From IMG/VR virus record IMGVR_UViG_3300025010_002040: a stretch of DNA of 64,000 bases; one strand, written 5' to 3'. The number at the start of each line of letters is the position of its first letter. Within the stretch, counting starts at the first letter, position 1. The notes below the pieces were generated by a model. That model ran no database searches. It was not told the DNA's origin and saw only the letters and a list, made by a program, of their open reading frames with translations. The position numbers were made by a program, and so were the translations under genes. Below, piece by piece: positions 1 through 64,000 of this stretch. Source of the stretch: an uncultured virus (IMG/VR IMGVR_UViG_3300025010_002040). Its lineage: Duplodnaviria; Heunggongvirae; Uroviricota; Caudoviricetes.

Positions 1-408
1 TCATTTCTTCTTTTTCTCTCTATTCTTGCTTATGATTATTAAGGATGTATAAGTAATAACTACAACTGTGATATATGCAAACCAAATGTACATTGCATGG
101 GTGGCAATTGCCTTAAGATCAGTCTCTACAATTAGTAGTAAAATGTAAAGCAACGCACTCACTATAAAGACAATGTATCCAAAGAGATGCAAAAGGAAGA
201 TAGGAATCGGAATTCCAAAACTCTCCATATTACTATATATACTGTTTTTCGAACCAATAGTTCTGAATAAAAATTTAAATTTGCTTATCCTAATTCTTCT
301 AAAATTTGAAGGATTAATTTCAGTCAGTGTCGCTTGTGTAAAAGGAACTGTAAATACTATAACCAGGGAACTTAATACTATAAACATCCATTCAAACAAA
401 TTATTCAC
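1..408 (-). CDS. Hypothetical integral membrane protein
   Basis: 135 aa ORF with about three hydrophobic segments and a basic C-terminus; no recognised motif. Confidence 0.6.
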   Translation of the reverse strand: MNNLFEWMFIVLSSLVIVFTVPFTQATLTEINPSNFRRIRISKFKFLFRTIGSKNSIYSNMESFGIPIPIFLLHLFGYIVFIVSALLYILLLIVETDLKAIATHAMYIWFAYITVVVITYTSLIIISKNREKKKK

Positions 409-413
409 ATCCT

Positions 414-632
414 TTATTCTTTTATAATTCTCTTCTTTCGTCTATCCGTAAAAAAGTAATAATTAATCAACAAGATGCAATAAAATAACAGTGCTGCTAA
501 TAATATAATCAATACTAATGTTCCAAAGCCTATCAAACCAGTTACCCATGTAAGTCCATCAGGATTATTCCCAAAAGCTACAGAGATGAATAGACTTAAA
601 CAATAAAACATGTATTTAATAATTTCCCACAT
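414..632 (-). CDS. Small hypothetical membrane protein
   Basis: 72 aa with two hydrophobic stretches; GAGG-like RBS upstream; 5 bp from the next ORF. Confidence 0.55.
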   Translation of the reverse strand: MWEIIKYMFYCLSLFISVAFGNNPDGLTWVTGLIGFGTLVLIILLAALLFYCILLINYYFFTDRRKKRIIKE

Positions 633-772
633 GATAACTTTTCCTCTGACCGATGATGACTTAATCTTACATAAAATCTCATACTGTTAAAACCTTATAA
701 AAATTATAACATATATATTTTTAAATAGAAAACCTCAAAAAAATAGAGGTGGTTGAATATAGGTTTGAAACA

Positions 773-878
773 AGATAATGCCAAACGGTACTTGTATGCG
801 GAATATTACCATAACCTAGTGATATCTGGGAAGCTTTTCTATATGATGGTAATCCAAGTACCTTATAGGCATTTATCT
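773..878 (-). ncRNA. Putative structured RNA: long imperfect hairpin just 3' of the RNase III gene (copy 1)
   Basis: Nested inverted repeats AGATAATGCC/GGCATTTATCT, GGTACTTG/CAAGTACC, ATTACCAT/ATGGTAAT; conserved at 52575-52688. Confidence 0.55.
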
Positions 879-882
879 AAAA

Positions 883-1698
883 TTATTCTGCTTCTGGTTC
901 AATACCAAAGAAGTCACACAAAACTAGATAAGCGGCATACCTCTTAGCACCTTTCTTTGATTTAGATAGTGCTGTTTTTGTAATAGACCAGCTTCTAACA
1001 TAGCAAGTGCTTGACCACCAATACTCACCATCGTCATAGACTTGTTCATCAGGAATATCGTACTGTGGTATGGAGCATCTGCCACTTTCAGCCAATTCTT
1101 TAAGTGTGCTGACTGCATTATCCTGTGTTAGATTTTCTTTTAGCTCATCCATGCCATCTTCTACATCTTGTAATTGATCATCAATTTGAAGCATGAATTC
1201 CACAGAGTTTTGGAGCTCATCTGGATCCCAATCACTGTCAATTGCTATGGCACCCAGAATGGCTTCGAATAAATCAGCTTTAACTTTTTCTTGATTCCAT
1301 ACTTGATTATCAATATCACTTTGTCCCAAGTACATCATTGATTTGAAACCTAACTCTTCAATTCTTCTAGCAAGATTCGAATTGCTTACGATTTCCTTTT
1401 TCAGCTCAGTAAAGTCTTGCTCGTTTCGATGAGCTTTAATGCAGTACTCATCATTATCTTCTTGCTCATCATACGTATCCATTTGAGACTTGAAAAATCC
1501 GTATCTTTCAGCGATTACTTTGGTCACATAAAAATCCAATACTCGATCGCCTAAGAACTCTAAAACCTCATTGTTCTCCCCACCATATTCAGCTGAATAA
1601 GACTTTCTTGTGAAAGCTTGAAGCAGCAAATCTGTGTTCTTAAAATAGTAACTACATTTTCTTTGTACATCATCGATGTGTTCTTTTAAATCCTTCAT
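883..1698 (-). CDS. Ribonuclease III family protein (RNase III domain plus C-terminal dsRBD), prophage copy 1
   Basis: NEVLEFLGDRVL and KADLFEAILGAI motifs with four acidic catalytic residues; dsRBD-like SKSKKGAKRYAA. Start moved to MKDLKE at 1698, which follows an AGGAGG RBS. Confidence 0.92.
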   Translation of the reverse strand: MKDLKEHIDDVQRKCSYYFKNTDLLLQAFTRKSYSAEYGGENNEVLEFLGDRVLDFYVTKVIAERYGFFKSQMDTYDEQEDNDEYCIKAHRNEQDFTELKKEIVSNSNLARRIEELGFKSMMYLGQSDIDNQVWNQEKVKADLFEAILGAIAIDSDWDPDELQNSVEFMLQIDDQLQDVEDGMDELKENLTQDNAVSTLKELAESGRCSIPQYDIPDEQVYDDGEYWWSSTCYVRSWSITKTALSKSKKGAKRYAAYLVLCDFFGIEPEAE

Positions 1699-1920
1699 TT
1701 GATTTCCTCCTATTATTTGTCCGAGAAAATAAAAAAGACCTCCCGATAGAATAGGCATACTCCTGCATAGGTACACTTATCCCTTTAATAGGTCTTATTA
1801 AATCAAAATAGTACTTGTAAGACTTTAAGCATATTAACTCCCGCTTCCCGAAAGAGTTAATATACAAATCGCGTTACTCAATTACTTTGAGGAAATAATT
1901 CCCTTACCTTATCGGACTAC
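1699..1920 (-). ncRNA. Putative ~220-nt structured leader/ncRNA of the RNase III gene (copy 1)
   Basis: Closing stem 1900-1917/1719-1736, long rod 1803-1890, hairpin 1735-1796 followed by a U tract; one substitution versus copy 2. Confidence 0.65.
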
Positions 1921-1924
1921 CTTT

Positions 1925-1953
1925 AATATACAATAAAAATTGTTTTTTGTCTA
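1925..1953 (-). promoter_or_regulatory. Sigma70-type promoter of the RNase III cassette
   Basis: TAGACA-17 bp-TATATT; both boxes are kept in copy 2 although the spacer has diverged. Confidence 0.7.
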
Positions 1954-1966
1954 TACCTCTATAAAC

Positions 1967-2000
1967 AAAAAAAGACCTCCGAGATATTATCACAGAGGTC
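1967..2000 (-). terminator. Intrinsic terminator ending the P1 late operon
   Basis: GACCTC...GAGGTC stem followed by T7 on the minus strand, just after the last holin-like gene. Confidence 0.75.
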
Positions 2001-2005
2001 CATTT

Positions 2006-2491
2006 CTACTTCTTTAATTGTTCTTGAATAATTTTTTCAGCTGCAGATAAAGTCGCCCTTCCCTGCATCTTGTTACTGAAGGAAATGTAGTCATCAATGA
2101 TTGCTTCAATCTTTGATTGATTGGTTTCTACAAACGTTACGGCTTTCTCTGTTGAACCCGTGAGATTGCTTACCCACTCGCTTAATCTAGATACGACAGC
2201 GAGTTTTTTGTCATCGCCGATAAGATAAGCTTCACCTTTTTCTTTTGCGAGCCTGTTTTTCTCTTCAACAATCATGATGAACTCTTTGATGGTTTTCTGG
2301 ACACTTTCATCAAAAACAATATCTTTAGCTTTGCTTACCAAATCAGATACATTCTCTGCAGTGTTTTTAAGGTCTTGCTTCACCTCTTTGATCACATCAT
2401 TTAAAGACTGATCTTTCCCCAGTTTTGATGTCACATACAGTGCCAAAAGTAATAGGGTTGTAATGAGTAGAATGATTTCAAGTGTTGTCAT
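2006..2491 (-). CDS. Putative holin-like protein (LL-H-like architecture)
   Basis: Single N-terminal TM helix, then a helical domain with a GDDKKLAV motif; last gene of the late operon. Confidence 0.55.
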   Translation of the reverse strand: MTTLEIILLITTLLLLALYVTSKLGKDQSLNDVIKEVKQDLKNTAENVSDLVSKAKDIVFDESVQKTIKEFIMIVEEKNRLAKEKGEAYLIGDDKKLAVVSRLSEWVSNLTGSTEKAVTFVETNQSKIEAIIDDYISFSNKMQGRATLSAAEKIIQEQLKK

Positions 2492-2804
2492 TTTCTTTGC
2501 CTCCTAAGCGTTTATAAATATTGACTTGTGAATCTTCAAGTCTGGATACACGATGTTCCAGGACATTGACGTCTTTCTTTAACGATTTAATATCTTGTGC
2601 ATGCATCTCCAGCAGGTTGAGCATCTTGATGTTTTGTTTCTCTATGGTTTGGAGATTAACAAGAATCTCATCGTTATTCGTTTTGTTTTTCTGTTCTTGA
2701 CGATTGAACTGCTTGATCGTTGTCATAATAACAACCACCATTGTCACAATCCAATACACCAAGTTTTCCATTCTAAATAGACTGAGTAAGTTATCCCAGT
2801 TCAT
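2478..2804 (-). CDS. Putative holin-like membrane coiled-coil protein
   Basis: N-terminal TM plus coiled coil (LEHRVSRLE); lysis-module position. Confidence 0.55.
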   Translation of the reverse strand: MNWDNLLSLFRMENLVYWIVTMVVVIMTTIKQFNRQEQKNKTNNDEILVNLQTIEKQNIKMLNLLEMHAQDIKSLKKDVNVLEHRVSRLEDSQVNIYKRLGGKENDNT

Positions 2805-3504
2805 TACTAATCACCCGATCTTTGTATTTTTCTATGTAGGTAAGTGCTTCTCTCAACAACGGCATGTATTCTAAGCCTTTGCTATTGTTCCAGTTCTTTT
2901 TGTATTCAATCATGTACGTGTTCCAGGGCTCATGAACAACATGCCTATATTTTCCTGATTCATCCACATGATCCAAAATGCCACGAACTCTAAAAATGTG
3001 ATAATGCGACTTCTGAGGTTCTGGATAGTTGATTCGCATTTTATAATGTTCAACAAAACTTTCCAGAAATAAACCTAGTCTACTTGTTAAATCTATATTT
3101 TTGTATGCTTCATACTCATCTCGATAATCCTCATTCAGGTAAATCAGATTGTCTTTTTCCGATAAAACCTCATCGATATAAGCACGATCATAGAGCGGAA
3201 CTGTTGGATCTAGATTTTGTTTTTTGAGATAGATATCTTTTCCATAAGCAAACACATCTAATGTTCCTAAACTTAAATGCACATTCCCTTTGAATCCATC
3301 AAGTACTACAGTCACATCATCATCGCTGTTCTCATCGTTTAATCCAAAGGCTAAAGAACCACAGTAATAGATAAACATCACTGTGGTATTTGGGAATATT
3401 CCTTGAACGATTTCAAGGATACTTTCGTTAGATTGGATCTTCTGTTTCACTTGGAGCATTGATTTGTGGTTCAACCACTTCAAAATCATCGATAGAATCG
3501 TCAA
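2791..3504 (-). CDS. Pol-beta superfamily nucleotidyltransferase-like protein (start possibly nearer 3459)
   Basis: YCGSLAFGLNDENSDDDV (GS...DxD) plus a third Asp in LDVFAY; homolog at 54943-55596. Confidence 0.7.
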   Translation of the reverse strand: MTILSMILKWLNHKSMLQVKQKIQSNESILEIVQGIFPNTTVMFIYYCGSLAFGLNDENSDDDVTVVLDGFKGNVHLSLGTLDVFAYGKDIYLKKQNLDPTVPLYDRAYIDEVLSEKDNLIYLNEDYRDEYEAYKNIDLTSRLGLFLESFVEHYKMRINYPEPQKSHYHIFRVRGILDHVDESGKYRHVVHEPWNTYMIEYKKNWNNSKGLEYMPLLREALTYIEKYKDRVISNELG

Positions 3505-3763
3505 ACCCGACCACGTTTTCTTTTAGCCACAGATAACCATGTTCGATGGGATTTGTCTTTTGAAACTGAGTGAAATCTGATGTCGGAATCTCAATATCGA
3601 TTTCTTCAAGTGGTGCACTCTGGTTAGCTCGTGCTTCTTTTGATAGATAGGAAGCGACACAGATGACTGCTTTTTTCACTACGTAGTTGATATTGAATGC
3701 TGTAATTCGGTGATAGGATAGTGAGATACCAAACTTTGATTGCATGTCTTTTATGATTGCCAT
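3428..3763 (-). CDS. Small acidic tail-associated phage protein
   Basis: Homolog at the same position in P2 (55593-55895). Confidence 0.6.
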   Translation of the reverse strand: MAIIKDMQSKFGISLSYHRITAFNINYVVKKAVICVASYLSKEARANQSAPLEEIDIEIPTSDFTQFQKTNPIEHGYLWLKENVVGFDDSIDDFEVVEPQINAPSETEDPI

Positions 3764-3770
3764 GATATAC

Positions 3771-4451
3771 CTACTTTCTTAGCGTGCGATAAATCGTCAC
3801 AGAGATTAAATCAGGTGATCCAAGATTAAGTCCTGGATTGATGTAGAGATTTCCAATAGTGCCATTGATGGTATGTGCAAAATCGACCATTGTAAGGGTT
3901 GCATTTCCTTGGCCGGTTACTGAAGTAATCGCTTTTCCGTATGCTAGCCACTGTTGTGTATCATTAAGTGATAATGCAAATGTAGGTGATATCTCGAAAT
4001 CAATCACCTTTGAAATACCACTAGTGAGGGTTACACTAGAGGAATGAGCATCTGGAATCGTAAAGGATGAAGTGCTTCTTGCTGATGTCTTTGTGATTGT
4101 ACTAACAACATCGTTTGAATAGGTAGCCACATAGGAACCGATGAGATTGGATAAACCCGAAGTACGGTAATAGATAAGTGTCGATGATGAATCAACCGAT
4201 GTCCCTTGTGTGGTTGCGACTACATGAACCTTATAGATATACGCTGGATCAAACACCAATGTAGCACTATGCGTATAGGTAATGCCTTCATAAGCATAGA
4301 CTAATTCAAGCTCACCACCCACCTTCACTACAGACGTTGAATTTCGGGCATATAGAGCATTGTTAGTGTAATCAAAGGCTAACTCCCCAACGTAGGAAAG
4401 GTTCGCTGTTGAGGGCTTTGTGGTGCCACGTTTGACCCGAAGTATAGCCAT
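3771..4451 (-). CDS. Tail fibre / receptor-binding protein
   Basis: N-terminal LRVKRGT...GELAFD motif typical of tail fibre N-termini; Ser/Thr-rich beta-type C-terminus. Confidence 0.65.
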   Translation of the reverse strand: MAILRVKRGTTKPSTANLSYVGELAFDYTNNALYARNSTSVVKVGGELELVYAYEGITYTHSATLVFDPAYIYKVHVVATTQGTSVDSSSTLIYYRTSGLSNLIGSYVATYSNDVVSTITKTSARSTSSFTIPDAHSSSVTLTSGISKVIDFEISPTFALSLNDTQQWLAYGKAITSVTGQGNATLTMVDFAHTINGTIGNLYINPGLNLGSPDLISVTIYRTLRK

Positions 4452-5302
4452 TAGTATGTACCACCATCAATAATTGATGAAGGTTGTAAAACTTTAGTAG
4501 TATCGATACCGATTTGGTATTTCACAACACTTGGCGTGTAGTTTGAATCAACGATTTGATACACCTTAATCGCATTAGCTATGACAGCTGCATCAAACGC
4601 TGCAAGTGTTCCCAATGTGTCAGAGCCTGTACTCTCTGAAATATTTGTATTGATGACATTAGCCAGTATATTCTTTTGAGTGGTTGTCAAATGTATGTCA
4701 GATGCAACGTGAGCGTTATAGGTAGTGGTTGATACACCGCCAAGTCCTGCAAGCGTGACTGTGACAGCTCCGGTTGAACCGTTGACACTGGTTACAGAGT
4801 CCGTAGGTGTTAAGAGCTCTTGCCAGTTGGCTAATGTTGCATACCCTGCAGTTTTAAGAATAAAGGATTTATTGATATCAGTTCTAACTGCTACATCGCC
4901 TTCTTGAGCATTGGATAGAGCTAACATAGCAGTTTGGCTTGCTACCACCCATGTATTTGTAATCGCTACTTTTGGAATGACTGAATCTGAGAGTTTTCCA
5001 TCGGCATCTAGAATTGGGATATTTCCATTGCCTGTACCTGTATTCTTGGTTGCAGCTGTACCTAACCCAAGAGCTGTGATTTTGTTATCGATTTGAGTAT
5101 CGACTTTAACAACACCTGGAATTTTTAAATAATCTGATTCTGCAAGTGGTGTACCTACGCTACCTGTCTTATCAGCTTTTGCAATGTATAAATGCTCTCC
5201 ACTAAAATCAACAAGTGGTTCACCAGCTTTAATCGTTCCAGTAGTTCCAACGAGTGGTCCAGTACCTGCCGTGGTTCTACGTTTAATTTGTATTGTTGCC
5301 AT
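4451..5302 (-). CDS. Tail fibre protein
   Basis: IQIKRRT N-terminus, VTSVNGSTGAV repeat, C-terminal IDGGTY. Confidence 0.7.
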   Translation of the reverse strand: MATIQIKRRTTAGTGPLVGTTGTIKAGEPLVDFSGEHLYIAKADKTGSVGTPLAESDYLKIPGVVKVDTQIDNKITALGLGTAATKNTGTGNGNIPILDADGKLSDSVIPKVAITNTWVVASQTAMLALSNAQEGDVAVRTDINKSFILKTAGYATLANWQELLTPTDSVTSVNGSTGAVTVTLAGLGGVSTTTYNAHVASDIHLTTTQKNILANVINTNISESTGSDTLGTLAAFDAAVIANAIKVYQIVDSNYTPSVVKYQIGIDTTKVLQPSSIIDGGTY

Positions 5303-5314
5303 AATATTTCCTCC

Positions 5315-6091
5315 TTATTTTTTGAGATACGCTTGTGTCACTCGATGAGATGTATTCCCCAAAGATAATGTGACAAGTCCATTAACATACGATATGCTTA
5401 GTGAGTAATCAGCTCCACCATATCGATAACTCATCGACGAATTTGATCCTACAACAATAAATAGTTGATTGGTTGGTAGACTGACAATCGTTGTGTTTTC
5501 AATCACGATATAAAGAATACTTTTCATTAAAGCATATGAATTTACATCACCAAATCTATATACACCGTTGCTAAGTTTTGTTAATCCAAGTTGCTGAGGA
5601 TAGTAGAAATCTTTTAGTTTTGATTCAAGTTCTTCAACTCTTACACGATCCGATGAGATCATCTGTCTTTCAAACTCGTTAATGTGGTTAACTGAAGTAG
5701 TTGTTTTTGAATAAGCTGCCAAAGCATACTCATATAACCCTTCTGTAATTTGAAGGTTGGCTTGTGTAAGCACAGGATAAGTACCAACCGCTTCTTTGAT
5801 GTAAATACTCACTGTATTCGTTTGTGTATCAACACCAAGTACAACATATCCATACTTACTTGAATCCGGTGTTACAGACACCGTTGTCTGATTTTCGATA
5901 TAGATAATTCGTCCGTAAACTGAAACATAGCCATCTAAAAATGTAATCGTGTTGTTAGCTAAGGTATAACTGCACTGCGATTTCACGTTTTTCAGAATAC
6001 CAACATCACTTGAAAATAAAAAATGATACAAATCTGCATCAATTTTTGATGTGACGTTTGCACCATCAAAGGTTACTTTTTGAATTCCCAT
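5315..6091 (-). CDS. Baseplate / minor tail protein
   Basis: Position after Tal-like gene; homolog at 57584-58363. Confidence 0.65.
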   Translation of the reverse strand: MGIQKVTFDGANVTSKIDADLYHFLFSSDVGILKNVKSQCSYTLANNTITFLDGYVSVYGRIIYIENQTTVSVTPDSSKYGYVVLGVDTQTNTVSIYIKEAVGTYPVLTQANLQITEGLYEYALAAYSKTTTSVNHINEFERQMISSDRVRVEELESKLKDFYYPQQLGLTKLSNGVYRFGDVNSYALMKSILYIVIENTTIVSLPTNQLFIVVGSNSSMSYRYGGADYSLSISYVNGLVTLSLGNTSHRVTQAYLKK

Positions 6092-7216
6092 TTAGAATTC
6101 ACCTCCATCGAGATCTGTGATCCCTGTTGTTTGTATAGAAACATGACCAGTAGCTGAACTTACGCTCTTATTCAATAGCTGAATCTTCTCGGTCAACTTA
6201 ATGCGATATTCACCTAGTGTCATGGTTGCTTGATGAAATCCATTGTTAAATTTGATGCTTGTAACTACCGAATCATAAATTTGATCATTGTTCATGAACT
6301 CGATAAAATCGCCTAGTTCGATGTTTTTCATCGGCTGTATGACGTCATTATCAGATTTAATCGTGAATGTAATATTATGGTCTAGTTTCGATGTGATCAT
6401 CTCTGATCTGGCTTTGGTTTGAAGAGATGGATAGTCACTATCAGTATAAAAGGATGCTTTTGGTTTGACACTCTGATAGCGATTCAGATGATTGATATCT
6501 TGAGTCAACTCACCATTTTTAAGTAAAAAATACTCGATGGTTGATTTATATAAGATATTTTCACTCTTTGGATAATAGGTGAGTTTATTCACCATTTGAC
6601 TGGAACTGTCATTGACTACCAAATCCTGAATCGCTTGATAGTTGTTTTTGAGTTTGATTCCCCGTTGCACTTCACTGATTCGAAAGATGATGCCCGTTAC
6701 CCTTCCTCTTAAATACACTGCATCAGAGGTTAGCCTTAAACCATATGATTTAGTGATAAGTTCCATGAGTGATGCCAATGACATGATTTTATCTACCTCG
6801 AATGATAAATCGCCTTGTACACTTGCATCTCGTTGTATGGAAAGGTAACTCAGGTTTTGCAATGCATCATCGCTTTCCTTAAAATGACTTAATAACACAT
6901 TTTCGAGATATAACCCTAAATCACCTGTAAAACTTTGAACTGGAACGCCAATTGAAAACATTTCTTTAAAATCTAGCACATGAACTGATATCCGGTGCTT
7001 GTCTGCTACTTCTAACCGTTCTACAATACCGATAAAGTGAATAGGTGCATCCTTTAAGATGACAATATCCCCAATGGATGCATTGAGCTTTGTTTTGTTT
7101 ATTGTAAAGGTTGATTTTTGAATGATGACTAAATCAAGTATGATTTCAAAATCCTTATCGACATAGCCATAGTCTTTATAGGCAAGGTTTAGTCTATCGA
7201 GGAATACAAGTTGCAT
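6092..7216 (-). CDS. Tal/hub-like minor tail protein
   Basis: Position after Dit; C-terminal TLGEYRIKLTEKI; homolog in P2. Confidence 0.65.
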   Translation of the reverse strand: MQLVFLDRLNLAYKDYGYVDKDFEIILDLVIIQKSTFTINKTKLNASIGDIVILKDAPIHFIGIVERLEVADKHRISVHVLDFKEMFSIGVPVQSFTGDLGLYLENVLLSHFKESDDALQNLSYLSIQRDASVQGDLSFEVDKIMSLASLMELITKSYGLRLTSDAVYLRGRVTGIIFRISEVQRGIKLKNNYQAIQDLVVNDSSSQMVNKLTYYPKSENILYKSTIEYFLLKNGELTQDINHLNRYQSVKPKASFYTDSDYPSLQTKARSEMITSKLDHNITFTIKSDNDVIQPMKNIELGDFIEFMNNDQIYDSVVTSIKFNNGFHQATMTLGEYRIKLTEKIQLLNKSVSSATGHVSIQTTGITDLDGGEF

Positions 7217-7218
7217 AC

Positions 7219-8046
7219 CTATACCCCCAGATACCCTTCAAGTAATGTGATGCGACACGTGGTAAGACTAGCGACTCCTGGTTTGAATTCCACTTCATAT
7301 TCTCCTGGTTCAACAAAGAGAAAATTTTCACACGTGAAATCCTGTGAACCATAGATAGATGTAATTTCACCATTATCAATTTGACGAATGTATTGTTTAT
7401 TTGGGATAGCTGAGATATGTAGTTCCCCATTTAATTGCGTATGATAAAGTCTAAGCATCGTAATCACGGTACTGTTTTTTCTAATAATAATCTCTGGGTC
7501 ATTTACTGCACCCATGATTTCAATTAAAAGAGGTGCCTTTTGGACACCTCTGTTGACAATTTGTATTCTTCCTTCAAAGAAAGCAGAATACCGATAAGGA
7601 TAACTATATGTATATCGTTTCCCGACTGTATCTTCATTGACATTAACTGTATAAAGTTGATTCTTTAACCACAAAGATAACTTTTGAAAGATAACCTGGC
7701 TCTGTAATGCTCCAGCGACAAGCTCTTGTTTGGATATCGATTTGATATCTACAAAACAAAAAGCGGAATCATCCGCTTCGTAGTATAGTTTGAGTTCTTT
7801 CTCTCCAAGTTTCAGATAGTTCATCAATTCGGTATATCCTGGATATCCTTTGAGAAATGTTAGGGTTGCTTGAATCTCCGTTAGTCCTTGTGACTGATCT
7901 ACACGATCATAAAATGTTTCATACTTAAGGTAAGTCATTTCTTGTGAAAACCCTAGTCCACTTATCGCATGGATTAAGCAACCGGTACAGTAATCAAAAT
8001 AAAACTTATTTCCAGATGGATTTTCAAGATAGATTTTTCGAATCAT
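7219..8046 (-). CDS. Distal tail protein (Dit-like)
   Basis: Directly after the tape measure gene; YSYPYRY and PGEYEVEF motifs typical of Dit. Confidence 0.7.
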   Translation of the reverse strand: MIRKIYLENPSGNKFYFDYCTGCLIHAISGLGFSQEMTYLKYETFYDRVDQSQGLTEIQATLTFLKGYPGYTELMNYLKLGEKELKLYYEADDSAFCFVDIKSISKQELVAGALQSQVIFQKLSLWLKNQLYTVNVNEDTVGKRYTYSYPYRYSAFFEGRIQIVNRGVQKAPLLIEIMGAVNDPEIIIRKNSTVITMLRLYHTQLNGELHISAIPNKQYIRQIDNGEITSIYGSQDFTCENFLFVEPGEYEVEFKPGVASLTTCRITLLEGYLGV

Positions 8047-10055
8047 ATCACACTACCTCCAAGAGCTCTGTTGATGGAATCGATATCGAAGGTTGGTGAT
8101 GTGGTATTGATAGTGATATTATTTGTATTCGTGTTTGAACGATTCAGGTTACTTGTTGAGCTTACACTTTGTGTTTGTTTTAAGTTAAACTTATCGCCAA
8201 ACCAACCGCCAATTTTACCAAAGAAACCGCCAACTTTATCTGCAGCATTACCGACAAAATCACCGACACCTTTCGCCAAATTTGAAGCAAACTCACCGAT
8301 GTTTCCCGTAATGCTTCCAACCATATCGCCAAAGTTACCTGCGATATCACCCATCTTTGAACCTAAGTCACCAATCCACCCGAATATTTGAGTTAGAAAT
8401 TCGACAATCTTTTGAACCACCGCCATGACAGGTTCTAGTACCTTTTGAAGCACTTTGATGGCGGGAACTAAAATGGCTTGGAGTACTTTCCCAATAATCT
8501 CAATCAGAGGTGCAACCATCTCTAATAATTCTGCGATGAACTCGATTTGAGTCATCAATGGCACCAATAATACTTCAATAATGGGAACTAACATTTCGAC
8601 AAGCATGATGATTAATTCGATTAAAGCATCAAGAATCGGTGTTAGTGCAGTCATTAAACTATCCACGATCGTCATAATCGGTGGCAACAACAGCATTAAG
8701 GTCTCACCAAGTCTAGCTAGTAATGCTCGAAACTCTTCGCTTTGAAATAGTGCCATAGCAATAATCGCTATGAGCGCGCCGAACCCAAGTGTAGCAAAGT
8801 TTAATCCAGCTCCTGCAAAAAGACCTGAAGTACCTACTGCTTTTAGTGCAGTTGACACAATATTTAAAATAGGTCCTACTTTTCCGATGATGGAAAGTAC
8901 TGGACCTATCGCTGTTATCACCGCACCAAGTGTGAGGATGATTTGTTTTGTTCCTGTATCAAGATTACTCCATTTCTCAGTCCAACTTTTAATCGTTGGA
9001 ATGATTTCATCTCTAACCTTATGAAGCATGGCTTGCATAATCGGTAATACTTGAACTGAAATATCCATCGCAAGACTTCCAAGTGCTTGTTTGGTTTGGT
9101 CTACTGTATCGTTAAACTCCCCAGAAATTGCAGCTTGTTCATTCGTGATAATACCTAGCTCTCTGACTTCTTGTCTGAGTGAATTTACTGCAGATTCTTC
9201 TTGTGACAGCATCGGTAGTATTTCAGTACCAATTTTGTCCCCAAAGAACTCATTCGCTATACCTACTCTTAGGGCTTCATCTTCAACACCAGAGAGTGCA
9301 TTTCGAATTAAATTAAATGCTTGATCAGCATTAAGCCCTTTGAGATCCTCAACAGTTAGTCCAATTTGAGCTAGGCTTTCAGATACCTTGTCACCGTTAC
9401 CTGTAGCGATATCTCCAAGTATTCCATTGACCTTGATAAAGGCCTTGTTAAGGCTTTCTGTCGAACTTCCTGATATCTTGGCAACGTAGTTCCACTCTTG
9501 TAAACTCTCGGCACTTAGGCCAAGTTTTGCGGCTGTATCGGCAATTTCATCAGCTGTGTTTGCTGTCTTTACTGCAAGTGCACCAAGAGCAGATATAGCT
9601 CCAAGGACAGGTACAGTGACTGATTTGGTTAGTGTTGAACCTAACTTCCCAATCTTCTCAAAGTTCGCATTGGATAAGTCTGTAATTTTACCTTTTGTAT
9701 TTTGGAGTTCTTTATTGAGTTTAGATACTTCAGCTTCTGTGTAGGAAACATTACGTGCTAGTTTGTTAAACTCAGTTTCACTCATTTCACCAAGTTTGAC
9801 TGCTTGTTTTGCTTTATTGAGTTCTTGGTTTTGAGTTTCCAGTTTCTTCTTAGTAGTTTGAAGGATATCATTGAGTTTTGATTGTTTCTGTTTCCAGAGT
9901 TCAACATTTGAGCTGTCATACTTAAGATTCGTATTGATAGCTTTGAGATCTCTCTGTTGTTCTTTGAGATCTGATTGAATCTCTTTAAGTTCGTTCTCTA
10001 AATCTCTACCATCAAGACTTAACTTAATGTTTAACCCTTTGACTGTTTCTGCCAT
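8043..10055 (-). CDS. Tape measure protein
   Basis: 670 aa; KGLNIKL N-terminus, coiled coil and amphipathic repeats. Confidence 0.9.
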   Translation of the reverse strand: MAETVKGLNIKLSLDGRDLENELKEIQSDLKEQQRDLKAINTNLKYDSSNVELWKQKQSKLNDILQTTKKKLETQNQELNKAKQAVKLGEMSETEFNKLARNVSYTEAEVSKLNKELQNTKGKITDLSNANFEKIGKLGSTLTKSVTVPVLGAISALGALAVKTANTADEIADTAAKLGLSAESLQEWNYVAKISGSSTESLNKAFIKVNGILGDIATGNGDKVSESLAQIGLTVEDLKGLNADQAFNLIRNALSGVEDEALRVGIANEFFGDKIGTEILPMLSQEESAVNSLRQEVRELGIITNEQAAISGEFNDTVDQTKQALGSLAMDISVQVLPIMQAMLHKVRDEIIPTIKSWTEKWSNLDTGTKQIILTLGAVITAIGPVLSIIGKVGPILNIVSTALKAVGTSGLFAGAGLNFATLGFGALIAIIAMALFQSEEFRALLARLGETLMLLLPPIMTIVDSLMTALTPILDALIELIIMLVEMLVPIIEVLLVPLMTQIEFIAELLEMVAPLIEIIGKVLQAILVPAIKVLQKVLEPVMAVVQKIVEFLTQIFGWIGDLGSKMGDIAGNFGDMVGSITGNIGEFASNLAKGVGDFVGNAADKVGGFFGKIGGWFGDKFNLKQTQSVSSTSNLNRSNTNTNNITINTTSPTFDIDSINRALGGSVI

Positions 10056-10099
10056 CTTTATTCACCACCTTAACTATAAAGAAAAAAGCACCGAAGTGC

Positions 10100-10972
10100 T
10101 TATTCATCGTACCAACTTGAATTATCAACATCCACAGAAACAACATTTACTTCCATAACCATTAATTCACCACCATCACGTGCATATACTAGTTCAACAA
10201 CGGCTTCAAGCGGAAACTCAATATTCATTGTTGCTCCTTCATCCCTAGTTTGATCTGCATCAGATCCATATTGTAATTCGGAACTAATTCGACCTTGGCA
10301 TAAAACATTTACTTTCATACCATCACTAGATTCTTCTAATAATTCTTGTATCACGATTTTATCGATTTCAACGTCATGCGAACCGTAATGCGTAGCGATT
10401 TCATCAAGTTCTTGAATCGTTCTTGATCGAACATCATCAAAAACACCTTCTTCGGTAATTTCAACTAAATCTTCTATTTCCTTTTGCACAGAACTTAATG
10501 TCTCGAAAAAGCTGCCACAGATTACTATGACATTTTCTAATTCATCGGTAATCTGATCACTCTCTAGTCTTAATGAGAGATGCACATAATTACTTAGCTT
10601 TTTCATCATTTCACATAGAGCGTCTATGCTGTTATCAATAGGAAATAATTTGAACAAAACATCCTTTGAATGTTCTTTAAGTACAATATTGGCCAGCAGC
10701 TGTTTGGTTGAGATCTTTTTTGGGTCATCCCCGTGTGTTCCATAGCTAGGAAACCATTCACTATTACGTACTTGCTCCTTATTTGATAATTCACTTATTG
10801 TTCTATTAACTACTTCACGCATACCTAATGCAAAATAGTTAAATGCAATTTCAGATTCAAGGAATAGTACGCTGAAATTACTATCAAAAATTGATAACAA
10901 TGACACTGGGATCTTAGATCTTATAAGGCGTAATTTTGATACAATTTCTTCTTTCAACAATGAGACTATCAT
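10100..10972 (-). CDS. Moron; resembles predicted pPIWI-associating nuclease domain proteins
   Basis: Recalled family motifs FNYFALGMRE...LSNYVH, ELDEIATH, ELQYGSD, VDNSSWY; not verified by search. Confidence 0.55.
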   Translation of the reverse strand: MIVSLLKEEIVSKLRLIRSKIPVSLLSIFDSNFSVLFLESEIAFNYFALGMREVVNRTISELSNKEQVRNSEWFPSYGTHGDDPKKISTKQLLANIVLKEHSKDVLFKLFPIDNSIDALCEMMKKLSNYVHLSLRLESDQITDELENVIVICGSFFETLSSVQKEIEDLVEITEEGVFDDVRSRTIQELDEIATHYGSHDVEIDKIVIQELLEESSDGMKVNVLCQGRISSELQYGSDADQTRDEGATMNIEFPLEAVVELVYARDGGELMVMEVNVVSVDVDNSSWYDE

Positions 10973-10982
10973 AGTTTATCTC

Positions 10983-11282
10983 CTAACTTTGTTTAGTCAC
11001 AAACTCTTGAAATCTCTTTAAAGCATTGATGACTGCTCTATGACTTTTATTACCTATATTAGATTTCAATCCACAAAAATCATACATTTTGACATACAGA
11101 TCTATTTCATTCATAAGTGTTTGGATGCTGATTCGTTCTTCTCTTAATACAAACGGAATTCTTGCATGCGCATAATCATAAGTAGTGCTTGGTAAACCCT
11201 TGGGTGTTACTACACTGTATCCTTCTGATTCCAAGTATAATTCAAAGCGATTAAGAATTTCTTTTTCAGTCATCTCATTCAC
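10983..11282 (-). CDS. Moron; small hypothetical protein
   Basis: 99 aa with good RBS; motifs TPKGLPSTTYDY and KSHRAVINALKRF. Confidence 0.65.
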   Translation of the reverse strand: MNEMTEKEILNRFELYLESEGYSVVTPKGLPSTTYDYAHARIPFVLREERISIQTLMNEIDLYVKMYDFCGLKSNIGNKSHRAVINALKRFQEFVTKQS

Positions 11283-11868
11283 CTTCTATCTTAGATAGCA
11301 GCACTTCCATACCTTCTGCAAAAGTTGGAATGTTGCTTTTCCAATAAGGAATTGATATTCTTACAGATTCAATGGCATTTTTGTACATTCCATCGCCAAA
11401 CTCATCTTTAAATTTCTTGAGAAAAAACTCGAAATCACTTGTTTTCATTGAACGACGATTAATCTCGCCCTTTGAAAGTTTGATTAAAATGTTCAAATAA
11501 ATTGTCGCACTTCCGAGATTCATTCCAGATTTTAATGAAACTAAATAAGCTAATACTTTTACTTCTTCGAGTCCGTTTTGATAGTTTTTAAATGCACTCC
11601 AAACTTCCTCAATCATTTCAGGACTAATGCTGTTGTTTGAACGTCGTGATCGAATTGCTTCAAGTGTAGTCTCATCTCCATCATCAGTTATCACTTCACG
11701 ATGAATCGATTCAGCATTTTGCTTAACTGCAAAGGGTAACCCCTTCTCTTTAATGATTTTTTTGATGAAAATACTAAACGCAATATCAAGATCTAATCCT
11801 ACTGAATCCAAAATTCGACTCACTTCTTGTAGTTGAACATCATCAATCTCAAACGTTAACTTAGACAT
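11275..11868 (-). CDS. RelB/DinJ-like ribbon-helix-helix domain fused to a helical domain
   Basis: N-terminal LTFEIDD...ILDSVGLDLDIAFSIFIKKIIKEKGLPF matches the RelB/DinJ pattern. Confidence 0.7.
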   Translation of the reverse strand: MSKLTFEIDDVQLQEVSRILDSVGLDLDIAFSIFIKKIIKEKGLPFAVKQNAESIHREVITDDGDETTLEAIRSRRSNNSISPEMIEEVWSAFKNYQNGLEEVKVLAYLVSLKSGMNLGSATIYLNILIKLSKGEINRRSMKTSDFEFFLKKFKDEFGDGMYKNAIESVRISIPYWKSNIPTFAEGMEVLLSKIEGE

Positions 11869-11890
11869 ATATTCACCCTTCTCTCTTTTT

Positions 11891-11978
11891 GTTACTTCGA
11901 TTTACTGATTACAGTATATACGATTACTCTATTTACTGTCAATAGTAATTTAGTAAATTGTATAGTAACTATAGTAAA
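11891..11978 (-). promoter_or_regulatory. Moron promoter with clustered TTACT/AGTAA operator-like boxes
   Basis: TTGACA (11937-11942)-18 bp-TATACT (11913-11918) surrounded by about eight TTACT/AGTAA motifs in two opposed groups. Confidence 0.6.
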
Positions 11979-12158
11979 AAAGAGTCAATATCTCTTTGAT
12001 TTGCTTTTCTATTGCTTTGTTTTCCATCAATAACTTTCATTTCAAGTTGAACTAACTCAAAATAAGTCGTTAAATCAAAATATTTAGAATCCTCAATTGA
12101 GAGTCCTAGATGAGCCAAGTTAAAGATAATGTTTGAGGTTGCACCAAACTCGGGCTCA
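11969..12158 (-). CDS. Frameshifted extension of the tail assembly chaperone (gpT-like); absent from the ORF track
   Basis: Open frame NDEPEFGATSNIIFNLAHLG...QRDIDSFLL*, homologous to 63146-63340; no RBS/ATG of its own. Confidence 0.7.
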
Positions 12159-12509
12159 TCATTTGGACTGTGGGGATGGTTTGGTGCCTTTTTGGAGAGT
12201 GCCTAACATCTCCCCGATAGTTTGCGATAGAACACCTAGTTCTTCTGTATCACTTAAGATCCCAAAATCAAGTGCCATCAAGAAATCATTATAGGATGTT
12301 TTACTGAATGGACGATGAAGAACGTAGATGATCCGGAAGATCGTATCGATCACAAGCGAGAAATCTTCTTCCTTTATGTTCTTACCCTTTTCTAGTTTTT
12401 TGATGTCACTGAAAAGTTCAGAACCGAACACATTACGATAATCGATGATTGTAAAAAGTGACGAGTGGAGTTTATACTCCTTGTCACCGAGTTTAATAAC
12501 TTTTTCCAT
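12159..12509 (-). CDS. Tail assembly chaperone (gpG-like)
   Basis: Lies between the major tail and tape measure genes; homolog in P2. Confidence 0.8.
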   Translation of the reverse strand: MEKVIKLGDKEYKLHSSLFTIIDYRNVFGSELFSDIKKLEKGKNIKEEDFSLVIDTIFRIIYVLHRPFSKTSYNDFLMALDFGILSDTEELGVLSQTIGEMLGTLQKGTKPSPQSK

Positions 12510-12522
12510 AGTTCAATCCTCC

Positions 12523-13089
12523 TTAGATGAATGTAGGTAATACTGGCGATGTTGACAAGAAATTCGTGTAGTTCGTATCTCCAACACTTGCAATCACTCG
12601 AAGGATCAGATTATTACCTGACTCGATCGGGCGAGCAGTGATGTTAAGTGAGATTGAGTTAGCTTCAATGGAGTCCGCTTTGGATTTGCTTGCATCCCCT
12701 GAAGGTGTAGCTGTACATAGGTAATACCAAATACGACGAGCTTTAGCATCGCCTTGAATTTCATAGCCCAATGCGAAGGTCTTGGTTTCATTGTTAACCA
12801 CTTCGACAAAGTTGCCATTGGTGTCCGTCTTAAATCCAAAGATATCCTTTTTAAATTCATCATCAATCTCTGTAAACTTGAGCGTGACGGTTGAGCCTGA
12901 ATTGGAGACTAGGGTTGCGATAACCTTATCGTCTGCATAGACTTGTGAACTGCCACCGATAATTTCAGTAGTGATTTCTTGAGCACCAACCAGACGCTTT
13001 GGTGTTCCAAAAGTCCAGGAACCATCTACTGCAATTGTAGCGAGTGCATAATGAACATTGGTAAGTCCGAATGTGACTTTATTACTCAT
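12523..13089 (-). CDS. Major tail protein (phi13-like)
   Basis: NKVTFGLTNVHYA, YADD and FALGYEIQGD motifs. Confidence 0.9.
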   Translation of the reverse strand: MSNKVTFGLTNVHYALATIAVDGSWTFGTPKRLVGAQEITTEIIGGSSQVYADDKVIATLVSNSGSTVTLKFTEIDDEFKKDIFGFKTDTNGNFVEVVNNETKTFALGYEIQGDAKARRIWYYLCTATPSGDASKSKADSIEANSISLNITARPIESGNNLILRVIASVGDTNYTNFLSTSPVLPTFI

Positions 13090-13432
13090 ATTTTATTTCC
13101 TCCTGTTTGATTTCATAAACTCTGGTTACCGAGTTATCGTCATTGACGTATTCTGTAATCATTTGATAATTAAAACCCGATTGATATAGAGCTGATTCTA
13201 ATTGCTCCTCAATTGTGGGTTCTTTTGATTCTGTGACAAGTGTGATTTGATAGGTGATGATACGAACTGCCGATTTGTTATCTGCATAGATTTGAACTCT
13301 ATCGCTGATTTCTTGATAGACAATAAATGGGTATACATGGAGTTCGTTTACACCTGTTATGTTTGTTCCATAAGACACTCGATTTGGTAAAACACCATCA
13401 AGTATCTGGAACAGATGTTCTATAAAACTCAT
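13082..13432 (-). CDS. Tail terminator / completion protein
   Basis: PFIVYQE...YADN motif; position in the head-tail module. Confidence 0.7.
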   Translation of the reverse strand: MSFIEHLFQILDGVLPNRVSYGTNITGVNELHVYPFIVYQEISDRVQIYADNKSAVRIITYQITLVTESKEPTIEEQLESALYQSGFNYQMITEYVNDDNSVTRVYEIKQEEIKYE

Positions 13433-13815
13433 GAGGATCCACCTCTTTCAATAATCGATTTGATTTTCTCAACCATATCAGGTGCGAATGCATCAAATGC
13501 TGGTCGCATGAATGGACGTGGTCCCACAAATTTACCACCACGATGTGTAAATCCAAACTCAAGTAAATGAGTTAACCTTCCTTTAGTGCTTGAATAGATG
13601 GCGATACGCTTATTGATGCCTTCACCTTCAGGAATAGCAACAAACGATTCTGCAAACCCATATGCCTGACCACTCTTTGGTGCTTTTGATTGAATGTAAG
13701 AAAGTACTTTATCTGCGATTTCGTCTAGTACTTTTTCCATTTCTTTGATGACATCATTTGCATAAGATTCGACAAGCTCACCAATTCCAAGTGCTAATTC
13801 ATCCAATGAGACCAT
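13429..13815 (-). CDS. HK97 gp10-like tail completion protein
   Basis: LTHLLEFG...PRPFMRPA motif. Confidence 0.85.
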   Translation of the reverse strand: MVSLDELALGIGELVESYANDVIKEMEKVLDEIADKVLSYIQSKAPKSGQAYGFAESFVAIPEGEGINKRIAIYSSTKGRLTHLLEFGFTHRGGKFVGPRPFMRPAFDAFAPDMVEKIKSIIERGGSS

Positions 13816-14137
13816 CAATATCACCTTTTTTTATCTTTGTTTCAACAAAATAAAGCTCAATAAACTGACCGCTGATGTAAGTTCGCTCGACTTTATAAAC
13901 CTTTGAATCAATCAATGCATGTCTAGACCCATCATATAAGAAGCTCTGAATTTTGACTGCAACATCAATTCTGATGTCTGTTTTTTTGCTTTCATAATAT
14001 TCTTTTGAAGTCACTGAAATATTAATACCAATAACCTCTTTAGAACTGATAAGGACTAGTTTTCGATTCCCTATGTTATCTGGTGTGTTATCTAGTTTTA
14101 GAAGCGTTAATTTGATGTTGGGAGAACTTGGAAACAT
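13799..14137 (-). CDS. Head closure / head-tail adaptor
   Basis: EYYES...YKVERTY pattern; position. Confidence 0.75.
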   Translation of the reverse strand: MFPSSPNIKLTLLKLDNTPDNIGNRKLVLISSKEVIGINISVTSKEYYESKKTDIRIDVAVKIQSFLYDGSRHALIDSKVYKVERTYISGQFIELYFVETKIKKGDIDGLIG

Positions 14138-14424
14138 TAGGAAGTACTTCCTTTCGTGAATGATAGCTGCTTGATGAGCATTTCAAAACTCTTCGGAAGT
14201 TCTTTCACAGATCCATCGTTCTTAAAACCAAAGAACGTCTTACAGTAAATAAGGATGAGGGAATCCACGATTGGGACTCCCTCACCATTTACGACATCAT
14301 TGGCCACACCGACCGAACGAATGAGTTCTTTGCAAGCCTCAATATGAGACAATAACTCCTCATCAGCATATGTTTCTGTTAGAGGAATCAAGAGTGCTTT
14401 CTTTACTATATCGAGTATGGCCAT
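14137..14424 (-). CDS. Head-tail connector (gp6-like)
   Basis: LDIVKKAL...DEEL...YCKTFFG; follows the capsid gene. Confidence 0.8.
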   Translation of the reverse strand: MAILDIVKKALLIPLTETYADEELLSHIEACKELIRSVGVANDVVNGEGVPIVDSLILIYCKTFFGFKNDGSVKELPKSFEMLIKQLSFTKGSTS

Positions 14425-14440
14425 GATTTAGTTCCTCCGA

Positions 14441-15571
14441 TTAAGCAGCGGCTTTCTTCTTGATACGAAGGAAACCTTTATAACCTACCACATTACCACC
14501 AGTGAATACAGATGCTTTGTAGCAGATAATGCCATCTTTAAATTTGTAGTCTGTCGATTTGCCGATTTCAACCGGTGAGAAGATAGGCACTTCATAGTTC
14601 TTTAGAGAACCATAAGCCATCGCATACTCACCTGCAGTGGTTGCACTGTCAGCGATCGCTTTGCAATGTGAGTTGATCACATAAGGAATGCCATCGATGG
14701 TTTGATTGATGTAATCAACGGTATGAACCTTACGACCTTCGGAAGTACGAAGACCAGCAAATGCACGCAAGTCATTCTTATTCAAGATAAGAACAGCACC
14801 ACCTTCGACTTCTTCATCGCCACCATAAGCAAAGATGATGTCATCAAGTGTAGTATCAGTGATTGCTGAGAGTTCGACTGGTGTCGTATCCGCTAGTGCA
14901 ACTGCTTGATCACTAAAAATCCCTGTGAATGTATTGGATGTACCAGCACCACGAAGGATTTGTTCAGAGATTTTCTTTTTCAAGGATACATTGATGTTTC
15001 TAAGTACCTCTGCTTGATATGGAATGCTTGGAAGCTTTTCAAGTTCTTCTGTGATTTCGGTGTAAGCAGTAATCTTAACTTTTGTAATGGTGACATAACC
15101 AAATGCTGGTTCAGTTTCAGTGTATGCTGCACCTTCAGCTGTAGTTCCTGCAATGCCATTTGATTTCACGAATGACTTCTTGTAGGTTTCACCACCGTTG
15201 AGATTGATGATATTGACTTTATCAACAAGAGTGGATACTTGTGCATATGGAACTGGTGCGAGGTTGTTTGATACGGTTTCAGGAACCAAAACTTCCGAAC
15301 TGGATACTTGGATAACTCGATTCTCACGGAGCTGTTTACCGCGTAGTTCTAGGGTTTCCTTATTGTCAGTGCGTACATCAATGACAATTGGTTTGACATC
15401 AACTTTGGATGCAATCATCATCTTTTTATCGATGACAGAGCGTTCCTCTTGTAGGGTATTGCATTCAGTATCGAATGCTTCCAATTTTGCTACATCTGAT
15501 TCCGCTTCAACAAGTGAGCGAATTTCAGTTAAGCGTGCTTCAATTTCTTTGCGTCTTTTTTCTAAGTTCAT
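14441..15571 (-). CDS. Major capsid protein, HK97 fold
   Basis: N-terminal coiled-coil delta domain; VLVPET, TAEGA and ILRGAG motifs. Confidence 0.92.
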   Translation of the reverse strand: MNLEKRRKEIEARLTEIRSLVEAESDVAKLEAFDTECNTLQEERSVIDKKMMIASKVDVKPIVIDVRTDNKETLELRGKQLRENRVIQVSSSEVLVPETVSNNLAPVPYAQVSTLVDKVNIINLNGGETYKKSFVKSNGIAGTTAEGAAYTETEPAFGYVTITKVKITAYTEITEELEKLPSIPYQAEVLRNINVSLKKKISEQILRGAGTSNTFTGIFSDQAVALADTTPVELSAITDTTLDDIIFAYGGDEEVEGGAVLILNKNDLRAFAGLRTSEGRKVHTVDYINQTIDGIPYVINSHCKAIADSATTAGEYAMAYGSLKNYEVPIFSPVEIGKSTDYKFKDGIICYKASVFTGGNVVGYKGFLRIKKKAAA

Positions 15572-15593
15572 GTTTTTTCTCTCCTTTAGAGTT

Positions 15594-16184
15594 TTAGTAA
15601 TTGGTTTTGATACGGATCTTCTTTTTCATCACATCAACATGTTGTTTCTGCTCTTCTAACTCCATAGCCTTTAGTTCTACATCCATAGACTCTAAAGAAC
15701 GAGCATATATACTAGTTGAATCGTAAGCTGGCGTGTCTACCACTGAGACATCATAGAGCCTTCCAATTTTAGTGATGGTACGTTTAGGGATTTTGCCTTC
15801 CTTATTCCATGTCTGTTCTTCAACAGTGAAAGCAAAGCTCATCTTATCAAGCAGGCCACTACGGACCATCTTGTAGATGTCTTGGTTCGATTGGGTGTCG
15901 ACTAATTCTGCTTGTACTTTTAGCCCAATGTTATCGATAGATAACGTCAATGATTTATTCTTTGTTCGAGCGATTATAAGGAAGGAATCCATATGGTTGT
16001 ATTTCATAGGAACATCTTTCATTTGGGTATTTTCAAGAGCTCGATGATCTATAGATTCAACGAAACCGTACTCTTCATTTCCGATGAGTGTTTCCTGGTT
16101 GAACACAATCGCATAACCTTCTAAGGTCATCTTACCTTCAGCTTCTTCAAACTTAACATCCGCAAGTCTTGTTTCTTTAATCAT
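15594..16184 (-). CDS. HK97-family prohead protease
   Basis: EGYAIVFN, YNH, MSFAF and DVSVVDTPAY motifs. Confidence 0.92.
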   Translation of the reverse strand: MIKETRLADVKFEEAEGKMTLEGYAIVFNQETLIGNEEYGFVESIDHRALENTQMKDVPMKYNHMDSFLIIARTKNKSLTLSIDNIGLKVQAELVDTQSNQDIYKMVRSGLLDKMSFAFTVEEQTWNKEGKIPKRTITKIGRLYDVSVVDTPAYDSTSIYARSLESMDVELKAMELEEQKQHVDVMKKKIRIKTNY

Positions 16185-16377
16185 TGTTTCTCACCTCTAT
16201 TTTTGGTTTGTTAGGTTTCCCATCAAGGGTGTATTCAAGTTCTGAATCCTTGTAGTAAAAACTTGTAATCTTGTTTTCTTTGCAAAACTCATCAATGATT
16301 TGTGTTTTTACTTTCTGCGTTTCTAGAATCACTTTGAGTGCTTCTTTTGATATCGTTCCATTAACTGTGACTTTCAT
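16177..16377 (-). CDS. Small hypothetical protein between portal and protease
   Basis: MKVTVNG start after a GAGGAG RBS; overlaps both neighbours. Confidence 0.6.
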   Translation of the reverse strand: MKVTVNGTISKEALKVILETQKVKTQIIDEFCKENKITSFYYKDSELEYTLDGKPNKPKIEVRNND

Positions 16378-17575
16378 CTTTGTTCTCCTCACCAACTTGG
16401 TATTTGTTTGCCTTATCAGCATCCACAAAGTTGAGCGATTGCAGTCGCTTGTTTCCACCCTCAATAGGTTCTAGTCCAAGCAATGCTCTGGATTCATTTA
16501 AGGTCATGATCCCTAGGCTCATCAGTTTTTCGATGGCACTCACTTTTGTATTCCAGCTTGCATACTGCAATCGTTCACTATAGAAAATAATCTCTTCACC
16601 ACGAGTTAACTCATTTTCGGTAAGCAATCCCAAAGAAAAAGCCTCTGATAGCTGAATGGCTAGAGGCTCAATGGTTGACTCATAAAACGAGTTGAAATCT
16701 TCTTCACTATATTTGTTTGCGAAGATTGGTACCGATACGCCAAAATAATCAAGTATCTTGGATTGTAAGAATTCGAGTGTTTCTTTGTCGATCAACTTAG
16801 GATCTACTGTTAAAGGTACATATTCCGACTTTAAATCAATGGGGATGATGGAGCTTCCTTTAGTACTGATAGAATCGTTGAGTGCTAAATCAAAGAGCTC
16901 TCTTTGTTTCTTCTTATCAGCTTCCGAAAGCATCCCATTCATTTTGATGATCCCTTTAATCTGCATCGATGATCTGACTGCGTTATCGATTCCTTGAAGC
17001 ACATTCTCATTGATTGAGATGGTTTTTAGGATTGCTTCATGATCACCAGATGATCCGTTCCCACCAAAGATATCATTGGATGCAAAGTACTTCCTCAAGT
17101 GGATGATATTCTCATAAGGCAGCATAAATTGTTGACCATCATCAAAGTAGAACTTCAAGTAATAACCATCAGCATTATCTACTATTGCTTCTACCAAAAT
17201 CGGTCGGAGAGGATAGAGTGCTTTAAGCCCACCATCTATTGGGTCAAACATTGGATAAACGAATGCATTATCATTCAGTAGCAATAACGTAATCACTTTA
17301 TAGATAAAGTCATAAGGTGTCATGAGTGGGTTTGGCTTGTGCTTCAATAAAAAAGACAGTCGACCTTGTTTCTCGGTTACTGTCTTATCTGCTTCAGTTT
17401 TTATGTATCTTGGTTTGAGTTTTGCACATTGGCTCGCAACCCTATCAATACATATCTTGACCACATCACTTTTGGATATGTTGTTACCAAAAGGTATGAA
17501 GAACGTATTGTTTTGATTCAATAACTGGAAGGTGTTTGTTGAACCTTCCTTTTTCTTACTTGTTAACCAACTCAA
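16361..17575 (-). CDS. Portal protein, HK97 family
   Basis: KPNPLMT, NIIHLR and MTLNESRALLGLEPIEGG motifs. Confidence 0.92.
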   Translation of the reverse strand: MSWLTSKKKEGSTNTFQLLNQNNTFFIPFGNNISKSDVVKICIDRVASQCAKLKPRYIKTEADKTVTEKQGRLSFLLKHKPNPLMTPYDFIYKVITLLLLNDNAFVYPMFDPIDGGLKALYPLRPILVEAIVDNADGYYLKFYFDDGQQFMLPYENIIHLRKYFASNDIFGGNGSSGDHEAILKTISINENVLQGIDNAVRSSMQIKGIIKMNGMLSEADKKKQRELFDLALNDSISTKGSSIIPIDLKSEYVPLTVDPKLIDKETLEFLQSKILDYFGVSVPIFANKYSEEDFNSFYESTIEPLAIQLSEAFSLGLLTENELTRGEEIIFYSERLQYASWNTKVSAIEKLMSLGIMTLNESRALLGLEPIEGGNKRLQSLNFVDADKANKYQVGEENKDESHS

Positions 17576-17623
17576 ATTATCACCTCCAATGAAAAAGAGG
17601 CATTTGCCTCTAATTTCCGTTAA

Positions 17624-18115
17624 TCACTTTTTATAAATTTCTAAAACAATACCACTTTTCTTATAAATCTCTTCCCAACCATTGGGTCTATCCTGCTTAC
17701 CTTCTTTATTTTCATTAATACGTTTGTTTTCATCAGAAGTTATCAGAGCTAAAGGAAATTTATCTAACAAGTTAATTGCATCATCATCTGTTTTAGCAAA
17801 TAATACTTCTTTTGCTTGTTTTGCTGCAGGGATTAAATGATCAAGCGTTAATAATCCTCTTTTCCCAAGAACTTTGTTAGCTTTATTTAAGTCTCCGTGG
17901 TTTCTCATCTTTAATTTGCTCTCATCTAACAATGATTTTGCTGAAGATGATATATAATCGGCTCCATTATGATTTGTGTGACTCTTAATTGATTCTCGAA
18001 CTAATTTAATCAAACACTTGGTTTGCTCTGAGTTGGGCTTAGATTCATTATAAATAATCCTTAGTTGTTTAATCGTCCATATTAAGTTTTCCTTGTTACG
18101 CCATTCTATACTCAT
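17624..18115 (-). CDS. Moron; hypothetical protein with HNH-like motif
   Basis: LTLDHLIP...LITSDENKRIN; AT-rich insertion between terL and portal. Confidence 0.5.
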   Translation of the reverse strand: MSIEWRNKENLIWTIKQLRIIYNESKPNSEQTKCLIKLVRESIKSHTNHNGADYISSSAKSLLDESKLKMRNHGDLNKANKVLGKRGLLTLDHLIPAAKQAKEVLFAKTDDDAINLLDKFPLALITSDENKRINENKEGKQDRPNGWEEIYKKSGIVLEIYKK

Positions 18116-18150
18116 ACTTTCACCCGATATCTTTATCTTTATTGGATTTA

Positions 18151-19794
18151 TTATAGCATATTTTCGTAATCTATCTTATACCTATTAAGAACTGCATAAG
18201 CAATAATCAAAGCTACTGTTCCATCAATTCGCTTGTATTTGGAGTTAAGTTTCGAAGGTTGAATATTGCCATTTAAGTCAACTTTGGCTTGGGTGTTAGA
18301 CAAACACCATTTCAAGATCGGATTATTGTCGTAGTTGATAAGCTTATTCTTTAGGTCTGCTTCCAGTTGTTTCATTGGTTCCGATAAAGAGTAGACACCT
18401 TGACGAACCTTCTCCATATTAAATCCTAGCTCTTCCATTTCTTTAATCCAATATTGAGAATTCCAGGGGTCGAATCCTACCCAGAGAGGTCTAATTTGGT
18501 GCTCTTGAATCATCTTCATAAACCATTGAGTCACCAATGAAAAATCATTTTGACTGCCTTCAGTTAGTGTAATAAAACCTCTTCTAATCCATATATCATA
18601 CGGGACATTGTCTTCTTCCATACGTTTCTTAACAACATCACTCGGCATAAAGAAATGTGATAACACATACTTCTTGTTGTCATCCTTCTTCTGAATGATT
18701 AGGATTGCTGCTGTTAGGTCAGTTGTTGATGATAAATCGACACCAGCAATTGCATATGAATTCTTCAGAGTGCTTAGTTCATACTTAGCTTCATTGTTTA
18801 AATCATCAAAAGATAACCATGCACCTTGATCGACTTGCTTGATATTGAAATCCTTACATAACATAGTCACTCTTGTTGAGTGGTCATTTTTTGATTTGTT
18901 CATCACATCTTCGAGATACGAGGAGAGTTTTACCACACCTAAACTGGGATTAGATTTCACCCAATTCTTAGGGTCATCATATATTTCTTGCGTGTTATCT
19001 TGGGTATATAACCAGGGAAGTACACGTTCGTCAGTGATTTCACCTTTCAGCATCTTTCTTGCATAGTCTAATTTGTTATCGAGGAATCCACCCACTGTGG
19101 TTCCTTCGGTTGTGATGATGAAGATTAGTGGTTCCTTTTTTGTTGATTGGCTCTGCTTGATGGCATCATATACTTTTGAATCAGTCATCTCATGCACTTC
19201 ATCAATACAACCCACTTCAATGTTATAACCATCTTTGTTTCTACTTTGTGCAGATAATTTCTTAATCTTGTTCTTTGTTTTCGGAGAATAGATGAAGAAT
19301 ATATTCTTTTTACTACGTTTCTCATTTGATAGAGTAGGTGACTGTTCACGCATGTTATTGATTTCTTCAAAGAGAATGTTCGCTTGCTCACTCGTGTTTG
19401 AAGCACATACGATATCAACTCCACCTTTGGAAAGAAAGAATTCAGCAAGGTCAATCCCAGCGATGAAGGTTGTCTTTCCATTCTTACGTGCAATCAGTAA
19501 TATGACTTCATTAAATCGTCTTAATCCAGACTCAGCAATCTTAAACCCATAGGCAGTTTGAATGATTGCTTTTTCCCAAAGTTCTAAAATGAATGGTTGT
19601 CCATTGAATGGGGACTTCGTATGCTTGCAGAAGGTTTCGATAAAATCGATTCTCATGTTTCCTGGCTTTTCATCAAAGTCGTATCGAGGATTAACCATAT
19701 CATCCATCAGTTTTCGAAGAGTGCTCTTTAATTCCTCTCCAGCTAGTATTTCATTGGACATCACTTTCTGGTAGTACTCAATTAAATAGTTCAT
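18151..19794 (-). CDS. terL: Terminase large subunit
   Basis: ARKNGKT Walker A, CIDEVH Walker B, GVDLS and RIDG nuclease motifs. Confidence 0.95.
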   Translation of the reverse strand: MNYLIEYYQKVMSNEILAGEELKSTLRKLMDDMVNPRYDFDEKPGNMRIDFIETFCKHTKSPFNGQPFILELWEKAIIQTAYGFKIAESGLRRFNEVILLIARKNGKTTFIAGIDLAEFFLSKGGVDIVCASNTSEQANILFEEINNMREQSPTLSNEKRSKKNIFFIYSPKTKNKIKKLSAQSRNKDGYNIEVGCIDEVHEMTDSKVYDAIKQSQSTKKEPLIFIITTEGTTVGGFLDNKLDYARKMLKGEITDERVLPWLYTQDNTQEIYDDPKNWVKSNPSLGVVKLSSYLEDVMNKSKNDHSTRVTMLCKDFNIKQVDQGAWLSFDDLNNEAKYELSTLKNSYAIAGVDLSSTTDLTAAILIIQKKDDNKKYVLSHFFMPSDVVKKRMEEDNVPYDIWIRRGFITLTEGSQNDFSLVTQWFMKMIQEHQIRPLWVGFDPWNSQYWIKEMEELGFNMEKVRQGVYSLSEPMKQLEADLKNKLINYDNNPILKWCLSNTQAKVDLNGNIQPSKLNSKYKRIDGTVALIIAYAVLNRYKIDYENML

Positions 19795-20129
19795 GCCATA
19801 TTCGCCTTCTTGAGAAACTCATCAAACGCATCATCGCCATCAATTACGTTCTTTCCCATGATTGAATTGAGTGTTTTGATAACTGTTCCATACGAGTTGA
19901 TAAGTTTAGTGTAGTACTTAGCTGCTTCTGTTTGTCTTTGAGCACCTTTGCTTGAAACTTGAACAGCTCCATACTTCCTTATCTGTTCTTGAAGGACCCC
20001 AAGTTCAACCTTCATAAATGCAGCCTGCTCAATAAGGTTATCGACTAGTTGGGTTTTGGTCTCATCGACCGATGAAAAAAGCGACCGAAGTCGCTCAATC
20101 TCAATATTCACATCTTTTATTTTAGACAT
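19791..20129 (-). CDS. terS: Terminase small subunit (P27-like)
   Basis: LIEQAAFM...LQEQI pattern; directly upstream of terL. Confidence 0.75.
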   Translation of the reverse strand: MSKIKDVNIEIERLRSLFSSVDETKTQLVDNLIEQAAFMKVELGVLQEQIRKYGAVQVSSKGAQRQTEAAKYYTKLINSYGTVIKTLNSIMGKNVIDGDDAFDEFLKKANMA

Positions 20130-20142
20130 TTCAGTTCCTCAC

Positions 20143-20334
20143 TCAGTTGACTCTTTCAACTACCTCAGAGTTTATGACTTCAATCAAATCTTCTTCTGGA
20201 ATGATTGCTAATCCACCCCAAGTTCCATGTAGTTGATCAAGTCCATCTATGTATTCGATGACTCCTTCACGACCGTTGTAATGGTCTTCACCCTTCATGT
20301 TAATGATTCTAATTTTATCTCCAATTTTATACAC
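20143..20334 (-). CDS. DUF4314-like small protein
   Basis: GDKIRIINM...G.IEYID..QLHGTWG.LAIIP pattern; GTG start after GGAGG. Confidence 0.65.
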   Translation of the reverse strand: MYKIGDKIRIINMKGEDHYNGREGVIEYIDGLDQLHGTWGGLAIIPEEDLIEVINSEVVERVN

Positions 20335-20359
20335 ACCGATTACCTCCAATGATTAGTAA

Positions 20360-20393
20360 TATAAATCACTCTAAAGAGGACAAATAGCAAGTA
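20360..20393 (-). promoter_or_regulatory. Conserved phage promoter motif, copy 1
   Basis: ACTTGCTATT...TTTAGAGTGATTTATAT; related copies at 25080-25114 and 39657-39690. Confidence 0.6.
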
Positions 20394-20413
20394 AAAAAGC
20401 CACTTAAGTGACT

Positions 20414-21727
20414 TTATTTTGACAAACCATAGTTTTGCTTTTCTCTTTTTACTACCACTAGATAAAACATTTCGAGTTGATGCTTCATTTCATAAAGTAC
20501 ATTCAATTTGTAAAAAAGTTTAAGACACAAGACTCCAAATTCAACAAAATATAATGAGTTAATTCTCTCTTTATCTTTGTTTTTATCAATGAAGTTAATC
20601 CTCTGATTAATCACATCCATGTTAAACGTCCTATGAGCAATCGCATTGCGTATGTTATTGTTCACTACGGATTTATATGTGTGTCCAAATACTTCTGAAC
20701 CATTTACAAGTTGATTTACTTTATTATATTTTGATCCCACACTATTAACTGTTTCATCAAAATCAAAGCCTTTTCTATTACTAAAAGAATCATACTTCTG
20801 TCTATGCATAATATTGTTTATTCCTATTATTAGGTCGCAATGATCACAATATGTTTCGTACATATTCATGTAGAAATCAACTAGATTTTCATAAGATACA
20901 GTAGTTACTCCAAGCTCGTTAAGGTCAAAACGATCAATGATTTCATAATTATTTACGATCGGGATTAAAAGCGGAAACAAATCAATAAACTCTTCAGTTA
21001 ACTTCAAGATTTTGATATCAAAGTCTAGAAACTTGTTTTTTCCATACAAATAACTACTGAAACGTGCAATTTCAGGATAAAGAAACGTTTTCCCATGGAC
21101 GGTGATGCGGACTTTATCAGCCTCGATAAAAGTTTGCTTGTTTATTAATCCACTTAACCAATATTTTCTTGCGTGATGAAGAATTAATCTAGCATCAATT
21201 CTTGATTTAGCAGCATATATATAATCTCCACTTTTTAGAATACTAGTATAAGGATCATCCTTTTCAAGATTCTGAATCAAAATATCAATCTTATTATTAA
21301 TCCAAAGATTATTCAAATTTTTCATAGAATTTTTCATCCTTAAAAGATCATCATACGATTTATGAAGTGATTGAAGATTCAACACAGATTCTTCACCACC
21401 CAACATCATCATCCTTAAAAATGGTGTTATATCAGGTATATCGTCATCTTTACGAAGTTTTCTCTGAAAAAATTCTGCAGATAATTCGGCAACATAGATA
21501 GGTTTGTCATTTGATTTATGAACATTTTTTATCTGATACTGAAACCATTCGTTTTGATCTAAACTAAGGGGTCCATCATCATTTGGAATTCTAATTGTTC
21601 CACTTATTAGTGTTGAACAAACAGGACAATGTATATTCACAGGAATATCATAATGATCCACCTGAAATCTCAATCTAATAGGTGTATTGCATATTGAGCA
21701 ATTACAAATGTAATTATGCACCATCAA
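20414..21727 (-). CDS. Moron; Zn-ribbon plus HEPN-like protein, putative defence RNase
   Basis: N-terminal CSIC...CPVC; C-terminal RNAIAH (Rx4H). Confidence 0.6.
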   Translation of the reverse strand: MMVHNYICNCSICNTPIRLRFQVDHYDIPVNIHCPVCSTLISGTIRIPNDDGPLSLDQNEWFQYQIKNVHKSNDKPIYVAELSAEFFQRKLRKDDDIPDITPFLRMMMLGGEESVLNLQSLHKSYDDLLRMKNSMKNLNNLWINNKIDILIQNLEKDDPYTSILKSGDYIYAAKSRIDARLILHHARKYWLSGLINKQTFIEADKVRITVHGKTFLYPEIARFSSYLYGKNKFLDFDIKILKLTEEFIDLFPLLIPIVNNYEIIDRFDLNELGVTTVSYENLVDFYMNMYETYCDHCDLIIGINNIMHRQKYDSFSNRKGFDFDETVNSVGSKYNKVNQLVNGSEVFGHTYKSVVNNNIRNAIAHRTFNMDVINQRINFIDKNKDKERINSLYFVEFGVLCLKLFYKLNVLYEMKHQLEMFYLVVVKREKQNYGLSK

Positions 21728-21749
21728 AAATCACTTCCTCACTTTAACA

Positions 21750-21832
21750 TTTTCAAAAATTTTGCCTTCCATTTTTTGTTTGCCACCCTGTACGGTACCC
21801 TTTTGAATTACTCATAATTAAGAAGGGGGGGA
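21750..21832. other. Candidate cos/packaging site
   Basis: GC-rich CCCCCCC...GGGTACCGTACAGGGTGG...ATTTTTGAAAA (minus strand) in the non-coding gap between HNH and terS, the usual cos position. Confidence 0.45.
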
Positions 21833-22414
21833 TCAATTTAATGCACTAATTCTTAATTTCATTGTTTGAATATAAATATTTTTCTTCTTAATCTCATCAC
21901 TGTTATTTGGAACTATTTCATTGAATCTATCTATCAAATAATTCAACGAGTTTATGTATGTGTTTTTATTTCTCAGTAATCCTAATGCTTCTAAATCAGC
22001 AGAATGTTCATTTTGATTTACAATATTAGCTAGGGCTTCCTGTTCTTTATCTTCATATGATTGTAATGGGAATTTTTTTCCTTTAATCTCAGAAACAATA
22101 TGACCTAATTCATGTGCTATGTAACATCTATATTTCTGGTCATTAATCTTCATGTAGCATTCATAATCAAACATGATAATGTATTCATCATCCTTTTTTG
22201 TTTCTGCAATGAAAGGAATAACGGTTTCATCTTCAGTATCTTCTTTAACCGCAAGCACGACACAAATATCATTGTATTCCAAATAACCAATCTCTAGTAC
22301 ATTGAACTTAGAATCTTCAGATTCCTTAATTTCGAATATTCTTTGAAATTCATTTCTAAATTTTACTTTAATTGGACCTATATTAAAATCCAACCTCTTT
22401 TTTTGTGGTTGCAT
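21833..22414 (-). CDS. Moron; HExxH zinc metallopeptidase (ImmA/IrrE-like)
   Basis: IAHELGH and downstream EHSAD motifs. Confidence 0.65.
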   Translation of the reverse strand: MQPQKKRLDFNIGPIKVKFRNEFQRIFEIKESEDSKFNVLEIGYLEYNDICVVLAVKEDTEDETVIPFIAETKKDDEYIIMFDYECYMKINDQKYRCYIAHELGHIVSEIKGKKFPLQSYEDKEQEALANIVNQNEHSADLEALGLLRNKNTYINSLNYLIDRFNEIVPNNSDEIKKKNIYIQTMKLRISALN

Positions 22415-22458
22415 GATTTCACCTGCTTTTATAAACATTATATCAAAAAATGTTTACT

Positions 22459-22755
22459 TTAATTAGGTTTTTCTGGATTTATTAGGTTGCCATCTACATC
22501 AAATCGAATCTTATTATTGAATCTGTCATGTTCCTTATTATGGCATTCTCTACAAAGTAATTCCAAGTTCTCTTGATTAAAACTAATCGATGAGTCATTA
22601 ACATTCTCAATGGTCAGTCTTTCTTTGTGGTGAACTTCGATTCCGATTTGTCCACATCGCTCACAAAGCCCATTTACTGACATTATTTTTATTTCACGAG
22701 CAGCTAGCCATGCGGGTGACTTATAGAAGTTATGCAGAACCTTTGGCTTTTTCAT
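22459..22755 (-). CDS. Packaging-associated HNH endonuclease
   Basis: FYKSPAW, CERC, VHH and NLELLCRECHNKEH motifs. Confidence 0.9.
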   Translation of the reverse strand: MKKPKVLHNFYKSPAWLAAREIKIMSVNGLCERCGQIGIEVHHKERLTIENVNDSSISFNQENLELLCRECHNKEHDRFNNKIRFDVDGNLINPEKPN

Positions 22756-23869
22756 ATGCTTCTTTTAGCTCTGCTGCTTTTGCTTCTACATGCTCCCATC
22801 GGACAGGTAAATCTTCGCGACCCATGTGTCCATAGGCTGCTAACTTTTGAAACTTCACTGTTTCAAACTCTAGTTCTTTCCTAATGTTTCCTGGTGTGAA
22901 GTTAAAGTATTGTTTAACCAACTCAAGCAAGTCTTCATCGGATAATTTCCCAGTTCCTAAGGTATCGATCGAGACAGCGATTGGATTTGCTACTCCAATG
23001 GAATAGGACACACAAACTTCGCACGTGTCGGCCAATTCTGCCGCTACAACGGCTTTTGCTACATATCTGGCATAATAACTCGCACTGCGATCAACCTTGC
23101 TTACGTCCTTACCAGAAAAGGCACCACCACCATGCTTTGCATATCCACCATAAGTATCTACGATTATCTTTCTGCCAGTTAATCCTGAATCACCATAAGG
23201 ACCACCAATGATGAATGCACCTGTAGGATTAATTAGAACATTGATACTAGTCAGATCCTTGCTGATCATTGGTTTGAGTACTTCCTCAATAATGATTTCT
23301 TTTGCGAGTGATAGGCTTGCTCCTGGTCTTGTTTGGGCTGAAACAATAATCGTGTCGTATGCAAAAGGTTGACCATCTACATATCTTACCGATACTTGGC
23401 ACTTACCATCTGGACCAAAGATGTGGTTGTACTTAGCTTTTCTAAGTGCATCTACTTCTTTAGCAATCTCATGTGCAACTACAATCGGAAGTGGCATGAG
23501 CTCAGGAGTTTCATTGCATGCAAAACCATACATCATCCCCTGATCACCAGCACCCTGTTGATGATCTAGCGTTTCATTGACACCCTGTGCAATGTCTGGT
23601 GATTGTTTGGATATCTTTTCTAGGACACAAAACGTATCGTCATATCCGATGTCCTTGAGTACTTGTTTTGCAATATCTGAGTATTGAACGTTAGCTGTTG
23701 TTGTTACCTCTCCAAAGATAACAACTAAGTCATCTTTGATAGCTGTTTCAACTGCTACTCTTGCTGATTGATCTTGTTCAAAAATGGCATCCAGTATTGC
23801 ATCACTGATTTGGTCACAGATTTTATCTGGATGTCCACTAAAGACCGATTCGCTTGTTATGATTTTCAT
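22730..23869 (-). CDS. metK: S-adenosylmethionine synthetase (phage-borne)
   Basis: SESVFSGHPDKICDQISD, GAGDQG and GGGAFSGKD motifs. Confidence 0.97.
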   Translation of the reverse strand: MKIITSESVFSGHPDKICDQISDAILDAIFEQDQSARVAVETAIKDDLVVIFGEVTTTANVQYSDIAKQVLKDIGYDDTFCVLEKISKQSPDIAQGVNETLDHQQGAGDQGMMYGFACNETPELMPLPIVVAHEIAKEVDALRKAKYNHIFGPDGKCQVSVRYVDGQPFAYDTIIVSAQTRPGASLSLAKEIIIEEVLKPMISKDLTSINVLINPTGAFIIGGPYGDSGLTGRKIIVDTYGGYAKHGGGAFSGKDVSKVDRSASYYARYVAKAVVAAELADTCEVCVSYSIGVANPIAVSIDTLGTGKLSDEDLLELVKQYFNFTPGNIRKELEFETVKFQKLAAYGHMGREDLPVRWEHVEAKAAELKEAYEKAKGSA

Positions 23870-23936
23870 GTTGTCCTCTTTTCTAGCAAGAAAAAGGAAG
23901 CACTTAGCCTCCTTGGTCTGCTTTGATTTGACTGTG

Positions 23937-24233
23937 TTATTTTATTGCTGCTTTTGGTAAGTATGCAGTGTACCTTGCGTAATGATATCCTTCGCTTTCG
24001 ACTAAAATACCAAAATCGTGTGAATCAGATGTAACGAAGATACAGTGAAATACTTCTTCTTGGTCACAGTACATATGCTCTAGATTTTCTTTGATGAAAT
24101 CGTAGTCATTCAGTGGATCCTTGATGAAGCATTCAAATAAATCTTTATCAATGACCACTTGTTTATCAATAACAAACTCATCATTAGGTATGAGTTCTGT
24201 TGATGTTGCTTTGCGTATAAAATTTGTTTTCAT
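23937..24233 (-). CDS. Conserved small phage protein (DUF6329-like)
   Basis: GILVESEGYHYARY motif. Confidence 0.6.
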   Translation of the reverse strand: MKTNFIRKATSTELIPNDEFVIDKQVVIDKDLFECFIKDPLNDYDFIKENLEHMYCDQEEVFHCIFVTSDSHDFGILVESEGYHYARYTAYLPKAAIK

Positions 24234-24245
24234 ATTGTTGTCCTT

Positions 24246-24632
24246 CTAGTCGATTTTCCAAGCGGTATAGACGCTTCGGTAAGTGCAATCCCAAGTATCT
24301 AGAATAACGCCATCTTTACATACTGTAACATGGCCAGTCATCTTCAAAACATATGTCCCGCGCGTATAGAGACCGGTAAAAGTGGAACCCTTGATTCGAG
24401 GTTCTCCCTTGATTGCTTTAAAGATCAACCGAGGTTTTCCTTCGAAGTATTTGTACAAAAACTCAGTATCTTTATAACTTGTGAACTTCCATTCTCGTTT
24501 GAGTTGATTGAGTTCTCGTCTGCATTCCATGTAGTCTTTATTCATGGCTGTGCTAATCGCTCTTACCACACAGTCAGTTGTTTTGATTCCCTTTGGGTGT
24601 GCATTGTATTCTTGGAACATTACTTTGACCAC
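24246..24632 (-). CDS. Hypothetical phage protein, possible papain-like fold
   Basis: DCVVRAI...GHVT...DTWD pattern. Confidence 0.6.
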   Translation of the reverse strand: MVKVMFQEYNAHPKGIKTTDCVVRAISTAMNKDYMECRRELNQLKREWKFTSYKDTEFLYKYFEGKPRLIFKAIKGEPRIKGSTFTGLYTRGTYVLKMTGHVTVCKDGVILDTWDCTYRSVYTAWKID

Positions 24633-25048
24633 CCTTTATTGAACCACTTCACAAGCTCTCTGGAGGAGTTGGTTTGAAACACTGGCTTTTCGAAACCATC
24701 AAGTCTTTCAAAGACTGTATACTTGAAGTCGTTCCACACACAATCAATTTGAACAACGAATAGGTTGTTATTGGTTTCGTTGTCTGCGATTCTGAAATCA
24801 TCATAGAGTGGACCATTGAGTGGGCAGTTGTTCTTGAACCAAACATAACTTGTTTCAAGGTCTACCTTTCCACCAGCTTTGAATTGCTTGATGATGTTAC
24901 CCATCTTTATTGTTTTGTTTACTAGACTTGAATCTCGACAAAACCAATCGAACCAACCTGCCTTGATTTGAGTTGTTGAATCAGGCTTATCGAACTCACC
25001 TGACTTAAATCTTTGAATCCATTCAGATAACTTGATTTGTTTATCCAT
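24620..25048 (-). CDS. Hypothetical phage protein
   Basis: AGWFDWFC...FKNNCP..GPLYDDFRI motif. Confidence 0.65.
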   Translation of the reverse strand: MDKQIKLSEWIQRFKSGEFDKPDSTTQIKAGWFDWFCRDSSLVNKTIKMGNIIKQFKAGGKVDLETSYVWFKNNCPLNGPLYDDFRIADNETNNNLFVVQIDCVWNDFKYTVFERLDGFEKPVFQTNSSRELVKWFNKGWSK

Positions 25049-25079
25049 CTTGTGACCTACTTTCTACCTTTTGGTATGT

Positions 25080-25114
25080 ATATATATCACTCTAAAGACC
25101 TTTTATATCAAGTC
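25080..25114 (-). promoter_or_regulatory. Conserved phage promoter motif, copy 2
   Basis: ACTTGATAT...TTTAGAGTGATATATAT. Confidence 0.6.
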
Positions 25115-25134
25115 AATTCGACACTAAATGCTTA

Positions 25135-26346
25135 CTATAGTGATAAATTTTGAAAGTCATCAATGTCATTAAGCGATAGCTTCTTACCCTTTCGGATCAG
25201 ATAGCAATTGTCACTTGATCCTTTGTGTCTTATATATCGTTTAACTATCACATCGACGAATCTCTCATCAAGTTCCATTAGATAAGATTTTCTTTGAAGC
25301 TGATCGGATGCGATCATAGTTGATCCAGAACCACCGAACAAATCGAGTACATATTCATTAACTCTGGAGGAGTTTGCAATTGCTCGTCCACAAAGTTCAA
25401 GTGGTTTCATCGTTGGATGGTCATCATTTCGCTTAGGCTTGTTATATTCCCAGATGGTATCTTGTGTGCGGTCATCAATAAAGTAATGAGCTGCACCTTC
25501 TTTCCATCCGTAAAGAATAGGTTCGTGTCTCCAGTGATAATCTTGTCTACCTAGTACTAAGGCATTCTTAACCCAGACTAAGCACTCCGCCAATTTGAAT
25601 CCTGCATTCTTAAATGCATTTCTAAAGTTGATACCTTCTGTATCCGCATGACAGACATAGATGGCTCCACCAGGTTTGGTTGCTTCAAACATATTTGTGA
25701 ATGCGTCATATAAAAAAAGATAGAAGCTGTTATCTTCCATCTTGTCATTCTTAATCTTGCCAGCTGTTCCTTCATAGTCCACATTATATGGTGGATCTGT
25801 GAAGATCATATCAATCTTTTGTCCATCCAGGAGTTTTTGAACATCTTGTTTCTTAGTTGAGTCACCACACATGACTCTGTGATTATCTAATAGATAGATA
25901 TCACCTAATTCAGAATAGGGTGTTTCACTAACTTCATCAGAAGGATCGAAGTCATCATCACTCGCATTATCTGGGACATCTGACTCTAACTCTTCAAAAC
26001 CAAATTGAAGCATATCAATATCGATATTCGAGAGTTCTTCTTCTAGTTTACTAAAATCCCAAGTAGCTAGTTCTGCTGTCTTGTTATCTGCCAAACGAAA
26101 GGCCTTAATTTGCCCTTCTGTGAGGTCATCTGCAGTAATACAAGGAATAGTGGCCAATCCTAGTTTAAGGCTTGCTTTGAGCCTAGTGTGGCCGGCAATT
26201 ATTACTAGATCCTTGGTGATCACTATCGGAACCTTGAATCCGAACTCTTTGATACTATTAGCTACAGCATCGACAGCAGCATCATTATTTCTTGGGTTGT
26301 TTTCGTATATTAACAACTCCGAGGGTTTCTTCATCACTATGTTCAT
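25135..26346 (-). CDS. ParB-like domain fused to N6/N4 DNA methyltransferase
   Basis: NNPR...IIAGHTR...RLADNK (ParB-like); DPPY, HPTMKP and DLFGGSGST (beta-class MTase). Confidence 0.92.
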   Translation of the reverse strand: MNIVMKKPSELLIYENNPRNNDAAVDAVANSIKEFGFKVPIVITKDLVIIAGHTRLKASLKLGLATIPCITADDLTEGQIKAFRLADNKTAELATWDFSKLEEELSNIDIDMLQFGFEELESDVPDNASDDDFDPSDEVSETPYSELGDIYLLDNHRVMCGDSTKKQDVQKLLDGQKIDMIFTDPPYNVDYEGTAGKIKNDKMEDNSFYLFLYDAFTNMFEATKPGGAIYVCHADTEGINFRNAFKNAGFKLAECLVWVKNALVLGRQDYHWRHEPILYGWKEGAAHYFIDDRTQDTIWEYNKPKRNDDHPTMKPLELCGRAIANSSRVNEYVLDLFGGSGSTMIASDQLQRKSYLMELDERFVDVIVKRYIRHKGSSDNCYLIRKGKKLSLNDIDDFQNLSL

Positions 26347-26803
26347 TAATCCAAGTTTCCTCGCCTTTTTCTATGCGTTTAAGCATGATGTCAATTTCTT
26401 CTTTACGTTCGTTGTATTCACGTCCGAACTTTATTATTAATAAGTATTTGATAGCATTAAAATCGGGTAGAGCTTTCTTCTTAGTTTTCACAAGTCGCTT
26501 CTTTGTACCCGATGATGTTTCTTCAATGATGGTTTGTACTTCCTCATACTCCATACCAACAGCTCGTTGGAACAAGGCATCCATGAGCTTATACTTAAGT
26601 TCATCATCTCCATTGATAAATGCTTGATTTAGTCTGGGATGAGATCGTTTCAATTTGATAAGTGTGTTCTCACTTAGGTTCATGGCTTTGGCGATATCCT
26701 TTTGGATAATCCGCCTTGCTACCATATCTTGAATACTTTTTATTCGTTCATCAAGTACTCCATCAGCCTCCCATTGCTGATATGTATCCAGTACCTTTGG
26801 CAC
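26285..26803 (-). CDS. HTH DNA-binding phage protein, terminase-small-subunit-like
   Basis: QKDIAKAMNLSENTL HTH; ALFQRAVG...PDFNAIKYLL pattern. Confidence 0.65.
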   Translation of the reverse strand: MPKVLDTYQQWEADGVLDERIKSIQDMVARRIIQKDIAKAMNLSENTLIKLKRSHPRLNQAFINGDDELKYKLMDALFQRAVGMEYEEVQTIIEETSSGTKKRLVKTKKKALPDFNAIKYLLIIKFGREYNERKEEIDIMLKRIEKGEETWINEHSDEETLGVVNIRKQPKK

Positions 26804-26884
26804 ATCGATTCCAACCTTTCAGGGTTCAGTAAATTTATCAAAAACTGAAGTTATCCAAGGGTTGAATACTACATATTTTTCTGC

Positions 26885-26919
26885 AAAAGAAAAGAAACCC
26901 CCTGTTTTTGAGAGTTTCT
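26885..26919 (-). terminator. Terminator-like hairpin in the late-operon leader
   Basis: AGAAACTCTC-loop-GGGGGTTTCT followed by TTTCTTTT. Confidence 0.6.
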
Positions 26920-26962
26920 ATCTTCTAGGCTTCATCTAAAGCCAGTATTCCACGCTAATTGT

Positions 26963-26991
26963 AGTATATGAAATATGTCAATTTTTGTCTA
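26963..26991 (-). promoter_or_regulatory. Putative late promoter
   Basis: TAGACA-17 bp-TATACT. Confidence 0.6.
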
Positions 26992-27048
26992 CATGCCGGC
27001 GGCACAATAATCTTAGCAAAGTCGCGCTTTTTAACGTTTCTTGCCATA

Positions 27049-27138
27049 GTACTTGAAGCATACTTGACAACTACTTTAACCACACTTGTTATTAACTTGC
27101 CTTATAGTTGGCATTACTGTTCACAAGTATTATCGGTA
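27049..27138. repeat. 11-bp-phased array plus 24-bp box, copy A
   Basis: ACTTG-like units at 27051, 27062, 27073, 27084, 27095, 27106; then TACTGTTCACAAGTATTATCGGTA. Confidence 0.75.
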
Positions 27139-27168
27139 GCCACAATGATTTTTACTTTTAATTCTCGA

Positions 27169-27450
27169 TTAATTACTTTGAACGTTTTGAGTTTTTATAA
27201 AATCAGCCAACTCGATTACTTTAAGGTTGTAATCTGCGACTAGAGCAGTTACTAGATTAACCAATTCGTTTTCAGCCTCAGATGGATCATTAATTGTGTT
27301 TTTTAATGTTATCTCTTCTTCTAGATTCTTGCTTAGTAAAAGTTCAATGAATTTAGAAAAAGTTATAGATTCATCCATTTTGTATACTTCAATTATTTCT
27401 TGATTCATAATTGCAATTCCTTCGGTTACTCTAGATATTGTTATTTCCAT
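27169..27450 (-). CDS. Small acidic protein coupled to the PHP-ATPase
   Basis: 93 aa; overlaps the upstream gene; GGAG RBS. Confidence 0.7.
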   Translation of the reverse strand: MEITISRVTEGIAIMNQEIIEVYKMDESITFSKFIELLLSKNLEEEITLKNTINDPSEAENELVNLVTALVADYNLKVIELADFIKTQNVQSN

Positions 27451-29902
27451 ATTCTTCTTCTCCTAAGATATTTCCATATTTTTTGTTTCTGTTCGAAAAT
27501 GATGGTTTACCACCGTCTAATATCTTCATGATATTAAGTTTATCATCAACATTTTCAATAAAATAATTAGTGTATGTGATATTGCCATCATTTTCAGCAT
27601 AAATATAATTAAATGCATCACCATAAACTGCTACTGATGGGTTATGTGTAACAAAAATCAGCTGTTTATCTCGTTTTTTTGACTTAATTAATGGAACGAG
27701 GTAATTACTTATATAATCATTATCAATATTATCTTCTGGTTGATCAAACATAAGAATGCTTTCAGAAAGATCAAAAATTAAATCAAGATAGGCAACGCTT
27801 TGCATGCCTAAGGATGCGTTAGATAAGTTGGTGATTGACCCCTCATCTAATAGTTTCAAAATATCATTGTAATTATTAATCTCTAAATTTGGAACCGACT
27901 TGCTGTTCATTTGATAGAACTCTTTCTTAGGTAAAAATATATCACTGTTTATGAACTTTTTCAAACCATCTGTCATATTCGATACTGTAGATTTTAGATT
28001 TTTTTCACCATTAACATATTTTTCTAGTAATGTAATAGAATTCGTATCGTTCTTTAGCTTTGATATTGAGTTTGTTAATTCTTCAACGAGCAGATCAGTA
28101 ATGTTATCTGGAATTTTATATGTAGTAACAAACATATATTTATTTACAATGGCTTTACCTATTTGTGGAGCATCTAAAGTGAAATTATTCAGCAAATGTT
28201 TTAATTTATTAAACTCAAGCAAAATTGAAAAGTTATTTTTTAGACTGGTCAATATTTGATTAATCTCACGTCTTAGATCTGTCATAACTCTCTGCAGTTC
28301 AGTTTTCCCCTTATTTACTACACCAATTCTTGTGTTATGGTTGTCAAAAATGGAATTGTAGAGATCATATAATTTCTTGAAATATGCGTGATTTTTTTTC
28401 AAGACTGAGAGCTGAACACTTATACGTTCACTGTTTATTCCTGTTGAAGAAATATCGGTCTTTATTTTATTCAACATCGTTTCAGCATTAGTGAAATATC
28501 CATCAATTGTGGTGAAGTTGAGTTTATTGTGAATAGTAAAAGTGAAGAAATCCAGTCTCCTAATTTGCTTGACTATTGAAGTTATGCTCTTGTAGTTTTT
28601 ATCGTATGGTTTAACCCCTAGAGCAATAGATAGTACTAGTTCCAACTTTGATTTGTCATATGGTGCAAGTATCGGAAACTTACTAGAAATTGTTTGTAAT
28701 GCTCTATCTGGGTTCTCGTAAACCTCTTTAATTTTATCCTGCTTTATTATAGCTATTGATGATAACTGTCCTTCTGAAAGTGGGATTCCATCATAGTAAT
28801 TACCAGAAATGTTTTTAATGTCAAATGCTTTATATTCTTTAATATCCAAACTCTCGCGATTACTTAATCTTTCAATAACAGATAGTAAAAGCGATTTACC
28901 GCTACCACGTTTCCCTACTATAACATTCAAACCAGGTGAAAATTGGATGGGATGTTGAACGCCTTTCATACTAAACTGTACGGAACCAAGTATATTACCA
29001 GGAATAACCACTTCGTTATCAGTAGTTCTTATGATTCTCGACTTAGGATCAAGAACAGCCATTTCAAACGAATCAAAATATGTATCGTAAGATCCGAAAA
29101 TGAAGTTATTCAAAACTGGTGAGTAAGGTTCGGAGTTGTGCCAATCACTAAAAGTAAAATATGAGAAATATGAACCGTAGTTAACAATATACTCATACAA
29201 TGCCTTCTCGTCATCTTCAAGCGTGTAGTTTACATCATGGATTCTTTTTCTGATATTATCGAGTAATGTTTTTCTATCTTGCTCTGTCTTATCATTAAGT
29301 ATCTCATCAGCTCTTACTGAATGTGTATAAAAGTTTGCTGCCCATTCATTTTGGCTGATTTCATTAAAGCTCGGTCTAACATCATATGCGCTAAAAATTT
29401 TATACATCGCAAATTTGTATATATCATCTTTAGAAATATCGTCGAGATACTTTAAAACATCAACAATCCCTTTCGCTTTATTACCTTCGGGTATAAGTAT
29501 AAACTTCGTTTTTAACCGAAATAATCCAGCAATTATCTCACTTAATAATGGTTTTTTCCCGTCTTTGTAAAGTTCAGTAATAATAGGGTTTATTTTTGTC
29601 ATATCGACATTTGGAGAAAAATATGTTCCCATTTGAAAAAAGTTATTAGTGTCTACATAAACATCTAACTCAACCCCATAAATCAGTCTAATATTTTTAT
29701 CCATTATATAATCTGTCAGTTTCGAATAAAAATCACAATCGAAAACATTATGATCAGTCACACTAAAAACTTCAACACCAGCATTAAGCAATATGTTTGC
29801 AAAAGATTGTGCATCCATTTCTTTGACTCTACCATTATCCTTGTGTTTTGAAGCAAATGAATGCATATGTAAATCATACTTAAGCCATTTCGATTTGTTC
29901 AT
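27431..29902 (-). CDS. PHP phosphoesterase plus ABC/AAA ATPase fusion (Ppl/TrlF-like defence protein)
   Basis: DLHMHS, VTDHN, GVE and SDWH (PHP); GKRGSGKS, ASLGM, FDQPEDNID and VTHN (ABC-type ATPase). Confidence 0.85.
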   Translation of the reverse strand: MNKSKWLKYDLHMHSFASKHKDNGRVKEMDAQSFANILLNAGVEVFSVTDHNVFDCDFYSKLTDYIMDKNIRLIYGVELDVYVDTNNFFQMGTYFSPNVDMTKINPIITELYKDGKKPLLSEIIAGLFRLKTKFILIPEGNKAKGIVDVLKYLDDISKDDIYKFAMYKIFSAYDVRPSFNEISQNEWAANFYTHSVRADEILNDKTEQDRKTLLDNIRKRIHDVNYTLEDDEKALYEYIVNYGSYFSYFTFSDWHNSEPYSPVLNNFIFGSYDTYFDSFEMAVLDPKSRIIRTTDNEVVIPGNILGSVQFSMKGVQHPIQFSPGLNVIVGKRGSGKSLLLSVIERLSNRESLDIKEYKAFDIKNISGNYYDGIPLSEGQLSSIAIIKQDKIKEVYENPDRALQTISSKFPILAPYDKSKLELVLSIALGVKPYDKNYKSITSIVKQIRRLDFFTFTIHNKLNFTTIDGYFTNAETMLNKIKTDISSTGINSERISVQLSVLKKNHAYFKKLYDLYNSIFDNHNTRIGVVNKGKTELQRVMTDLRREINQILTSLKNNFSILLEFNKLKHLLNNFTLDAPQIGKAIVNKYMFVTTYKIPDNITDLLVEELTNSISKLKNDTNSITLLEKYVNGEKNLKSTVSNMTDGLKKFINSDIFLPKKEFYQMNSKSVPNLEINNYNDILKLLDEGSITNLSNASLGMQSVAYLDLIFDLSESILMFDQPEDNIDNDYISNYLVPLIKSKKRDKQLIFVTHNPSVAVYGDAFNYIYAENDGNITYTNYFIENVDDKLNIMKILDGGKPSFSNRNKKYGNILGEEEYGNNNI

Positions 29903-30090
29903 TATATTATCCCCTCCTTGACTCGTCGTAATTATATAAAAAAAACTCTATAAGATTATTATAGAGCTAATACATGATAAATACAAAATTTATTTATATT
30001 TAACACATTCCAATATTCGTTTTTTTGAAGTAATCAAATACAAATTTTGTGATTTTGCCAGATGTTGAAAACATTCTTATGTCATTTGTA

Positions 30091-31713
30091 TTAATGTGTT
30101 CTTGATAATCGTCTGGTTTGCAATTTCTTCCAAATATTACGGAATTCCTTACATGTTTTATCACTAATTCCCAAAATATCAATCAAAATGACACTATCAA
30201 TAAGATCCATCACAACTTCAATAGCACTTCCTTTGCGAATTAAATCGTCTACTTTTTTGAGTGTCTCTAGCAATAAAGCATTATCAATATTATCGATAAT
30301 AGGCAAATAAATATCTCCTACTTCACTCGGTAAAATTTCAAGTACTCCACCACCATAACTACGACCGTTAATTTCAGTGAATGTCATAGATATGCTATTA
30401 TAATAAGACAGCAATACTATATTTGGATTCACTCCTTCACGAAATTTTATTCTGTGCATAGTATCAGTCGATATCGCATTGATCTTATTGATGACAAATT
30501 TAGGATATAGATTGTTTCTTCTTAAGAAAAAAGCGTCAGGAATCCAAATTGAAGGTACAACGTACCATTTATCACGTATTCTACATTTATAACCAGTATT
30601 TGCTTCGTTATTTACACCATACTCGATGTACTTTTTGTACCCATCTTTCAAAAGATTATCATTTTCGGGAAAATGAACTAAATATGATCTTCTACCTTTT
30701 TTGACATTAAATTCTGCATCACTTTTTGTATAGAAAATACCATGGACATGTGAACTTTTACCTATTAACGGTATACAAACTTCACTTAGATCGTAATTAA
30801 TTTTAGTTTCATCAGTAACTGAAAAATATGAGTTGTTTCCAGTTGTGACACCTACATTGATTATCGCATAATCAGAAAATTTCTTAAAACGAGCATCTTT
30901 CTTTATGGAAGATATAGCCGAAATTTCACTGCTATCCACAAAGTATTTTGTCCATTTTTCTGAAGTATTATTTGTTTTTATAAAAGGTATAGTGTCAATA
31001 TCTAGGTTATCAATATCAGAAACATTTGTCATTTGTATGACTCGGATTCCTTTATGTTTTAATCCTTTTTTTGCAATGAGAACTACAACCTCTTGCTCAA
31101 TGTCCGAAAATATTAACTCTGTAAATGTGAGCAAAGTAATCTCACTGTATTTAGAGATTAACAGATCACGCAATTGTCTAGCGTATACAACTTGTAGCAA
31201 CTCTGCTGGTAAGACAAAAACCATTGTACCATTATTGCTCAAAAGGGTTGTTGATGCCACTACAAAGGCAACCCATGAATTTATTAGTTTATTAGGGACT
31301 AGTCCTTCATGAATTAGCATTTCTGACATTTCATTTCTTTGTAATTCTGTTAAATATTGATATCTGATATATGGTGGATTCCCTATGATTAAATCAAATG
31401 AATTATTTATATTATCTAAGTAAAACTTAAAAAAATCTTCATGGACTATTTCTATATTAGATTTACTCCCATATTTTACAGAAAGCTTTGTGGTCTCTTC
31501 TTCGTTAATTTCAACTGCTGTAATCTTTGTACTTTTTCTCAATCCTGACTCAATTATTGCGTCTATAAAAACACCGTCACCGCAACTCGGTTCAAGTACG
31601 TTTTTATAGTCGGATAGACGTATGAATTTGTTAACTATAGAAGTAGCTAAATCATACGGTGTATAATACGCTCCTCTTAGTTTGATCTCTTCAGTATTAC
31701 TCTTTAGCTTCAT
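30091..31713 (-). CDS. N6-adenine DNA methyltransferase, companion of the type IIG enzyme
   Basis: GAYYTP, EPSCGDG and GNPPY motifs. Confidence 0.9.
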   Translation of the reverse strand: MKLKSNTEEIKLRGAYYTPYDLATSIVNKFIRLSDYKNVLEPSCGDGVFIDAIIESGLRKSTKITAVEINEEETTKLSVKYGSKSNIEIVHEDFFKFYLDNINNSFDLIIGNPPYIRYQYLTELQRNEMSEMLIHEGLVPNKLINSWVAFVVASTTLLSNNGTMVFVLPAELLQVVYARQLRDLLISKYSEITLLTFTELIFSDIEQEVVVLIAKKGLKHKGIRVIQMTNVSDIDNLDIDTIPFIKTNNTSEKWTKYFVDSSEISAISSIKKDARFKKFSDYAIINVGVTTGNNSYFSVTDETKINYDLSEVCIPLIGKSSHVHGIFYTKSDAEFNVKKGRRSYLVHFPENDNLLKDGYKKYIEYGVNNEANTGYKCRIRDKWYVVPSIWIPDAFFLRRNNLYPKFVINKINAISTDTMHRIKFREGVNPNIVLLSYYNSISMTFTEINGRSYGGGVLEILPSEVGDIYLPIIDNIDNALLLETLKKVDDLIRKGSAIEVVMDLIDSVILIDILGISDKTCKEFRNIWKKLQTRRLSRTH

Positions 31714-34709
31714 TTGTTCCCCTCAATAAGTTTGAATATCATTCTTATTTGATTATTTATATTTTCTATCAATGCTTGCTTTTTACTTTCAAGTATCATC
31801 GCTCTTTTACGTACCTTTTCATTTACTAAGTTAGTATTAATCTGTCTAATATGTTGAGCTGATTCTGTTATATTCCTATGAATTTCTTCCTCAAATTTAT
31901 TACTTAAATCAAGCGGATATATCAATATTTGATTCAGAATTGATGTTCCTCTAGAATAGAACCCATTTTCAAAAGGACTGCCTAAGTCTCTTACTAATTC
32001 TTCTATTATTTCAGAATTTAACCATGCTTGAATATACTCCAAACTGTATGGACTACAATCTTTTACAGCTATAGCACAATAGCCTGCTGTTCCACCAGAA
32101 GCTATAAGCATATTATCTTCATCAATACAATACATTGGAGTGTCACTCAAAATTCGTACAATTATCTTTGTACGACTATTGAAAGAAGTCAATGCTTGAG
32201 TACGTCCATATTGGTACCAAGTATCGTGAGTACTATTTGGAACATCTCTAGTTCCAATTGTAGGATCTATTTGTTTTGGCACCAATAAACTATAACAATC
32301 CATCAAGTATTCCCATGTTTTTGGATACATTTCAATCATTACACTCTTTTCGATCAAATTGCCACTTAGATCATATGGAAAAATAATAAATTTGTCAGTA
32401 GACAATTTATCATATGTTGTAAAGCCTTTTTGATTACGCAAAGTAGGTTTAAAATAAGGTCTAAGGATCGATTTTTCGATATGATATGTTTTCTTATTTC
32501 GGACCACTGATATAAGGCTGTCATTCTGATCACATATTTCAGATTGAGAGAACCAATATATAGGTTTCGGTCTTTCCGCTGATGTTTGAATTCCGTTAAA
32601 AATATCAACATAATTTATGATGCTCTTCATACAATGATTATATGCTTCTTTAAATGCTACAGAGTGTAAGCTCCATGCATCATTAGCAATGTTTTCCACA
32701 CTGATTTCACCAGATAGTAGCACTTTACTAAGTAGTAAATCATCAAGATTGCTAACTTTGTTATATTTAAGTGTTGAATTATCAACTTTCTTTTTTGAGG
32801 CAAAGAATAGCGATGTATATGTTGTCTTGTCCTCAAAAAGCTGTGTATCACCAAAATCAAACACTTCGATGCTCGATAACTCAGATACAAGTATTTCTCT
32901 TAACATAATACCCGAGTTTATTTTCATAAATTTGTTTGGAATTATAAAACCCAAGACACCATTGTCTCTCAACAAATGAATTGATCTTTCAACAAACAAA
33001 AAGTATTTGTCAAACTGCTTGTATGCCGCCTGATAATTTTGTTTGTAGTACTCAATTTCTATTGGACTTAATAGTTTATACATTCCCTCTGTATTGACAT
33101 AGGGTGGGTTACCAACTATTACATCGAATCCAGAAAAATCATTAAACTTGGTCCAACTAAACGGAACAATTGAGAATTCATCCTGTGAGGTAATAGAATC
33201 ATTATCGAACACATTAGTATTAACCAGTGAATTCCCAAATAAAATATTATTATCAAGCTTTGGTAATAGTGATGTTGATTTATCAAGTGTCGCAGATGTT
33301 TCACCTTCAAGCAGCTTAATTAACAGTGAGAATTTCGATACTTCAACTGCTTGAAGGTCTATATCTACACCATACATACAGTTAATCAATATTTTTCTTT
33401 TGTCAGCGAATGTTAATTTAGGAAAACCAGATTCAGAGAACTCAATTGAAGTCGGTTCATTTTCTTCATACCATTCAACACAGTATTCTTGCAATTGAGA
33501 ATACATCTCGACTAAAAAGACCCCTGAGCCGCAGCTTATATCAGCGAAGCGAAGTTTGACAATATCTGATGGTGTTAATCCATTCACCTTTCTATCTAGT
33601 ACGTTTTTCACAATAGTTCGTACTATTTCAATAGGAGTTGATATTATAGATTTATCAACATAGTCTTTTTTCTTCAATAAAACAATTTCATCGGCAATGA
33701 TGGATATTTTTTCAGTAATAAATAATTCGTATATTTTGCCCAATATGCTTGGTTCAATAATATTAAAAAGATATGGGCTCTCTGGATAATATAGTTCCTT
33801 AATAATGTTATAAATTACCAAATTATTCAAATCAAACATTATTCCTTGGCCGCTAAAGATGCCTGAATTGAATCGAGCATCAGCATCTTTGAAAAGCTCA
33901 TTTAGTTTATTAAGTCCTAGATCAATATCATCAAAACTGCTTTTAAGTTGATGGTATGTAGATATGTTTCGATCCTCACATATACGCAAAAAAATGAGCT
34001 TATTAATAAACCTTTGAATTTCATCATCTAGATAATCAAGGTTTGAATACATAGCATAATTTGTGTTGACTAGGTTTTTTGCAAGCGAAACACGCCAATT
34101 ATTCATTTGGTTTAAAAAGTACTTATCAATTGGGAGTATCGTTCTTGATAGTTCAAAAGAACCTTCAAGAATACTATCAAATTCACCACTGTAGACGATG
34201 TCCTTTGATATAATGCCTTTAATCTCATCGTATCTTGTTATATACTCGGTGTAATGGAATATCTTGTATCTTGATTTGCTTACAGAGTCAGTATTTAACG
34301 GGGGTTGTTTTGTATCGTAAATTACCAAATATTCGAAATTCGTCAATATTGCAATTTTATGATTGGCGTTCCATCCGTACTTTCTTGTTTGCAATGCTGA
34401 ATTATCGGAGTGTAATATATCCACCGAAGGTTTCTTTGCCTCAACGAATAATTTACTTATACCTCTTAATGTCAAAGTATAATCAGGTCTAGACATGTTC
34501 TCTTCATATTTTTCAACAACAACCTCTTTATACTGTGGTTTATTACCAATACTGTTATAAACATCCCAACCTAAAAACAAAAGTAACTTGTCAATATACT
34601 CAAGTCTGCAGGAAGTTTCATTAAATGCGTTTAATGGATTTTTATAGTATTCAATATTTTCACTAAATCTATCGATTATAATTTGAAAATCCTCTTTTGT
34701 TATAAGCAT
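31710..34709 (-). CDS. Type IIG restriction-modification enzyme (Eco57I-like REase-MTase fusion)
   Basis: N-terminal PD...VEAK nuclease; DISCGSG and GNPPY; C-terminal target recognition region. Confidence 0.9.
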   Translation of the reverse strand: MLITKEDFQIIIDRFSENIEYYKNPLNAFNETSCRLEYIDKLLLFLGWDVYNSIGNKPQYKEVVVEKYEENMSRPDYTLTLRGISKLFVEAKKPSVDILHSDNSALQTRKYGWNANHKIAILTNFEYLVIYDTKQPPLNTDSVSKSRYKIFHYTEYITRYDEIKGIISKDIVYSGEFDSILEGSFELSRTILPIDKYFLNQMNNWRVSLAKNLVNTNYAMYSNLDYLDDEIQRFINKLIFLRICEDRNISTYHQLKSSFDDIDLGLNKLNELFKDADARFNSGIFSGQGIMFDLNNLVIYNIIKELYYPESPYLFNIIEPSILGKIYELFITEKISIIADEIVLLKKKDYVDKSIISTPIEIVRTIVKNVLDRKVNGLTPSDIVKLRFADISCGSGVFLVEMYSQLQEYCVEWYEENEPTSIEFSESGFPKLTFADKRKILINCMYGVDIDLQAVEVSKFSLLIKLLEGETSATLDKSTSLLPKLDNNILFGNSLVNTNVFDNDSITSQDEFSIVPFSWTKFNDFSGFDVIVGNPPYVNTEGMYKLLSPIEIEYYKQNYQAAYKQFDKYFLFVERSIHLLRDNGVLGFIIPNKFMKINSGIMLREILVSELSSIEVFDFGDTQLFEDKTTYTSLFFASKKKVDNSTLKYNKVSNLDDLLLSKVLLSGEISVENIANDAWSLHSVAFKEAYNHCMKSIINYVDIFNGIQTSAERPKPIYWFSQSEICDQNDSLISVVRNKKTYHIEKSILRPYFKPTLRNQKGFTTYDKLSTDKFIIFPYDLSGNLIEKSVMIEMYPKTWEYLMDCYSLLVPKQIDPTIGTRDVPNSTHDTWYQYGRTQALTSFNSRTKIIVRILSDTPMYCIDEDNMLIASGGTAGYCAIAVKDCSPYSLEYIQAWLNSEIIEELVRDLGSPFENGFYSRGTSILNQILIYPLDLSNKFEEEIHRNITESAQHIRQINTNLVNEKVRKRAMILESKKQALIENINNQIRMIFKLIEGNK

Positions 34710-34772
34710 GGTAAACCCTCTCAATTTCTACTGCAGTAAATATAAACCTATTATAACATGAACAACAAGATT

Positions 34773-35171
34773 CTATCCCAAAGTTTTATACCATGATCTC
34801 ACTATTTTATTAACATCAATTCTATTAGACTTGTTATGTACAACACCAGAAATCCATTCATCAAGTGTTAAAGCCTCTTTTATACCAACACTCTTCTTAA
34901 AATCATTGTATTTTAAGATAATATTTGAATATCTTTTAATCTGTTTTTCAACAAGGTCTATCTTATCCAACCAATACAACAACTCACTATCACCTGATGA
35001 ACGTGAACCAGATGATCCAATTCGATCATAAGAAACACCTTTATATCTAATAAGCTTCATATTATAGAACTCTAGTTTTTCCTGGAGTTCCTTTTCTTTT
35101 CTCATCGCTCTTCTTACATCGTCAATCCACCTGTAAAAGGGTTCGTTTAATCCACGATTCGAATGACTCAT
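34773..35171 (-). CDS. Possible late transcriptional regulator (ArpU/RinA-like position)
   Basis: Coiled coil-KGVSYD-coiled coil pattern; last early gene. Confidence 0.45.
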   Translation of the reverse strand: MSHSNRGLNEPFYRWIDDVRRAMRKEKELQEKLEFYNMKLIRYKGVSYDRIGSSGSRSSGDSELLYWLDKIDLVEKQIKRYSNIILKYNDFKKSVGIKEALTLDEWISGVVHNKSNRIDVNKIVRSWYKTLG

Positions 35172-36045
35172 TGGCTGTTTTCCTCCTATGTTCAAATTGC
35201 TTTAAATTTGTTTGAACTGATTCTCTCATGAAAGCGAACTTATCTTCTATAGGTGGATTTGGGTTCTTAGAATACTTAACCACATAATCTACCGCGGATA
35301 AGACATCTTCAAATCCATACCCATGGATTAAATCTTCAAACAAGATATTAAATTTGATGATGTCAAGAGATGACTCATCGATGTATTTGTTTTTGATTAA
35401 AGAATTGGTAATAAAATGTAATTTAGGGAGGCCGTACGGCCCTTTATCTTCTTTATCCTCTTTATCATTTTTTCTTTCTTTTTTCTTTTCTTTTTCTTTT
35501 TGTGTACTTTTGTCGACATTAACTCGGTTATTGTCTGCATTAACTTGATTATTGGTTACAATAATGCCATTTGTGTTATCAATAACCCCATTATTGTCTA
35601 CATTAATGTTTTTTGATGTTTTGTTAAAAATACTGAGTTCCAACATCGTTTTTTCATCCAATAACCAGTATTTGTCCTGACCGGTATTCTTTCTTCTTCT
35701 GGTCGATAAAATGAACTGTTTTTGAATCGATTTTGATGTGATCACATCTTCTTTAAGTAGATCGTAATTAAATAAACCCACTTTCCCACAATAGACAATG
35801 ACCTCTTCAATATCGATTGGGTTTGGTGTCCAGTTCGCACCGATGCTTTTCATGAGCGTTCTTGCGAGTGATGAGACTGATTTTTCTAAATAGTATCCAT
35901 TGGCGTATATCATCGAGAGCAATCTTATATAGATGATTTCACCTAAATAACCAAAAGCGAGATTGAGATCCTGTATCTTTTCATCTTCAAAAATATTCAC
36001 GTCGAGAGGAAAGTATTGTAAGCCTTGTTTGAATGGTCGTGCCAT
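35122..36045 (-). CDS. Phage replication initiator (DUF4373/Lin1244-like)
   Basis: MARPFKQGLQYFPLDV N-terminus and ITSKSIQKQF; internal repeats. Confidence 0.8.
   Translation of the reverse strand: MARPFKQGLQYFPLDVNIFEDEKIQDLNLAFGYLGEIIYIRLLSMIYANGYYLEKSVSSLARTLMKSIGANWTPNPIDIEEVIVYCGKVGLFNYDLLKEDVITSKSIQKQFILSTRRRKNTGQDKYWLLDEKTMLELSIFNKTSKNINVDNNGVIDNTNGIIVTNNQVNADNNRVNVDKSTQKEKEKKKERKNDKEDKEDKGPYGLPKLHFITNSLIKNKYIDESSLDIIKFNILFEDLIHGYGFEDVLSAVDYVVKYSKNPNPPIEDKFAFMRESVQTNLKQFEHRRKTANESFESWIKRTLLQVD
35441..35608. repeat. Putative replication origin: 21-bp iterons plus strand-biased tract within the initiator gene
   Basis: About 4.5 degenerate 21-bp units (ACATTAACTCGGTTATTGTCT-like) at 35516-35608, next to a pyrimidine-rich run at 35441-35501. 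Confidence 0.7.
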
Positions 36046-36104
36046 GAGTTATTCCTTTCCCTAGGTATAGTTAAAAATCGCCCAATAAGAGCTTTTACTA
36101 AATG

Positions 36105-36194
36105 ACACTTGAAAGCCACTTCACGTATACTTGATACACTGTTCGCAGTATATTCATGTGTAGTTCACACTACTGTTCACAAGCATTATCGGTA
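36105..36194. repeat. 11-bp-phased array plus 24-bp box, copy B
   Basis: Units at 36107, 36118, 36129, 36140, 36151, 36162; TACTGTTCACAAGCATTATCGGTA is 23/24 identical to copy A. Confidence 0.75.
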
Positions 36195-36219
36195 AGTGTG
36201 AAGCAGCTAACAGTTGTCT

Positions 36220-36411
36220 CTACTTCATGTTTCTTTGAATGAATTCATCTAAGTGTTCTTGAGTGACTCGCCATTGGTTCCCAACCTTGAAAGCTTTGAT
36301 TTTCTTAGTCTTGATATACTTTAAAAGTGTCGGTCTTTTGACTTGGAGTATCTCTTGAAGCTCATTGATGTTATAGACATTCTCATTTTTCTTTCCGTTG
36401 TTTGTTTCCAT
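36220..36411 (-). CDS. Excisionase-family HTH protein
   Basis: YNINELQEILQV...IKAFKVGNQWRV. Confidence 0.85.
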   Translation of the reverse strand: METNNGKKNENVYNINELQEILQVKRPTLLKYIKTKKIKAFKVGNQWRVTQEHLDEFIQRNMK

Positions 36412-37126
36412 CGTATTCTTTTAGGATCCTTTCGATGAATGTAATTCCGCCTTTATAGACGTATGTTTTGGTTGACTTGATAACAGTTCCACCCGATACC
36501 ACTTTCGCTTCAACAACTCTGAAATACTTCTTATCACAGAAGTCTTGAAACGGTATGTTCTGCTCATCTAAAACATGTGTGGTTCTTAGAATCTTTAGTA
36601 GAACGTCACGACCGATATTTTTGAAGCGAATCACTTCATGAACCATATCTAGATCCACACAACTCGTCGTGCCTAATAAGTTATCAATGGCTTTAATCTT
36701 TGGTGTATTCATTTTGAGTGTAGTTTCTAATACATTCGCTCTTACCTTAAGTTCTTGAAACTCATCCAGGAACTCGATAACCTTATCCGGGTTCTCAAAA
36801 TCCTCAATCTGATAGATACCATAACGGATGAGCTGAGGTAATACGGTACGATATAACCAATCTCCAATCACTTCTGCGTCTTTGCGCTTGGATTGGAAGA
36901 ATATGGTAGATAGGTGGTCTGCGGTAACAAAGAACATATTTTGATGTGTTTTATCGTGGGGAACGCTCACAAGCTTAATACTGGTGTCGTTCAGTTTGGT
37001 CCGGACTTCTGATACGCTTTTAATCTCAAACATGCGACAGAGATCCTTCAGGTTGAAGCAAGGTTCATCATCCACTATCGTGGCACGAACTTTGCCATAG
37101 GCGTTGTGTTCAAACTCTCTAATCAT
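36383..37126 (-). CDS. Phage antirepressor (BRO-N plus KilA-C/ANT-like)
   Basis: GKVRATIVDDEPCFNLKDLC and VLPQLIRYG; C-terminal KYFRVVE...TYVYKGGITFI. Confidence 0.85.
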   Translation of the reverse strand: MIREFEHNAYGKVRATIVDDEPCFNLKDLCRMFEIKSVSEVRTKLNDTSIKLVSVPHDKTHQNMFFVTADHLSTIFFQSKRKDAEVIGDWLYRTVLPQLIRYGIYQIEDFENPDKVIEFLDEFQELKVRANVLETTLKMNTPKIKAIDNLLGTTSCVDLDMVHEVIRFKNIGRDVLLKILRTTHVLDEQNIPFQDFCDKKYFRVVEAKVVSGGTVIKSTKTYVYKGGITFIERILKEYDGNKQRKEK

Positions 37127-37137
37127 AGGTTTTCCCT

Positions 37138-38058
37138 TCATTTTTTCTTTTTGGTAGTTTGGAATAGTGCTGTGCTTATCTGCCACTCAAGATGATTCTT
37201 AGCTTTGCTCAATCGGTGAGCATAAATCTTTGTGGTAGATATGTCTTTGTGACGCATTAATTGCTGTGCTGCATCTAAATCTCCACCCAAGTCCAGCGCT
37301 AAAGAAGCTGCTGTGTGCCTAAGGCTATGGGCAGAATACTTGGGATCATCGATCCCGATATCTCTTAGCATTTCTTTAACCACCATACTAATCATTCGTG
37401 TCCTAAGTCTGGTTCCCTGATAGGGTTTCGTATGATTAATGAAGAGTGGTTTATATTCATCTTGTCGCTCGATCAAATATTCCTCAATCAAGCTATAAAC
37501 TTCTGGAGAGAGTTTGACATACGCATCTTTCTCATCGTGACCTTTACCCATGATGTATAACACCTTGGTTTCATCCACGAAGCTGATATCATCCACATCT
37601 GCTCTTTCCACTTCAATCGTTCTTAATCCGGTTGTTAGTAATAGTGCGATCAGCGCATGATCTCTTTTTCCAATGATGCTCTTACTCGCATAGCGTTTCG
37701 CTCTGTTTAATAGTTTTATGGCCGCTTCAAGTGAAAGTGATTCCCTCTTAAAGTCGGATTCAATCTTCATACCTTTTACACCTTCAGCTGCATTGGGTCC
37801 AAAACCTTCAATGTAGTACCATCGATAAAATCCCCTTATGACTACAATGTGTTTTTGAACGGATGCAGCTCTCAATCTGGACTTCAGTTGTTCACGATAA
37901 GCCATGACATCTTGCCTGGTTGGTAGGTTAGGCAAGCCATCAGCGAACTCAGCGAACTGGGCAAGCATCTTCCCATAGGATCGCTTGGTGTTTTCTTTGA
38001 TATCGAATCTCTGTATATAAATATCGATTATCTCTCGAAAAAAGCCCTTGTCGTCCAT
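37138..38058 (-). CDS. Tyrosine recombinase (XerC/D-like)
   Basis: TGLR, GKG, HSLRH and MRH...TTKIY catalytic set. Confidence 0.92.
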   Translation of the reverse strand: MDDKGFFREIIDIYIQRFDIKENTKRSYGKMLAQFAEFADGLPNLPTRQDVMAYREQLKSRLRAASVQKHIVVIRGFYRWYYIEGFGPNAAEGVKGMKIESDFKRESLSLEAAIKLLNRAKRYASKSIIGKRDHALIALLLTTGLRTIEVERADVDDISFVDETKVLYIMGKGHDEKDAYVKLSPEVYSLIEEYLIERQDEYKPLFINHTKPYQGTRLRTRMISMVVKEMLRDIGIDDPKYSAHSLRHTAASLALDLGGDLDAAQQLMRHKDISTTKIYAHRLSKAKNHLEWQISTALFQTTKKKK

Positions 38059-38175
38059 TTTTATCCTTTCAATGGTTTGTATAATTTGATTTGCGTTGTA
38101 TAATCGGAGTTGTAGAAGGGCGGTCGCTTTTCTACTGGCCAGGTTTGTACCCCAAATACAAACTTGGCGTCTTTT

Positions 38176-38469
38176 TTATTTCACCCGATTAAATTCGTTA
38201 TGTTTTTTTACATGTTCACTCTCGAGTTCAAGAAACTTGATCGCATCGATCTGCAAGACTCTGATGAGCTCTAGAACGAGTGGTATCGGTAGTTTCTGAC
38301 CCCTTCGACCACTCTCTATTTGGTAATAGTAATAGTGAGAGAGATTTAACATTCTGGAAACTTCTTCCACGGATAAACCCAGATTGTTTCTGTGCTCGAT
38401 AAGATAAAACCTTGGTAGTGGTGTGGCTCGGTCGCGATTTTGAACCTTCCCTGTTCCGTTGACAGGCAT
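38176..38469 (-). CDS. Cro-like XRE HTH regulator
   Basis: LSVEEVSRMLNLS...YQIESGRR; AGGAGG RBS before MPVNG. Confidence 0.8.
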   Translation of the reverse strand: MPVNGTGKVQNRDRATPLPRFYLIEHRNNLGLSVEEVSRMLNLSHYYYYQIESGRRGQKLPIPLVLELIRVLQIDAIKFLELESEHVKKHNEFNRVK

Positions 38470-38704
38470 GTACTTTCCTCCTTTCGTCAAATTCGATGGT
38501 GCCTTGATTATATGAGAAAGCAATCCGTCAAAAAATAACTTGGAGAAGCGAAATCACAACAGCAACAAAAAGAGTTTTCATATGGCTGAAAACCCTTGTT
38601 TTTACGATTAAATTGATAGTTAATGTCATCAGTAACATTGACTTGTAAACATTTGTTGTGGTATCATTCTTGCGAAAATATACGAATGTGAAGAGGTGAC
38701 CTCC

Positions 38705-39301
38705 ATGGTTAAATTAAACACCGAAGATGATTTTAATAATTTGTTCATCTGTGAGAATCTAAAGCGTCTACGTATCTCACACAATTTATCAACAACCCAA
38801 GTAGCTAGCGTCATAAAAAAATCCCGCCAAGGCTATCTCAATTACGAGAACGGCTCCAGGGAGATTGGAATACACGATTTAATTAAGCTTTCTCAGTTCT
38901 ATGGTGTTTCGATTGATCACATAACCGGTAATCCATTCTCAAACAGAATCAATAACACCCTCGCATTCAGAACCTACGAGATGGTAGATAATGAGCTCAA
39001 GCAAGTCCTACCTTATAATATCAATGCAGAAAATGATGATGTCATTCTGGTGAGATATAACGAGCAAAAAATAGACTTCTTCTGGCGTACGCAAACCTAT
39101 CACAAGAATCAAGTGATGCTCTTTTCATACTATAACCGGCACTATGTCTCTAAGATATTTTACAACATAGATGGCGGAGGTTGTTTCTTTATTCTTGATG
39201 AAATGTTTAACTTTACAAAAGCACAGTCAGAAAACCTTATTATACACGGTATTCATGCAGGTACAATTTCAAAGAATTTTCATATTCCTAACTTCTTATA
39301 A
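38705..39301 (+). CDS. CI-like XRE repressor
   Basis: ENLKRLR...YLNYENGSRE; divergent from the Cro-like gene. Confidence 0.8.
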   Translation: MVKLNTEDDFNNLFICENLKRLRISHNLSTTQVASVIKKSRQGYLNYENGSREIGIHDLIKLSQFYGVSIDHITGNPFSNRINNTLAFRTYEMVDNELKQVLPYNINAENDDVILVRYNEQKIDFFWRTQTYHKNQVMLFSYYNRHYVSKIFYNIDGGGCFFILDEMFNFTKAQSENLIIHGIHAGTISKNFHIPNFL

Positions 39302-39419
39302 ACCTTACAATACGTTTGTGCCACTGGCATGTAGTTTTAAATTTTCATTAGTGATAAACTACTGTTGGTAGGTTAGGCAGCGTCACAAACTCAGTGCTCA
39401 TTAGGCACGCACTTTCCCT

Positions 39420-39453
39420 AGGGATTGCTATGGCAATTCCTTTTTTTTCTTTT
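39420..39453 (+). terminator. Terminator-like hairpin between repressor and integrase operon
   Basis: GGGATTGC-TATG-GCAATTCC followed by T8. Confidence 0.6.
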
Positions 39454-39474
39454 TATCCTTTAGAAAGGATACCA

Positions 39475-39657
39475 ATGAATAAAACTTCGATCGTAACAGA
39501 TCAGATGAAATATGATTACTCAGCTAAAATAGCTTTTAACCTTTATATGGAGAAGCTTCTCACTGAAAGTGAATACAAAGAAATCCTATCCAGATTGAAA
39601 CAACAATACAACATAACCTTTATTACATCAGAAAGCAATGAAATAGTTGAGAATTGA
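39475..39657 (+). CDS. Small SHOCT-like protein upstream of the serine recombinase
   Basis: LYMEKLLTESEY pattern; AAAGGA RBS before MNKTS. Confidence 0.6.
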   Translation: MNKTSIVTDQMKYDYSAKIAFNLYMEKLLTESEYKEILSRLKQQYNITFITSESNEIVEN

Positions 39658-39690
39658 CTTGCTATTCATTGCTTTTAGAGTGATGTATAT
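39657..39690 (+). promoter_or_regulatory. Conserved phage promoter motif, copy 3 (integrase)
   Basis: ACTTGCTATT...TTTAGAGTGATGTATAT. Confidence 0.6.
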
Positions 39691-39714
39691 GTACTAACCA
39701 AGGAGGTAAAAATA

Positions 39715-41433
39715 ATGCAAAACAAACAAGTCAGAGTCATACAACCAAAACCTGTGTTCGATTTATCAGGAACCATCCCCAAGAACCTCAAAAAGCGCGT
39801 GTGTGCCTACGTTCGAGTGTCCACCGATAATGAGGAACAGAAAACGAGTTACATCGCTCAAACCGACGAATACACCGAAAGGATTCAAAATAACCCTGAA
39901 TGGACATTCTGTGGTATCTATGCAGACGAGGGCATCAGCGGAACTTCCACCAAGCACAGAAAACAGTTCAATAATATGATGGATGCTGCAAAGCGTGGTG
40001 AAATCGATTTGATCATGACGAAGTCAATCTCACGATTCGCTAGAAATACAGTTGATTGCTTAAACTACATCAGAGAGATGAGAGCAATCAATGTTGAGAT
40101 CTTCTTTGAAAAAGAAAACATCTACTCCTCAGATCCAAAAGTGGACTTCTTATTAACCATCATGTCATCCATCGCCCAAGAGGAAGCAAGAAACGTGAGC
40201 GAGAACGTCAAATGGAATGTTCAAAAGCGTTTCAACAATAGCGTTCCAATTGTGAATCACAATCGGTTCTTAGGTTATACCAAAGACAAACGAGGTGGTA
40301 ACCTAATCGTTGTTCCTGAAGAAGCTAAAATCGTCCGTGAAATCTTCCAAATGTATGTGAGTGGCATCGGTCCGATGAAGATTGCTAAACATATGGAATC
40401 CATAGGAGCAACTACAGGTGCTGGTGCAACCAAATGGAGTATGTCCACAGTCGCAGTTATTCTTAAGAACGAAAAATACATCGGCGATTTGGTTCAACAG
40501 AAAACACTGACGGTTGATTACCTTTCACATAAGAAAGTGAAGAATAAAGAACTCGCTCCAATGTATCATACCGAGAATGCACACGAAGCAATCATCGATA
40601 GAGAGACTTTTCTCCTTGCTCAAAGGATCAGAGAGGATCGAAGCAAGGTGAAAGTTGGTAAGGATAAGAACCTGGCCAAATACAATGTCACTTATCCATT
40701 CTCAGCATTTATCGTTTGTTCTGAATGTGGACGAACCTTGAAAAGACGCTATTGGAATTACGGTACACCAGCTCAAAGAGTTATGCAACAATGTGGTGGT
40801 TACATCGACGGTAAAGCCCACTGTAAGGCTAAAGCTACTTACCAAGAGATGATTGAAGGTGCGACTGTGAAAATGCTCAACGAGGTGTTTTTACAGGAAA
40901 AGGATATCATCCCAAACATACAGAAAATCATCAAGTCGACCATTCGAGTTAGCGATGTTGAAATCAAGATTCAAAAGCTTCAAACACAAGGCGATGAGCT
41001 TGAAAGAATGATATCAAACCTAATTGATGTTCAAGTGAAGAATCCTAATCTTTCCCAGGAGGATTTCAACAGCAAATACCAATCACTGACCTTGCAGCTT
41101 CACAATAACAAAACCGAGATCAGAAAACTTGAAGGTGAGTACTTAACGAACTACGATACGCGATCAAGACTTGCAAAGATAGAAACCACACTCAACAATT
41201 TACTAGAACCAATCCAGGAAGTTGATAGTGATACATTACGTTCATTCATTTACAAGATCATCTCAGTGACACCTGAAAACATTGTCTTCTGTGTAGCAGG
41301 AACCAAGAATTATACCGATAAAGAATTCTCAGAAAATAGACATACTTTTGAAGCACTAAAACCTTTAGCAACAGGTACTTATCATAACGAAAAGTACGGT
41401 AAAATTATGAATTACAAAGTCGTTATTATCTAA
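39715..41433 (+). CDS. Large serine recombinase (integrase)
   Basis: AYVRVST, DEGISG and KSISRFARN motifs; recombinase domain; CSECG Zn ribbon; coiled coil. Confidence 0.95.
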   Translation: MQNKQVRVIQPKPVFDLSGTIPKNLKKRVCAYVRVSTDNEEQKTSYIAQTDEYTERIQNNPEWTFCGIYADEGISGTSTKHRKQFNNMMDAAKRGEIDLIMTKSISRFARNTVDCLNYIREMRAINVEIFFEKENIYSSDPKVDFLLTIMSSIAQEEARNVSENVKWNVQKRFNNSVPIVNHNRFLGYTKDKRGGNLIVVPEEAKIVREIFQMYVSGIGPMKIAKHMESIGATTGAGATKWSMSTVAVILKNEKYIGDLVQQKTLTVDYLSHKKVKNKELAPMYHTENAHEAIIDRETFLLAQRIREDRSKVKVGKDKNLAKYNVTYPFSAFIVCSECGRTLKRRYWNYGTPAQRVMQQCGGYIDGKAHCKAKATYQEMIEGATVKMLNEVFLQEKDIIPNIQKIIKSTIRVSDVEIKIQKLQTQGDELERMISNLIDVQVKNPNLSQEDFNSKYQSLTLQLHNNKTEIRKLEGEYLTNYDTRSRLAKIETTLNNLLEPIQEVDSDTLRSFIYKIISVTPENIVFCVAGTKNYTDKEFSENRHTFEALKPLATGTYHNEKYGKIMNYKVVII

Positions 41434-41446
41434 TTTTTTTTGAAGC

Positions 41447-41528
41447 AAAATATGTTGCGAAGATGAATAAAATCTGACTCATCGAAAAAAAGCCATCGAA
41501 ACCTATGAAGGTCATCTGATGGCTTTTA
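41447..41528. repeat. End-of-element motif with bidirectional terminator-like hairpin, repeated at 48855-48989
   Basis: AAAATATGTTGCG and A7GCCATCG..ACCTATGAAGGTCATCTGATGGCT. Confidence 0.7.
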
Positions 41529-41607
41529 TTGACAAGAATGTCAAGCATTGTGTATTTCGGAACTTTCATTACCAGTGTTTAGATTGCTATGTGTAGATAA
41601 GCAGTTA

Positions 41608-42813
41608 TCAGTCTTTATGCATTTTAACTGTATTTAACTTTTCTGATATCAAATCAATGTAGTTTTTGTATAATTCATTGACGATTTGATTCCACGATAG
41701 ATATAGATCTCTGTAAGCATTATTACATATTTCCCTGTGTGATATAGCTTTACTAAATATGTCAATTATTTTTTCTGCATACATTTCAGGTGCATTGCTT
41801 GAGAGGTATCCATTTACTCCATCACAAATAGTGCTAGCTGTTACTGCTTTTTCTATAAATAAGGTAGGTGTATGCTGACTAGCTGCTTCAACCTGAACCA
41901 ATGATGAAGCATCATATAATGATGGCAATAAGAAAAGGTCTGCTACTTTGTAGTAAGATGATAATTCAATTCGATCTTTAATACGACCTGTAAATATTGT
42001 GTTCTCATTAAGATTATTTAAAGTGACTCTTTTCTTCATAAAACCTTCATGTATTCCAGATCCAACAAAGATCATTTTAAATTTGAACTCTCTTTTCTTA
42101 AGAATCGTCAAAGAATCGATTAAAAAATCTACATTTTTGATTTTGTCTAAGCGGCCAACATATAAAAGCACTTTATCCTCATGCTGAATGTGATGCATCT
42201 TTCTCAAATCATTAGCCATCTGTTCATCTTCCAAGGGCAATAAGTCAGTCCCATTGCGGATGACTATAGGAAGACTTTTCGCACCATACTCGTAAAATAC
42301 TCTTGCAATTTCATCGTTTACTGCAATGAGTCGATCGCATCTGTTTAATCTCCTCATCAATTCACCGATTGCGAGTTCACTGATAAATGCATTTTTACTA
42401 CGCTCGTAGAAATCTTTTTTATACTGACTGTGCAATGTTGCGATAAGTGGAATATTATGCCTTTTTGCATAATTAATCCCATAATTACCTACTGAAAATG
42501 GACTGTGAATATGTATGATATCAAATTTTATTGCTTTCATGCTCTTTTCAAAAAAAGTATCAAAACTTGGAAACGAAAGCCTGTAATCCATCAGTGGCAA
42601 TTTTATAGACTTTGTCCGTATAACCTTATATGCAAATTTATCAATGTTCTCTATTTCTCCATAATTAGGTGAAAAAACATAGACATCTGCGGTCAAAGAT
42701 AGCTTTTTTGCATAGTTATCAACGACATTGACCACTCCATCAATCATTGGAAAAAATACATCTGTAAAAATTCCTATTACTAATCTTTGCTTCATATTCA
42801 CCTGCTTCATCAT
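41608..42813 (-). CDS. GT4 glycosyltransferase, diacylglycerol glucosyltransferase-like
   Basis: IGIFTDVFFPMIDGV, IHIHSPF, YVGRLDKIKN and LVQVEAA motifs. Confidence 0.85.
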   Translation of the reverse strand: MMKQVNMKQRLVIGIFTDVFFPMIDGVVNVVDNYAKKLSLTADVYVFSPNYGEIENIDKFAYKVIRTKSIKLPLMDYRLSFPSFDTFFEKSMKAIKFDIIHIHSPFSVGNYGINYAKRHNIPLIATLHSQYKKDFYERSKNAFISELAIGELMRRLNRCDRLIAVNDEIARVFYEYGAKSLPIVIRNGTDLLPLEDEQMANDLRKMHHIQHEDKVLLYVGRLDKIKNVDFLIDSLTILKKREFKFKMIFVGSGIHEGFMKKRVTLNNLNENTIFTGRIKDRIELSSYYKVADLFLLPSLYDASSLVQVEAASQHTPTLFIEKAVTASTICDGVNGYLSSNAPEMYAEKIIDIFSKAISHREICNNAYRDLYLSWNQIVNELYKNYIDLISEKLNTVKMHKD

Positions 42814-42868
42814 ATCTAAACTCGAATGTTTAAACCAATTGTCGATTCAAGCATTTCAACAACAGCTT

Positions 42869-43684
42869 TCATTCACTTTTTTTGTCTTTGAAATAATTCA
42901 TGACATCGTCATATCCATAATGATAAATTCTTCTTGAGTGCATAGATGTAAAATCAAGTATTTTACCTAAACTTTTTGTTGATCGTATATCATGTATTCT
43001 AACATTCTTATACTTCTTTTTTTTCGATCGCAATGAGGATAATGCTGAAACAGTGACACAGATGATTTCATCACAACCGATATCAATTAGTGGTTGAACT
43101 GGGGTGTTATCGAAATACCCTCCATCCCTATATTTTTTATTGTTAGTGATAACAGGTGGAAACACTATGGGTATTGAGCACGAGGCAACAAGCGTATTGA
43201 TTTGCATATTTTTATCTAGCTCTTTAAGTGGTACATACGATACTTGTGATTCTCTATGAACGTAATGCTTAATGGTAGACTTCAACAAGTCAGTAAATCC
43301 TTTATCAGTATCACCGGTTTCAGAGACTGCAATATAGATATCTTTATTTGTCAATAGTTCAAAATTCAAATACTCATTTAAATACTCATTCAACTTATTA
43401 ATTGATAACAAACCATTATCAATTAATCTTAATCTCTCGTTCTTGATGGTCTTTATAATTGCAGTTTTTTCTCCCAGTGGCGCTTCTGGAACGTTGAACC
43501 AAATATCCATTGCTAAATCAAGTGAACCAATGGCTGCAAAAGTAACATTAACCGCTCCAATCGAAGCTCCAGAAAACGCACTCGCTTTTTGTAAAATGCC
43601 CAGTTCTTCAAGCGCTTTTAGCGCACCGATTTGATATGCTCCTCTTGCGCCTCCACCAGATAAACAAATTCCTAATTTATTCAC
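42869..43684 (-). CDS. Patatin-like phospholipase
   Basis: SGGGARG, GASIG and DGG motifs. Confidence 0.92.
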   Translation of the reverse strand: MNKLGICLSGGGARGAYQIGALKALEELGILQKASAFSGASIGAVNVTFAAIGSLDLAMDIWFNVPEAPLGEKTAIIKTIKNERLRLIDNGLLSINKLNEYLNEYLNFELLTNKDIYIAVSETGDTDKGFTDLLKSTIKHYVHRESQVSYVPLKELDKNMQINTLVASCSIPIVFPPVITNNKKYRDGGYFDNTPVQPLIDIGCDEIICVTVSALSSLRSKKKKYKNVRIHDIRSTKSLGKILDFTSMHSRRIYHYGYDDVMNYFKDKKSE

Positions 43685-43871
43685 ATTTTTTTCCTTTCAC
43701 AAACAATAGGTTTTCATCTCAAAATCTATACAACTTCTTGCGAGTTTGTTTATCAAAATGGATTGAAGTAATCAATAATTGAAGTCAGTATAGCTATTAA
43801 ATATTAGTGCTGATCCCACTAAAAATTGTACGATTGATCTATAATCCGCCGTCGATCTACTGGTCAATTCA

Positions 43872-44411
43872 TTACAAGGTGTTATTAAATGTGACAAGAT
43901 TATATATAATCTCAGTCATTTCGTCAACGGATTCAGACTTTGAATTTTTAATCCATTCAACCACAACAGAAAACAGTGCACCTTCAAAAAACCGTGCTTT
44001 ATATTTATCTTCCTTTTCAATATCAAATACTTTTTTCAATAATTTTGAAATTTCAGCTTCAAAGGACTGGAAGATAAGATATTCTAGGCTGTTGGTGATG
44101 AGTACTTCGATTAAATCGGAATACTCATTGAAAACTATGACCATTTTCTTAATCGAATGGAAAATTGGATTGTCATTATTCATGTCCGTTTCAAGATCCA
44201 ACATTAAACGTTCATATATTTTTCGTCCTTGATCGAGCAATATATCTTCTTTCGAATCAAAGTTGCGGTAAAATGTCGGTCTTGCAACACCTGCTTCTTT
44301 TGTAATATCATCAATAGATATCTTTCTAAAAGCATTTTTTTTAAGTAAGAACATGAGTGCATTATATATCCACTCTTTGCTTCTAGTAACCTGTATGTTT
44401 TCTTTCATCAA
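43872..44411 (-). CDS. TetR/AcrR family regulator
   Basis: ISIDDITKEAGVARPTFYRNF. Confidence 0.92.
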   Translation of the reverse strand: MMKENIQVTRSKEWIYNALMFLLKKNAFRKISIDDITKEAGVARPTFYRNFDSKEDILLDQGRKIYERLMLDLETDMNNDNPIFHSIKKMVIVFNEYSDLIEVLITNSLEYLIFQSFEAEISKLLKKVFDIEKEDKYKARFFEGALFSVVVEWIKNSKSESVDEMTEIIYNLVTFNNTL

Positions 44412-45286
44412 TTTTTCCTACCTACCTCTAAATGATCACCAATAAAAATCCCAATGCCTATCACGTCAGGACCGACATGTGCACCAACCACCGGAGTCGA
44501 CGGTGATTCATACAGGTTTTCTAATCCGAGATTTTCTTTAATCATACTAACGAAATGAGCTTTCAGGTTAGGGTTCGCTGTATAGATTAAATATGCCTGA
44601 TATGGACGATGATCGACATATTCTTCGACCAACGATGTGATTGAAGATAGGACGGATTTGATGGTTCGTTTGTTGCCAATTGAAACGATTTCCCCAGATT
44701 CTTGCACCTGTAACACCGGTTTGATATCTAAAAGTTTGCCTATGTAGCCCTTCGCATTGCTCAAGCGTCCATTTTTAACCAGATAGGTTAAAGAGTTTAC
44801 TGCAAAATAGATGGTGTTCAAATGTCTCATGTCACTGAGTTTGTTTTCGATTTCTTCTAATGAAAAATCTTTGTCGATCATCTTTTTAGCTTCCAAAGCG
44901 AAAATACCTTCCGAAAAGCAGACCGTCTTCGTATCAAAGACCTTAATCTTTATTTTCCCTTCGAACTCCTTAGCAGCCATGATGCATGAGTTATAAGTTC
45001 CGCTCATCTTAGCCGATATGGTCACTACAAAAATCTCTTCAACACCTTCATCTAAGAATTTTTGAAAGATGTTCATCACATCGCCAACAGATGGTTGGCT
45101 GGTCTTTGGTAATAGTTCTTTATCGTTTTTAAGCATATCATAAAATTGATCTGCCTTTAGTGTTAATCCGTCCTCATACTCTTGACCTTTGATATTGATC
45201 TTAATACGCAATATCTCAATGCCATGTTCAAATGGATAATAATCTAATCCGCCTGTTGAAGTGTCAATCACGATTCTTTTTCTCAT
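44408..45286 (-). CDS. DegV/FakB family fatty-acid binding protein
   Basis: PKTSQPS, ISAKMSGT, LVKNGRLS and GAHVGP motifs. Confidence 0.92.
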   Translation of the reverse strand: MRKRIVIDTSTGGLDYYPFEHGIEILRIKINIKGQEYEDGLTLKADQFYDMLKNDKELLPKTSQPSVGDVMNIFQKFLDEGVEEIFVVTISAKMSGTYNSCIMAAKEFEGKIKIKVFDTKTVCFSEGIFALEAKKMIDKDFSLEEIENKLSDMRHLNTIYFAVNSLTYLVKNGRLSNAKGYIGKLLDIKPVLQVQESGEIVSIGNKRTIKSVLSSITSLVEEYVDHRPYQAYLIYTANPNLKAHFVSMIKENLGLENLYESPSTPVVGAHVGPDVIGIGIFIGDHLEVGRKN

Positions 45287-45972
45287 GGTTTCTCTACCTT
45301 TCTACTGCGATTCTTAATGATTCGATGACCACCAGTTTTATTCATCAGCAAACTGGATAATTCTTCAATCGTCTCGACAATGTAATCGGGATTTGAGTTT
45401 GCCAGAGCGTTTTTCGTCTCAAATCCCCATGTCACCGCGATCACTTCGATGGGAATTGATCGGCAAGCCAAGACATCTCGAATTTCATCACCGACGTAAA
45501 TGGCGTCCTCGGGATCATATCCATGTTTTCGAAGCAGTTTCTTAATCTTGCGTTTTTTTCCTTTCATGCTAGCCTTCCCCTCAATGAAGGAGAATGTGTT
45601 GATATCATTATTTGATAATATTTTATTGATATTTGAAACACTATTTGAAGAAACGATGGCTAATTTAACCTTGCTTTCATTCAGGTTCACTAAGAGCTCT
45701 TTCATTCCTGAGATGATCGTGCAATCATCGACAAATTCAGATGCAATATCACGCGATTCTCTGTACAATTTAGGCAATTTATATATCGGAACACCTAAAT
45801 CGAACAACCGCTTTAAACCTGGCTTCGTTTTTAATTCTCGAATTCCATCTTTGGATAGTTGTTTTAGTTTGTATCGTTTTGAAATTCGTTCATATATGAG
45901 TTCAGACTGATCGACATTGTTGCTCAAAGTTCCATCCAAATCAAAGATAATTATTTTTTTCACTGATTGCAT
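45283..45972 (-). CDS. HAD-family hydrolase
   Basis: FDLDGTL, VSSN and YVGDEIRD motifs. Confidence 0.9.
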   Translation of the reverse strand: MQSVKKIIIFDLDGTLSNNVDQSELIYERISKRYKLKQLSKDGIRELKTKPGLKRLFDLGVPIYKLPKLYRESRDIASEFVDDCTIISGMKELLVNLNESKVKLAIVSSNSVSNINKILSNNDINTFSFIEGKASMKGKKRKIKKLLRKHGYDPEDAIYVGDEIRDVLACRSIPIEVIAVTWGFETKNALANSNPDYIVETIEELSSLLMNKTGGHRIIKNRSRKVEKP

Positions 45973-46005
45973 CCCTCCTTCATGATATCCTACTATGCAC
46001 GATCC

Positions 46006-46893
46006 TTAAACTGGAATATCTTTTTTTGTAAACCAAAGCGTGCCTACTGTAAAGCACATCGCTGAAATGAGTAACAGAATTGCAAAGTGCATGATGTAGG
46101 TGGATGACCCATCCAAGATTGAGGTCGTATTGAACAGCGTGATCATCGTGATGTTATTAAAGTATCCCATGGGCTCGATACCAATCCCCATGTTCATGAA
46201 GAGATCAGAACCAAACAACCCTAATATTTTAGATATGAAAAATACTAACGCTACACCTCCACCTAAAGAGATCGAATGCTTCGTATAGTTGAAAACCGCA
46301 GAAAACATGAACGTAATCGATCCCATGGCAACCGTGAATATGAATAGACCTAGGTTGAGCAACAGAACGTGGTCAATCGCTAATGAATTTTCGATGGTTA
46401 ATGCTAAGATAACATCCACGATGGTTGTTAAGATAAACATCGCTACTAAAGACATGATGAAAAAGAACATTTGCGTGAACGCTATCTTGGATCGCTTGAT
46501 CGAAGTGGATAAAACAAACGCCATGGATCCTCGATCAATTTGACTGGCAAACAATTTATTCCCAACTATAACCGTGTAGACCAAGGGCATCAGCACCGAC
46601 ACAACAGGATAAAAAATTGAGCTAACCAGAACATTTGAATCCATCGATGCAATGCCTGTCAAGATGTCAGGATTCAAACCGATCGCAGTAAAGAGTCCGT
46701 CGAGTGACAGCCCTGCGGATTCTAAGGCGATGATATATGGGATCAATATGTTTGGGTCTGCATCACCTGAAACCGTGACTAACCCCATAGCAAATTTGAT
46801 AACGACGTAAAGCAAAATCAATGTCAGGGTTGTTGCTGTCCAAAGACCCCAATTCGCTTTGATGGATTGTTTCAATAATGGTATACTGATCAT
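46006..46893 (-). CDS. ABC-2 type permease
   Basis: About six TM helices; IDRGSMAFVLST motif. Confidence 0.85.
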   Translation of the reverse strand: MISIPLLKQSIKANWGLWTATTLTLILLYVVIKFAMGLVTVSGDADPNILIPYIIALESAGLSLDGLFTAIGLNPDILTGIASMDSNVLVSSIFYPVVSVLMPLVYTVIVGNKLFASQIDRGSMAFVLSTSIKRSKIAFTQMFFFIMSLVAMFILTTIVDVILALTIENSLAIDHVLLLNLGLFIFTVAMGSITFMFSAVFNYTKHSISLGGGVALVFFISKILGLFGSDLFMNMGIGIEPMGYFNNITMITLFNTTSILDGSSTYIMHFAILLLISAMCFTVGTLWFTKKDIPV

Positions 46894-47789
46894 TTTTCGT
46901 TGTCCTCACTTATTTTTTTTAAAAAATACTTTTTGAGCGTGTATTTTACTTCTTTGATATATTTTAAATTGAATTGCGCTAATACCTTCATAAATTCGTT
47001 TACTTGAGCGTCTTTGATGTCGACGGTTACTTGCATATATTTATCATTTTTTGACGTTATGTAGAGATTCAAATTCACATAATTTTGATAATCTCTTTCG
47101 TCTTCAAATCCAACTTTGTATGTCTTTACTTCGTTGTGACGAATCTTTTTCATATCCACGATATCTAATACTTTCCCGTTATGCAAAAGTGCGACACGAT
47201 CACATGTTTTTTCTACCTCTTCAAACACATGACTGCTCATAAATATGGTAGCACCTCTCTGTCTTGCCTCCATCAATACATCTACGAATGTTTCTCGCAT
47301 GAGTGGATCAAGTCCGGTTGAAGGCTCATCCAGGATTAAAATATCCGGTTCAGCCATAAACGCTTGTACGATGGCCGTTTTTTGCTTCATGCCTTTGCTC
47401 ATATGCTTTAGATTTGCTGTGGTGTCTAGCTTAAATTTATTGATTAAATACTTGGCGTATTCCATGGTTTTTAATCCCATCATTTCTGCTTGACTCTTCA
47501 AGAACGCATCCCCATCACCTATGTCGGGAAAAGCTATTTCGCCTGGCACATATCCAATATGTCTCATGATTTGAGTTGTGTCATAGTTCACCTCATGATC
47601 CATTATGTAGACACTTCCGCTATCCGGTCTGATAAAACCCATCATGTTTCTGATCGTTGTTGTTTTACCACTTCCGTTAGTTCCAACAAAACCAAAGATT
47701 TCACCTTTTTTCACTTCAAGATCGATGTTGAAAATACCTCGTGATAATCCATAATCTTTTGTCAGGTTTCTAATTTCAATCATGCTCAT
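46890..47789 (-). CDS. ABC transporter ATP-binding protein
   Basis: GTNGSGKT, MSKGM and LDEP motifs. Confidence 0.95.
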   Translation of the reverse strand: MSMIEIRNLTKDYGLSRGIFNIDLEVKKGEIFGFVGTNGSGKTTTIRNMMGFIRPDSGSVYIMDHEVNYDTTQIMRHIGYVPGEIAFPDIGDGDAFLKSQAEMMGLKTMEYAKYLINKFKLDTTANLKHMSKGMKQKTAIVQAFMAEPDILILDEPSTGLDPLMRETFVDVLMEARQRGATIFMSSHVFEEVEKTCDRVALLHNGKVLDIVDMKKIRHNEVKTYKVGFEDERDYQNYVNLNLYITSKNDKYMQVTVDIKDAQVNEFMKVLAQFNLKYIKEVKYTLKKYFLKKISEDNEK

Positions 47790-48691
47790 AGGAATGACTC
47801 AACCTCGCTATCTTTATAGTAATTTAGGAAATAGTCTTCGAGCGTAAATTGTGACTCTGAAAAATATTTCACCTGATTGTCAGAGACTTCCTTAATCAAA
47901 CGATTTATCTCTTTATCGTTGATTGCTACTCTCACCTTCTTTTTAGTTTTATCGCTATAGATAATGTTCAAATCCGATTTCATAAATTGCTCATATCCTT
48001 TATCTTCCAAAAACTCAATTTTAAAGACTTTGTTTTCGTTATTTCTAATGATATCAGTCTCAATCGTTGAAATGATTTTACCTTCCTTGATAATCGACAA
48101 TCGATCACAACAGGCATCCACTTCCTCAAATATATGAGTTGAAAGAAGGATTGTTTTCCCTCTTTTCTTCTCGGTTTTGATTAACTCGATAAATTTATTT
48201 TGCATGATAGGATCTAAGCCGCTGGTTGGTTCATCGAGTATCAAAATTTTGGGATCCGACATGAAGGCTGATACAATTGCCAGCTTTCTCTTATCCCCTA
48301 TGGACATCTTTTTCATGCTCTGATTTGGATTCAATTCAAATAAATCCAGTAAGTAAGTAACCCTAGACTCTTCTGCATGCCGCATTTTTTTCATCATATC
48401 GATGAACTCAAGTCCACTCAGTCCGTCTGGTAGTGCAACCTCACCAGGAATATAACCGACTTCGCCCAATATCGAAGAGTAATCTTTCCAACAATCATTG
48501 CTGTTAATGGATACAGTTCCTTTATCGGGTTGAGAAAAACCCATGAGCATTCTTATTGTCGTGGTTTTCCCCGCACCATTGGGACCAAGAAAACCGAATA
48601 CTTCACCCTCTTTAACTTCAAAGGATATATCAAAAACCCCCCGATTATATCCGAAATCTTTTGTCAGATTTTTCACTTCTATCATAAGCAT
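47786..48691 (-). CDS. ABC transporter ATP-binding protein
   Basis: GPNGAGKT, MSIGD and LDEP motifs. Confidence 0.95.
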   Translation of the reverse strand: MLMIEVKNLTKDFGYNRGVFDISFEVKEGEVFGFLGPNGAGKTTTIRMLMGFSQPDKGTVSINSNDCWKDYSSILGEVGYIPGEVALPDGLSGLEFIDMMKKMRHAEESRVTYLLDLFELNPNQSMKKMSIGDKRKLAIVSAFMSDPKILILDEPTSGLDPIMQNKFIELIKTEKKRGKTILLSTHIFEEVDACCDRLSIIKEGKIISTIETDIIRNNENKVFKIEFLEDKGYEQFMKSDLNIIYSDKTKKKVRVAINDKEINRLIKEVSDNQVKYFSESQFTLEDYFLNYYKDSEVESFL

Positions 48692-48849
48692 ATTCTCCTA
48701 TCGTCATATTATTATCTGAACACAACTGGATGTTGTCATATCATTAATTTCAATTATAGCACTGACATGTTACATTTGCAACACTTTATACAATTGTTAC
48801 ATTTTTTGCCGTTTTTTTTATTGTATACTTGAATTTTTAAGTACTTTTT

Positions 48850-49415
48850 CAAGAAAAATATGTTGCGTAAGACAACCATTCAGACAAAAAAGGCCATTTT
48901 TTAACAAAAAATATGTTCCCACAATGGACGAAATTTGCACATATAGACAAAAAAAGCCATCGGATACCTATGAAGGTCATCTGATGGCTGATTTTTATAA
49001 ATTTGAGTTAAAAATAGAGTGTTGTCAAGTATGTGTCAAGTATATAACAAGTGTTATTTTAATGAAAGCAACGTGATAGACTCTACATGCGTTGAAAAAA
49101 CCATATTGCTTGCAAAATCAACCTTGTGTGTATTAAAGTAACATTAAAAAGGGCCAAATTATGTTTCCACTTACATGGTTAGATAAGTGGGTAAAATACC
49201 AAAGCAACATATTTTTTGGTATTTACTTTGAAATTGTCTTGTGGGAAACACTATCATTTATCTTTTTACACCAAGACTAATCTATAGGGTTTAAATCCTC
49301 TTTACTGGACTGTCTAAGGTTGTGAGGTTTAATACAATTTTAACACCCCTACCTTCAAATCGTGTAAATAGTTTAGCACCCTAGTGTCATATCGTGTAAT
49401 TTTTTAGCACCCCTA
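48850..49415. repeat. Repeat-rich non-coding region, possible relic element end or recombination site
   Basis: Copy of the 41447-41528 motifs; inverted AAAATATGTTGC/GCAACATATTTT; 11-bp-phased CAAGT; three ~32-bp-spaced TTTA(G/A)CACCC. Confidence 0.6.
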
Positions 49416-49477
49416 ATTCATGGATTAATAAAGGATTTTTATAAATAGTTGTTGGATTTGCCCTTTACAGCCCAACC

Positions 49478-50659
49478 CTAGATTATGAAACCAAGGATTG
49501 CTGCTAACAATACGATTAATGGTGCAGGTATCTTTTTAGATAATAACAACATAGCCGATACAACCACAACACCATACACGACTAAATCAACTGGAAGTTT
49601 CATGCTTGAAGTGATTGCAGTCATCAATATTAAACTTGCAGCCGTGACGGTAACCCCTCTTAGAAAGTGCTTCATGAGAGTCATTTTTCTAGACTGTCTC
49701 CAGATTGGATAAACAAAGTAAACCAAAAGGATCCCTGGTAAGAATATACTTAATCCACCTATCATGCCTGCAAGAAATGAATATCCAGATCCTGCAAATG
49801 AACGAGAACTTACAAAAGCTGCAAAACTAAATAATGGTCCAGGTATCGCTTGATCGATTGCATAGCCCGATAGAAAATCAGTCAGCGTAATCAATGATTG
49901 CGATTGAACTAAATCTTGAATCATCAGCGGTACCACAATTTGACCTCCGCCAATGACCGAATATCCATATCGGTAAAATGATGTGAACAGTGTCACCCAA
50001 GGTGCAGAAACCCAATTCCTTATCCCTTCATTCAGCAATGCTATGCCTATGATAACACCCAACAATACCCATCGAGGTCTAAGTTTTTCAGTGGTCTTGA
50101 TTCTGTCTTTAAAATGAGGAAACAGGTATATAAATCCTCCAATGATTAACATACTAGGAACAATCCATATGGAATAATCCACAATCAGTAATCCAAGTAC
50201 AAGCATGACGATATACATTATCCAATCAGTTTTCTGCTTTAACACTTTCTTAGATAATGAATATGCTGCATAAACAATGAAAGCTACTGCAACCGCAGGA
50301 AGGTATGCAATCACCGGTTTCCAACCTTCATTATTGTCTATCAGTGTAAAAAACACACCAATCAATGCCATAACGACAATGGCTGGAAATGCCCAAACCA
50401 AAAATGTAAGTAATGCTAAGATTGGACCCCCAACATAATAGCCAATCGCGGTTATCGTTTGTGAGCTGCTAGGTCCTGGCACTAGTGCGTATAAACCAAT
50501 CATCTCGGTCAATTCTTCTTCCGTCAAGTACTTCTTTTTTTCTACCATGATAGAAGAAAACACACCATAATGTGCTTCCGGTCCGCCATATGAACCTAAT
50601 GAACACATAAACACATCCCAAAGAAAACTTGACCACTTTACTTTCTTTTTTTCACTCAT
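49478..50659 (-). CDS. chrA: Chromate ion transporter (CHR family, long chain)
   Basis: SYGGP...VPGP and IGGG...AIPGP duplicated domains. Confidence 0.9.
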   Translation of the reverse strand: MSEKKKVKWSSFLWDVFMCSLGSYGGPEAHYGVFSSIMVEKKKYLTEEELTEMIGLYALVPGPSSSQTITAIGYYVGGPILALLTFLVWAFPAIVVMALIGVFFTLIDNNEGWKPVIAYLPAVAVAFIVYAAYSLSKKVLKQKTDWIMYIVMLVLGLLIVDYSIWIVPSMLIIGGFIYLFPHFKDRIKTTEKLRPRWVLLGVIIGIALLNEGIRNWVSAPWVTLFTSFYRYGYSVIGGGQIVVPLMIQDLVQSQSLITLTDFLSGYAIDQAIPGPLFSFAAFVSSRSFAGSGYSFLAGMIGGLSIFLPGILLVYFVYPIWRQSRKMTLMKHFLRGVTVTAASLILMTAITSSMKLPVDLVVYGVVVVSAMLLLSKKIPAPLIVLLAAILGFII

Positions 50660-50660
50660 A

Positions 50661-51878
50661 CTAGAGAACCTCCGTCTTATGATCTTTTTTGAGTAAATAA
50701 ATACTTAAAAACAATACAGCAAGCAATTCTACAGTTGTAGAGAATAATACAACAAAAAGAACATTAATTTCATAGAAAACACCTATTAATAAAGATCCGA
50801 TGAACCACGCTGACCCAAAAACTGTATAAAAAATACCGTATGCAGTTGCTCTTTTTTCTTTAGATACCATCGTTGAAACAACAGCTTTTAGGATAGATTC
50901 TTGTGCGCCCATACCTATGCCCCATAAGATGACACCAATGATGATGCCCGTCAAACTTGTAGATAAGAAAAATATTGGTGCCATAAATAACGTGATAGCA
51001 ATTGCCCAAATCAATGAAACAATTCCTTTTTTATCAAAGTAATGTCCAAAAATGAGTGCTGCTATTGCATCGACTCCCATAGCAAGTGCATAGAGAAGGG
51101 GTATATAAGTTATGTCTATTAAAGATTGGTCGCTCATATGAAAAGCTAAAACAGGATAATCAATAAATCCAAATGCGATTAAAGCTACCGCTATCATATA
51201 GAATTTAAATGCTTTGTTTCCTCTGATGCTTTGCTTGCTCTTTGTCGTTTCTAATTCATCCGGATGTGGATATTTATATCTTGATATCGCCAATATGATG
51301 AGCGTTAAAATGGCAAATATTCCAAGTAAACCGAATGCTAATTGATACCCGTCTAATTCACTACCCTTGTTTAAGGATAAAACAACAAATACAAAAATCG
51401 GTCCTAAAAAAGCTCCAAACTGATCCATAGCTTCTTGAATAGCAAATGATTTTCCTGCGCCTAAATGGGATGCAGTAAATGAAGTCAAGGCACTCTTGGC
51501 TGGCGCTCTGATTCCTTTACCAACACGTTCTAGTAAAATCAGTATGATTGCAACTTCCCAAATGGATGCATCGACAAACATGAGAAGTGGTATCACTAAC
51601 AAATTCAATGCATACCCAATAAACATCATTAACCAATACTTCTTTGTTTTATCCGCAATCGGACCTGTTACTAATCTAAAAGCTTGTCCAATGAACTCGC
51701 CTAACCCTGAAGTGAAAGAGATAACCAGTGCTGAAGCGCCTATCAAACCCAAATAGGAACCGTAGATACTTCGAGCACCTTCGTGTGTAAAGTCAGATAA
51801 TAAACTGATAATTCCTAAAAGCAAAAGAAAGAGGAAAGCGTTTCTTTTCATCGAGTTGTTCTTATTCATGTTGACCAC
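50661..51878 (-). CDS. MFS transporter
   Basis: About 12 TM helices; ERVGKGIRAPAK motif. Confidence 0.9.
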   Translation of the reverse strand: MVNMNKNNSMKRNAFLFLLLLGIISLLSDFTHEGARSIYGSYLGLIGASALVISFTSGLGEFIGQAFRLVTGPIADKTKKYWLMMFIGYALNLLVIPLLMFVDASIWEVAIILILLERVGKGIRAPAKSALTSFTASHLGAGKSFAIQEAMDQFGAFLGPIFVFVVLSLNKGSELDGYQLAFGLLGIFAILTLIILAISRYKYPHPDELETTKSKQSIRGNKAFKFYMIAVALIAFGFIDYPVLAFHMSDQSLIDITYIPLLYALAMGVDAIAALIFGHYFDKKGIVSLIWAIAITLFMAPIFFLSTSLTGIIIGVILWGIGMGAQESILKAVVSTMVSKEKRATAYGIFYTVFGSAWFIGSLLIGVFYEINVLFVVLFSTTVELLAVLFLSIYLLKKDHKTEVL

Positions 51879-52194
51879 CTATTTTCTTTTGATGAATTTC
51901 ATGGCTCAATTCAGTAATTTTTTCATTTAGCTGTTGGAATAAACCTATCCCTTTATCTGTAATCGAGTAGTATTTTCTCATTCTCCCAGAATCTGAATTT
52001 TCTATACATACTAATAACCCTTCATCAACCATTTCCTTTAACAAGGGATAAATATGTGACGGACCAACTTGATAGCCATGATGTTGAAGTTCTTCAATCA
52101 TCCATGAACCATAAATAGGGTCAATTGATGCATGATATAAAATATGAATACTTAGAAAACTCAAGTATATTTTTTTTTCATATCGACTTTCCAT
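51862..52194 (-). CDS. PadR family regulator
   Basis: YGSWMIEEL...IYPLL...RKYYSITDKG. Confidence 0.9.
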   Translation of the reverse strand: MESRYEKKIYLSFLSIHILYHASIDPIYGSWMIEELQHHGYQVGPSHIYPLLKEMVDEGLLVCIENSDSGRMRKYYSITDKGIGLFQQLNEKITELSHEIHQKKIGGQHE

Positions 52195-52206
52195 GATATT
52201 ACCTCC

Positions 52207-52262
52207 ATATCATTTATTAATATCATTTTTTGATATCATTTATTGATATAATATCATCATTT
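52207..52262. promoter_or_regulatory. Putative PadR operator array
   Basis: Four ATATCAT units, partly palindromic (TGATATCA), directly upstream of the PadR gene. Confidence 0.55.
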
Positions 52263-52574
52263 CTTTGCTCTGTCAATTATTTTGCATAAATCGTTAACTG
52301 ACAAAGTTAAGTCAGCTTGTTCATCTATTATAATTCCTAGATTTTCTAGTTCTTTTTTTATTATTTCATAGTTTTCTAGGATTAACATTTAGTCTTAACC
52401 TCATCATCAAATACCTCCGCCACAATTAAGAATATTTTACACTACATTTGTTATTAATACATTAAATTGTCCTACATTACACTTATTCCATCATAATTGA
52501 CACCTAATGTTTTAGGAAAATTTTTGAATTTATTAATATAAATTAAAATCAAAACTCTTTTTATATAGTCATGC

Positions 52575-52688
52575 TTTAAAATAATGCCAATTGGCACTTG
52601 TATGCGGAATATCACCATAACCTAGTATTATCTGGGAAGCTTTTCTATATCACGGGAATCCAAGTACCTTATAGGCAGTTATCTTAAA
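52575..52688 (-). ncRNA. Putative structured RNA 3' of the RNase III gene (copy 2)
   Basis: Same nested inverted repeats as 773-878; several changes give G-U pairs on the minus strand. Confidence 0.55.
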
Positions 52689-53504
52689 TTATTCATCTTC
52701 TGGCTCTATGCCAAAATAATCACATAGAACAAGATAAGTGGCATACTTCTTAGCACCTTTTTTTGATGAAGAGAGTGCTGTTTTTTGAATTGACCAGCTT
52801 CGAACATAGCAGGTGCATGACCACCAATACTCACCATCATCATACACTTGTTCATCAGGAATATCGTATTGTGGTATGGAACATCTCCCACTTTCAGCTA
52901 ATTCTTTTAGTGTGCTGACTGCATTATCCTGAGTTAAGTTTTCTTTAAGCTCATCCATGCCATCTTCTACATCTTGAAGTTGATCATCAATTTGAAGCAT
53001 GAATTCTACTGAATTTTGAAGCTCATCTGGATCCCAATCACTGTCAATTGCGATTGCACCAAGTATAGCTTCGAATAAATCAGCTTTAACTTTTTCTTGA
53101 GTCCATACCTTGTTATCGATATCGCTTTGTCCCAAGTACATCATTGACTTGAAACCTAACTCTTCAATCCTTCTAGCAAGATTCGAATTGCTTACAATTT
53201 CCTTTTTCAGTTCAGTAAAGTCTTGCTCGTTTCGATGAGCCTTAATGCAATATTCATCGTTATCTTCTTGCTCATAATATGTATCCGTTTGAGATTTGAA
53301 AAATCCATATCTTTCAGCGATGACTTTGGTTACATAAAAATCCAAAACTCTATCGCCTAAGAACTCTAAAACCTCATTGTTTTCCCCACCAAATTCAGCT
53401 GAATAAGACTTTCTTGTGAAAGCTTGAAGCAACAAATCTGTGTTCTTAAAATAGTAACTACATTTTCTTTGTACATCATCGATGTGTTCTTTTAAATCCT
53501 TCAT
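52689..53504 (-). CDS. Ribonuclease III family protein, prophage copy 2
   Basis: Same motifs as copy 1; 12 aa differences in 271 by manual comparison. Confidence 0.92.
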   Translation of the reverse strand: MKDLKEHIDDVQRKCSYYFKNTDLLLQAFTRKSYSAEFGGENNEVLEFLGDRVLDFYVTKVIAERYGFFKSQTDTYYEQEDNDEYCIKAHRNEQDFTELKKEIVSNSNLARRIEELGFKSMMYLGQSDIDNKVWTQEKVKADLFEAILGAIAIDSDWDPDELQNSVEFMLQIDDQLQDVEDGMDELKENLTQDNAVSTLKELAESGRCSIPQYDIPDEQVYDDGEYWWSCTCYVRSWSIQKTALSSSKKGAKKYATYLVLCDYFGIEPEDE

Positions 53505-53726
53505 TTGATTTCCTCCTATTATTTGTCCGAGAAAATAAAAAAGACCTCCCGATAGAATAGGCATACTCCTGCATAGGTACACTTATCCCTTTAATAGGTC
53601 TTATTAAATCAAAATAGTACTTGTAAGACTTTAAGCATATTAACTCCCGCTTCCCGAAAGAGTTAATATACAAATCGCGTTACTCAATTACTTTGAGGAA
53701 ATAATTCCCTTACCTTATCAGACTAC
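53505..53726 (-). ncRNA. Putative structured leader/ncRNA of the RNase III gene (copy 2)
   Basis: Identical to 1699-1920 except at position 53720. Confidence 0.65.
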
Positions 53727-53803
53727 CTTTAATATACAATAAAAATGTCCATTTGTCTACATCTCTATATTGAAAAAAGCCTCGTTGTTGAGGCTGTTTA
53801 ACG

Positions 53804-53956
53804 TTAAATGATAATTTCTCGTCCATTTTTAAACTTGAACTTAATCTTATTGTCTTTGTTTACGACCGCTTCGTTTACCATCGTATTCCAAAGAATTGGT
53901 TCAAACTCTTGGATGAATGATTGCTTGTGCTTGATCTATTTAACGAAATATTTCAT
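53804..53956 (-). pseudogene. C-terminal remnant of a large serine recombinase
   Basis: Translates as MKYFVK*IKHKQSFIQEFEPILWNTMVNEAVVNKDNKIKFKFKNGREIII*, the typical LSR C-terminus, with an internal stop. Confidence 0.65.
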
Positions 53957-54089
53957 CGCTCCTCAATGGTTAATGGCATCTTTTTTTGATTTTGCCGGTA
54001 TAAAATGAAAAAACCTCATAAAAGGATAATTTTCCTAATACGAGGTCTAAGGTAGTGAACAATTAAATGGCATAAATATAAGTCAAAAT

Positions 54090-54172
54090 AAAAAAAGTAG
54101 CATAACAAGCGGAATGGTTACCGACATGTTATGCTACATATATATTATATCAAATTTATACATTTTAGTCAA
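54090..54172 (-). ncRNA. Promoter plus hairpin-terminator unit, candidate ~48-nt small RNA
   Basis: TTGACT-17 bp-(TGN)TATAAT at 54144-54172, then an 11-bp stem GTAGCATAACA/TGTTATGCTAC and T7. Confidence 0.5.
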
Positions 54173-54207
54173 TAATAAATGGCTTCATATGGCTTTAAAA
54201 GTCATTT

Positions 54208-54540
54208 TTATTTTGGTTTATTAATTTGGTTAGAAACATCTATAATCGATTCAATAATTCCGTCAATAGTACCCAGATCAATTGTAATCTTCTGATCAAG
54301 CAGGAACTGATTTATATTTGAGATCACGTATTTCTTCTTTTGATCGCCTTTGGTATAATTCTTTTCTGCATCAATACAAAGCTTTCTAATTTGTTCTTCG
54401 ACTTTGATAAATGTTTCATAGTATACTTTTGCTTTCGAGTTTCTTTTTGACCAGTAACCTAATCCAATAGATACAAGTGAAAGTATCACACTGATGATGG
54501 TCGTTATTAATTCTGTATTATTCATCTTTCTTATCCTCAC
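54208..54540 (-). CDS. Putative holin-like protein (LL-H-like)
   Basis: N-terminal TM helix; AEKNYTKGDQKK motif. Confidence 0.55.
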   Translation of the reverse strand: MRIRKMNNTELITTIISVILSLVSIGLGYWSKRNSKAKVYYETFIKVEEQIRKLCIDAEKNYTKGDQKKKYVISNINQFLLDQKITIDLGTIDGIIESIIDVSNQINKPK

Positions 54541-54946
54541 CTTTACTTAGCACTTCAAGTGCATTTTTAATCATTCTAGGAACAGGCAATCCTGCAAGCG
54601 TTGAGTTTTCTAGGATACTTACACCTTCCATCGATATGAAGGCGATCACAGCTCCATCTCTTACAAGATTCGTACCTAATACAATATCTAGCTGTTCAGC
54701 TAAGGCAACTAAAAACAGAATGAATATTTTCTTAGCTAGTCCTTTAATACCAGCTTCACTACTCACTCTGCCATTTTTTGTTTTACTACTCTTCTTAAAT
54801 ACGATTGCTAAAATTAAACCAGATAGAAAATCAATAATCATGAAGATTATGAGTGCGATTAACAATTTATCAAATCCTCCAAATAGGTATGAGGCTAAGG
54901 AACCAATGGATCCTACAATTGTTAATATTAAGTATTTAACTTTCAA
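54518..54946 (-). CDS. Phage holin (Cph1/holin-4-like)
   Basis: LFGGFD...DFLSG...KGLAKK...EGVSILEN...GLPVP. Confidence 0.85.
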   Translation of the reverse strand: MKVKYLILTIVGSIGSLASYLFGGFDKLLIALIIFMIIDFLSGLILAIVFKKSSKTKNGRVSSEAGIKGLAKKIFILFLVALAEQLDIVLGTNLVRDGAVIAFISMEGVSILENSTLAGLPVPRMIKNALEVLSKGEDKKDE

Positions 54947-55596
54947 GTTCTCAAACCTTCTCTAATTGTAATTATTTCGTCAAGATATGTTTTTAACTGG
55001 GTTAAGTGGTCAGGTGTGTTCAACTCTTTATCCCAGTTTTTCTTATGTTCAAACACTTTGTTCAACCACACCTCATTTAGGTTGACATCGTATTTTCCTG
55101 TTTCTAAGTATTTCTCTAAAATACCCCTAATTCTAATAATGTGATAGCTTCTTTTGACTATCACCTTTTCAACATTGACGAGTTGATTGAAATACTCAAT
55201 GACTGCATCTAGGTATTGAGGTAATACATCTTCAAACTTCAAAGCTGTGATACTGTTATATTCCGTTTGATAACTTGGATTTAGATAGATCAGATTATCT
55301 GCCATGTTGATCACATCATCCGAATGAATCAGGTTGTAAAGTGGCAATGTGTCATTCATAGACTGTCTTTGTAAAAAGTTCTCATATCCATAAGCGAATA
55401 TATCAACGCCTTCAATTGAGGCGTGAATGATGCCATTGAAGCTACTTAGAACTACCGTTAAATCTGTGTCAGACTTTTTTTGCTTCGTCTTGTAGTTATC
55501 CGAGCCACAGTAATAAATAAACATGACTTCATTCATAGCAAACATGTTCACTACGATTTCTGTTAGCTTGCTGTTAGTAAATTTTCTAGGCATCAT
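54943..55596 (-). CDS. Pol-beta superfamily nucleotidyltransferase-like protein (P2 copy)
   Basis: YYCGSDNYKTKQKKSDTDL and VDIFAY motifs. Confidence 0.7.
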   Translation of the reverse strand: MMPRKFTNSKLTEIVVNMFAMNEVMFIYYCGSDNYKTKQKKSDTDLTVVLSSFNGIIHASIEGVDIFAYGYENFLQRQSMNDTLPLYNLIHSDDVINMADNLIYLNPSYQTEYNSITALKFEDVLPQYLDAVIEYFNQLVNVEKVIVKRSYHIIRIRGILEKYLETGKYDVNLNEVWLNKVFEHKKNWDKELNTPDHLTQLKTYLDEIITIREGLRT

Positions 55597-55895
55597 ACAC
55601 CCTCCTCTACTTCTAAATCATCTGCTGACTGTTCAAAACCCTCAACGTTTTCTTTTAACCAAAGATACGCAATACCTCTAGGATCCTCATTGATAAATAA
55701 ATCAAAATCAACATCAGGTACTTCGATATCTACGACTTCTAAAGGCTCACAATTATCAAATCTCTTATCCTTTGAAATGTAGGATGCGACACAAAGTAAA
55801 ATCTTTCTACTTCGATAATTCATATTGATACCGATGATACGGTGATAACTAACATCTACCCCTACCCTTGATTGTAAGTTTTTAATTATTGCCAT
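55593..55895 (-). CDS. Small acidic tail-associated protein
   Basis: Homolog of 3428-3763. Confidence 0.6.
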   Translation of the reverse strand: MAIIKNLQSRVGVDVSYHRIIGINMNYRSRKILLCVASYISKDKRFDNCEPLEVVDIEVPDVDFDLFINEDPRGIAYLWLKENVEGFEQSADDLEVEEGV

Positions 55896-55913
55896 TTTAT
55901 ATTCCTCCTCCTA

Positions 55914-56336
55914 TTAAGAGCCATATACTTTGGCTCCATTAACTGTTTCATTTGTAATTTGACTCCCATTTAGCGAGTTTGATGTGACTTTACTTCCATT
56001 TAATGTAATCAGTTCAGTAGCACCAGATGAACCAGTGATAGTGATAGTTCTTCTTGTTGAACCTGGAGCTTTAAAGAATACTTCAACATAATACGTTCCT
56101 GGGCTAACCCCAGTAAATGAAACGCTATAAGCCATGCCGCTTTGTAAATCGTTGATGTCATCATAATATAAAGACTTTACATAAGTTCCACCAGTTAGTG
56201 CATCATACAGACTTAAAGAAAAACCAGGTAATGAGACTCCACTACCTGATAATGTGAAATTAATCACTAAACCAATGTTTCCTGTATTTGCTGCACTTGT
56301 AGGACTTATACTACGGATGGTTAATGTATAAGCCAT
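55914..56336 (-). CDS. Ig/FN3-like beta-rich tail accessory protein, P2-specific
   Basis: Ser/Thr/Gly-rich; FTGVSPGTYYVEV pattern; no counterpart in P1. Confidence 0.5.
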   Translation of the reverse strand: MAYTLTIRSISPTSAANTGNIGLVINFTLSGSGVSLPGFSLSLYDALTGGTYVKSLYYDDINDLQSGMAYSVSFTGVSPGTYYVEVFFKAPGSTRRTITITGSSGATELITLNGSKVTSNSLNGSQITNETVNGAKVYGS

Positions 56337-56337
56337 A

Positions 56338-56883
56338 CTAGTTAACCAACCAAATACGTTCTAAGTAAACAGTTGTTGATGTGTTCGTAGTCCATGCGAT
56401 TGATGTGCCACTAAAGTTTCCAATCAAATGTCTTAAATATCCAATCGTCATCGTATTTGAGATTGAGTTTGAAACATATGCTTTGAATGAATGTGTTTTG
56501 AAATATTGGCCATCGAAGGTAGTCCATGAATAAAGTCTATCGTATGTTGGACTTGCTGATGTTGTGCTATTCGTACCCATCCTACCGTAAATAATATGTG
56601 TTTCATAAGAATCTGTGGCTGTAACGGCTCTAACCTCAAACGCTAGGATCTTACCATATAGATTAATCGATCTATTGAGCGAAATGTTATTAACTGTAAT
56701 GGTCGTAGGTATCGAAAGATTGCCCTCATATAATAGTGAGAATCCACCACCTATTTTAATGACACTACTGTTACCTCTGATGTATAATTCATTATTTGTT
56801 GTATCGAAACCCATCTCACCAACTTGAGTCAAATGGCTTGTGGTTGGAACCGATGTGCCTCTTTTAACTCTGATGATTGCCAT
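56338..56883 (-). CDS. Tail fibre / receptor-binding protein
   Basis: IRVKRGT...GEMGFD N-terminus shared with 3771-4451. Confidence 0.65.
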   Translation of the reverse strand: MAIIRVKRGTSVPTTSHLTQVGEMGFDTTNNELYIRGNSSVIKIGGGFSLLYEGNLSIPTTITVNNISLNRSINLYGKILAFEVRAVTATDSYETHIIYGRMGTNSTTSASPTYDRLYSWTTFDGQYFKTHSFKAYVSNSISNTMTIGYLRHLIGNFSGTSIAWTTNTSTTVYLERIWLVN

Positions 56884-57569
56884 TAATATATTCCGCCATC
56901 AATAACCGATGTTGGTGTGAGTACTTTTGTTTTATCTATACCGATGTAATAAAAAGTTTTAACTGGATTATAGTTTGTATCCTGAATACTATGGAGTACT
57001 AATCCATTATCAAGAACTGATGCATCGAATGATGTCTTTGTCGTATCGAACTTAGCACCTACACCTTGCATAAGCGCAACATTTTTCACATTAGCAATCT
57101 TTGTTCTTTGGTCATCAGTTAAGTGAAGATTACTTGATACGTGTGCATTATATGTACTTGCTGCAAGACCACCTAATTCAGCTAATGTGATAACCACTGC
57201 ACCTGTTTTAGAGTTAACACTTGTTACAGGGCTTACAGCTGGAATAATTGATGTTGGAAGTTTTCCATCTGCACCAATTAAAGGCACCGTACCATTCGTT
57301 GTACCTGTATTCTTTTTGGAAGCTGTTCCAAGTCCAAGTGCACTAATCTTTGAATCCATCGTAGCTTCAGCATTTGCTTTACTTGCAAACTCAATATAGT
57401 CATTACTCGTTAATGGATTTGCACTTGAACCAGTTTTATCAGCTTTTGATATATATAGATTCGTCCCATTTAAATCGATTAAAGGTTCACCAGCTTTAAT
57501 CGTACCTGCTGTTCCCACAATAGGTCCTGTGCCAGCAGACGTTCTTCTTTTAATTTGTATAACTGCCAT
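56883..57569 (-). CDS. Tail fibre protein
   Basis: Homolog of 4451-5302. Confidence 0.7.
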   Translation of the reverse strand: MAVIQIKRRTSAGTGPIVGTAGTIKAGEPLIDLNGTNLYISKADKTGSSANPLTSNDYIEFASKANAEATMDSKISALGLGTASKKNTGTTNGTVPLIGADGKLPTSIIPAVSPVTSVNSKTGAVVITLAELGGLAASTYNAHVSSNLHLTDDQRTKIANVKNVALMQGVGAKFDTTKTSFDASVLDNGLVLHSIQDTNYNPVKTFYYIGIDKTKVLTPTSVIDGGIY

Positions 57570-57583
57570 TTTCTATTTCCTCC

Positions 57584-58363
57584 TTAGAAACGATATATAA
57601 TGACTCGATTGATTGTGTGAGTAGTTGAGCCACATGTAAAAGTTGTATTGCCATTTTGATATGAAACAAACATTGAATATGTAATACCGTTGTACGTGTA
57701 TGCTACCGAAGTACTCGATCCTATGATTTCAAAAATCAACGGTCCTGGTAAATTCACAACCGTTCCATTGCTTAAAATAATCATGATGAATGCTCTAATT
57801 AAGTCATTTGAATAATAATTACTTATTCGATAAACACCTTGAGAAATATATGTCGGATTAATGATGATTGGTGATGTTTGATTTCTAATCTTTTGTTCAA
57901 GGTTATAGACCAAACTATCTGCATTTAGTAAAGTTTGTCTATTAAACATATTATTTAGTGTTACTGATGTTGTTGTTTTTGAATACGCACATAATGCAAA
58001 CTCGTACTGACCTTGACCACTACTTAAATCATTTTGAACTAAGTTAGGATAGGTAGATGCTTGTTCTTTTACATAGATTGAGACTTCATTACTTGTTAAA
58101 TCGACATTTAAAACGACATATCCAAGTCGATTTGCATTTGGTGTAACGACGACTTGCGTATTATTTTCAATATAGATTAACCTACCTTGAACCATGACAT
58201 ACCCATCCTCAAATGTGATAGTATTATTGGCAAGCGTATAAAACACACTGCCTCTACTTCCCTGCAAGACACCAGTACCTACTGCAAAGATAAAATCATT
58301 TAAGTCTGCATCATGTTTTGATGTTACACTTGAACCATCAAAGGTTATTTTTTGAACTCCCAT
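57584..58363 (-). CDS. Baseplate / minor tail protein
   Basis: Homolog of 5315-6091. Confidence 0.65.
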   Translation of the reverse strand: MGVQKITFDGSSVTSKHDADLNDFIFAVGTGVLQGSRGSVFYTLANNTITFEDGYVMVQGRLIYIENNTQVVVTPNANRLGYVVLNVDLTSNEVSIYVKEQASTYPNLVQNDLSSGQGQYEFALCAYSKTTTSVTLNNMFNRQTLLNADSLVYNLEQKIRNQTSPIIINPTYISQGVYRISNYYSNDLIRAFIMIILSNGTVVNLPGPLIFEIIGSSTSVAYTYNGITYSMFVSYQNGNTTFTCGSTTHTINRVIIYRF

Positions 58364-59481
58364 TAAAACTCTCCTCCATCTAAATCAGAATAACCACTAT
58401 TATTCACTGTGACATTCCCTACCTTACTATTTACGTTTTTGCTTAATATTTGAATCTTCTCAGTCAGTTTCAAGCGATACTCACCAAGTGTGATGGTTGC
58501 TACTTCAAAAGTATTTGTATACTTAATACCGGTAACCAAAGAATCATAGCGTTTACCCTTATAAATAAACTCAACGAAATCACCAATATCTAATGTTCTT
58601 AAAACATCTAACGAGTGATTCTTTTTTTGGATCATAAAACTAATTTGATGATCTGTCTTATCAACACTAAGAACTGAGCGAACTTTTGTCTCTAAATCTA
58701 AGTAGTCGTTATCTGAATAAGTCTCAACCTTTGATATGACTTTCGGATACCTTAGATTACTTGTATTGTCTTTTGTGATGGTGCCATCAGTTAATAAGTA
58801 ATAAATAACTGTATCCTTAAAGAATAAGTTGCTTGTCTTTGGATAATAGATGGCTTTATTTGTGCTTTCTTTACTTGAATCATTGATGATTAAATCTTCT
58901 AATATAAGGCTATCTGCTTTTATCTTTAAGCCTCTTGTCACATTAACGATTCTTATTAAAATACCACTAAAACTTCCATCATTAAAAACCACTTCATGTT
59001 TGATATAAACACCATACATCCGGTTAGCCAGTTCCAAAAGTTCATAAATCGTCATGACTTTATCCGCATCAAAAACAAAACTACCCAGCTTCGATGTTTC
59101 CACACTGATGCTTAGGTAGTTTAAGTTTTGTTTGGTATCACTGTTTTGAAGATATGTTTTTCTAATTATTTCTTCTATATAGGTTGCGATATTTCCGTTG
59201 AAACTTTCGACTAACACTTCTACTTTAAATAACTCTTTAAAATCAACACTCGCAATAACAAGATGCGTTTTTTCATCTTCGATATTTTCTACGATACCAA
59301 AGTAACCACCATCTTCTTTTACATAAACATAATCACCAACTGCTACATTAAGCTTACTTTTATTGATCTTGAAATGGGATTTTTGCGTAATAACGATGTC
59401 ATGTATAATTTCAAACTCATCACCTATATAAGCATGATCTTTATATGTGAAATTCAAGTGATCTAATATAATCAAGTCCAT
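58363..59481 (-). CDS. Tal/hub-like minor tail protein
   Basis: Homolog of 6092-7216. Confidence 0.65.
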   Translation of the reverse strand: MDLIILDHLNFTYKDHAYIGDEFEIIHDIVITQKSHFKINKSKLNVAVGDYVYVKEDGGYFGIVENIEDEKTHLVIASVDFKELFKVEVLVESFNGNIATYIEEIIRKTYLQNSDTKQNLNYLSISVETSKLGSFVFDADKVMTIYELLELANRMYGVYIKHEVVFNDGSFSGILIRIVNVTRGLKIKADSLILEDLIINDSSKESTNKAIYYPKTSNLFFKDTVIYYLLTDGTITKDNTSNLRYPKVISKVETYSDNDYLDLETKVRSVLSVDKTDHQISFMIQKKNHSLDVLRTLDIGDFVEFIYKGKRYDSLVTGIKYTNTFEVATITLGEYRLKLTEKIQILSKNVNSKVGNVTVNNSGYSDLDGGEF

Positions 59482-59486
59482 AGTAA

Positions 59487-60311
59487 TCACCCCAGATGAT
59501 ATTCAAAGATATGAACTTTACATAACGTATCTTCCATCACACCAGATTTAAACTCTAATGTATTCCTACCTGGTTTTAGCTCGATAAAATTATCTTTTTC
59601 AAAATCCTGGTGTGCGTAGATATCTGTTTCAATGTCATTCTTAATCATTTTCAAATATTTATTGTCAGCTACGGATGATATTTGTATTTTGATATCTTCT
59701 TCGACTAAGTTTAATCGTAGACTTGAGACCAATATCCCATTTTGGGTCACATTAATTTCTGGATGATCGACTGACCCTTCCATTTCAATAATCACATTCG
59801 CATTAAATGAACCACCGACATCAATCGTCGTTTGTCCTTCTTGTGTAATTTGATAGGTGTAAGCATATGGGTAAGGATAAACCTTACCATCAAGAACTTC
59901 AGTTATATCGATGATGATTTGTCTTTCTTTAATCCAATAACTCTTCTTGTTCAATGTAATTTCACAGCTTAGTAATCCAGCTTTTATCTCTGCTTTGCTT
60001 AATGAAACCACGTCAACGTGAACATACTTTATATCATTGGAAACATAGTATAGTTTTAAATTATCTCGACCTTGATTTAAGTAGTCGATAAATCGTTGAT
60101 ACCCTTGATACCCATCCATAAAATTGAGCAGTCCACTGATTTCTGTTAAAGGCGTTTCTCTTTTGACCGTCTTATGGATATGTCCATATTTCAAGTACGT
60201 CATATTAAGTTGAAAACCTAATCCTAAAACATTCGATAGTAAGACACCACTGTGATACTTAAAATGGAATTGTTGGCCATGTTCATTCTCTAAGTAAAAT
60301 CTTCTTGTCAT
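59487..60311 (-). CDS. Distal tail protein (Dit-like)
   Basis: Homolog of 7219-8046. Confidence 0.7.
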   Translation of the reverse strand: MTRRFYLENEHGQQFHFKYHSGVLLSNVLGLGFQLNMTYLKYGHIHKTVKRETPLTEISGLLNFMDGYQGYQRFIDYLNQGRDNLKLYYVSNDIKYVHVDVVSLSKAEIKAGLLSCEITLNKKSYWIKERQIIIDITEVLDGKVYPYPYAYTYQITQEGQTTIDVGGSFNANVIIEMEGSVDHPEINVTQNGILVSSLRLNLVEEDIKIQISSVADNKYLKMIKNDIETDIYAHQDFEKDNFIELKPGRNTLEFKSGVMEDTLCKVHIFEYHLG

Positions 60312-62446
60312 ATAAACTTACCACCTAACGCTCTGTTGATTGAATCAATATCAAAAGTGGATGCCGTTGTATTGATGGTGATTGCATTATTGGTTGTGCT
60401 CTTATTTGACGTTTGGTTACTCGTATTTGAAGTCTTTTTAAGATTGAATGTATCACTGAACCAACCGCCAACTTTACCGAATATGCCACCGACCTTTTCT
60501 TTGGTGTTATTAGCAAAGTTTGAAACACCATCGACGATATTATTAGCAACATCTGTTACACCTTTTACTGCACCACCTGCAAAGTTTGATACCGTATCAA
60601 CAACGTTTGATGCAATACCTGTGACTTTATTTGCTACACCGCCAACAAAATCTCCAACTTTACCTGCTACATCTCCAATAAAATTGCCAATACCACCGAC
60701 AACATTTCCAATCGTATCACCAATACCACCTAAAACACCACCAACAACATCTCCAACACTACCTGCAAAATCAAATATCTTTGTGAAGAATCCAATAATC
60801 GTTTCTAATATGTCTAATATCGGATTTAAAATGAACTCTAATGCTTTAAATGCAGGAACTAGGATTGCTTGTAAAACATTACCAACAATTTCAATGAGTG
60901 GTGAAATCATTTCAAAGATATCACCTAGAAATTCGAGTTGTTTAATCATTGGAGCTAGTATCATATCGATGATCGGCACTAATATGTCAATAAGTCTTGT
61001 GAATATATTGATAACTATCTCAACGATAGGCATTAATGCATCCATTAAAACTTCAACTATCTTCAAGATGGGTTCTAGGAGTCTCATAAAAGTCTCCATG
61101 AGTTTTTCTAATAGCTCTTTGAACTTTTCGCTACGCATTAAAGCCATAACTACAATGGCAATCAAAGCACCAATACCTAAAGTTGCAGCATTAATACCAA
61201 TGCCAGCGATTGCACCAGCTGCACCGACACCTTTTAAAGCAACAGCTACTATCTTTAATATCGGACCAACTTTACCGATGATGTTTAATACGGGTCCAAC
61301 GGCAGCTGCAAGTCCAACTAAGAAACCAATCAGTTGCTGTGTGCCACTACTAAGATTCGTCCACCATGAAATCATATTACTTACTGCGGGTATGAGTTTA
61401 TTCGTGATCGCTTCAACGACATTTTGCATAGCTGGAACAAGTGCCACAGCAAGTTCGACTGAAAGTGCTGTTGTTGATTGTTTTAATTTATCCAGCGAAT
61501 CATTAAATGCACCAGTTGTTTCAGCTTGTTCACTCGTAATGATACCAAGTGCCCTTGCTTGTTCTCTTAATTCGTTGATAGCTTCTGATTCCATATTAAG
61601 CATTGGAAGTAGCTCAGAACCTAATTTGTCACCAAATAAGTGGTTAGCAAGTGCAGTCTTTAATGATTGATCCTCAACTTTCGATAAGGCATCTCTCATA
61701 ATCTCAAAAGCTTCACTCGTGTCCTTGCCTTCTAAATCTTCCATTGAAATACCAAGAGCATGAAGTGGACCAGCAATATTCTTAACATCGCCTAATGCAA
61801 TATCAGCCAGTATTGAGTTAACCTTTACAAAAGCACGCTCTAAACTACCTGTCTCAGTACCAGCGATGGTTGCTACATGATTCCACTCTTGTAGAGCTTC
61901 AATGGACATCCCTATTTTTTGAGCAGTATCGTTAAGTGCATCAGCAGTGTCAGCACCTTTTTTAGCAAGTACACCTAAAGCAGTAACGGCACCTAGAATA
62001 GGAACCGTGAGACTTTTGGTTAAGATGCTACCAACCTTTGTGATATTGTCAAACTTAGCATTGCCTAAATCTTTAATCTTTGATTTTGTTTTGTCTAACT
62101 CGTTATTAAGTCGTTTTACTTCAGATTCACTATAAGAAACATTGCGTTGAACCTTTCTAAATTCAGCATCTGATGTTGTACCAAGTTTGAGACCTTGTTT
62201 TGCCTTTTCTAACGCTTTATTTTGCGTATCTAAGCGTTTTTTAGTCGTTTCAAGCATCTTATTCAATTGGGTTTGCTTCTTACGCCAAAGCTCAACGTTA
62301 GAGCTGTCATACTTTAGGTTTGTATTAATGGCACGCAGGTCTTTTTGCTGTTCTTTGAGCTCTTTATTAATCTCTTTTAATTCATTGTCAAGATCCTTGC
62401 CATCAAGACTTAACTTAATATTTATGCCTTTAATTGTCTCAGCCAT
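60308..62446 (-). CDS. Tape measure protein
   Basis: Homolog of 8043-10055 with an expanded Gly/Val-rich repeat region. Confidence 0.9.
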   Translation of the reverse strand: MAETIKGINIKLSLDGKDLDNELKEINKELKEQQKDLRAINTNLKYDSSNVELWRKKQTQLNKMLETTKKRLDTQNKALEKAKQGLKLGTTSDAEFRKVQRNVSYSESEVKRLNNELDKTKSKIKDLGNAKFDNITKVGSILTKSLTVPILGAVTALGVLAKKGADTADALNDTAQKIGMSIEALQEWNHVATIAGTETGSLERAFVKVNSILADIALGDVKNIAGPLHALGISMEDLEGKDTSEAFEIMRDALSKVEDQSLKTALANHLFGDKLGSELLPMLNMESEAINELREQARALGIITSEQAETTGAFNDSLDKLKQSTTALSVELAVALVPAMQNVVEAITNKLIPAVSNMISWWTNLSSGTQQLIGFLVGLAAAVGPVLNIIGKVGPILKIVAVALKGVGAAGAIAGIGINAATLGIGALIAIVVMALMRSEKFKELLEKLMETFMRLLEPILKIVEVLMDALMPIVEIVINIFTRLIDILVPIIDMILAPMIKQLEFLGDIFEMISPLIEIVGNVLQAILVPAFKALEFILNPILDILETIIGFFTKIFDFAGSVGDVVGGVLGGIGDTIGNVVGGIGNFIGDVAGKVGDFVGGVANKVTGIASNVVDTVSNFAGGAVKGVTDVANNIVDGVSNFANNTKEKVGGIFGKVGGWFSDTFNLKKTSNTSNQTSNKSTTNNAITINTTASTFDIDSINRALGGKFI

Positions 62447-62514
62447 CGTACTCACCTCCTTAACTACAATTAAAAAAGGACTTTCGTCCTTGAATAATTT
62501 CTAACTATTAAAAT

Positions 62515-63093
62515 TTATACCAATTTATGAGCTAAATCTTTTATATCTTTATAGACTAAGAACCTCGAATCTGTTGAAACTAAATCGAATTCATCATCTG
62601 TGAATATGTCCTCTTGAACTAAAAAATTAATTTTTTTATATGAGATGTCAGCTGTCACTTTTTCAATCATGTCTTTTGTAAAAGTTTCTAACTCAATTGC
62701 TTTTGCACCTTCATGCATTGAAGTCATCCAAATGTTTGATTTCTCGTCATACCAAATCTCGTCATAATAAAACCAAATATAAATGTTCTCATCATCTGAA
62801 ATAAACTGATCCTTGCTAAAATCTATCTTTTCATGTTTAGATATGGAAAATAAATAATTATAGAGCTCGTACGATTCGCTTCGTGTAATTGCAAAATTGT
62901 ATTTTCTCTTTAGATTTTGATAGTAAGGGGATCTTTTGTACTTTATCATTTCAAACGGAGAAGGAACAATAATGACAATGAAAAAGATTACTAAAGCCAT
63001 TATTGATACAACTAGTAAAATTGGAGATGAGATAGTCAACACTAATATGAATAATATTTTCTTGTACCAGACAAGTTCTTTAAAATAGTTCAC
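62515..63093 (-). CDS. Moron; membrane-anchored hypothetical protein
   Basis: Long N-terminal hydrophobic segment; inserted between chaperone and tape measure genes. Confidence 0.7.
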   Translation of the reverse strand: MNYFKELVWYKKILFILVLTISSPILLVVSIMALVIFFIVIIVPSPFEMIKYKRSPYYQNLKRKYNFAITRSESYELYNYLFSISKHEKIDFSKDQFISDDENIYIWFYYDEIWYDEKSNIWMTSMHEGAKAIELETFTKDMIEKVTADISYKKINFLVQEDIFTDDEFDLVSTDSRFLVYKDIKDLAHKLV

Positions 63094-63145
63094 GGCTTCG
63101 TTCCCCTCGAAATCAATTATAAATAAATTATACCAAATTATCTAT

Positions 63146-63340
63146 TTATAGTAAAAACAAATCTATGTCTCTTTGAGTTGCTCTTTTCATTTGTGGTTCA
63201 TTGGATAGTGTTTTGACCTCGAGCTCAATCAGCATTGCATATACATCAATATCGAAGTACTCTGTATCCTTTATTGAGATGCCAAGATGAGCAAGGTTAT
63301 AAATGATATTGGCGGTTGTGTTTTGCTCATCTTGTATATC
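63146..63340 (-). CDS. -1 frameshift extension of the tail assembly chaperone (gpT-like)
   Basis: Open frame ...NIIYNLAHLG...QRDIDLFLL*; slippery heptamer C CCA AAG at 63343-63349. Confidence 0.75.
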   Translation of the reverse strand, partial: DIQDEQNTTANIIYNLAHLGISIKDTEYFDIDVYAMLIELEVKTLSNEPQMKRATQRDIDLFLL

Positions 63341-63675
63341 TACTTTGGGTCCTGTGTACCTTCATTACCACCTAACATTAGGGTAATTGTATTTGAAATG
63401 TTCTCAAGTTCCTTTACATCAGATAATACGCTAAAATCCAAGTCCATCAAGAACTCATCATAGCTCTTTTTTGTATATGGTTTGTGCAGAATGTAGATAA
63501 TTCTAAAAAGAATATCGATGACCAATGCTGCATCCGTTTCATCTTTATTCAAGTTTTCAAGCTTCTTAATGTCACTGAATAACTCAGTTCCAAATACGTT
63601 ACGATACGAAATAATAGTAAAAAGTGAAGACCTTAGTTTAAGATCCTCACCTCTTAGATTAATTGTTTTTTCCAT
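63340..63675 (-). CDS. Tail assembly chaperone (gpG-like)
   Basis: Homolog of 12159-12509. Confidence 0.8.
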   Translation of the reverse strand: MEKTINLRGEDLKLRSSLFTIISYRNVFGTELFSDIKKLENLNKDETDAALVIDILFRIIYILHKPYTKKSYDEFLMDLDFSVLSDVKELENISNTITLMLGGNEGTQDPK

Positions 63676-63676
63676 A

Positions 63677-64000
63677 CTATACACCTATGACAGGTAATGT
63701 CGGAACTTGTGCAAAGAACTGTTGATAATTTGTGTCACCAAATTTTGCTATCGTTCTAATCACAGATACATTGCCAACCTCAATTGGTCTAGCTGTAATT
63801 GTAATACTAACCGCATTCGGTTCGATTGATTCTGCTTTTGTTTTAGTCGCATCACTAACTGGACTTGCAGTACACAAGAAATACCAAATACGTCTTGATT
63901 TCACATCACCTTGAATCTCATATCCAAGTGCGAATGTTTTAGTTCTATGATTAACAATCTCTACAAGGTTGCCATTAGAATCTCTTGCAAATCCTAATAT
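63677..64000 (-). CDS. Major tail protein, 3' part (truncated by the window edge)
   Basis: FALGYEIQGD...RRIWYFLCTA, homologous to 12523-13089. Confidence 0.85.
   Translation of the reverse strand: MLGFARDSNGNLVEIVNHRTKTFALGYEIQGDVKSRRIWYFLCTASPVSDATKTKAESIEPNAVSITITARPIEVGNVSVIRTIAKFGDTNYQQFFAQVPTLPVIGV

What the first reader, a model, noticed from the sequence alone, without database searches (positions are those of the whole stretch)
773..1953. Prophage RNase III cassette bracketed by two structured RNAs: candidate undescribed RNA-protein system
Seen: both prophages end in the same self-contained unit of promoter, ~220-nt structured non-coding RNA, an RNase III+dsRBD gene with intact catalytic residues, and a ~106-nt hairpin. 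It sits behind the late-operon terminator. Nucleotide homology between P1 and P2 stops almost exactly at the promoter and at the far arm of the 3' hairpin, while the neighbouring phage genes are strongly diverged. Known: chromosomal rnc lies in housekeeping context and autoregulates through a leader stem; lysis-distal prophage positions often carry defence or toxin-antitoxin morons. Inference: this is a mobile RNase III plus cognate RNA module. It could be an RNA-antitoxin (type III-like) or abortive-infection system, an sRNA-generating unit, or an anti-defence processing factor. I do not recognise it as a described system.
Basis: partly seen in the sequence, partly recalled or inferred. Interest (0 to 1): 0.88.

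Follow-up and report, generated by a model that had tools for sequence, protein, structure and literature searches.

The report
Mobile RNase III with dedicated leader RNA
Two prophages in this window each carry a self-contained extra copy of the double-strand-RNA-cutting enzyme RNase III, always preceded by an uncatalogued, conserved 200-base folded RNA that most likely lets the enzyme throttle its own production.

Summary
Both prophages end in promoter, ~205-nt leader, a 271-aa RNase III with dsRBD, and a ~106-nt inverted repeat. Homology between the copies starts at the promoter and stops at the repeat's far arm.

The protein belongs to a large accessory clade. It was found in 10 of 300 genomes of the class, against 41 of 41 for canonical rnc, and it separates from housekeeping Rnc in a quick tree.

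The 5' leader is a real RNA family that is not in Rfam. It has four helices; 57 of 79 pairs show compensatory changes. Its fold is strand-specific in 63 of 63 sequences. It was found only directly upstream of this gene.

The closing helix pairs the transcript's 5' end with an anti-Shine-Dalgarno stretch, and a terminator-like hairpin sits inside the domain. In silico, removing the 5' strand closes the ribosome site. My best reading is a self-regulating leader (about 0.45).

The 3' repeat occurs only in close relatives, is strand-symmetric and shows almost no covariation, so "two cognate RNAs" is only half supported. Toxin-antitoxin or defence roles are untested. Enzyme activity, cleavage sites and biological role remain unshown.

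The parts
1966..2008 (-). Terminator of the upstream (late/lysis) operon of prophage P1: hairpin followed by U7
   Evidence: Fold -18.9 kcal/mol, z -4.39, 0 of 200 shuffles as stable
1925..1953 (-). Cassette promoter TAGACA-17-TATATT
   Evidence: 10 of 12 consensus match. The -10 box sits directly upstream of the RNA 5' end in the 37-sequence alignment, with the A at position 2 and the T at position 6 invariant. RNA-library contigs of 4 studies do not extend upstream of 1895 (weak).
1714..1919 (-). Leader RNA domain, P1 to P4 (covariance-model match, 106.2 bits)
1903..1917 (-). P1 5' strand: the transcript's first bases, purine-rich and Shine-Dalgarno-like
   Evidence: MFE folds. End-to-end helix present in 62 of 63 leaders. 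Deleting or shuffling it lowers predicted SD accessibility from 0.60 to 0.26 or 0.30.
1803..1890 (-). P3: long irregular hairpin with a conserved GNRA-like apical loop
1729..1796 (-). P4 hairpin (1735-1796) plus U6 (1729-1734): intrinsic-terminator-like element inside the leader
   Evidence: Fold -19.3 kcal/mol. U-run conserved at 95% or more. Helix 7 has 4 of 7 pairs with double changes.
1719..1733 (-). P1 3' strand: pyrimidine-rich, anti-SD-like, overlapping the U-run
1706..1711 (-). Shine-Dalgarno AGGAGG
   Evidence: Read from the sequence
883..1698 (-). 271-aa accessory RNase III (nuclease domain, ~28-aa insertion, long linker, dsRBD)
773..878 (-). 3' inverted repeat (hairpin) at the extreme end of the prophage
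   Evidence: Homology with P2 ends here.
53772..53795 (-). P2 copy: upstream terminator hairpin plus U6
53520..53725 (-). P2 copy: leader RNA (101.7 bits)
52689..53504 (-). P2 copy: RNase III gene (96% aa identity to the P1 copy)
52579..52684 (-). P2 copy: 3' inverted repeat, followed by host PadR and MFS genes
   Evidence: The same host flank is seen in L062.

Best explanation
The cassette is a mobile, self-contained transcription unit. A sigma-A-type promoter drives a ~205-nt four-helix leader RNA and a divergent but catalytically intact class-1 RNase III. The leader is a cis-regulatory domain dedicated to this gene family.

Proposed mechanism:
1. Transcription starts at the first base of helix P1.
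2. Many transcripts stop at the internal P4 plus U6 terminator.
3. Read-through mRNAs form P1. This pairs the purine-rich 5' end with a pyrimidine-rich anti-SD stretch just before the real SD. The 5' end is then protected and the ribosome site stays open.
4. When the RNase III product accumulates, it cuts the long helices (P1 and/or P3) of its own leader.
5. The 5' strand is lost, the anti-SD pairs with the SD, and the mRNA gains a 5'-monophosphate end open to decay.

The outcome is negative feedback that holds an extra dsRNA nuclease at a low set level in lysogens.

Shown: the anatomy, conservation, covariation, strand specificity, exclusive cis linkage, the protein's fold and catalytic residues, its accessory and mobile distribution, and the in-silico RBS switch.

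Inferred: termination at P4, cleavage of the leader by its own product, and the feedback itself.

What the enzyme does for the element is unknown. My guess is processing or silencing of element-borne sense-antisense RNAs such as type I toxin transcripts.
For: Leader as a structured RNA:
- Single-sequence MFE folds of 37 diverse leaders show the same P1-P4 layout, except in two leaders whose 5' part is missing or replaced (L005, L091).
- 62 of 63 distinct leaders form at least 6 end-to-end pairs, against 14 of 63 shuffled.
- On the covariance-model alignment of 68 distinct rows, 87.7% of cells are paired, against 45-52% when partners are slid. 57 of 79 pairs have double changes. The covariation score is 0.369, against 0.08 (slid) and 0.178 (shuffled, 0 of 500 as high).
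- RNAalifold on plain MAFFT alignments also recovers P2, P3 and P4, with 13-14 compensatory pairs.
- The sense fold is 22.4 kcal/mol more stable than the antisense fold in 63 of 63 leaders.
- Leader diversity among 10 close relatives is 0.063, against 0.213 at CDS third positions.

Exclusive cis linkage:
- 84 of 84 model matches end 10-36 nt before the start codon, on the gene's strand.
- In 5 genomes there are 6 matches, one before each full-length gene and none elsewhere.
- 13 of 13 viral contigs with the motif and at least 600 nt downstream carry the gene.
- 0 of 33 canonical rnc or mini-III loci match at E<=1.
- Distant long forms (36-45% identity) keep a similar leader. There P1 overlaps an RBS-sequestering terminator hairpin.

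RBS switch in silico (67 leaders):
- SD unpaired probability is 0.60 in the full leader.
- It falls to 0.26 without the first 22 nt (lower in 61 of 67) and to 0.30 with those 22 nt shuffled.
- Control deletions give 0.58 and 0.54.

Protein:
- Catalytic residues are invariant.
- AF2 pLDDT is 82.8.
- Foldseek aligns the full length to E. coli, T. maritima and Aquifex RNase III, including the dsRBD.
Against: - No cleavage, termination or expression data exist. The RNA-library evidence is assembled contigs only, and DNA carry-over cannot be excluded.
- The covariance-model alignment is fitted to the structure, so its pair counts lean towards it.
- P1 sequences are similar across most members: swapping 5' strands still pairs in 58 of 63. 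P1 covariation therefore rests on a few subfamilies.
- The basal P3 helix is conserved in sequence rather than covarying: helix 4 has 4 pairs that never vary and 6 that vary on one side only. This could mean recognition by another factor or an alternative fold.
- No antiterminator was found by eye, so control at P4 is unexplained.
- The P4 hairpin's energy alone is not unusual (z -1.19).
- Intact genes exist with the 5' half of the leader replaced (L014, L068, L091, L101). The full leader is therefore not indispensable.
Confidence: 0.45

Rival explanations
1. RNA-protein toxin-antitoxin or abortive-infection module (type III-like). The abundant terminated leader RNA binds and neutralises the RNase III. 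When transcription is shut off by an infecting phage, the RNA decays and the nuclease is released.
For: - The gene order promoter, structured RNA, terminator, endoribonuclease matches the ToxIN layout (recalled from the literature, no call).
- The position is moron-like, behind the late-operon terminator of prophages.
- The RNA and the protein always occur together.
- Neighbours include SymE toxin genes and defence-island-like genes.
Against: - No tandem repeats in the RNA.
- The nuclease is not ToxN-like, and there is no PADLOC match beyond chance.
- P1 needs sequence downstream of the terminator, so the conserved fold belongs to the full mRNA, not to the short RNA.
- Four intact genes lack the 5' half of the leader.
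- Every host examined already tolerates a canonical RNase III (41 of 41).
Confidence: 0.12
2. Riboswitch-like or factor-sensing leader. The P1-P4 domain binds a small molecule or a protein other than its own product, and switches P1 against the terminator or RBS hairpin.
For: - The conserved core comes with different expression platforms. In the main family the terminator lies inside the domain. In the distant long forms a separate terminator and RBS hairpin overlaps P1 by 4 nt.
- Many invariant nucleotides lie in loops and in basal P3.
Against: - A ligand-sensing switch in front of an RNase III on mobile elements has no obvious logic.
- The RNA is found with no other gene, which is unusual for a metabolite sensor.
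- No Rfam riboswitch similarity.
Confidence: 0.15
3. The leader is the precursor of a stable non-coding RNA with its own trans function. The RNase III is its dedicated maturation enzyme and cuts the P1 stalk, as in rRNA processing.
For: - P1 is an end-to-end stalk enclosing a compact multi-helix domain.
- The internal terminator would release a discrete RNA of about 190 nt.
- The leader is conserved more strongly than synonymous sites.
Against: - No copy of the RNA was found away from the gene.
- No target or partner is evident.
- The P1 3' strand doubles as an anti-SD next to the RBS, which points to cis control.
Confidence: 0.1
4. On the 3' element only: the ~106-nt inverted repeat is not a second cognate RNA. 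It is an end-of-element feature. It could be a terminator substitute or 3' stabiliser, a DNA-level site next to the attachment junction, or a lambda-sib-like hairpin read from the convergent integrase gene once the phage circularises.
For: - Present only in the close group: 27 distinct copies.
- Sense and antisense folds are equally stable (mean difference -0.6 kcal/mol; sense better in 15 of 27).
- Only 2 of 24 pairs have double changes.
- In 9 of 27 copies similarity to the window ends within the repeat's 3' arm, in 8 of them after CAAGTA(C), as at an element boundary. Flanks beyond it differ widely.
- In P1 the serine integrase (39715-41433, plus strand) points at the other prophage end.
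Against: - Some structure-neutral and compensatory changes exist in the basal and middle stems.
- It lies within the transcription unit, directly after the stop codon.
- No recombinase was found within about 0.4-4 kb downstream in any of 9 loci, 20 ORFs scanned. The circular-form idea could therefore not be tested.
Confidence: 0.5
5. Ordinary duplicated housekeeping rnc gene with a chance-structured upstream region.
For: Same domain architecture as Rnc.
Against: - TIGR02191 scores 103.6 bits, below the 166.25 cut-off.
- A family HMM scores members at 150-525 bits and 31 canonical Rnc at 36-63 bits.
- The family forms a separate clade with 100% SH-aLRT, and the host's own Rnc sits inside the canonical clade (quick tree).
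- Patchy distribution: 10 of 300 genomes, against 41 of 41 for canonical rnc.
- Leader covariation.
Confidence: 0.02

Closest known systems
Autoregulatory leader of the E. coli rnc operon (rncO), cleaved by RNase III itself (recalled from the literature; no call)
   Same: An RNase III gene preceded by a structured 5' untranslated region. The proposed logic is the same: the product cuts its own leader and lowers its own mRNA.
   Different: - No sequence or structure similarity: no Rfam family matched even at E<=10.
- Here the leader is a ~205-nt four-helix domain with an internal terminator and an anti-anti-SD closing helix.
- It is attached to a mobile accessory paralogue, not to the housekeeping gene.
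- 0 of 33 canonical rnc or mini-III loci carry it.
Bacterial housekeeping RNase III (Rnc; NCBIfam TIGR02191)
   Same: Nuclease domain with the invariant acidic residues, plus a C-terminal dsRBD. The best structural matches are E. coli, T. maritima and Aquifex RNase III.
   Different: - Below the equivalog cut-off.
- Carries a ~28-aa insertion and a longer linker.
- Five conserved cysteines.
- Separate clade.
- Sporadic, on prophages and islands.
Type III toxin-antitoxin systems such as ToxIN (recalled)
   Same: Order promoter, non-coding RNA, terminator, endoribonuclease gene, on mobile elements.
   Different: - The RNA is a single complex fold, not tandem repeats.
- The nuclease is an RNase III.
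- No PADLOC match.
- The conserved fold spans the terminator.
Phage lambda RNase III sites: sib retroregulation of int, and the N-leader hairpin (recalled)
   Same: Phage hairpins used by RNase III to control phage genes. The 3' repeat here sits at the attachment-site end of the prophage, as sib does.
   Different: Lambda relies on the host enzyme, whereas these elements bring their own. A link between the repeat and int is only conjecture (could not test it).
B. subtilis RNase III silencing prophage type I toxins (PMC3531473; title and abstract start seen in the listing)
   Same: It links RNase III to the control of prophage-borne toxin mRNAs. Four family members have a SymE-type toxin gene directly downstream.
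   Different: There the enzyme is the host's essential Rnc. Here the element encodes the enzyme. No antisense RNA was looked for.

Membership tests
Class-1 RNase III (Rnc-like) | RNase III nuclease domain with the conserved acidic catalytic residues | tested here: met
   PF14622 at 64.5 bits and PF00636 at 57.8 bits. The E-x-x-E-x-x-x-D and D-x-x-E positions are invariant in 22 of 22. They align to the T. maritima enzyme.
Class-1 RNase III (Rnc-like) | C-terminal double-stranded-RNA-binding domain | tested here: met
   The AF2 model has an alpha-beta3-alpha domain at residues 195-264. Foldseek gives full-length alignments to RNase III-dsRNA complexes. Pfam dsrm hits the long forms but not the window protein.
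Housekeeping Rnc (TIGR02191 equivalog) | Score above the curated equivalog cut-off | tested here: not met
   103.6 bits against a cut-off of 166.25
Housekeeping Rnc (TIGR02191 equivalog) | Universal single-copy presence, and grouping with chromosomal Rnc | tested here: not met
   10 of 300 genomes, against 41 of 41 for canonical rnc. Separate clade with 100% SH-aLRT in a quick tree.
rnc-type autoregulatory leader | Structured 5' UTR specific to the RNase III gene | tested here: met
rnc-type autoregulatory leader | Cleavage of the leader by its own product, with an effect on the mRNA | not testable with these tools
   Only in-silico RBS accessibility is available
Type III toxin-antitoxin | RNA gene, then terminator, then endoribonuclease gene in one unit | tested here: met
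   P4 plus U6 lies between the RNA body and the gene
Type III toxin-antitoxin | Antitoxin RNA built of tandem direct repeats processed by the toxin | tested here: not met
   Tandem Repeats Finder gives 0 rows on 700-2050
Type III toxin-antitoxin | Toxin of a ToxN, AbiQ or CptN-type family, or any catalogued defence protein | tested here: not met
   PADLOC gives only a chance-level row (E 0.0044)
Type III toxin-antitoxin | Toxicity neutralised by the RNA | not testable with these tools
   -
Riboswitch | Conserved aptamer-like core with variable expression platforms | tested here: inconclusive
   Two platform types were seen. No ligand is known, and there is no Rfam match.
Any Rfam 15 family | Match at or near the gathering score | tested here: not met
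   0 matches at gathering score in the window. Two chance-level rows at E 1.7 and 3.2, neither in the leader body.

The most novel reading that the evidence does not exclude
The leader and the enzyme form a two-component RNA-protein device rather than a simple feedback loop. In this reading a mobile RNase III with a cysteine-rich dsRBD is guided by the conserved GNRA-like apical loop of P3, in the manner of yeast Rnt1p (recalled). It is held in check by an excess of terminated leader RNA. On phage attack or prophage induction it is released to cut specific dsRNAs. That would make it a new kind of RNA-controlled abortive-infection or anti-defence nuclease carried at the attachment-site end of temperate phages.
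Probability: 0.12. Interest if true: 0.85.

Novelty: new variant of a known kind. Interest (0 to 1): 0.6.

Why it matters
Bacterial phages are normally described as borrowing the host's RNase III. Here a large, uncatalogued clade of the enzyme travels on prophages and genomic islands of wall-less Bacilli and gut or digester Firmicutes. One protein search gave 1003 proteins at E<=0.001. At least 480 metagenome stretches encode a relative.

The gene always comes with its own covarying ~200-nt leader. That gives three things:
- a new structured RNA family with a concrete, testable switch model;
- a natural pair for studying how an RNase III recognises a specific substrate;
- a handle on why temperate elements would invest in a private dsRNA nuclease, whether for toxin silencing, transcript processing, defence or counter-defence.

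Tried and rejected
- GenBank phage records: no DNA match. Only distant RNase III hits below 30% identity, in 10 records. No cultured phage reference was found in this collection.
- Class-wide genome search with the RNA model: 0 of 151. It is uninformative. The set held no genome with an intact leader, because G001's copy is cut by a contig end, and only 16 candidates per genome were scored.
- RNA libraries: contigs of 4 metatranscriptome studies cover 777-1895. Contigs cannot show ends, strand or level, and DNA carry-over is possible. I use this only as a weak hint that nothing upstream of 1895 is co-assembled.
- Idea that an attachment site lies inside the leader: six viral contigs end within the leader or the early CDS, but at different positions, so these are assembly breaks. 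L014 does fuse tRNA-Cys to the leader's 3' half. This is unexplained.
- sib-like test: no recombinase downstream of the repeat in 9 loci, 20 ORFs. All look integrated, so the circular form could not be examined.
- ESM Atlas on the coupled N/Q-rich 54-aa ORF: only low-complexity look-alikes. Pfam: none.
- PADLOC: nothing beyond chance.
- Earlier findings of this scan: none on this family.
- Careful maximum-likelihood tree: not finished within the time limit. The quick tree is reported.
Full report
**What is there.** The cassette lies on the minus strand.

In prophage P1 the parts are:
- A strong hairpin plus U7 at 1966-2008 (-18.9 kcal/mol, z -4.39). It closes the upstream lysis/late operon.
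- A TAGACA-17-TATATT promoter at 1953..1925.
- A ~205-nt untranslated leader at 1714-1919.
- AGGAGG, followed by a 271-aa ORF at 883-1698.
- An imperfect ~106-nt inverted repeat at 773-878.

The same unit recurs at 52579-53759 in the second prophage, again behind a hairpin plus U6.

Identity between the two copies:
- leader 225/226
- first 90 CDS bases 89/90
- rest of the CDS 653/723
- 3' repeat 99/113
- both flanks 42-48%
- 52 synonymous against 12 non-synonymous codon differences

P1 is a genuine prophage. It has tape measure, major head protein, portal, large terminase, anti-repressor, repressor and a large serine integrase at 39715-41433. P2 shows holins next to the cassette.

One caveat applies to the promoter. 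The consensus scan found no more sites than chance (9 against 9.5 expected). The promoter call rests on the -10 box being conserved directly upstream of the RNA 5' end in 37 homologues.

**The protein.**
- Pfam finds only the two RNase III nuclease models.
- TIGR02191 aligns through to its dsRBD end but scores 103.6 bits, below the 166.25 equivalog cut-off.
- In an alignment of 22 members the catalytic acidic positions are invariant. So are four cysteines, and a fifth is nearly invariant.
- AlphaFold gives pLDDT 82.8, with a canonical alpha-beta3-alpha domain at residues 195-264, a poorly modelled insertion at about 67-92, and a long linker.
- Foldseek's best hits are full-length E. coli, T. 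maritima and Aquifex RNase III. The PDB profile search shows the insertion as the gap between the two aligned stretches.

The family is large. One search gave 1003 proteins at E<=0.001 among 1653 candidates. The top 120 were 62-92% identical and were named, where named at all, as ribonuclease III domain proteins of Izemoplasmatales or Bacilli MAGs. A metagenome scan found 480 of 587 stretches encoding a relative.

It is an accessory gene:
- 10 of 300 genomes of the class carry it at E<=1e-30, and 2 of 7 in the nearest genus.
- Canonical rnc is present in 41 of 41 genomes.
- The nearest held genome has its own 225-aa Rnc as well.
- A family HMM scores members and long forms at 150-525 bits, and 31 canonical Rnc ORFs at 36-63 bits.
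- In a quick IQ-TREE, the family plus the 342-379-aa long forms are split from canonical Rnc by a branch with 100% SH-aLRT. The host Rnc sits inside the canonical group. The careful search did not finish.

**The 5' leader is a real, new RNA family.**
- Upstream regions of homologues down to 46% protein identity share a recognisable leader that begins a few bases after the -10 box.
- Independent MFE folds of 37 diverse leaders show the same layout, apart from two whose 5' part is missing or replaced (L005, L091). P1 pairs the first bases with a stretch lying after the U-run. P2 is a small hairpin. P3 is a long irregular hairpin with a conserved GNRA-like apical loop. P4 is a GC-based hairpin followed by U6.
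- A covariance model built from 8 sequences matched 84 places in 83 of 100 sources (594 kb). Every match is on the gene's strand and ends 10-36 nt before its start codon.
- The 17 sources without a match fall into four groups. L020-L024 and L026-L029 have 5'-truncated or partial genes. L014, L088, L091 and L101 have replaced leaders. L120 is cut by a contig end. L055-L057 are distant long forms.
- On 68 distinct rows, 87.7% of cells pair, against 45-52% when partners are slid. 57 of 79 pairs have double changes. The covariation score is 0.369, against about 0.08 (slid) and 0.178 (shuffled; 0 of 500 as high).
- That alignment is fitted to the model. However, RNAalifold on plain MAFFT alignments also finds P2, P3 and P4 with 13-14 compensatory pairs. 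In addition, 62 of 63 leaders form the end-to-end helix in their own MFE fold, against 14 of 63 shuffles.
- The sense strand folds 22.4 kcal/mol better than the antisense strand in 63 of 63 leaders.
- Among 10 close relatives the leader varies 0.063 per site, against 0.213 at third codon positions.
- Rfam has nothing: 0 matches at gathering score in the window, and two chance-level rows at E<=10.

**Exclusive linkage of RNA and gene.**
- In five genomes that carry the gene, the model finds six matches, one before each full-length copy and none elsewhere.
- A leader word found 19 viral contigs. All 13 with at least 600 nt downstream carry the gene. The other 6 end within 205 nt, at different positions.
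- None of 33 canonical rnc or mini-III loci matches at E<=1. The distant long forms give weak matches of 16.6-17.6 bits.
- Their leaders fold into a similar domain, whose P1 overlaps by four bases a terminator-like hairpin that also buries the ribosome site.

**Mechanistic reading.** The P1 5' strand is purine-rich and SD-like. The 3' strand is pyrimidine-rich and complementary to the real SD, which lies about 10-25 nt further on.

Partition-function folding of 67 leaders plus 45 nt gives these mean SD unpaired probabilities:
- 0.60 in the full RNA
- 0.26 when the first 22 nt are removed (lower in 61 of 67)
- 0.30 when those 22 nt are shuffled
- 0.58 and 0.54 for two control deletions elsewhere

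So P1 acts, in silico, as an anti-anti-SD. With a terminator-like P4 inside the domain and an RNase III as the product, the simplest model is self-limitation. Read-through mRNAs are translatable while P1 stands. The enzyme cuts its own leader helices. The RBS then closes and the mRNA loses its protected 5' end.

Cleavage, termination and feedback are inferences. I found no antiterminator for P4, and the basal P3 helix is conserved in sequence rather than covarying. A factor-sensing leader, a stable trans-acting RNA and a type III-like antitoxin RNA therefore stay open as rivals.

Against the last of these:
- There are no tandem repeats.
- There is no PADLOC match.
- The conserved fold spans the terminator.
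- Four intact genes lack the leader's 5' half.

**The 3' repeat.** It is found only in the close group (above about 92% identity), as 27 distinct copies. Other subgroups carry tightly coupled ORFs instead. Of the 44 distinct downstream ORFs listed:
- 16 are an N/Q-rich ~54-aa peptide.
- 4 are a SymE-type toxin (PF08845 at 48.9 bits for L096).
- 5, plus one truncated copy, are a 138-aa protein of unknown family.
- 2 are a nucleotidyltransferase.

The repeat folds equally well on both strands (mean difference -0.6 kcal/mol; sense better in 15 of 27). Only 2 of 24 consensus pairs show double changes. In 9 of the 27 copies similarity ends inside its 3' arm, in 8 of them after CAAGTA(C). Beyond it the flanks differ widely.

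It marks the very end of the mobile element. Whether it works as RNA is not shown.

**Context.** In 22 representative loci (111 flanking ORFs):
- Large serine recombinase genes or fragments lie within 3 kb in 8 loci (L062, L079, L081, L038, L092, L102, L108, L051).
- Hol44 holins lie directly upstream in 3 loci (L079, L081, L087).
- Several loci show no phage genes nearby: L083 next to groES/EL, and L117, L122 and L135.
- L062 sits at the same PadR/MFS host site as P2, but with two recombinases upstream.

At least a dozen copies are broken, by internal stops or by 5' truncation. This fits a dispensable cargo gene. No close relative exists in 50,697 GenBank phage records.

**Literature.** Four full-text searches were run, and only listings and abstract starts were seen.
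- The phrases for phage-encoded or viral RNase III gave 52 papers. The 25 listed concern eukaryotic-virus enzymes, plus one paper on Aquifex RNase III.
- Two further searches listed nothing on such a system.
- One search listed PMC3531473 on B. subtilis RNase III silencing prophage toxins.

The comparisons with rncO, ToxIN, lambda sib and Rnt1p are recalled, not read here.

**Verdict.** This is a mobile accessory RNase III with one dedicated, covarying leader RNA, most likely self-regulatory. The second RNA is doubtful, and no defence or toxin role has been shown.

Noticed in passing
window protein residues 86, 208, 230, 232, 261 (CDS 883-1698, minus strand): Four cysteines are invariant and a fifth is nearly invariant across 22 family members, and four of the five lie in the dsRBD. 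This may be a zinc site or a disulphide. Canonical Rnc was not checked for them.
   Followed up: no
L087:3824-3988, L079, L081, L083 and others: A ~54-aa N/Q-rich ORF overlaps or abuts the RNase III stop codon in 16 distinct homologues. It has no Pfam family, and the Atlas search was uninformative.
   Followed up: partly
L096:3847-4116, L092, L105, L108: A SymE-type type I toxin gene (PF08845, 48.9 bits) lies 16 nt downstream of the RNase III gene in four distinct homologues. No antisense RNA was looked for.
   Followed up: partly
L014:1034-1108 and the bases after it: A tRNA-Cys(GCA) gene is fused directly to the 3' half of the leader. The promoter and P1-P3 are missing, yet the gene is intact. 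L016, L068 and L088 have another sequence, with repeated GGGGTG-type words, at the same junction.
   Followed up: partly
L020, L021, L022, L024, L067, L076 (upstream of the match): The 5' end of the RNase III gene is replaced by a shared ~90-nt sequence containing an inverted repeat, which looks like the end of an inserted small mobile element. These copies lack a start codon.
   Followed up: no
window 37138-38058 (minus) and 39715-41433 (plus): Prophage P1 carries both a tyrosine recombinase (PF00589) and a large serine integrase.
   Followed up: no
window 25135-26346 and 27431-34724: P1 has a ParB-like/DNA methyltransferase fusion. It also has a block of very large ORFs (823, 540 and 1004 aa), two of which (540 and 1004 aa) have methyltransferase or DarB-like matches; the 823-aa ORF matched no family.
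   Followed up: no
window 42869-43684 (minus): A chromosomal 271-aa patatin-like phospholipase (PF01734), with weak similarity to CBASS-type lipases, lies near the prophage junction, one glycosyltransferase gene away, beside TetR and DegV genes.
   Followed up: no
window CDS positions 1-180 (1519-1698, minus strand): Among 10 close relatives, third-position diversity in the first 180 nt of the CDS is half that of the rest (0.121 against 0.24). This could be recombination or RNA-level constraint reaching into the CDS.
   Followed up: partly

Follow-up and report, generated by a model that had tools for sequence, protein, structure and literature searches.

A structured RNA leader of an accessory RNase III gene in prophages, with a probable autoregulatory role

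Two prophage ends and their accessory RNase III gene

The stretch of DNA analysed here (hereafter the window) is a 64,000-nucleotide record from an uncultured virus of the Caudoviricetes (IMG/VR IMGVR_UViG_3300025010_002040), which comprises two prophages with host genes between them. Tail, holin and lysis-type genes extend as far as each of two copies of an untranslated leader, while a large serine recombinase is encoded at 39715-41433 and host-type metabolic and transport genes occupy 41608-52194. The last gene at one end of both prophages encodes an RNase III, and homology, whether between copies A and B or with related elements, ends ~100-125 nt beyond its stop codon. The set formed by promoter, leader and gene occurs twice, 51,806 nt apart, the second set spanning 52689-53759 (Table 1).

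The translation of copy A shows the RNase III signature motifs EFLGD and DLFEAILGA and matches the catalytic-domain profiles PF14622 at 1.4e-17 and PF00636 at 2.1e-15. Against TIGR02191 the protein scores 103.6 bits, under the cut-off of 166.25, and it is therefore not the housekeeping equivalog; a canonical rnc gene, scoring 201-229 bits, was present elsewhere in all four checked genomes that carry the accessory gene. The gene at the prophage end encodes a divergent, accessory form of RNase III and not the housekeeping enzyme. The host records are those of Acholeplasmataceae, 'Tenericutes' and other Bacillota MAGs, and the module composed of promoter, leader and RNase III gene behaves as a self-contained 'moron' at the prophage end.

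Some further observations concern the surroundings of these modules. Between the holin genes and the copy B promoter (53807-53959, minus strand) lies what is left of a large serine recombinase gene, namely its final 51 codons; at a related locus (L002), the leader is preceded by the complete gene (522 aa), to which the remnant is 96% identical. Beyond the RNase III coding sequence, the 3' UTR (765-890, minus strand; 52563-52689 in copy B) holds a second long irregular hairpin, in which GGUACUUGGAUUACCAU pairs with AUGGUAAUAUUCC...CAAGUACC (-27.5 kcal/mol, z -2.64) and which is present only in the window's group of elements; its end coincides with the stop of between-element homology (...GCATACAAGTA), probably the prophage end. 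Searches with the host flanks for an unoccupied site matched only a contig of the same organism, and the prophage end could not be fixed in this way. In prophage 1, a 237-aa ORF situated among lysis and tail-fibre genes (2791-3504, minus strand) gave weak nucleotidyltransferase-domain matches (PF01909, 0.0012) and no PADLOC or PHROG assignment. Two 51-nt copies (41485-41535 and 48950-49000, 76% identical), able to form a hairpin of AAAAAAGCCATC...GATGGCTTTT, are located 3' of host genes and are probably related bidirectional terminators.

Architecture and conservation of the leader

The leader is ~222 nt long, runs from 1920 to 1699 on the minus strand (RNA nt 1 corresponds to window position 1920) and ends at the ribosome-binding site (RBS) and the ATG (1698) of the 271-aa protein. 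A promoter-like site at 1953-1925 would set the transcription start just before GUCCGA (5-7 nt). The minimum-free-energy (MFE) fold of the 226-nt RNA (1695-1920, minus strand) reaches -60.9 kcal/mol, to be compared with a mean of -45.9 kcal/mol (sd 4.3) for 200 dinucleotide shuffles (z -3.51), only one of which folded as well. It corresponds to a closed four-helix structure featuring a closing stem P1, a hairpin P2, a long rod P3 and a terminator-type hairpin P4 followed by a U tract, with P1 being extended by purine/U-tract pairing of nt 11-18 with nt 188-195. The preliminary description had claimed a closed multi-stem fold from the letters of the window, and every helix that it named was recovered, the GAUUU/AAGUC segment only partly. 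Close to its 5' end, the leader carries an SD-like run of purines (AAGGAAGG). The outer stem of P4, AAGACCU/AGGUCUU, contains G+C and is followed by the U run UUUUUUAUUUU, as in intrinsic terminators; this hairpin was absent from the list of a simple scanner because the latter limits loops to 3-8 nt. As regards a possible leader peptide, the short ORFs of the leader were not conserved between groups in the alignment inspected by eye.

Table 1. Coordinates of the features of the two modules in the window (RNA numbering as in the text).
Feature	Position	Strand	Remarks
Promoter, copy A	1925..1953	minus	TAGACA, 17-nt spacer, TATATT; 10/12 consensus matches
P1 5' strand GUCCGA, RNA nt 4-9	1912..1917	minus	pairs with nt 197-202; CCGAU is also the P1' 5' strand; holds the copy difference (1914)
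Purine-rich segment (AAGGUAAG) and P2 hairpin (P2 = nt 19-30)	1891..1910	minus	P2 3' strand UUUCCUC complementary to SD
P3, 88-nt irregular rod, nt 31-118	1803..1890	minus	covarying apical helix, GNRA-like loop
P4 terminator-type hairpin	1735..1796	minus	outer stem AAGACCU (nt 125-131)/AGGUCUU (nt 180-186), inner irregular hairpin
Internal AUCGG within P4	1743-1747	minus	possible partner of the 5' strand
U tract UUUUUUAUUUU running into anti-SD UUUUCUC	1723..1736	minus	U run invariant in 62/62 aligned leaders
P1 3' strand UCGGAC, RNA nt 197-202	1719..1724	minus	89.3% paired; GUUAGA/UCUAAC in L110
SD GGAGG (1706-1710) and ATG (1696-1698) of RNase III gene	1696..1710	minus	SD placed from RNA numbering
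Accessory RNase III gene, copy A	883..1698	minus	271 aa; profile scores in text
Accessory RNase III gene, copy B	52689..53504	minus	comparison with copy A in text
Promoter and leader, copy B	53505..53759 (leader 53726-53505)	minus	offset +51806 from copy A; one transcribed difference, at 53720

A single transcribed position, RNA nt 7, distinguishes leaders A and B (C at 1914, T at 53720); there the C-G pair of P1 becomes U-G, so that pairing is preserved as had been claimed. Over the coding sequences, by contrast, 71 of 816 nt differ, corresponding to 52 synonymous and 12 non-synonymous codon differences. The preliminary description had set the conserved leader against these many synonymous changes; both observations hold, but the argument carries little weight since the first 72 nt of the coding sequence are also identical, the first difference falling at nt 73. 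Given that the identical block reaches into synonymous sites, recombination between the two prophages can explain the near-identity of the leaders, and the caveat about gene conversion that accompanied the original claim was justified. The contrast between leader and coding sequence within the window alone is weak evidence; the strong evidence for a structure, as read from aligned relatives, is comparative.

Relatives were gathered by protein-guided scans at 60-100% identity, which yielded 11 then 15 viral-contig loci, 17 species-genome loci and 80 kept of 153 metagenome loci. Loci with a near-full-length match, together with the two window copies, provided 103 upstream regions (87 distinct), and at least 260 nt were available for 80 of the 87. 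A motif filter passed 62 leaders (59 distinct), belonging to RNase III homologues of 62-97% protein identity, into the alignment. When a covariance model of the P2+P3 core was run on the 18 regions excluded by the filter, the core was found in 8 and was absent in 10, and the leader core is hence carried by 70 of the 80 regions. The ten core-less regions are mostly decayed copies: the 3' ~111 nt of the leader remain in L014, L016, L053 and L019 (the genes of L016 and L019 being also frameshifted), shorter 3' leader parts remain in L103 and L078, the RNase III genes of L061, L062 and L101 are 5'-truncated or frameshifted, and the gene of L077, which is intact, is preceded by the end of a different inserted element.

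The fold of the window copy was projected onto the 59 distinct leaders, where standard pairs occupy 86.1% of 3949 cells (44.6-55.4% with partners slid), the covariation score is 0.260 (at most 0.111 in slid controls, and reached by none of 500 shuffles) and 25 of 71 pairs are changed on both sides (10-16 in slid controls), these being counts that derive from a single starting structure and from related sequences and that do not represent independent events. Covariation among distant homologues is thus found, and 47 of the 59 leaders belong to groups only ~70% identical to the window leader. Double changes affect 9 of 15 pairs at the rod apex, 3 of 7 in the terminator stem and 2 of 6 in P1, the latter both originating from L110, in which GUCCGA/UCGGAC is replaced by GUUAGA/UCUAAC; in the lower rod, 10 of 17 pairs are invariant. 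The rod measures 85-88 nt, with 28-35 predicted bp, and folds as a single hairpin in 59 of 59 leaders, its apical loop containing GCGA, GCAA or GGAA in nearly all of them. Independent MFE folds recovered the P1/P2/P3/P4 architecture in 8 of 10 representatives, and all 10, taken from different groups, folded better than their shuffles (z from -2.98 to -5.37), as the window copy did. Two outcomes that the preliminary description had named as refuting it, a folding energy within the range of shuffled controls and an absence of covariation in distant homologues, were thus looked for and did not occur. In the leader groups inspected, a -10 box is situated 6-8 nt upstream of GUCCGA, a conserved position that argues against a transcription start near the RBS.

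These data bear directly on the reading that the RNA has no function, under which the identity of the copies would reflect recent gene conversion and the conservation a DNA-level role, either as an operator (palindrome CTCAA-N5-TTGAG) or as a recombination site. The identical block extending 72 nt into the coding sequence, the existence of mosaic recombinants such as L005 and the occurrence of the palindrome in nearly all leaders all fit this reading. It is nevertheless largely refuted by the covariation, for which slid controls were far lower; moreover, L041 and L042 break the palindrome yet keep the rod pairing, the breakpoints of truncated copies are scattered (leader nt ~112, 116, 127 and 176; CDS residues 5-9, 24-38, 68 and 81-115) with no single crossover site, and a complete genome (G003) that has only the 3' half of the leader contains no 5' half elsewhere. 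We regard such an absence of RNA function as very improbable and have high confidence that the leader is a real, selected, cis-linked structured RNA.

We also considered an attachment site splitting the leader, with the promoter and 5' half on the phage and the 3' half and gene on the host. This candidate was ruled out by the same scattered breakpoints; the content of G003 speaks against it too, and no inverted-repeat signal above background was detected between candidate ends (best 15/22, for a background mean of 14.3 and maximum of 17).

The linkage of the element to its gene was examined with a motif-first search, in which the element was found only before this RNase III family, in 13 of 13 evaluable viral contigs (6 more being cut by contig ends) and in all five instances recovered from the phylum, where 4 of the 401 genomes sampled carry it. 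In six of the 19 viral contigs the end falls inside the leader, which we attribute to interruption of the assembly at a repeated sequence and not to biology; the closest MAG contig likewise breaks off 22 nt inside the leader. At E <=1e-20, the linked RNase III family comprises 803 protein clusters; the element itself, found in metagenomes of digesters, groundwater and gut, is carried by prophages of Mycoplasmatota and Bacillota. Of 45 upstream ORFs found, 28 representatives were scanned; nine are same-strand large serine recombinases, one is a holin and the remainder are diverse or without assignment. Logan contigs from four RNA-library runs of four studies cover 1685-1895 (1722-1895 in one run) as well as the coding sequence, although their ends and strand are not readable, their depths are not comparable and DNA carry-over is possible; the stop at 1895 that they share is not a transcript end, because variants diverge there.

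Competing pairings and candidate functions

The 5' strand of the leader has a second potential partner. For its CCGAU, a complementary internal stretch AUCGG is available just upstream of the terminator 3' strand; the resulting helix, designated P1', is paired in 97.9% of cells (2.9-42.1% with partners slid) and shows a C-G to U-A change in L097; RNAalifold favours P1' over P1. Since P1' crosses the terminator stem, the two are either mutually exclusive or form a pseudoknot. For an RNA ending at the U tract, the P1' and terminator conformers are near-isoenergetic (mean -48.1 and -48.6 kcal/mol, respectively, over 59 leaders), and the P1' conformer is the MFE fold in several leaders, e.g. L086 and L076. 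A conserved antiterminator helix was searched for in the 59 leaders and not found, the pairings that exclude the terminator differing between groups.

The anti-SD sequence UUUCCUC, complementary to the SD region GAGGAAA, is present twice, namely in the P2 3' strand and directly 3' of the U tract (UUUUCUC in the window). Partition-function folding gave a mean SD unpaired probability of 0.63 for the full leader and 0.24 once the 5' part up to the rod apex was removed, and of 0.60 for native leaders and 0.18 when the first 12 nt were shuffled. Native accessibility exceeded the 5'-shuffled value by at least 0.1 in 48 of 59 leaders and was lower in 3. In the folding predictions, the RBS thus requires the 5' strand in order to be open. 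The preliminary description had attributed another task to the closing stem, that of sequestering the terminator; this part fails, because the P1 3' strand is transcribed only after the U tract and the stem cannot control termination. What P1 is predicted to do in folding models is to keep the anti-SD segment off the RBS. The AUCGG partner, the anti-SD repeat UUUCCUC, the prophage context and the wide distribution had all been missed at that stage.

The reading that we favour is a feedback loop built on RNase III cleavage, which could be assembled from these elements. Transcription would start just before GUCCGA, after which P2, the 85-88-nt GNRA-capped rod P3 and P4 with its U tract would form. 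In read-through transcripts, the 5' strand would pair with UCGGAC beyond the U tract (P1), closing a four-way junction, burying the 5' end and keeping the anti-SD (UUUUCUC/UUUCCUC) off the RBS. The encoded RNase III, or a host enzyme, would then cut the rod; the cut would separate the P1 5' strand from the mRNA, the anti-SD would be free to close the RBS, and the new 5' end would open the message to decay, resulting in negative feedback on RNase III dosage. P1' might represent the state preceding read-through or an 'off' state. The rod had been likened to an RNase III substrate from the outset, and the likeness stands, as it has substrate size in every aligned leader: its length is that of about two or more turns, i.e. 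at least 20 bp of dsRNA, and its pairing is backed by covariation.

RNase III feedback accounts for the gene linkage, the substrate-sized rod, the pairing of the 5' end and the anti-SD design. It does not account for the fixed rod length or for the extremely strong conservation of sequence in P2, in the junctions and in the lower rod; in P2, the rod base and the junctions, this conservation is far stronger than a generic dsRNA substrate would need. In the subgroup formed by L006, L007, L080 and L083, the SD is predicted to be closed even in the full leader (unpaired probability 0.02-0.03), as it is once the 5' part is removed, which in these models would also count against feedback. We rate the complete statement, a cis-acting structured 5' leader of an accessory prophage RNase III gene giving feedback by rod cleavage, as an even prospect, and RNase III feedback as the logic of the leader as slightly under even.

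The conserved nucleotides and the fixed rod length point to a specific protein or tertiary contact and thereby keep in play both a riboswitch-like attenuator and an RNA that partners the enzyme. In the former, a four-way junction closed by P1' would sense a ligand or a protein whose binding alters two equilibria, that of the terminator conformer with P1' and that of P1 with the anti-SD/SD pairing. Junction, loop and lower-rod nucleotides are invariant while distal helices covary, as would suit a conserved core with alternative helices; the pairing record of P1' and its near-equality in energy with the terminator conformer agree with this, as do the GNRA-like apical loop and the fixed rod length expected for a tertiary contact. 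Two equally conserved partners of the 5' strand next to a terminator indeed look like a riboswitch-type platform, which we count as a point against feedback. On the other hand, a single gene family was found downstream, although a riboswitch class usually has several under its control; the search for a conserved antiterminator helix among the leaders was negative, and the function of the gene suggests no ligand. Such an attenuator seems to us rather unlikely.

A separate sRNA of ~190 nt ending at the U tract could alternatively act in trans, for instance as an RNase III decoy or partner, with the enzyme made from read-through only. The promoter and the terminator-type hairpin with its invariant U run do bracket a highly structured RNA, and P1' could close its terminated form. 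This scheme is opposed by the pairing with sequence past the U tract, which is conserved and compensated in L110, and by the anti-SD logic, which involves the downstream RBS; together they imply that read-through transcripts are under selection. The element, furthermore, was never found without the gene in evaluable cases. We consider a separate sRNA improbable, while noting that it is compatible with the feedback leader and does not exclude it.

More speculatively, the leader might be a sensor RNA of a new class, a four-way junction in which the 5' strand alternates between P1', in the terminator hairpin, and P1, beyond it, reading its own RNase III activity or a ligand. The terminated form of ~190 nt, with its GNRA-capped rod of fixed length, might otherwise be a dedicated RNA partner that recruits or programs the accessory RNase III, e.g. 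towards co-encoded SymE-type toxin messages or invading RNA, an idea that takes loop-measuring RNase III enzymes, for instance yeast Rnt1p, as its model. Our expectation that either holds is low.

Known RNAs, implications and downstream cargo

Historically, RNase III of E. coli provides the example of an enzyme that cleaves a stem-loop in the leader of its own gene, rnc (rncO). By analogy, this leader would be the nearest functional relative of the prophage element, to which it is structurally unrelated. Both are structured 5' leaders of an RNase III gene with a long stem-loop of substrate size, and for both the proposed feedback involves cleavage and the loss of a protective 5' structure. The prophage leader differs by having no sequence or structure match (no Rfam family at threshold), by a four-way junction that 5'-3' pairing closes, by the presence of a terminator-type hairpin, an anti-SD and two alternative partners of the 5' strand, and by preceding an accessory paralogue instead of the housekeeping rnc. 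With the riboswitch and attenuator platforms of Bacillota it shares mutually exclusive helices for one strand, a terminator-type hairpin between promoter and RBS, and an anti-SD; unlike them, it controls one gene family and no conserved antiterminator was found. Stabilising stem-loops at the 5' terminus of Gram-positive mRNAs, exemplified by the ermC and aprE leaders and the STAB-SD element, offer a third comparison. The first bases of the prophage leader are likewise predicted to be paired and an SD-like purine run, AAGGAAGG, lies near its 5' end, whereas its pairing partner is located ~190 nt downstream and closes the whole domain.

Rfam 15, its RNase III leaders, riboswitches and known phage RNAs included, gave no match at gathering thresholds in the whole window. 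At E-values up to 10 over 1500-2100, the sole match within the leader was STnc370 (19.9 bits, for a threshold of 54), the other weak matches of this interval falling outside the leader and several of them on the upstream terminator. A distant blastn search of the leader against GenBank phages returned no match. No description of the element or of phage-encoded RNase III leaders was found in the literature searched, including the main texts of PMC10690425, PMC8040213, PMC5737381 and bioRxiv 10.64898/2026.09.22.753630 and part of the supplements of PMC10690425 and PMC8040213. In the portion of PMC8040213 covered, all seven 'RNase III' rows are 33-49-bp motifs from elsewhere (Prevotellaceae, Campylobacter, Lachnospiraceae), unlike the ~200-nt leader.

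We class the element as a structured, probably autoregulatory nuclease leader. If this is true, it would represent an undescribed family of structured RNAs, widespread in prophages of Mycoplasmatota and Bacillota, and a second, structurally unrelated solution to the self-control of RNase III, guarding an enzyme that temperate phages bring into rnc-bearing cells. Its compact design, in which one 5' strand has two partners next to a terminator and an anti-SD, would lend itself to compensatory mutagenesis. The leader also stands before probable operons whose cargo includes a gene for a SymE-family toxin, and may gate potentially harmful prophage genes.

Several genes were noted downstream of the RNase III gene in related elements. 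A gene for a SymE-family type I toxin (PF08845, 7.1e-13) begins 16 nt past the RNase III stop codon at L045:2347-2613 and L107:2347-2610, and was seen by eye in L081 and L095; it is probably co-transcribed under the RNase III leader. In one element group, the RNase III gene overlaps at its end with a gene (L008:2836-3333, also L025 and L120) for an ANT(2'')-like nucleotidyltransferase, resembling aminoglycoside-2''-adenylyltransferase (PF10706, 1.6e-26). A small Asn/Gln-rich ORF of ~55-69 aa (...GVSGKTHTQQQLNNYANQNNPNN...), which gave no Pfam match, is conserved 3' of the RNase III gene in several groups, at L006:2791-2988, L069:2331-2495, L009:2835-3005 and L075:1618-1821.

The end of another inserted element was recognized at L016:1800-1890, in the L053:1400-1390 region and at L077:680-750 by GGGGTG(T/C)(G)TAA repeats and a terminal ...AGGTCATACAACCCA. 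It borders the RNase III module at two distinct points and takes the place of the entire leader or of its 5' half; in L014 the same junction coincides exactly with the end of a tRNA-Cys gene.
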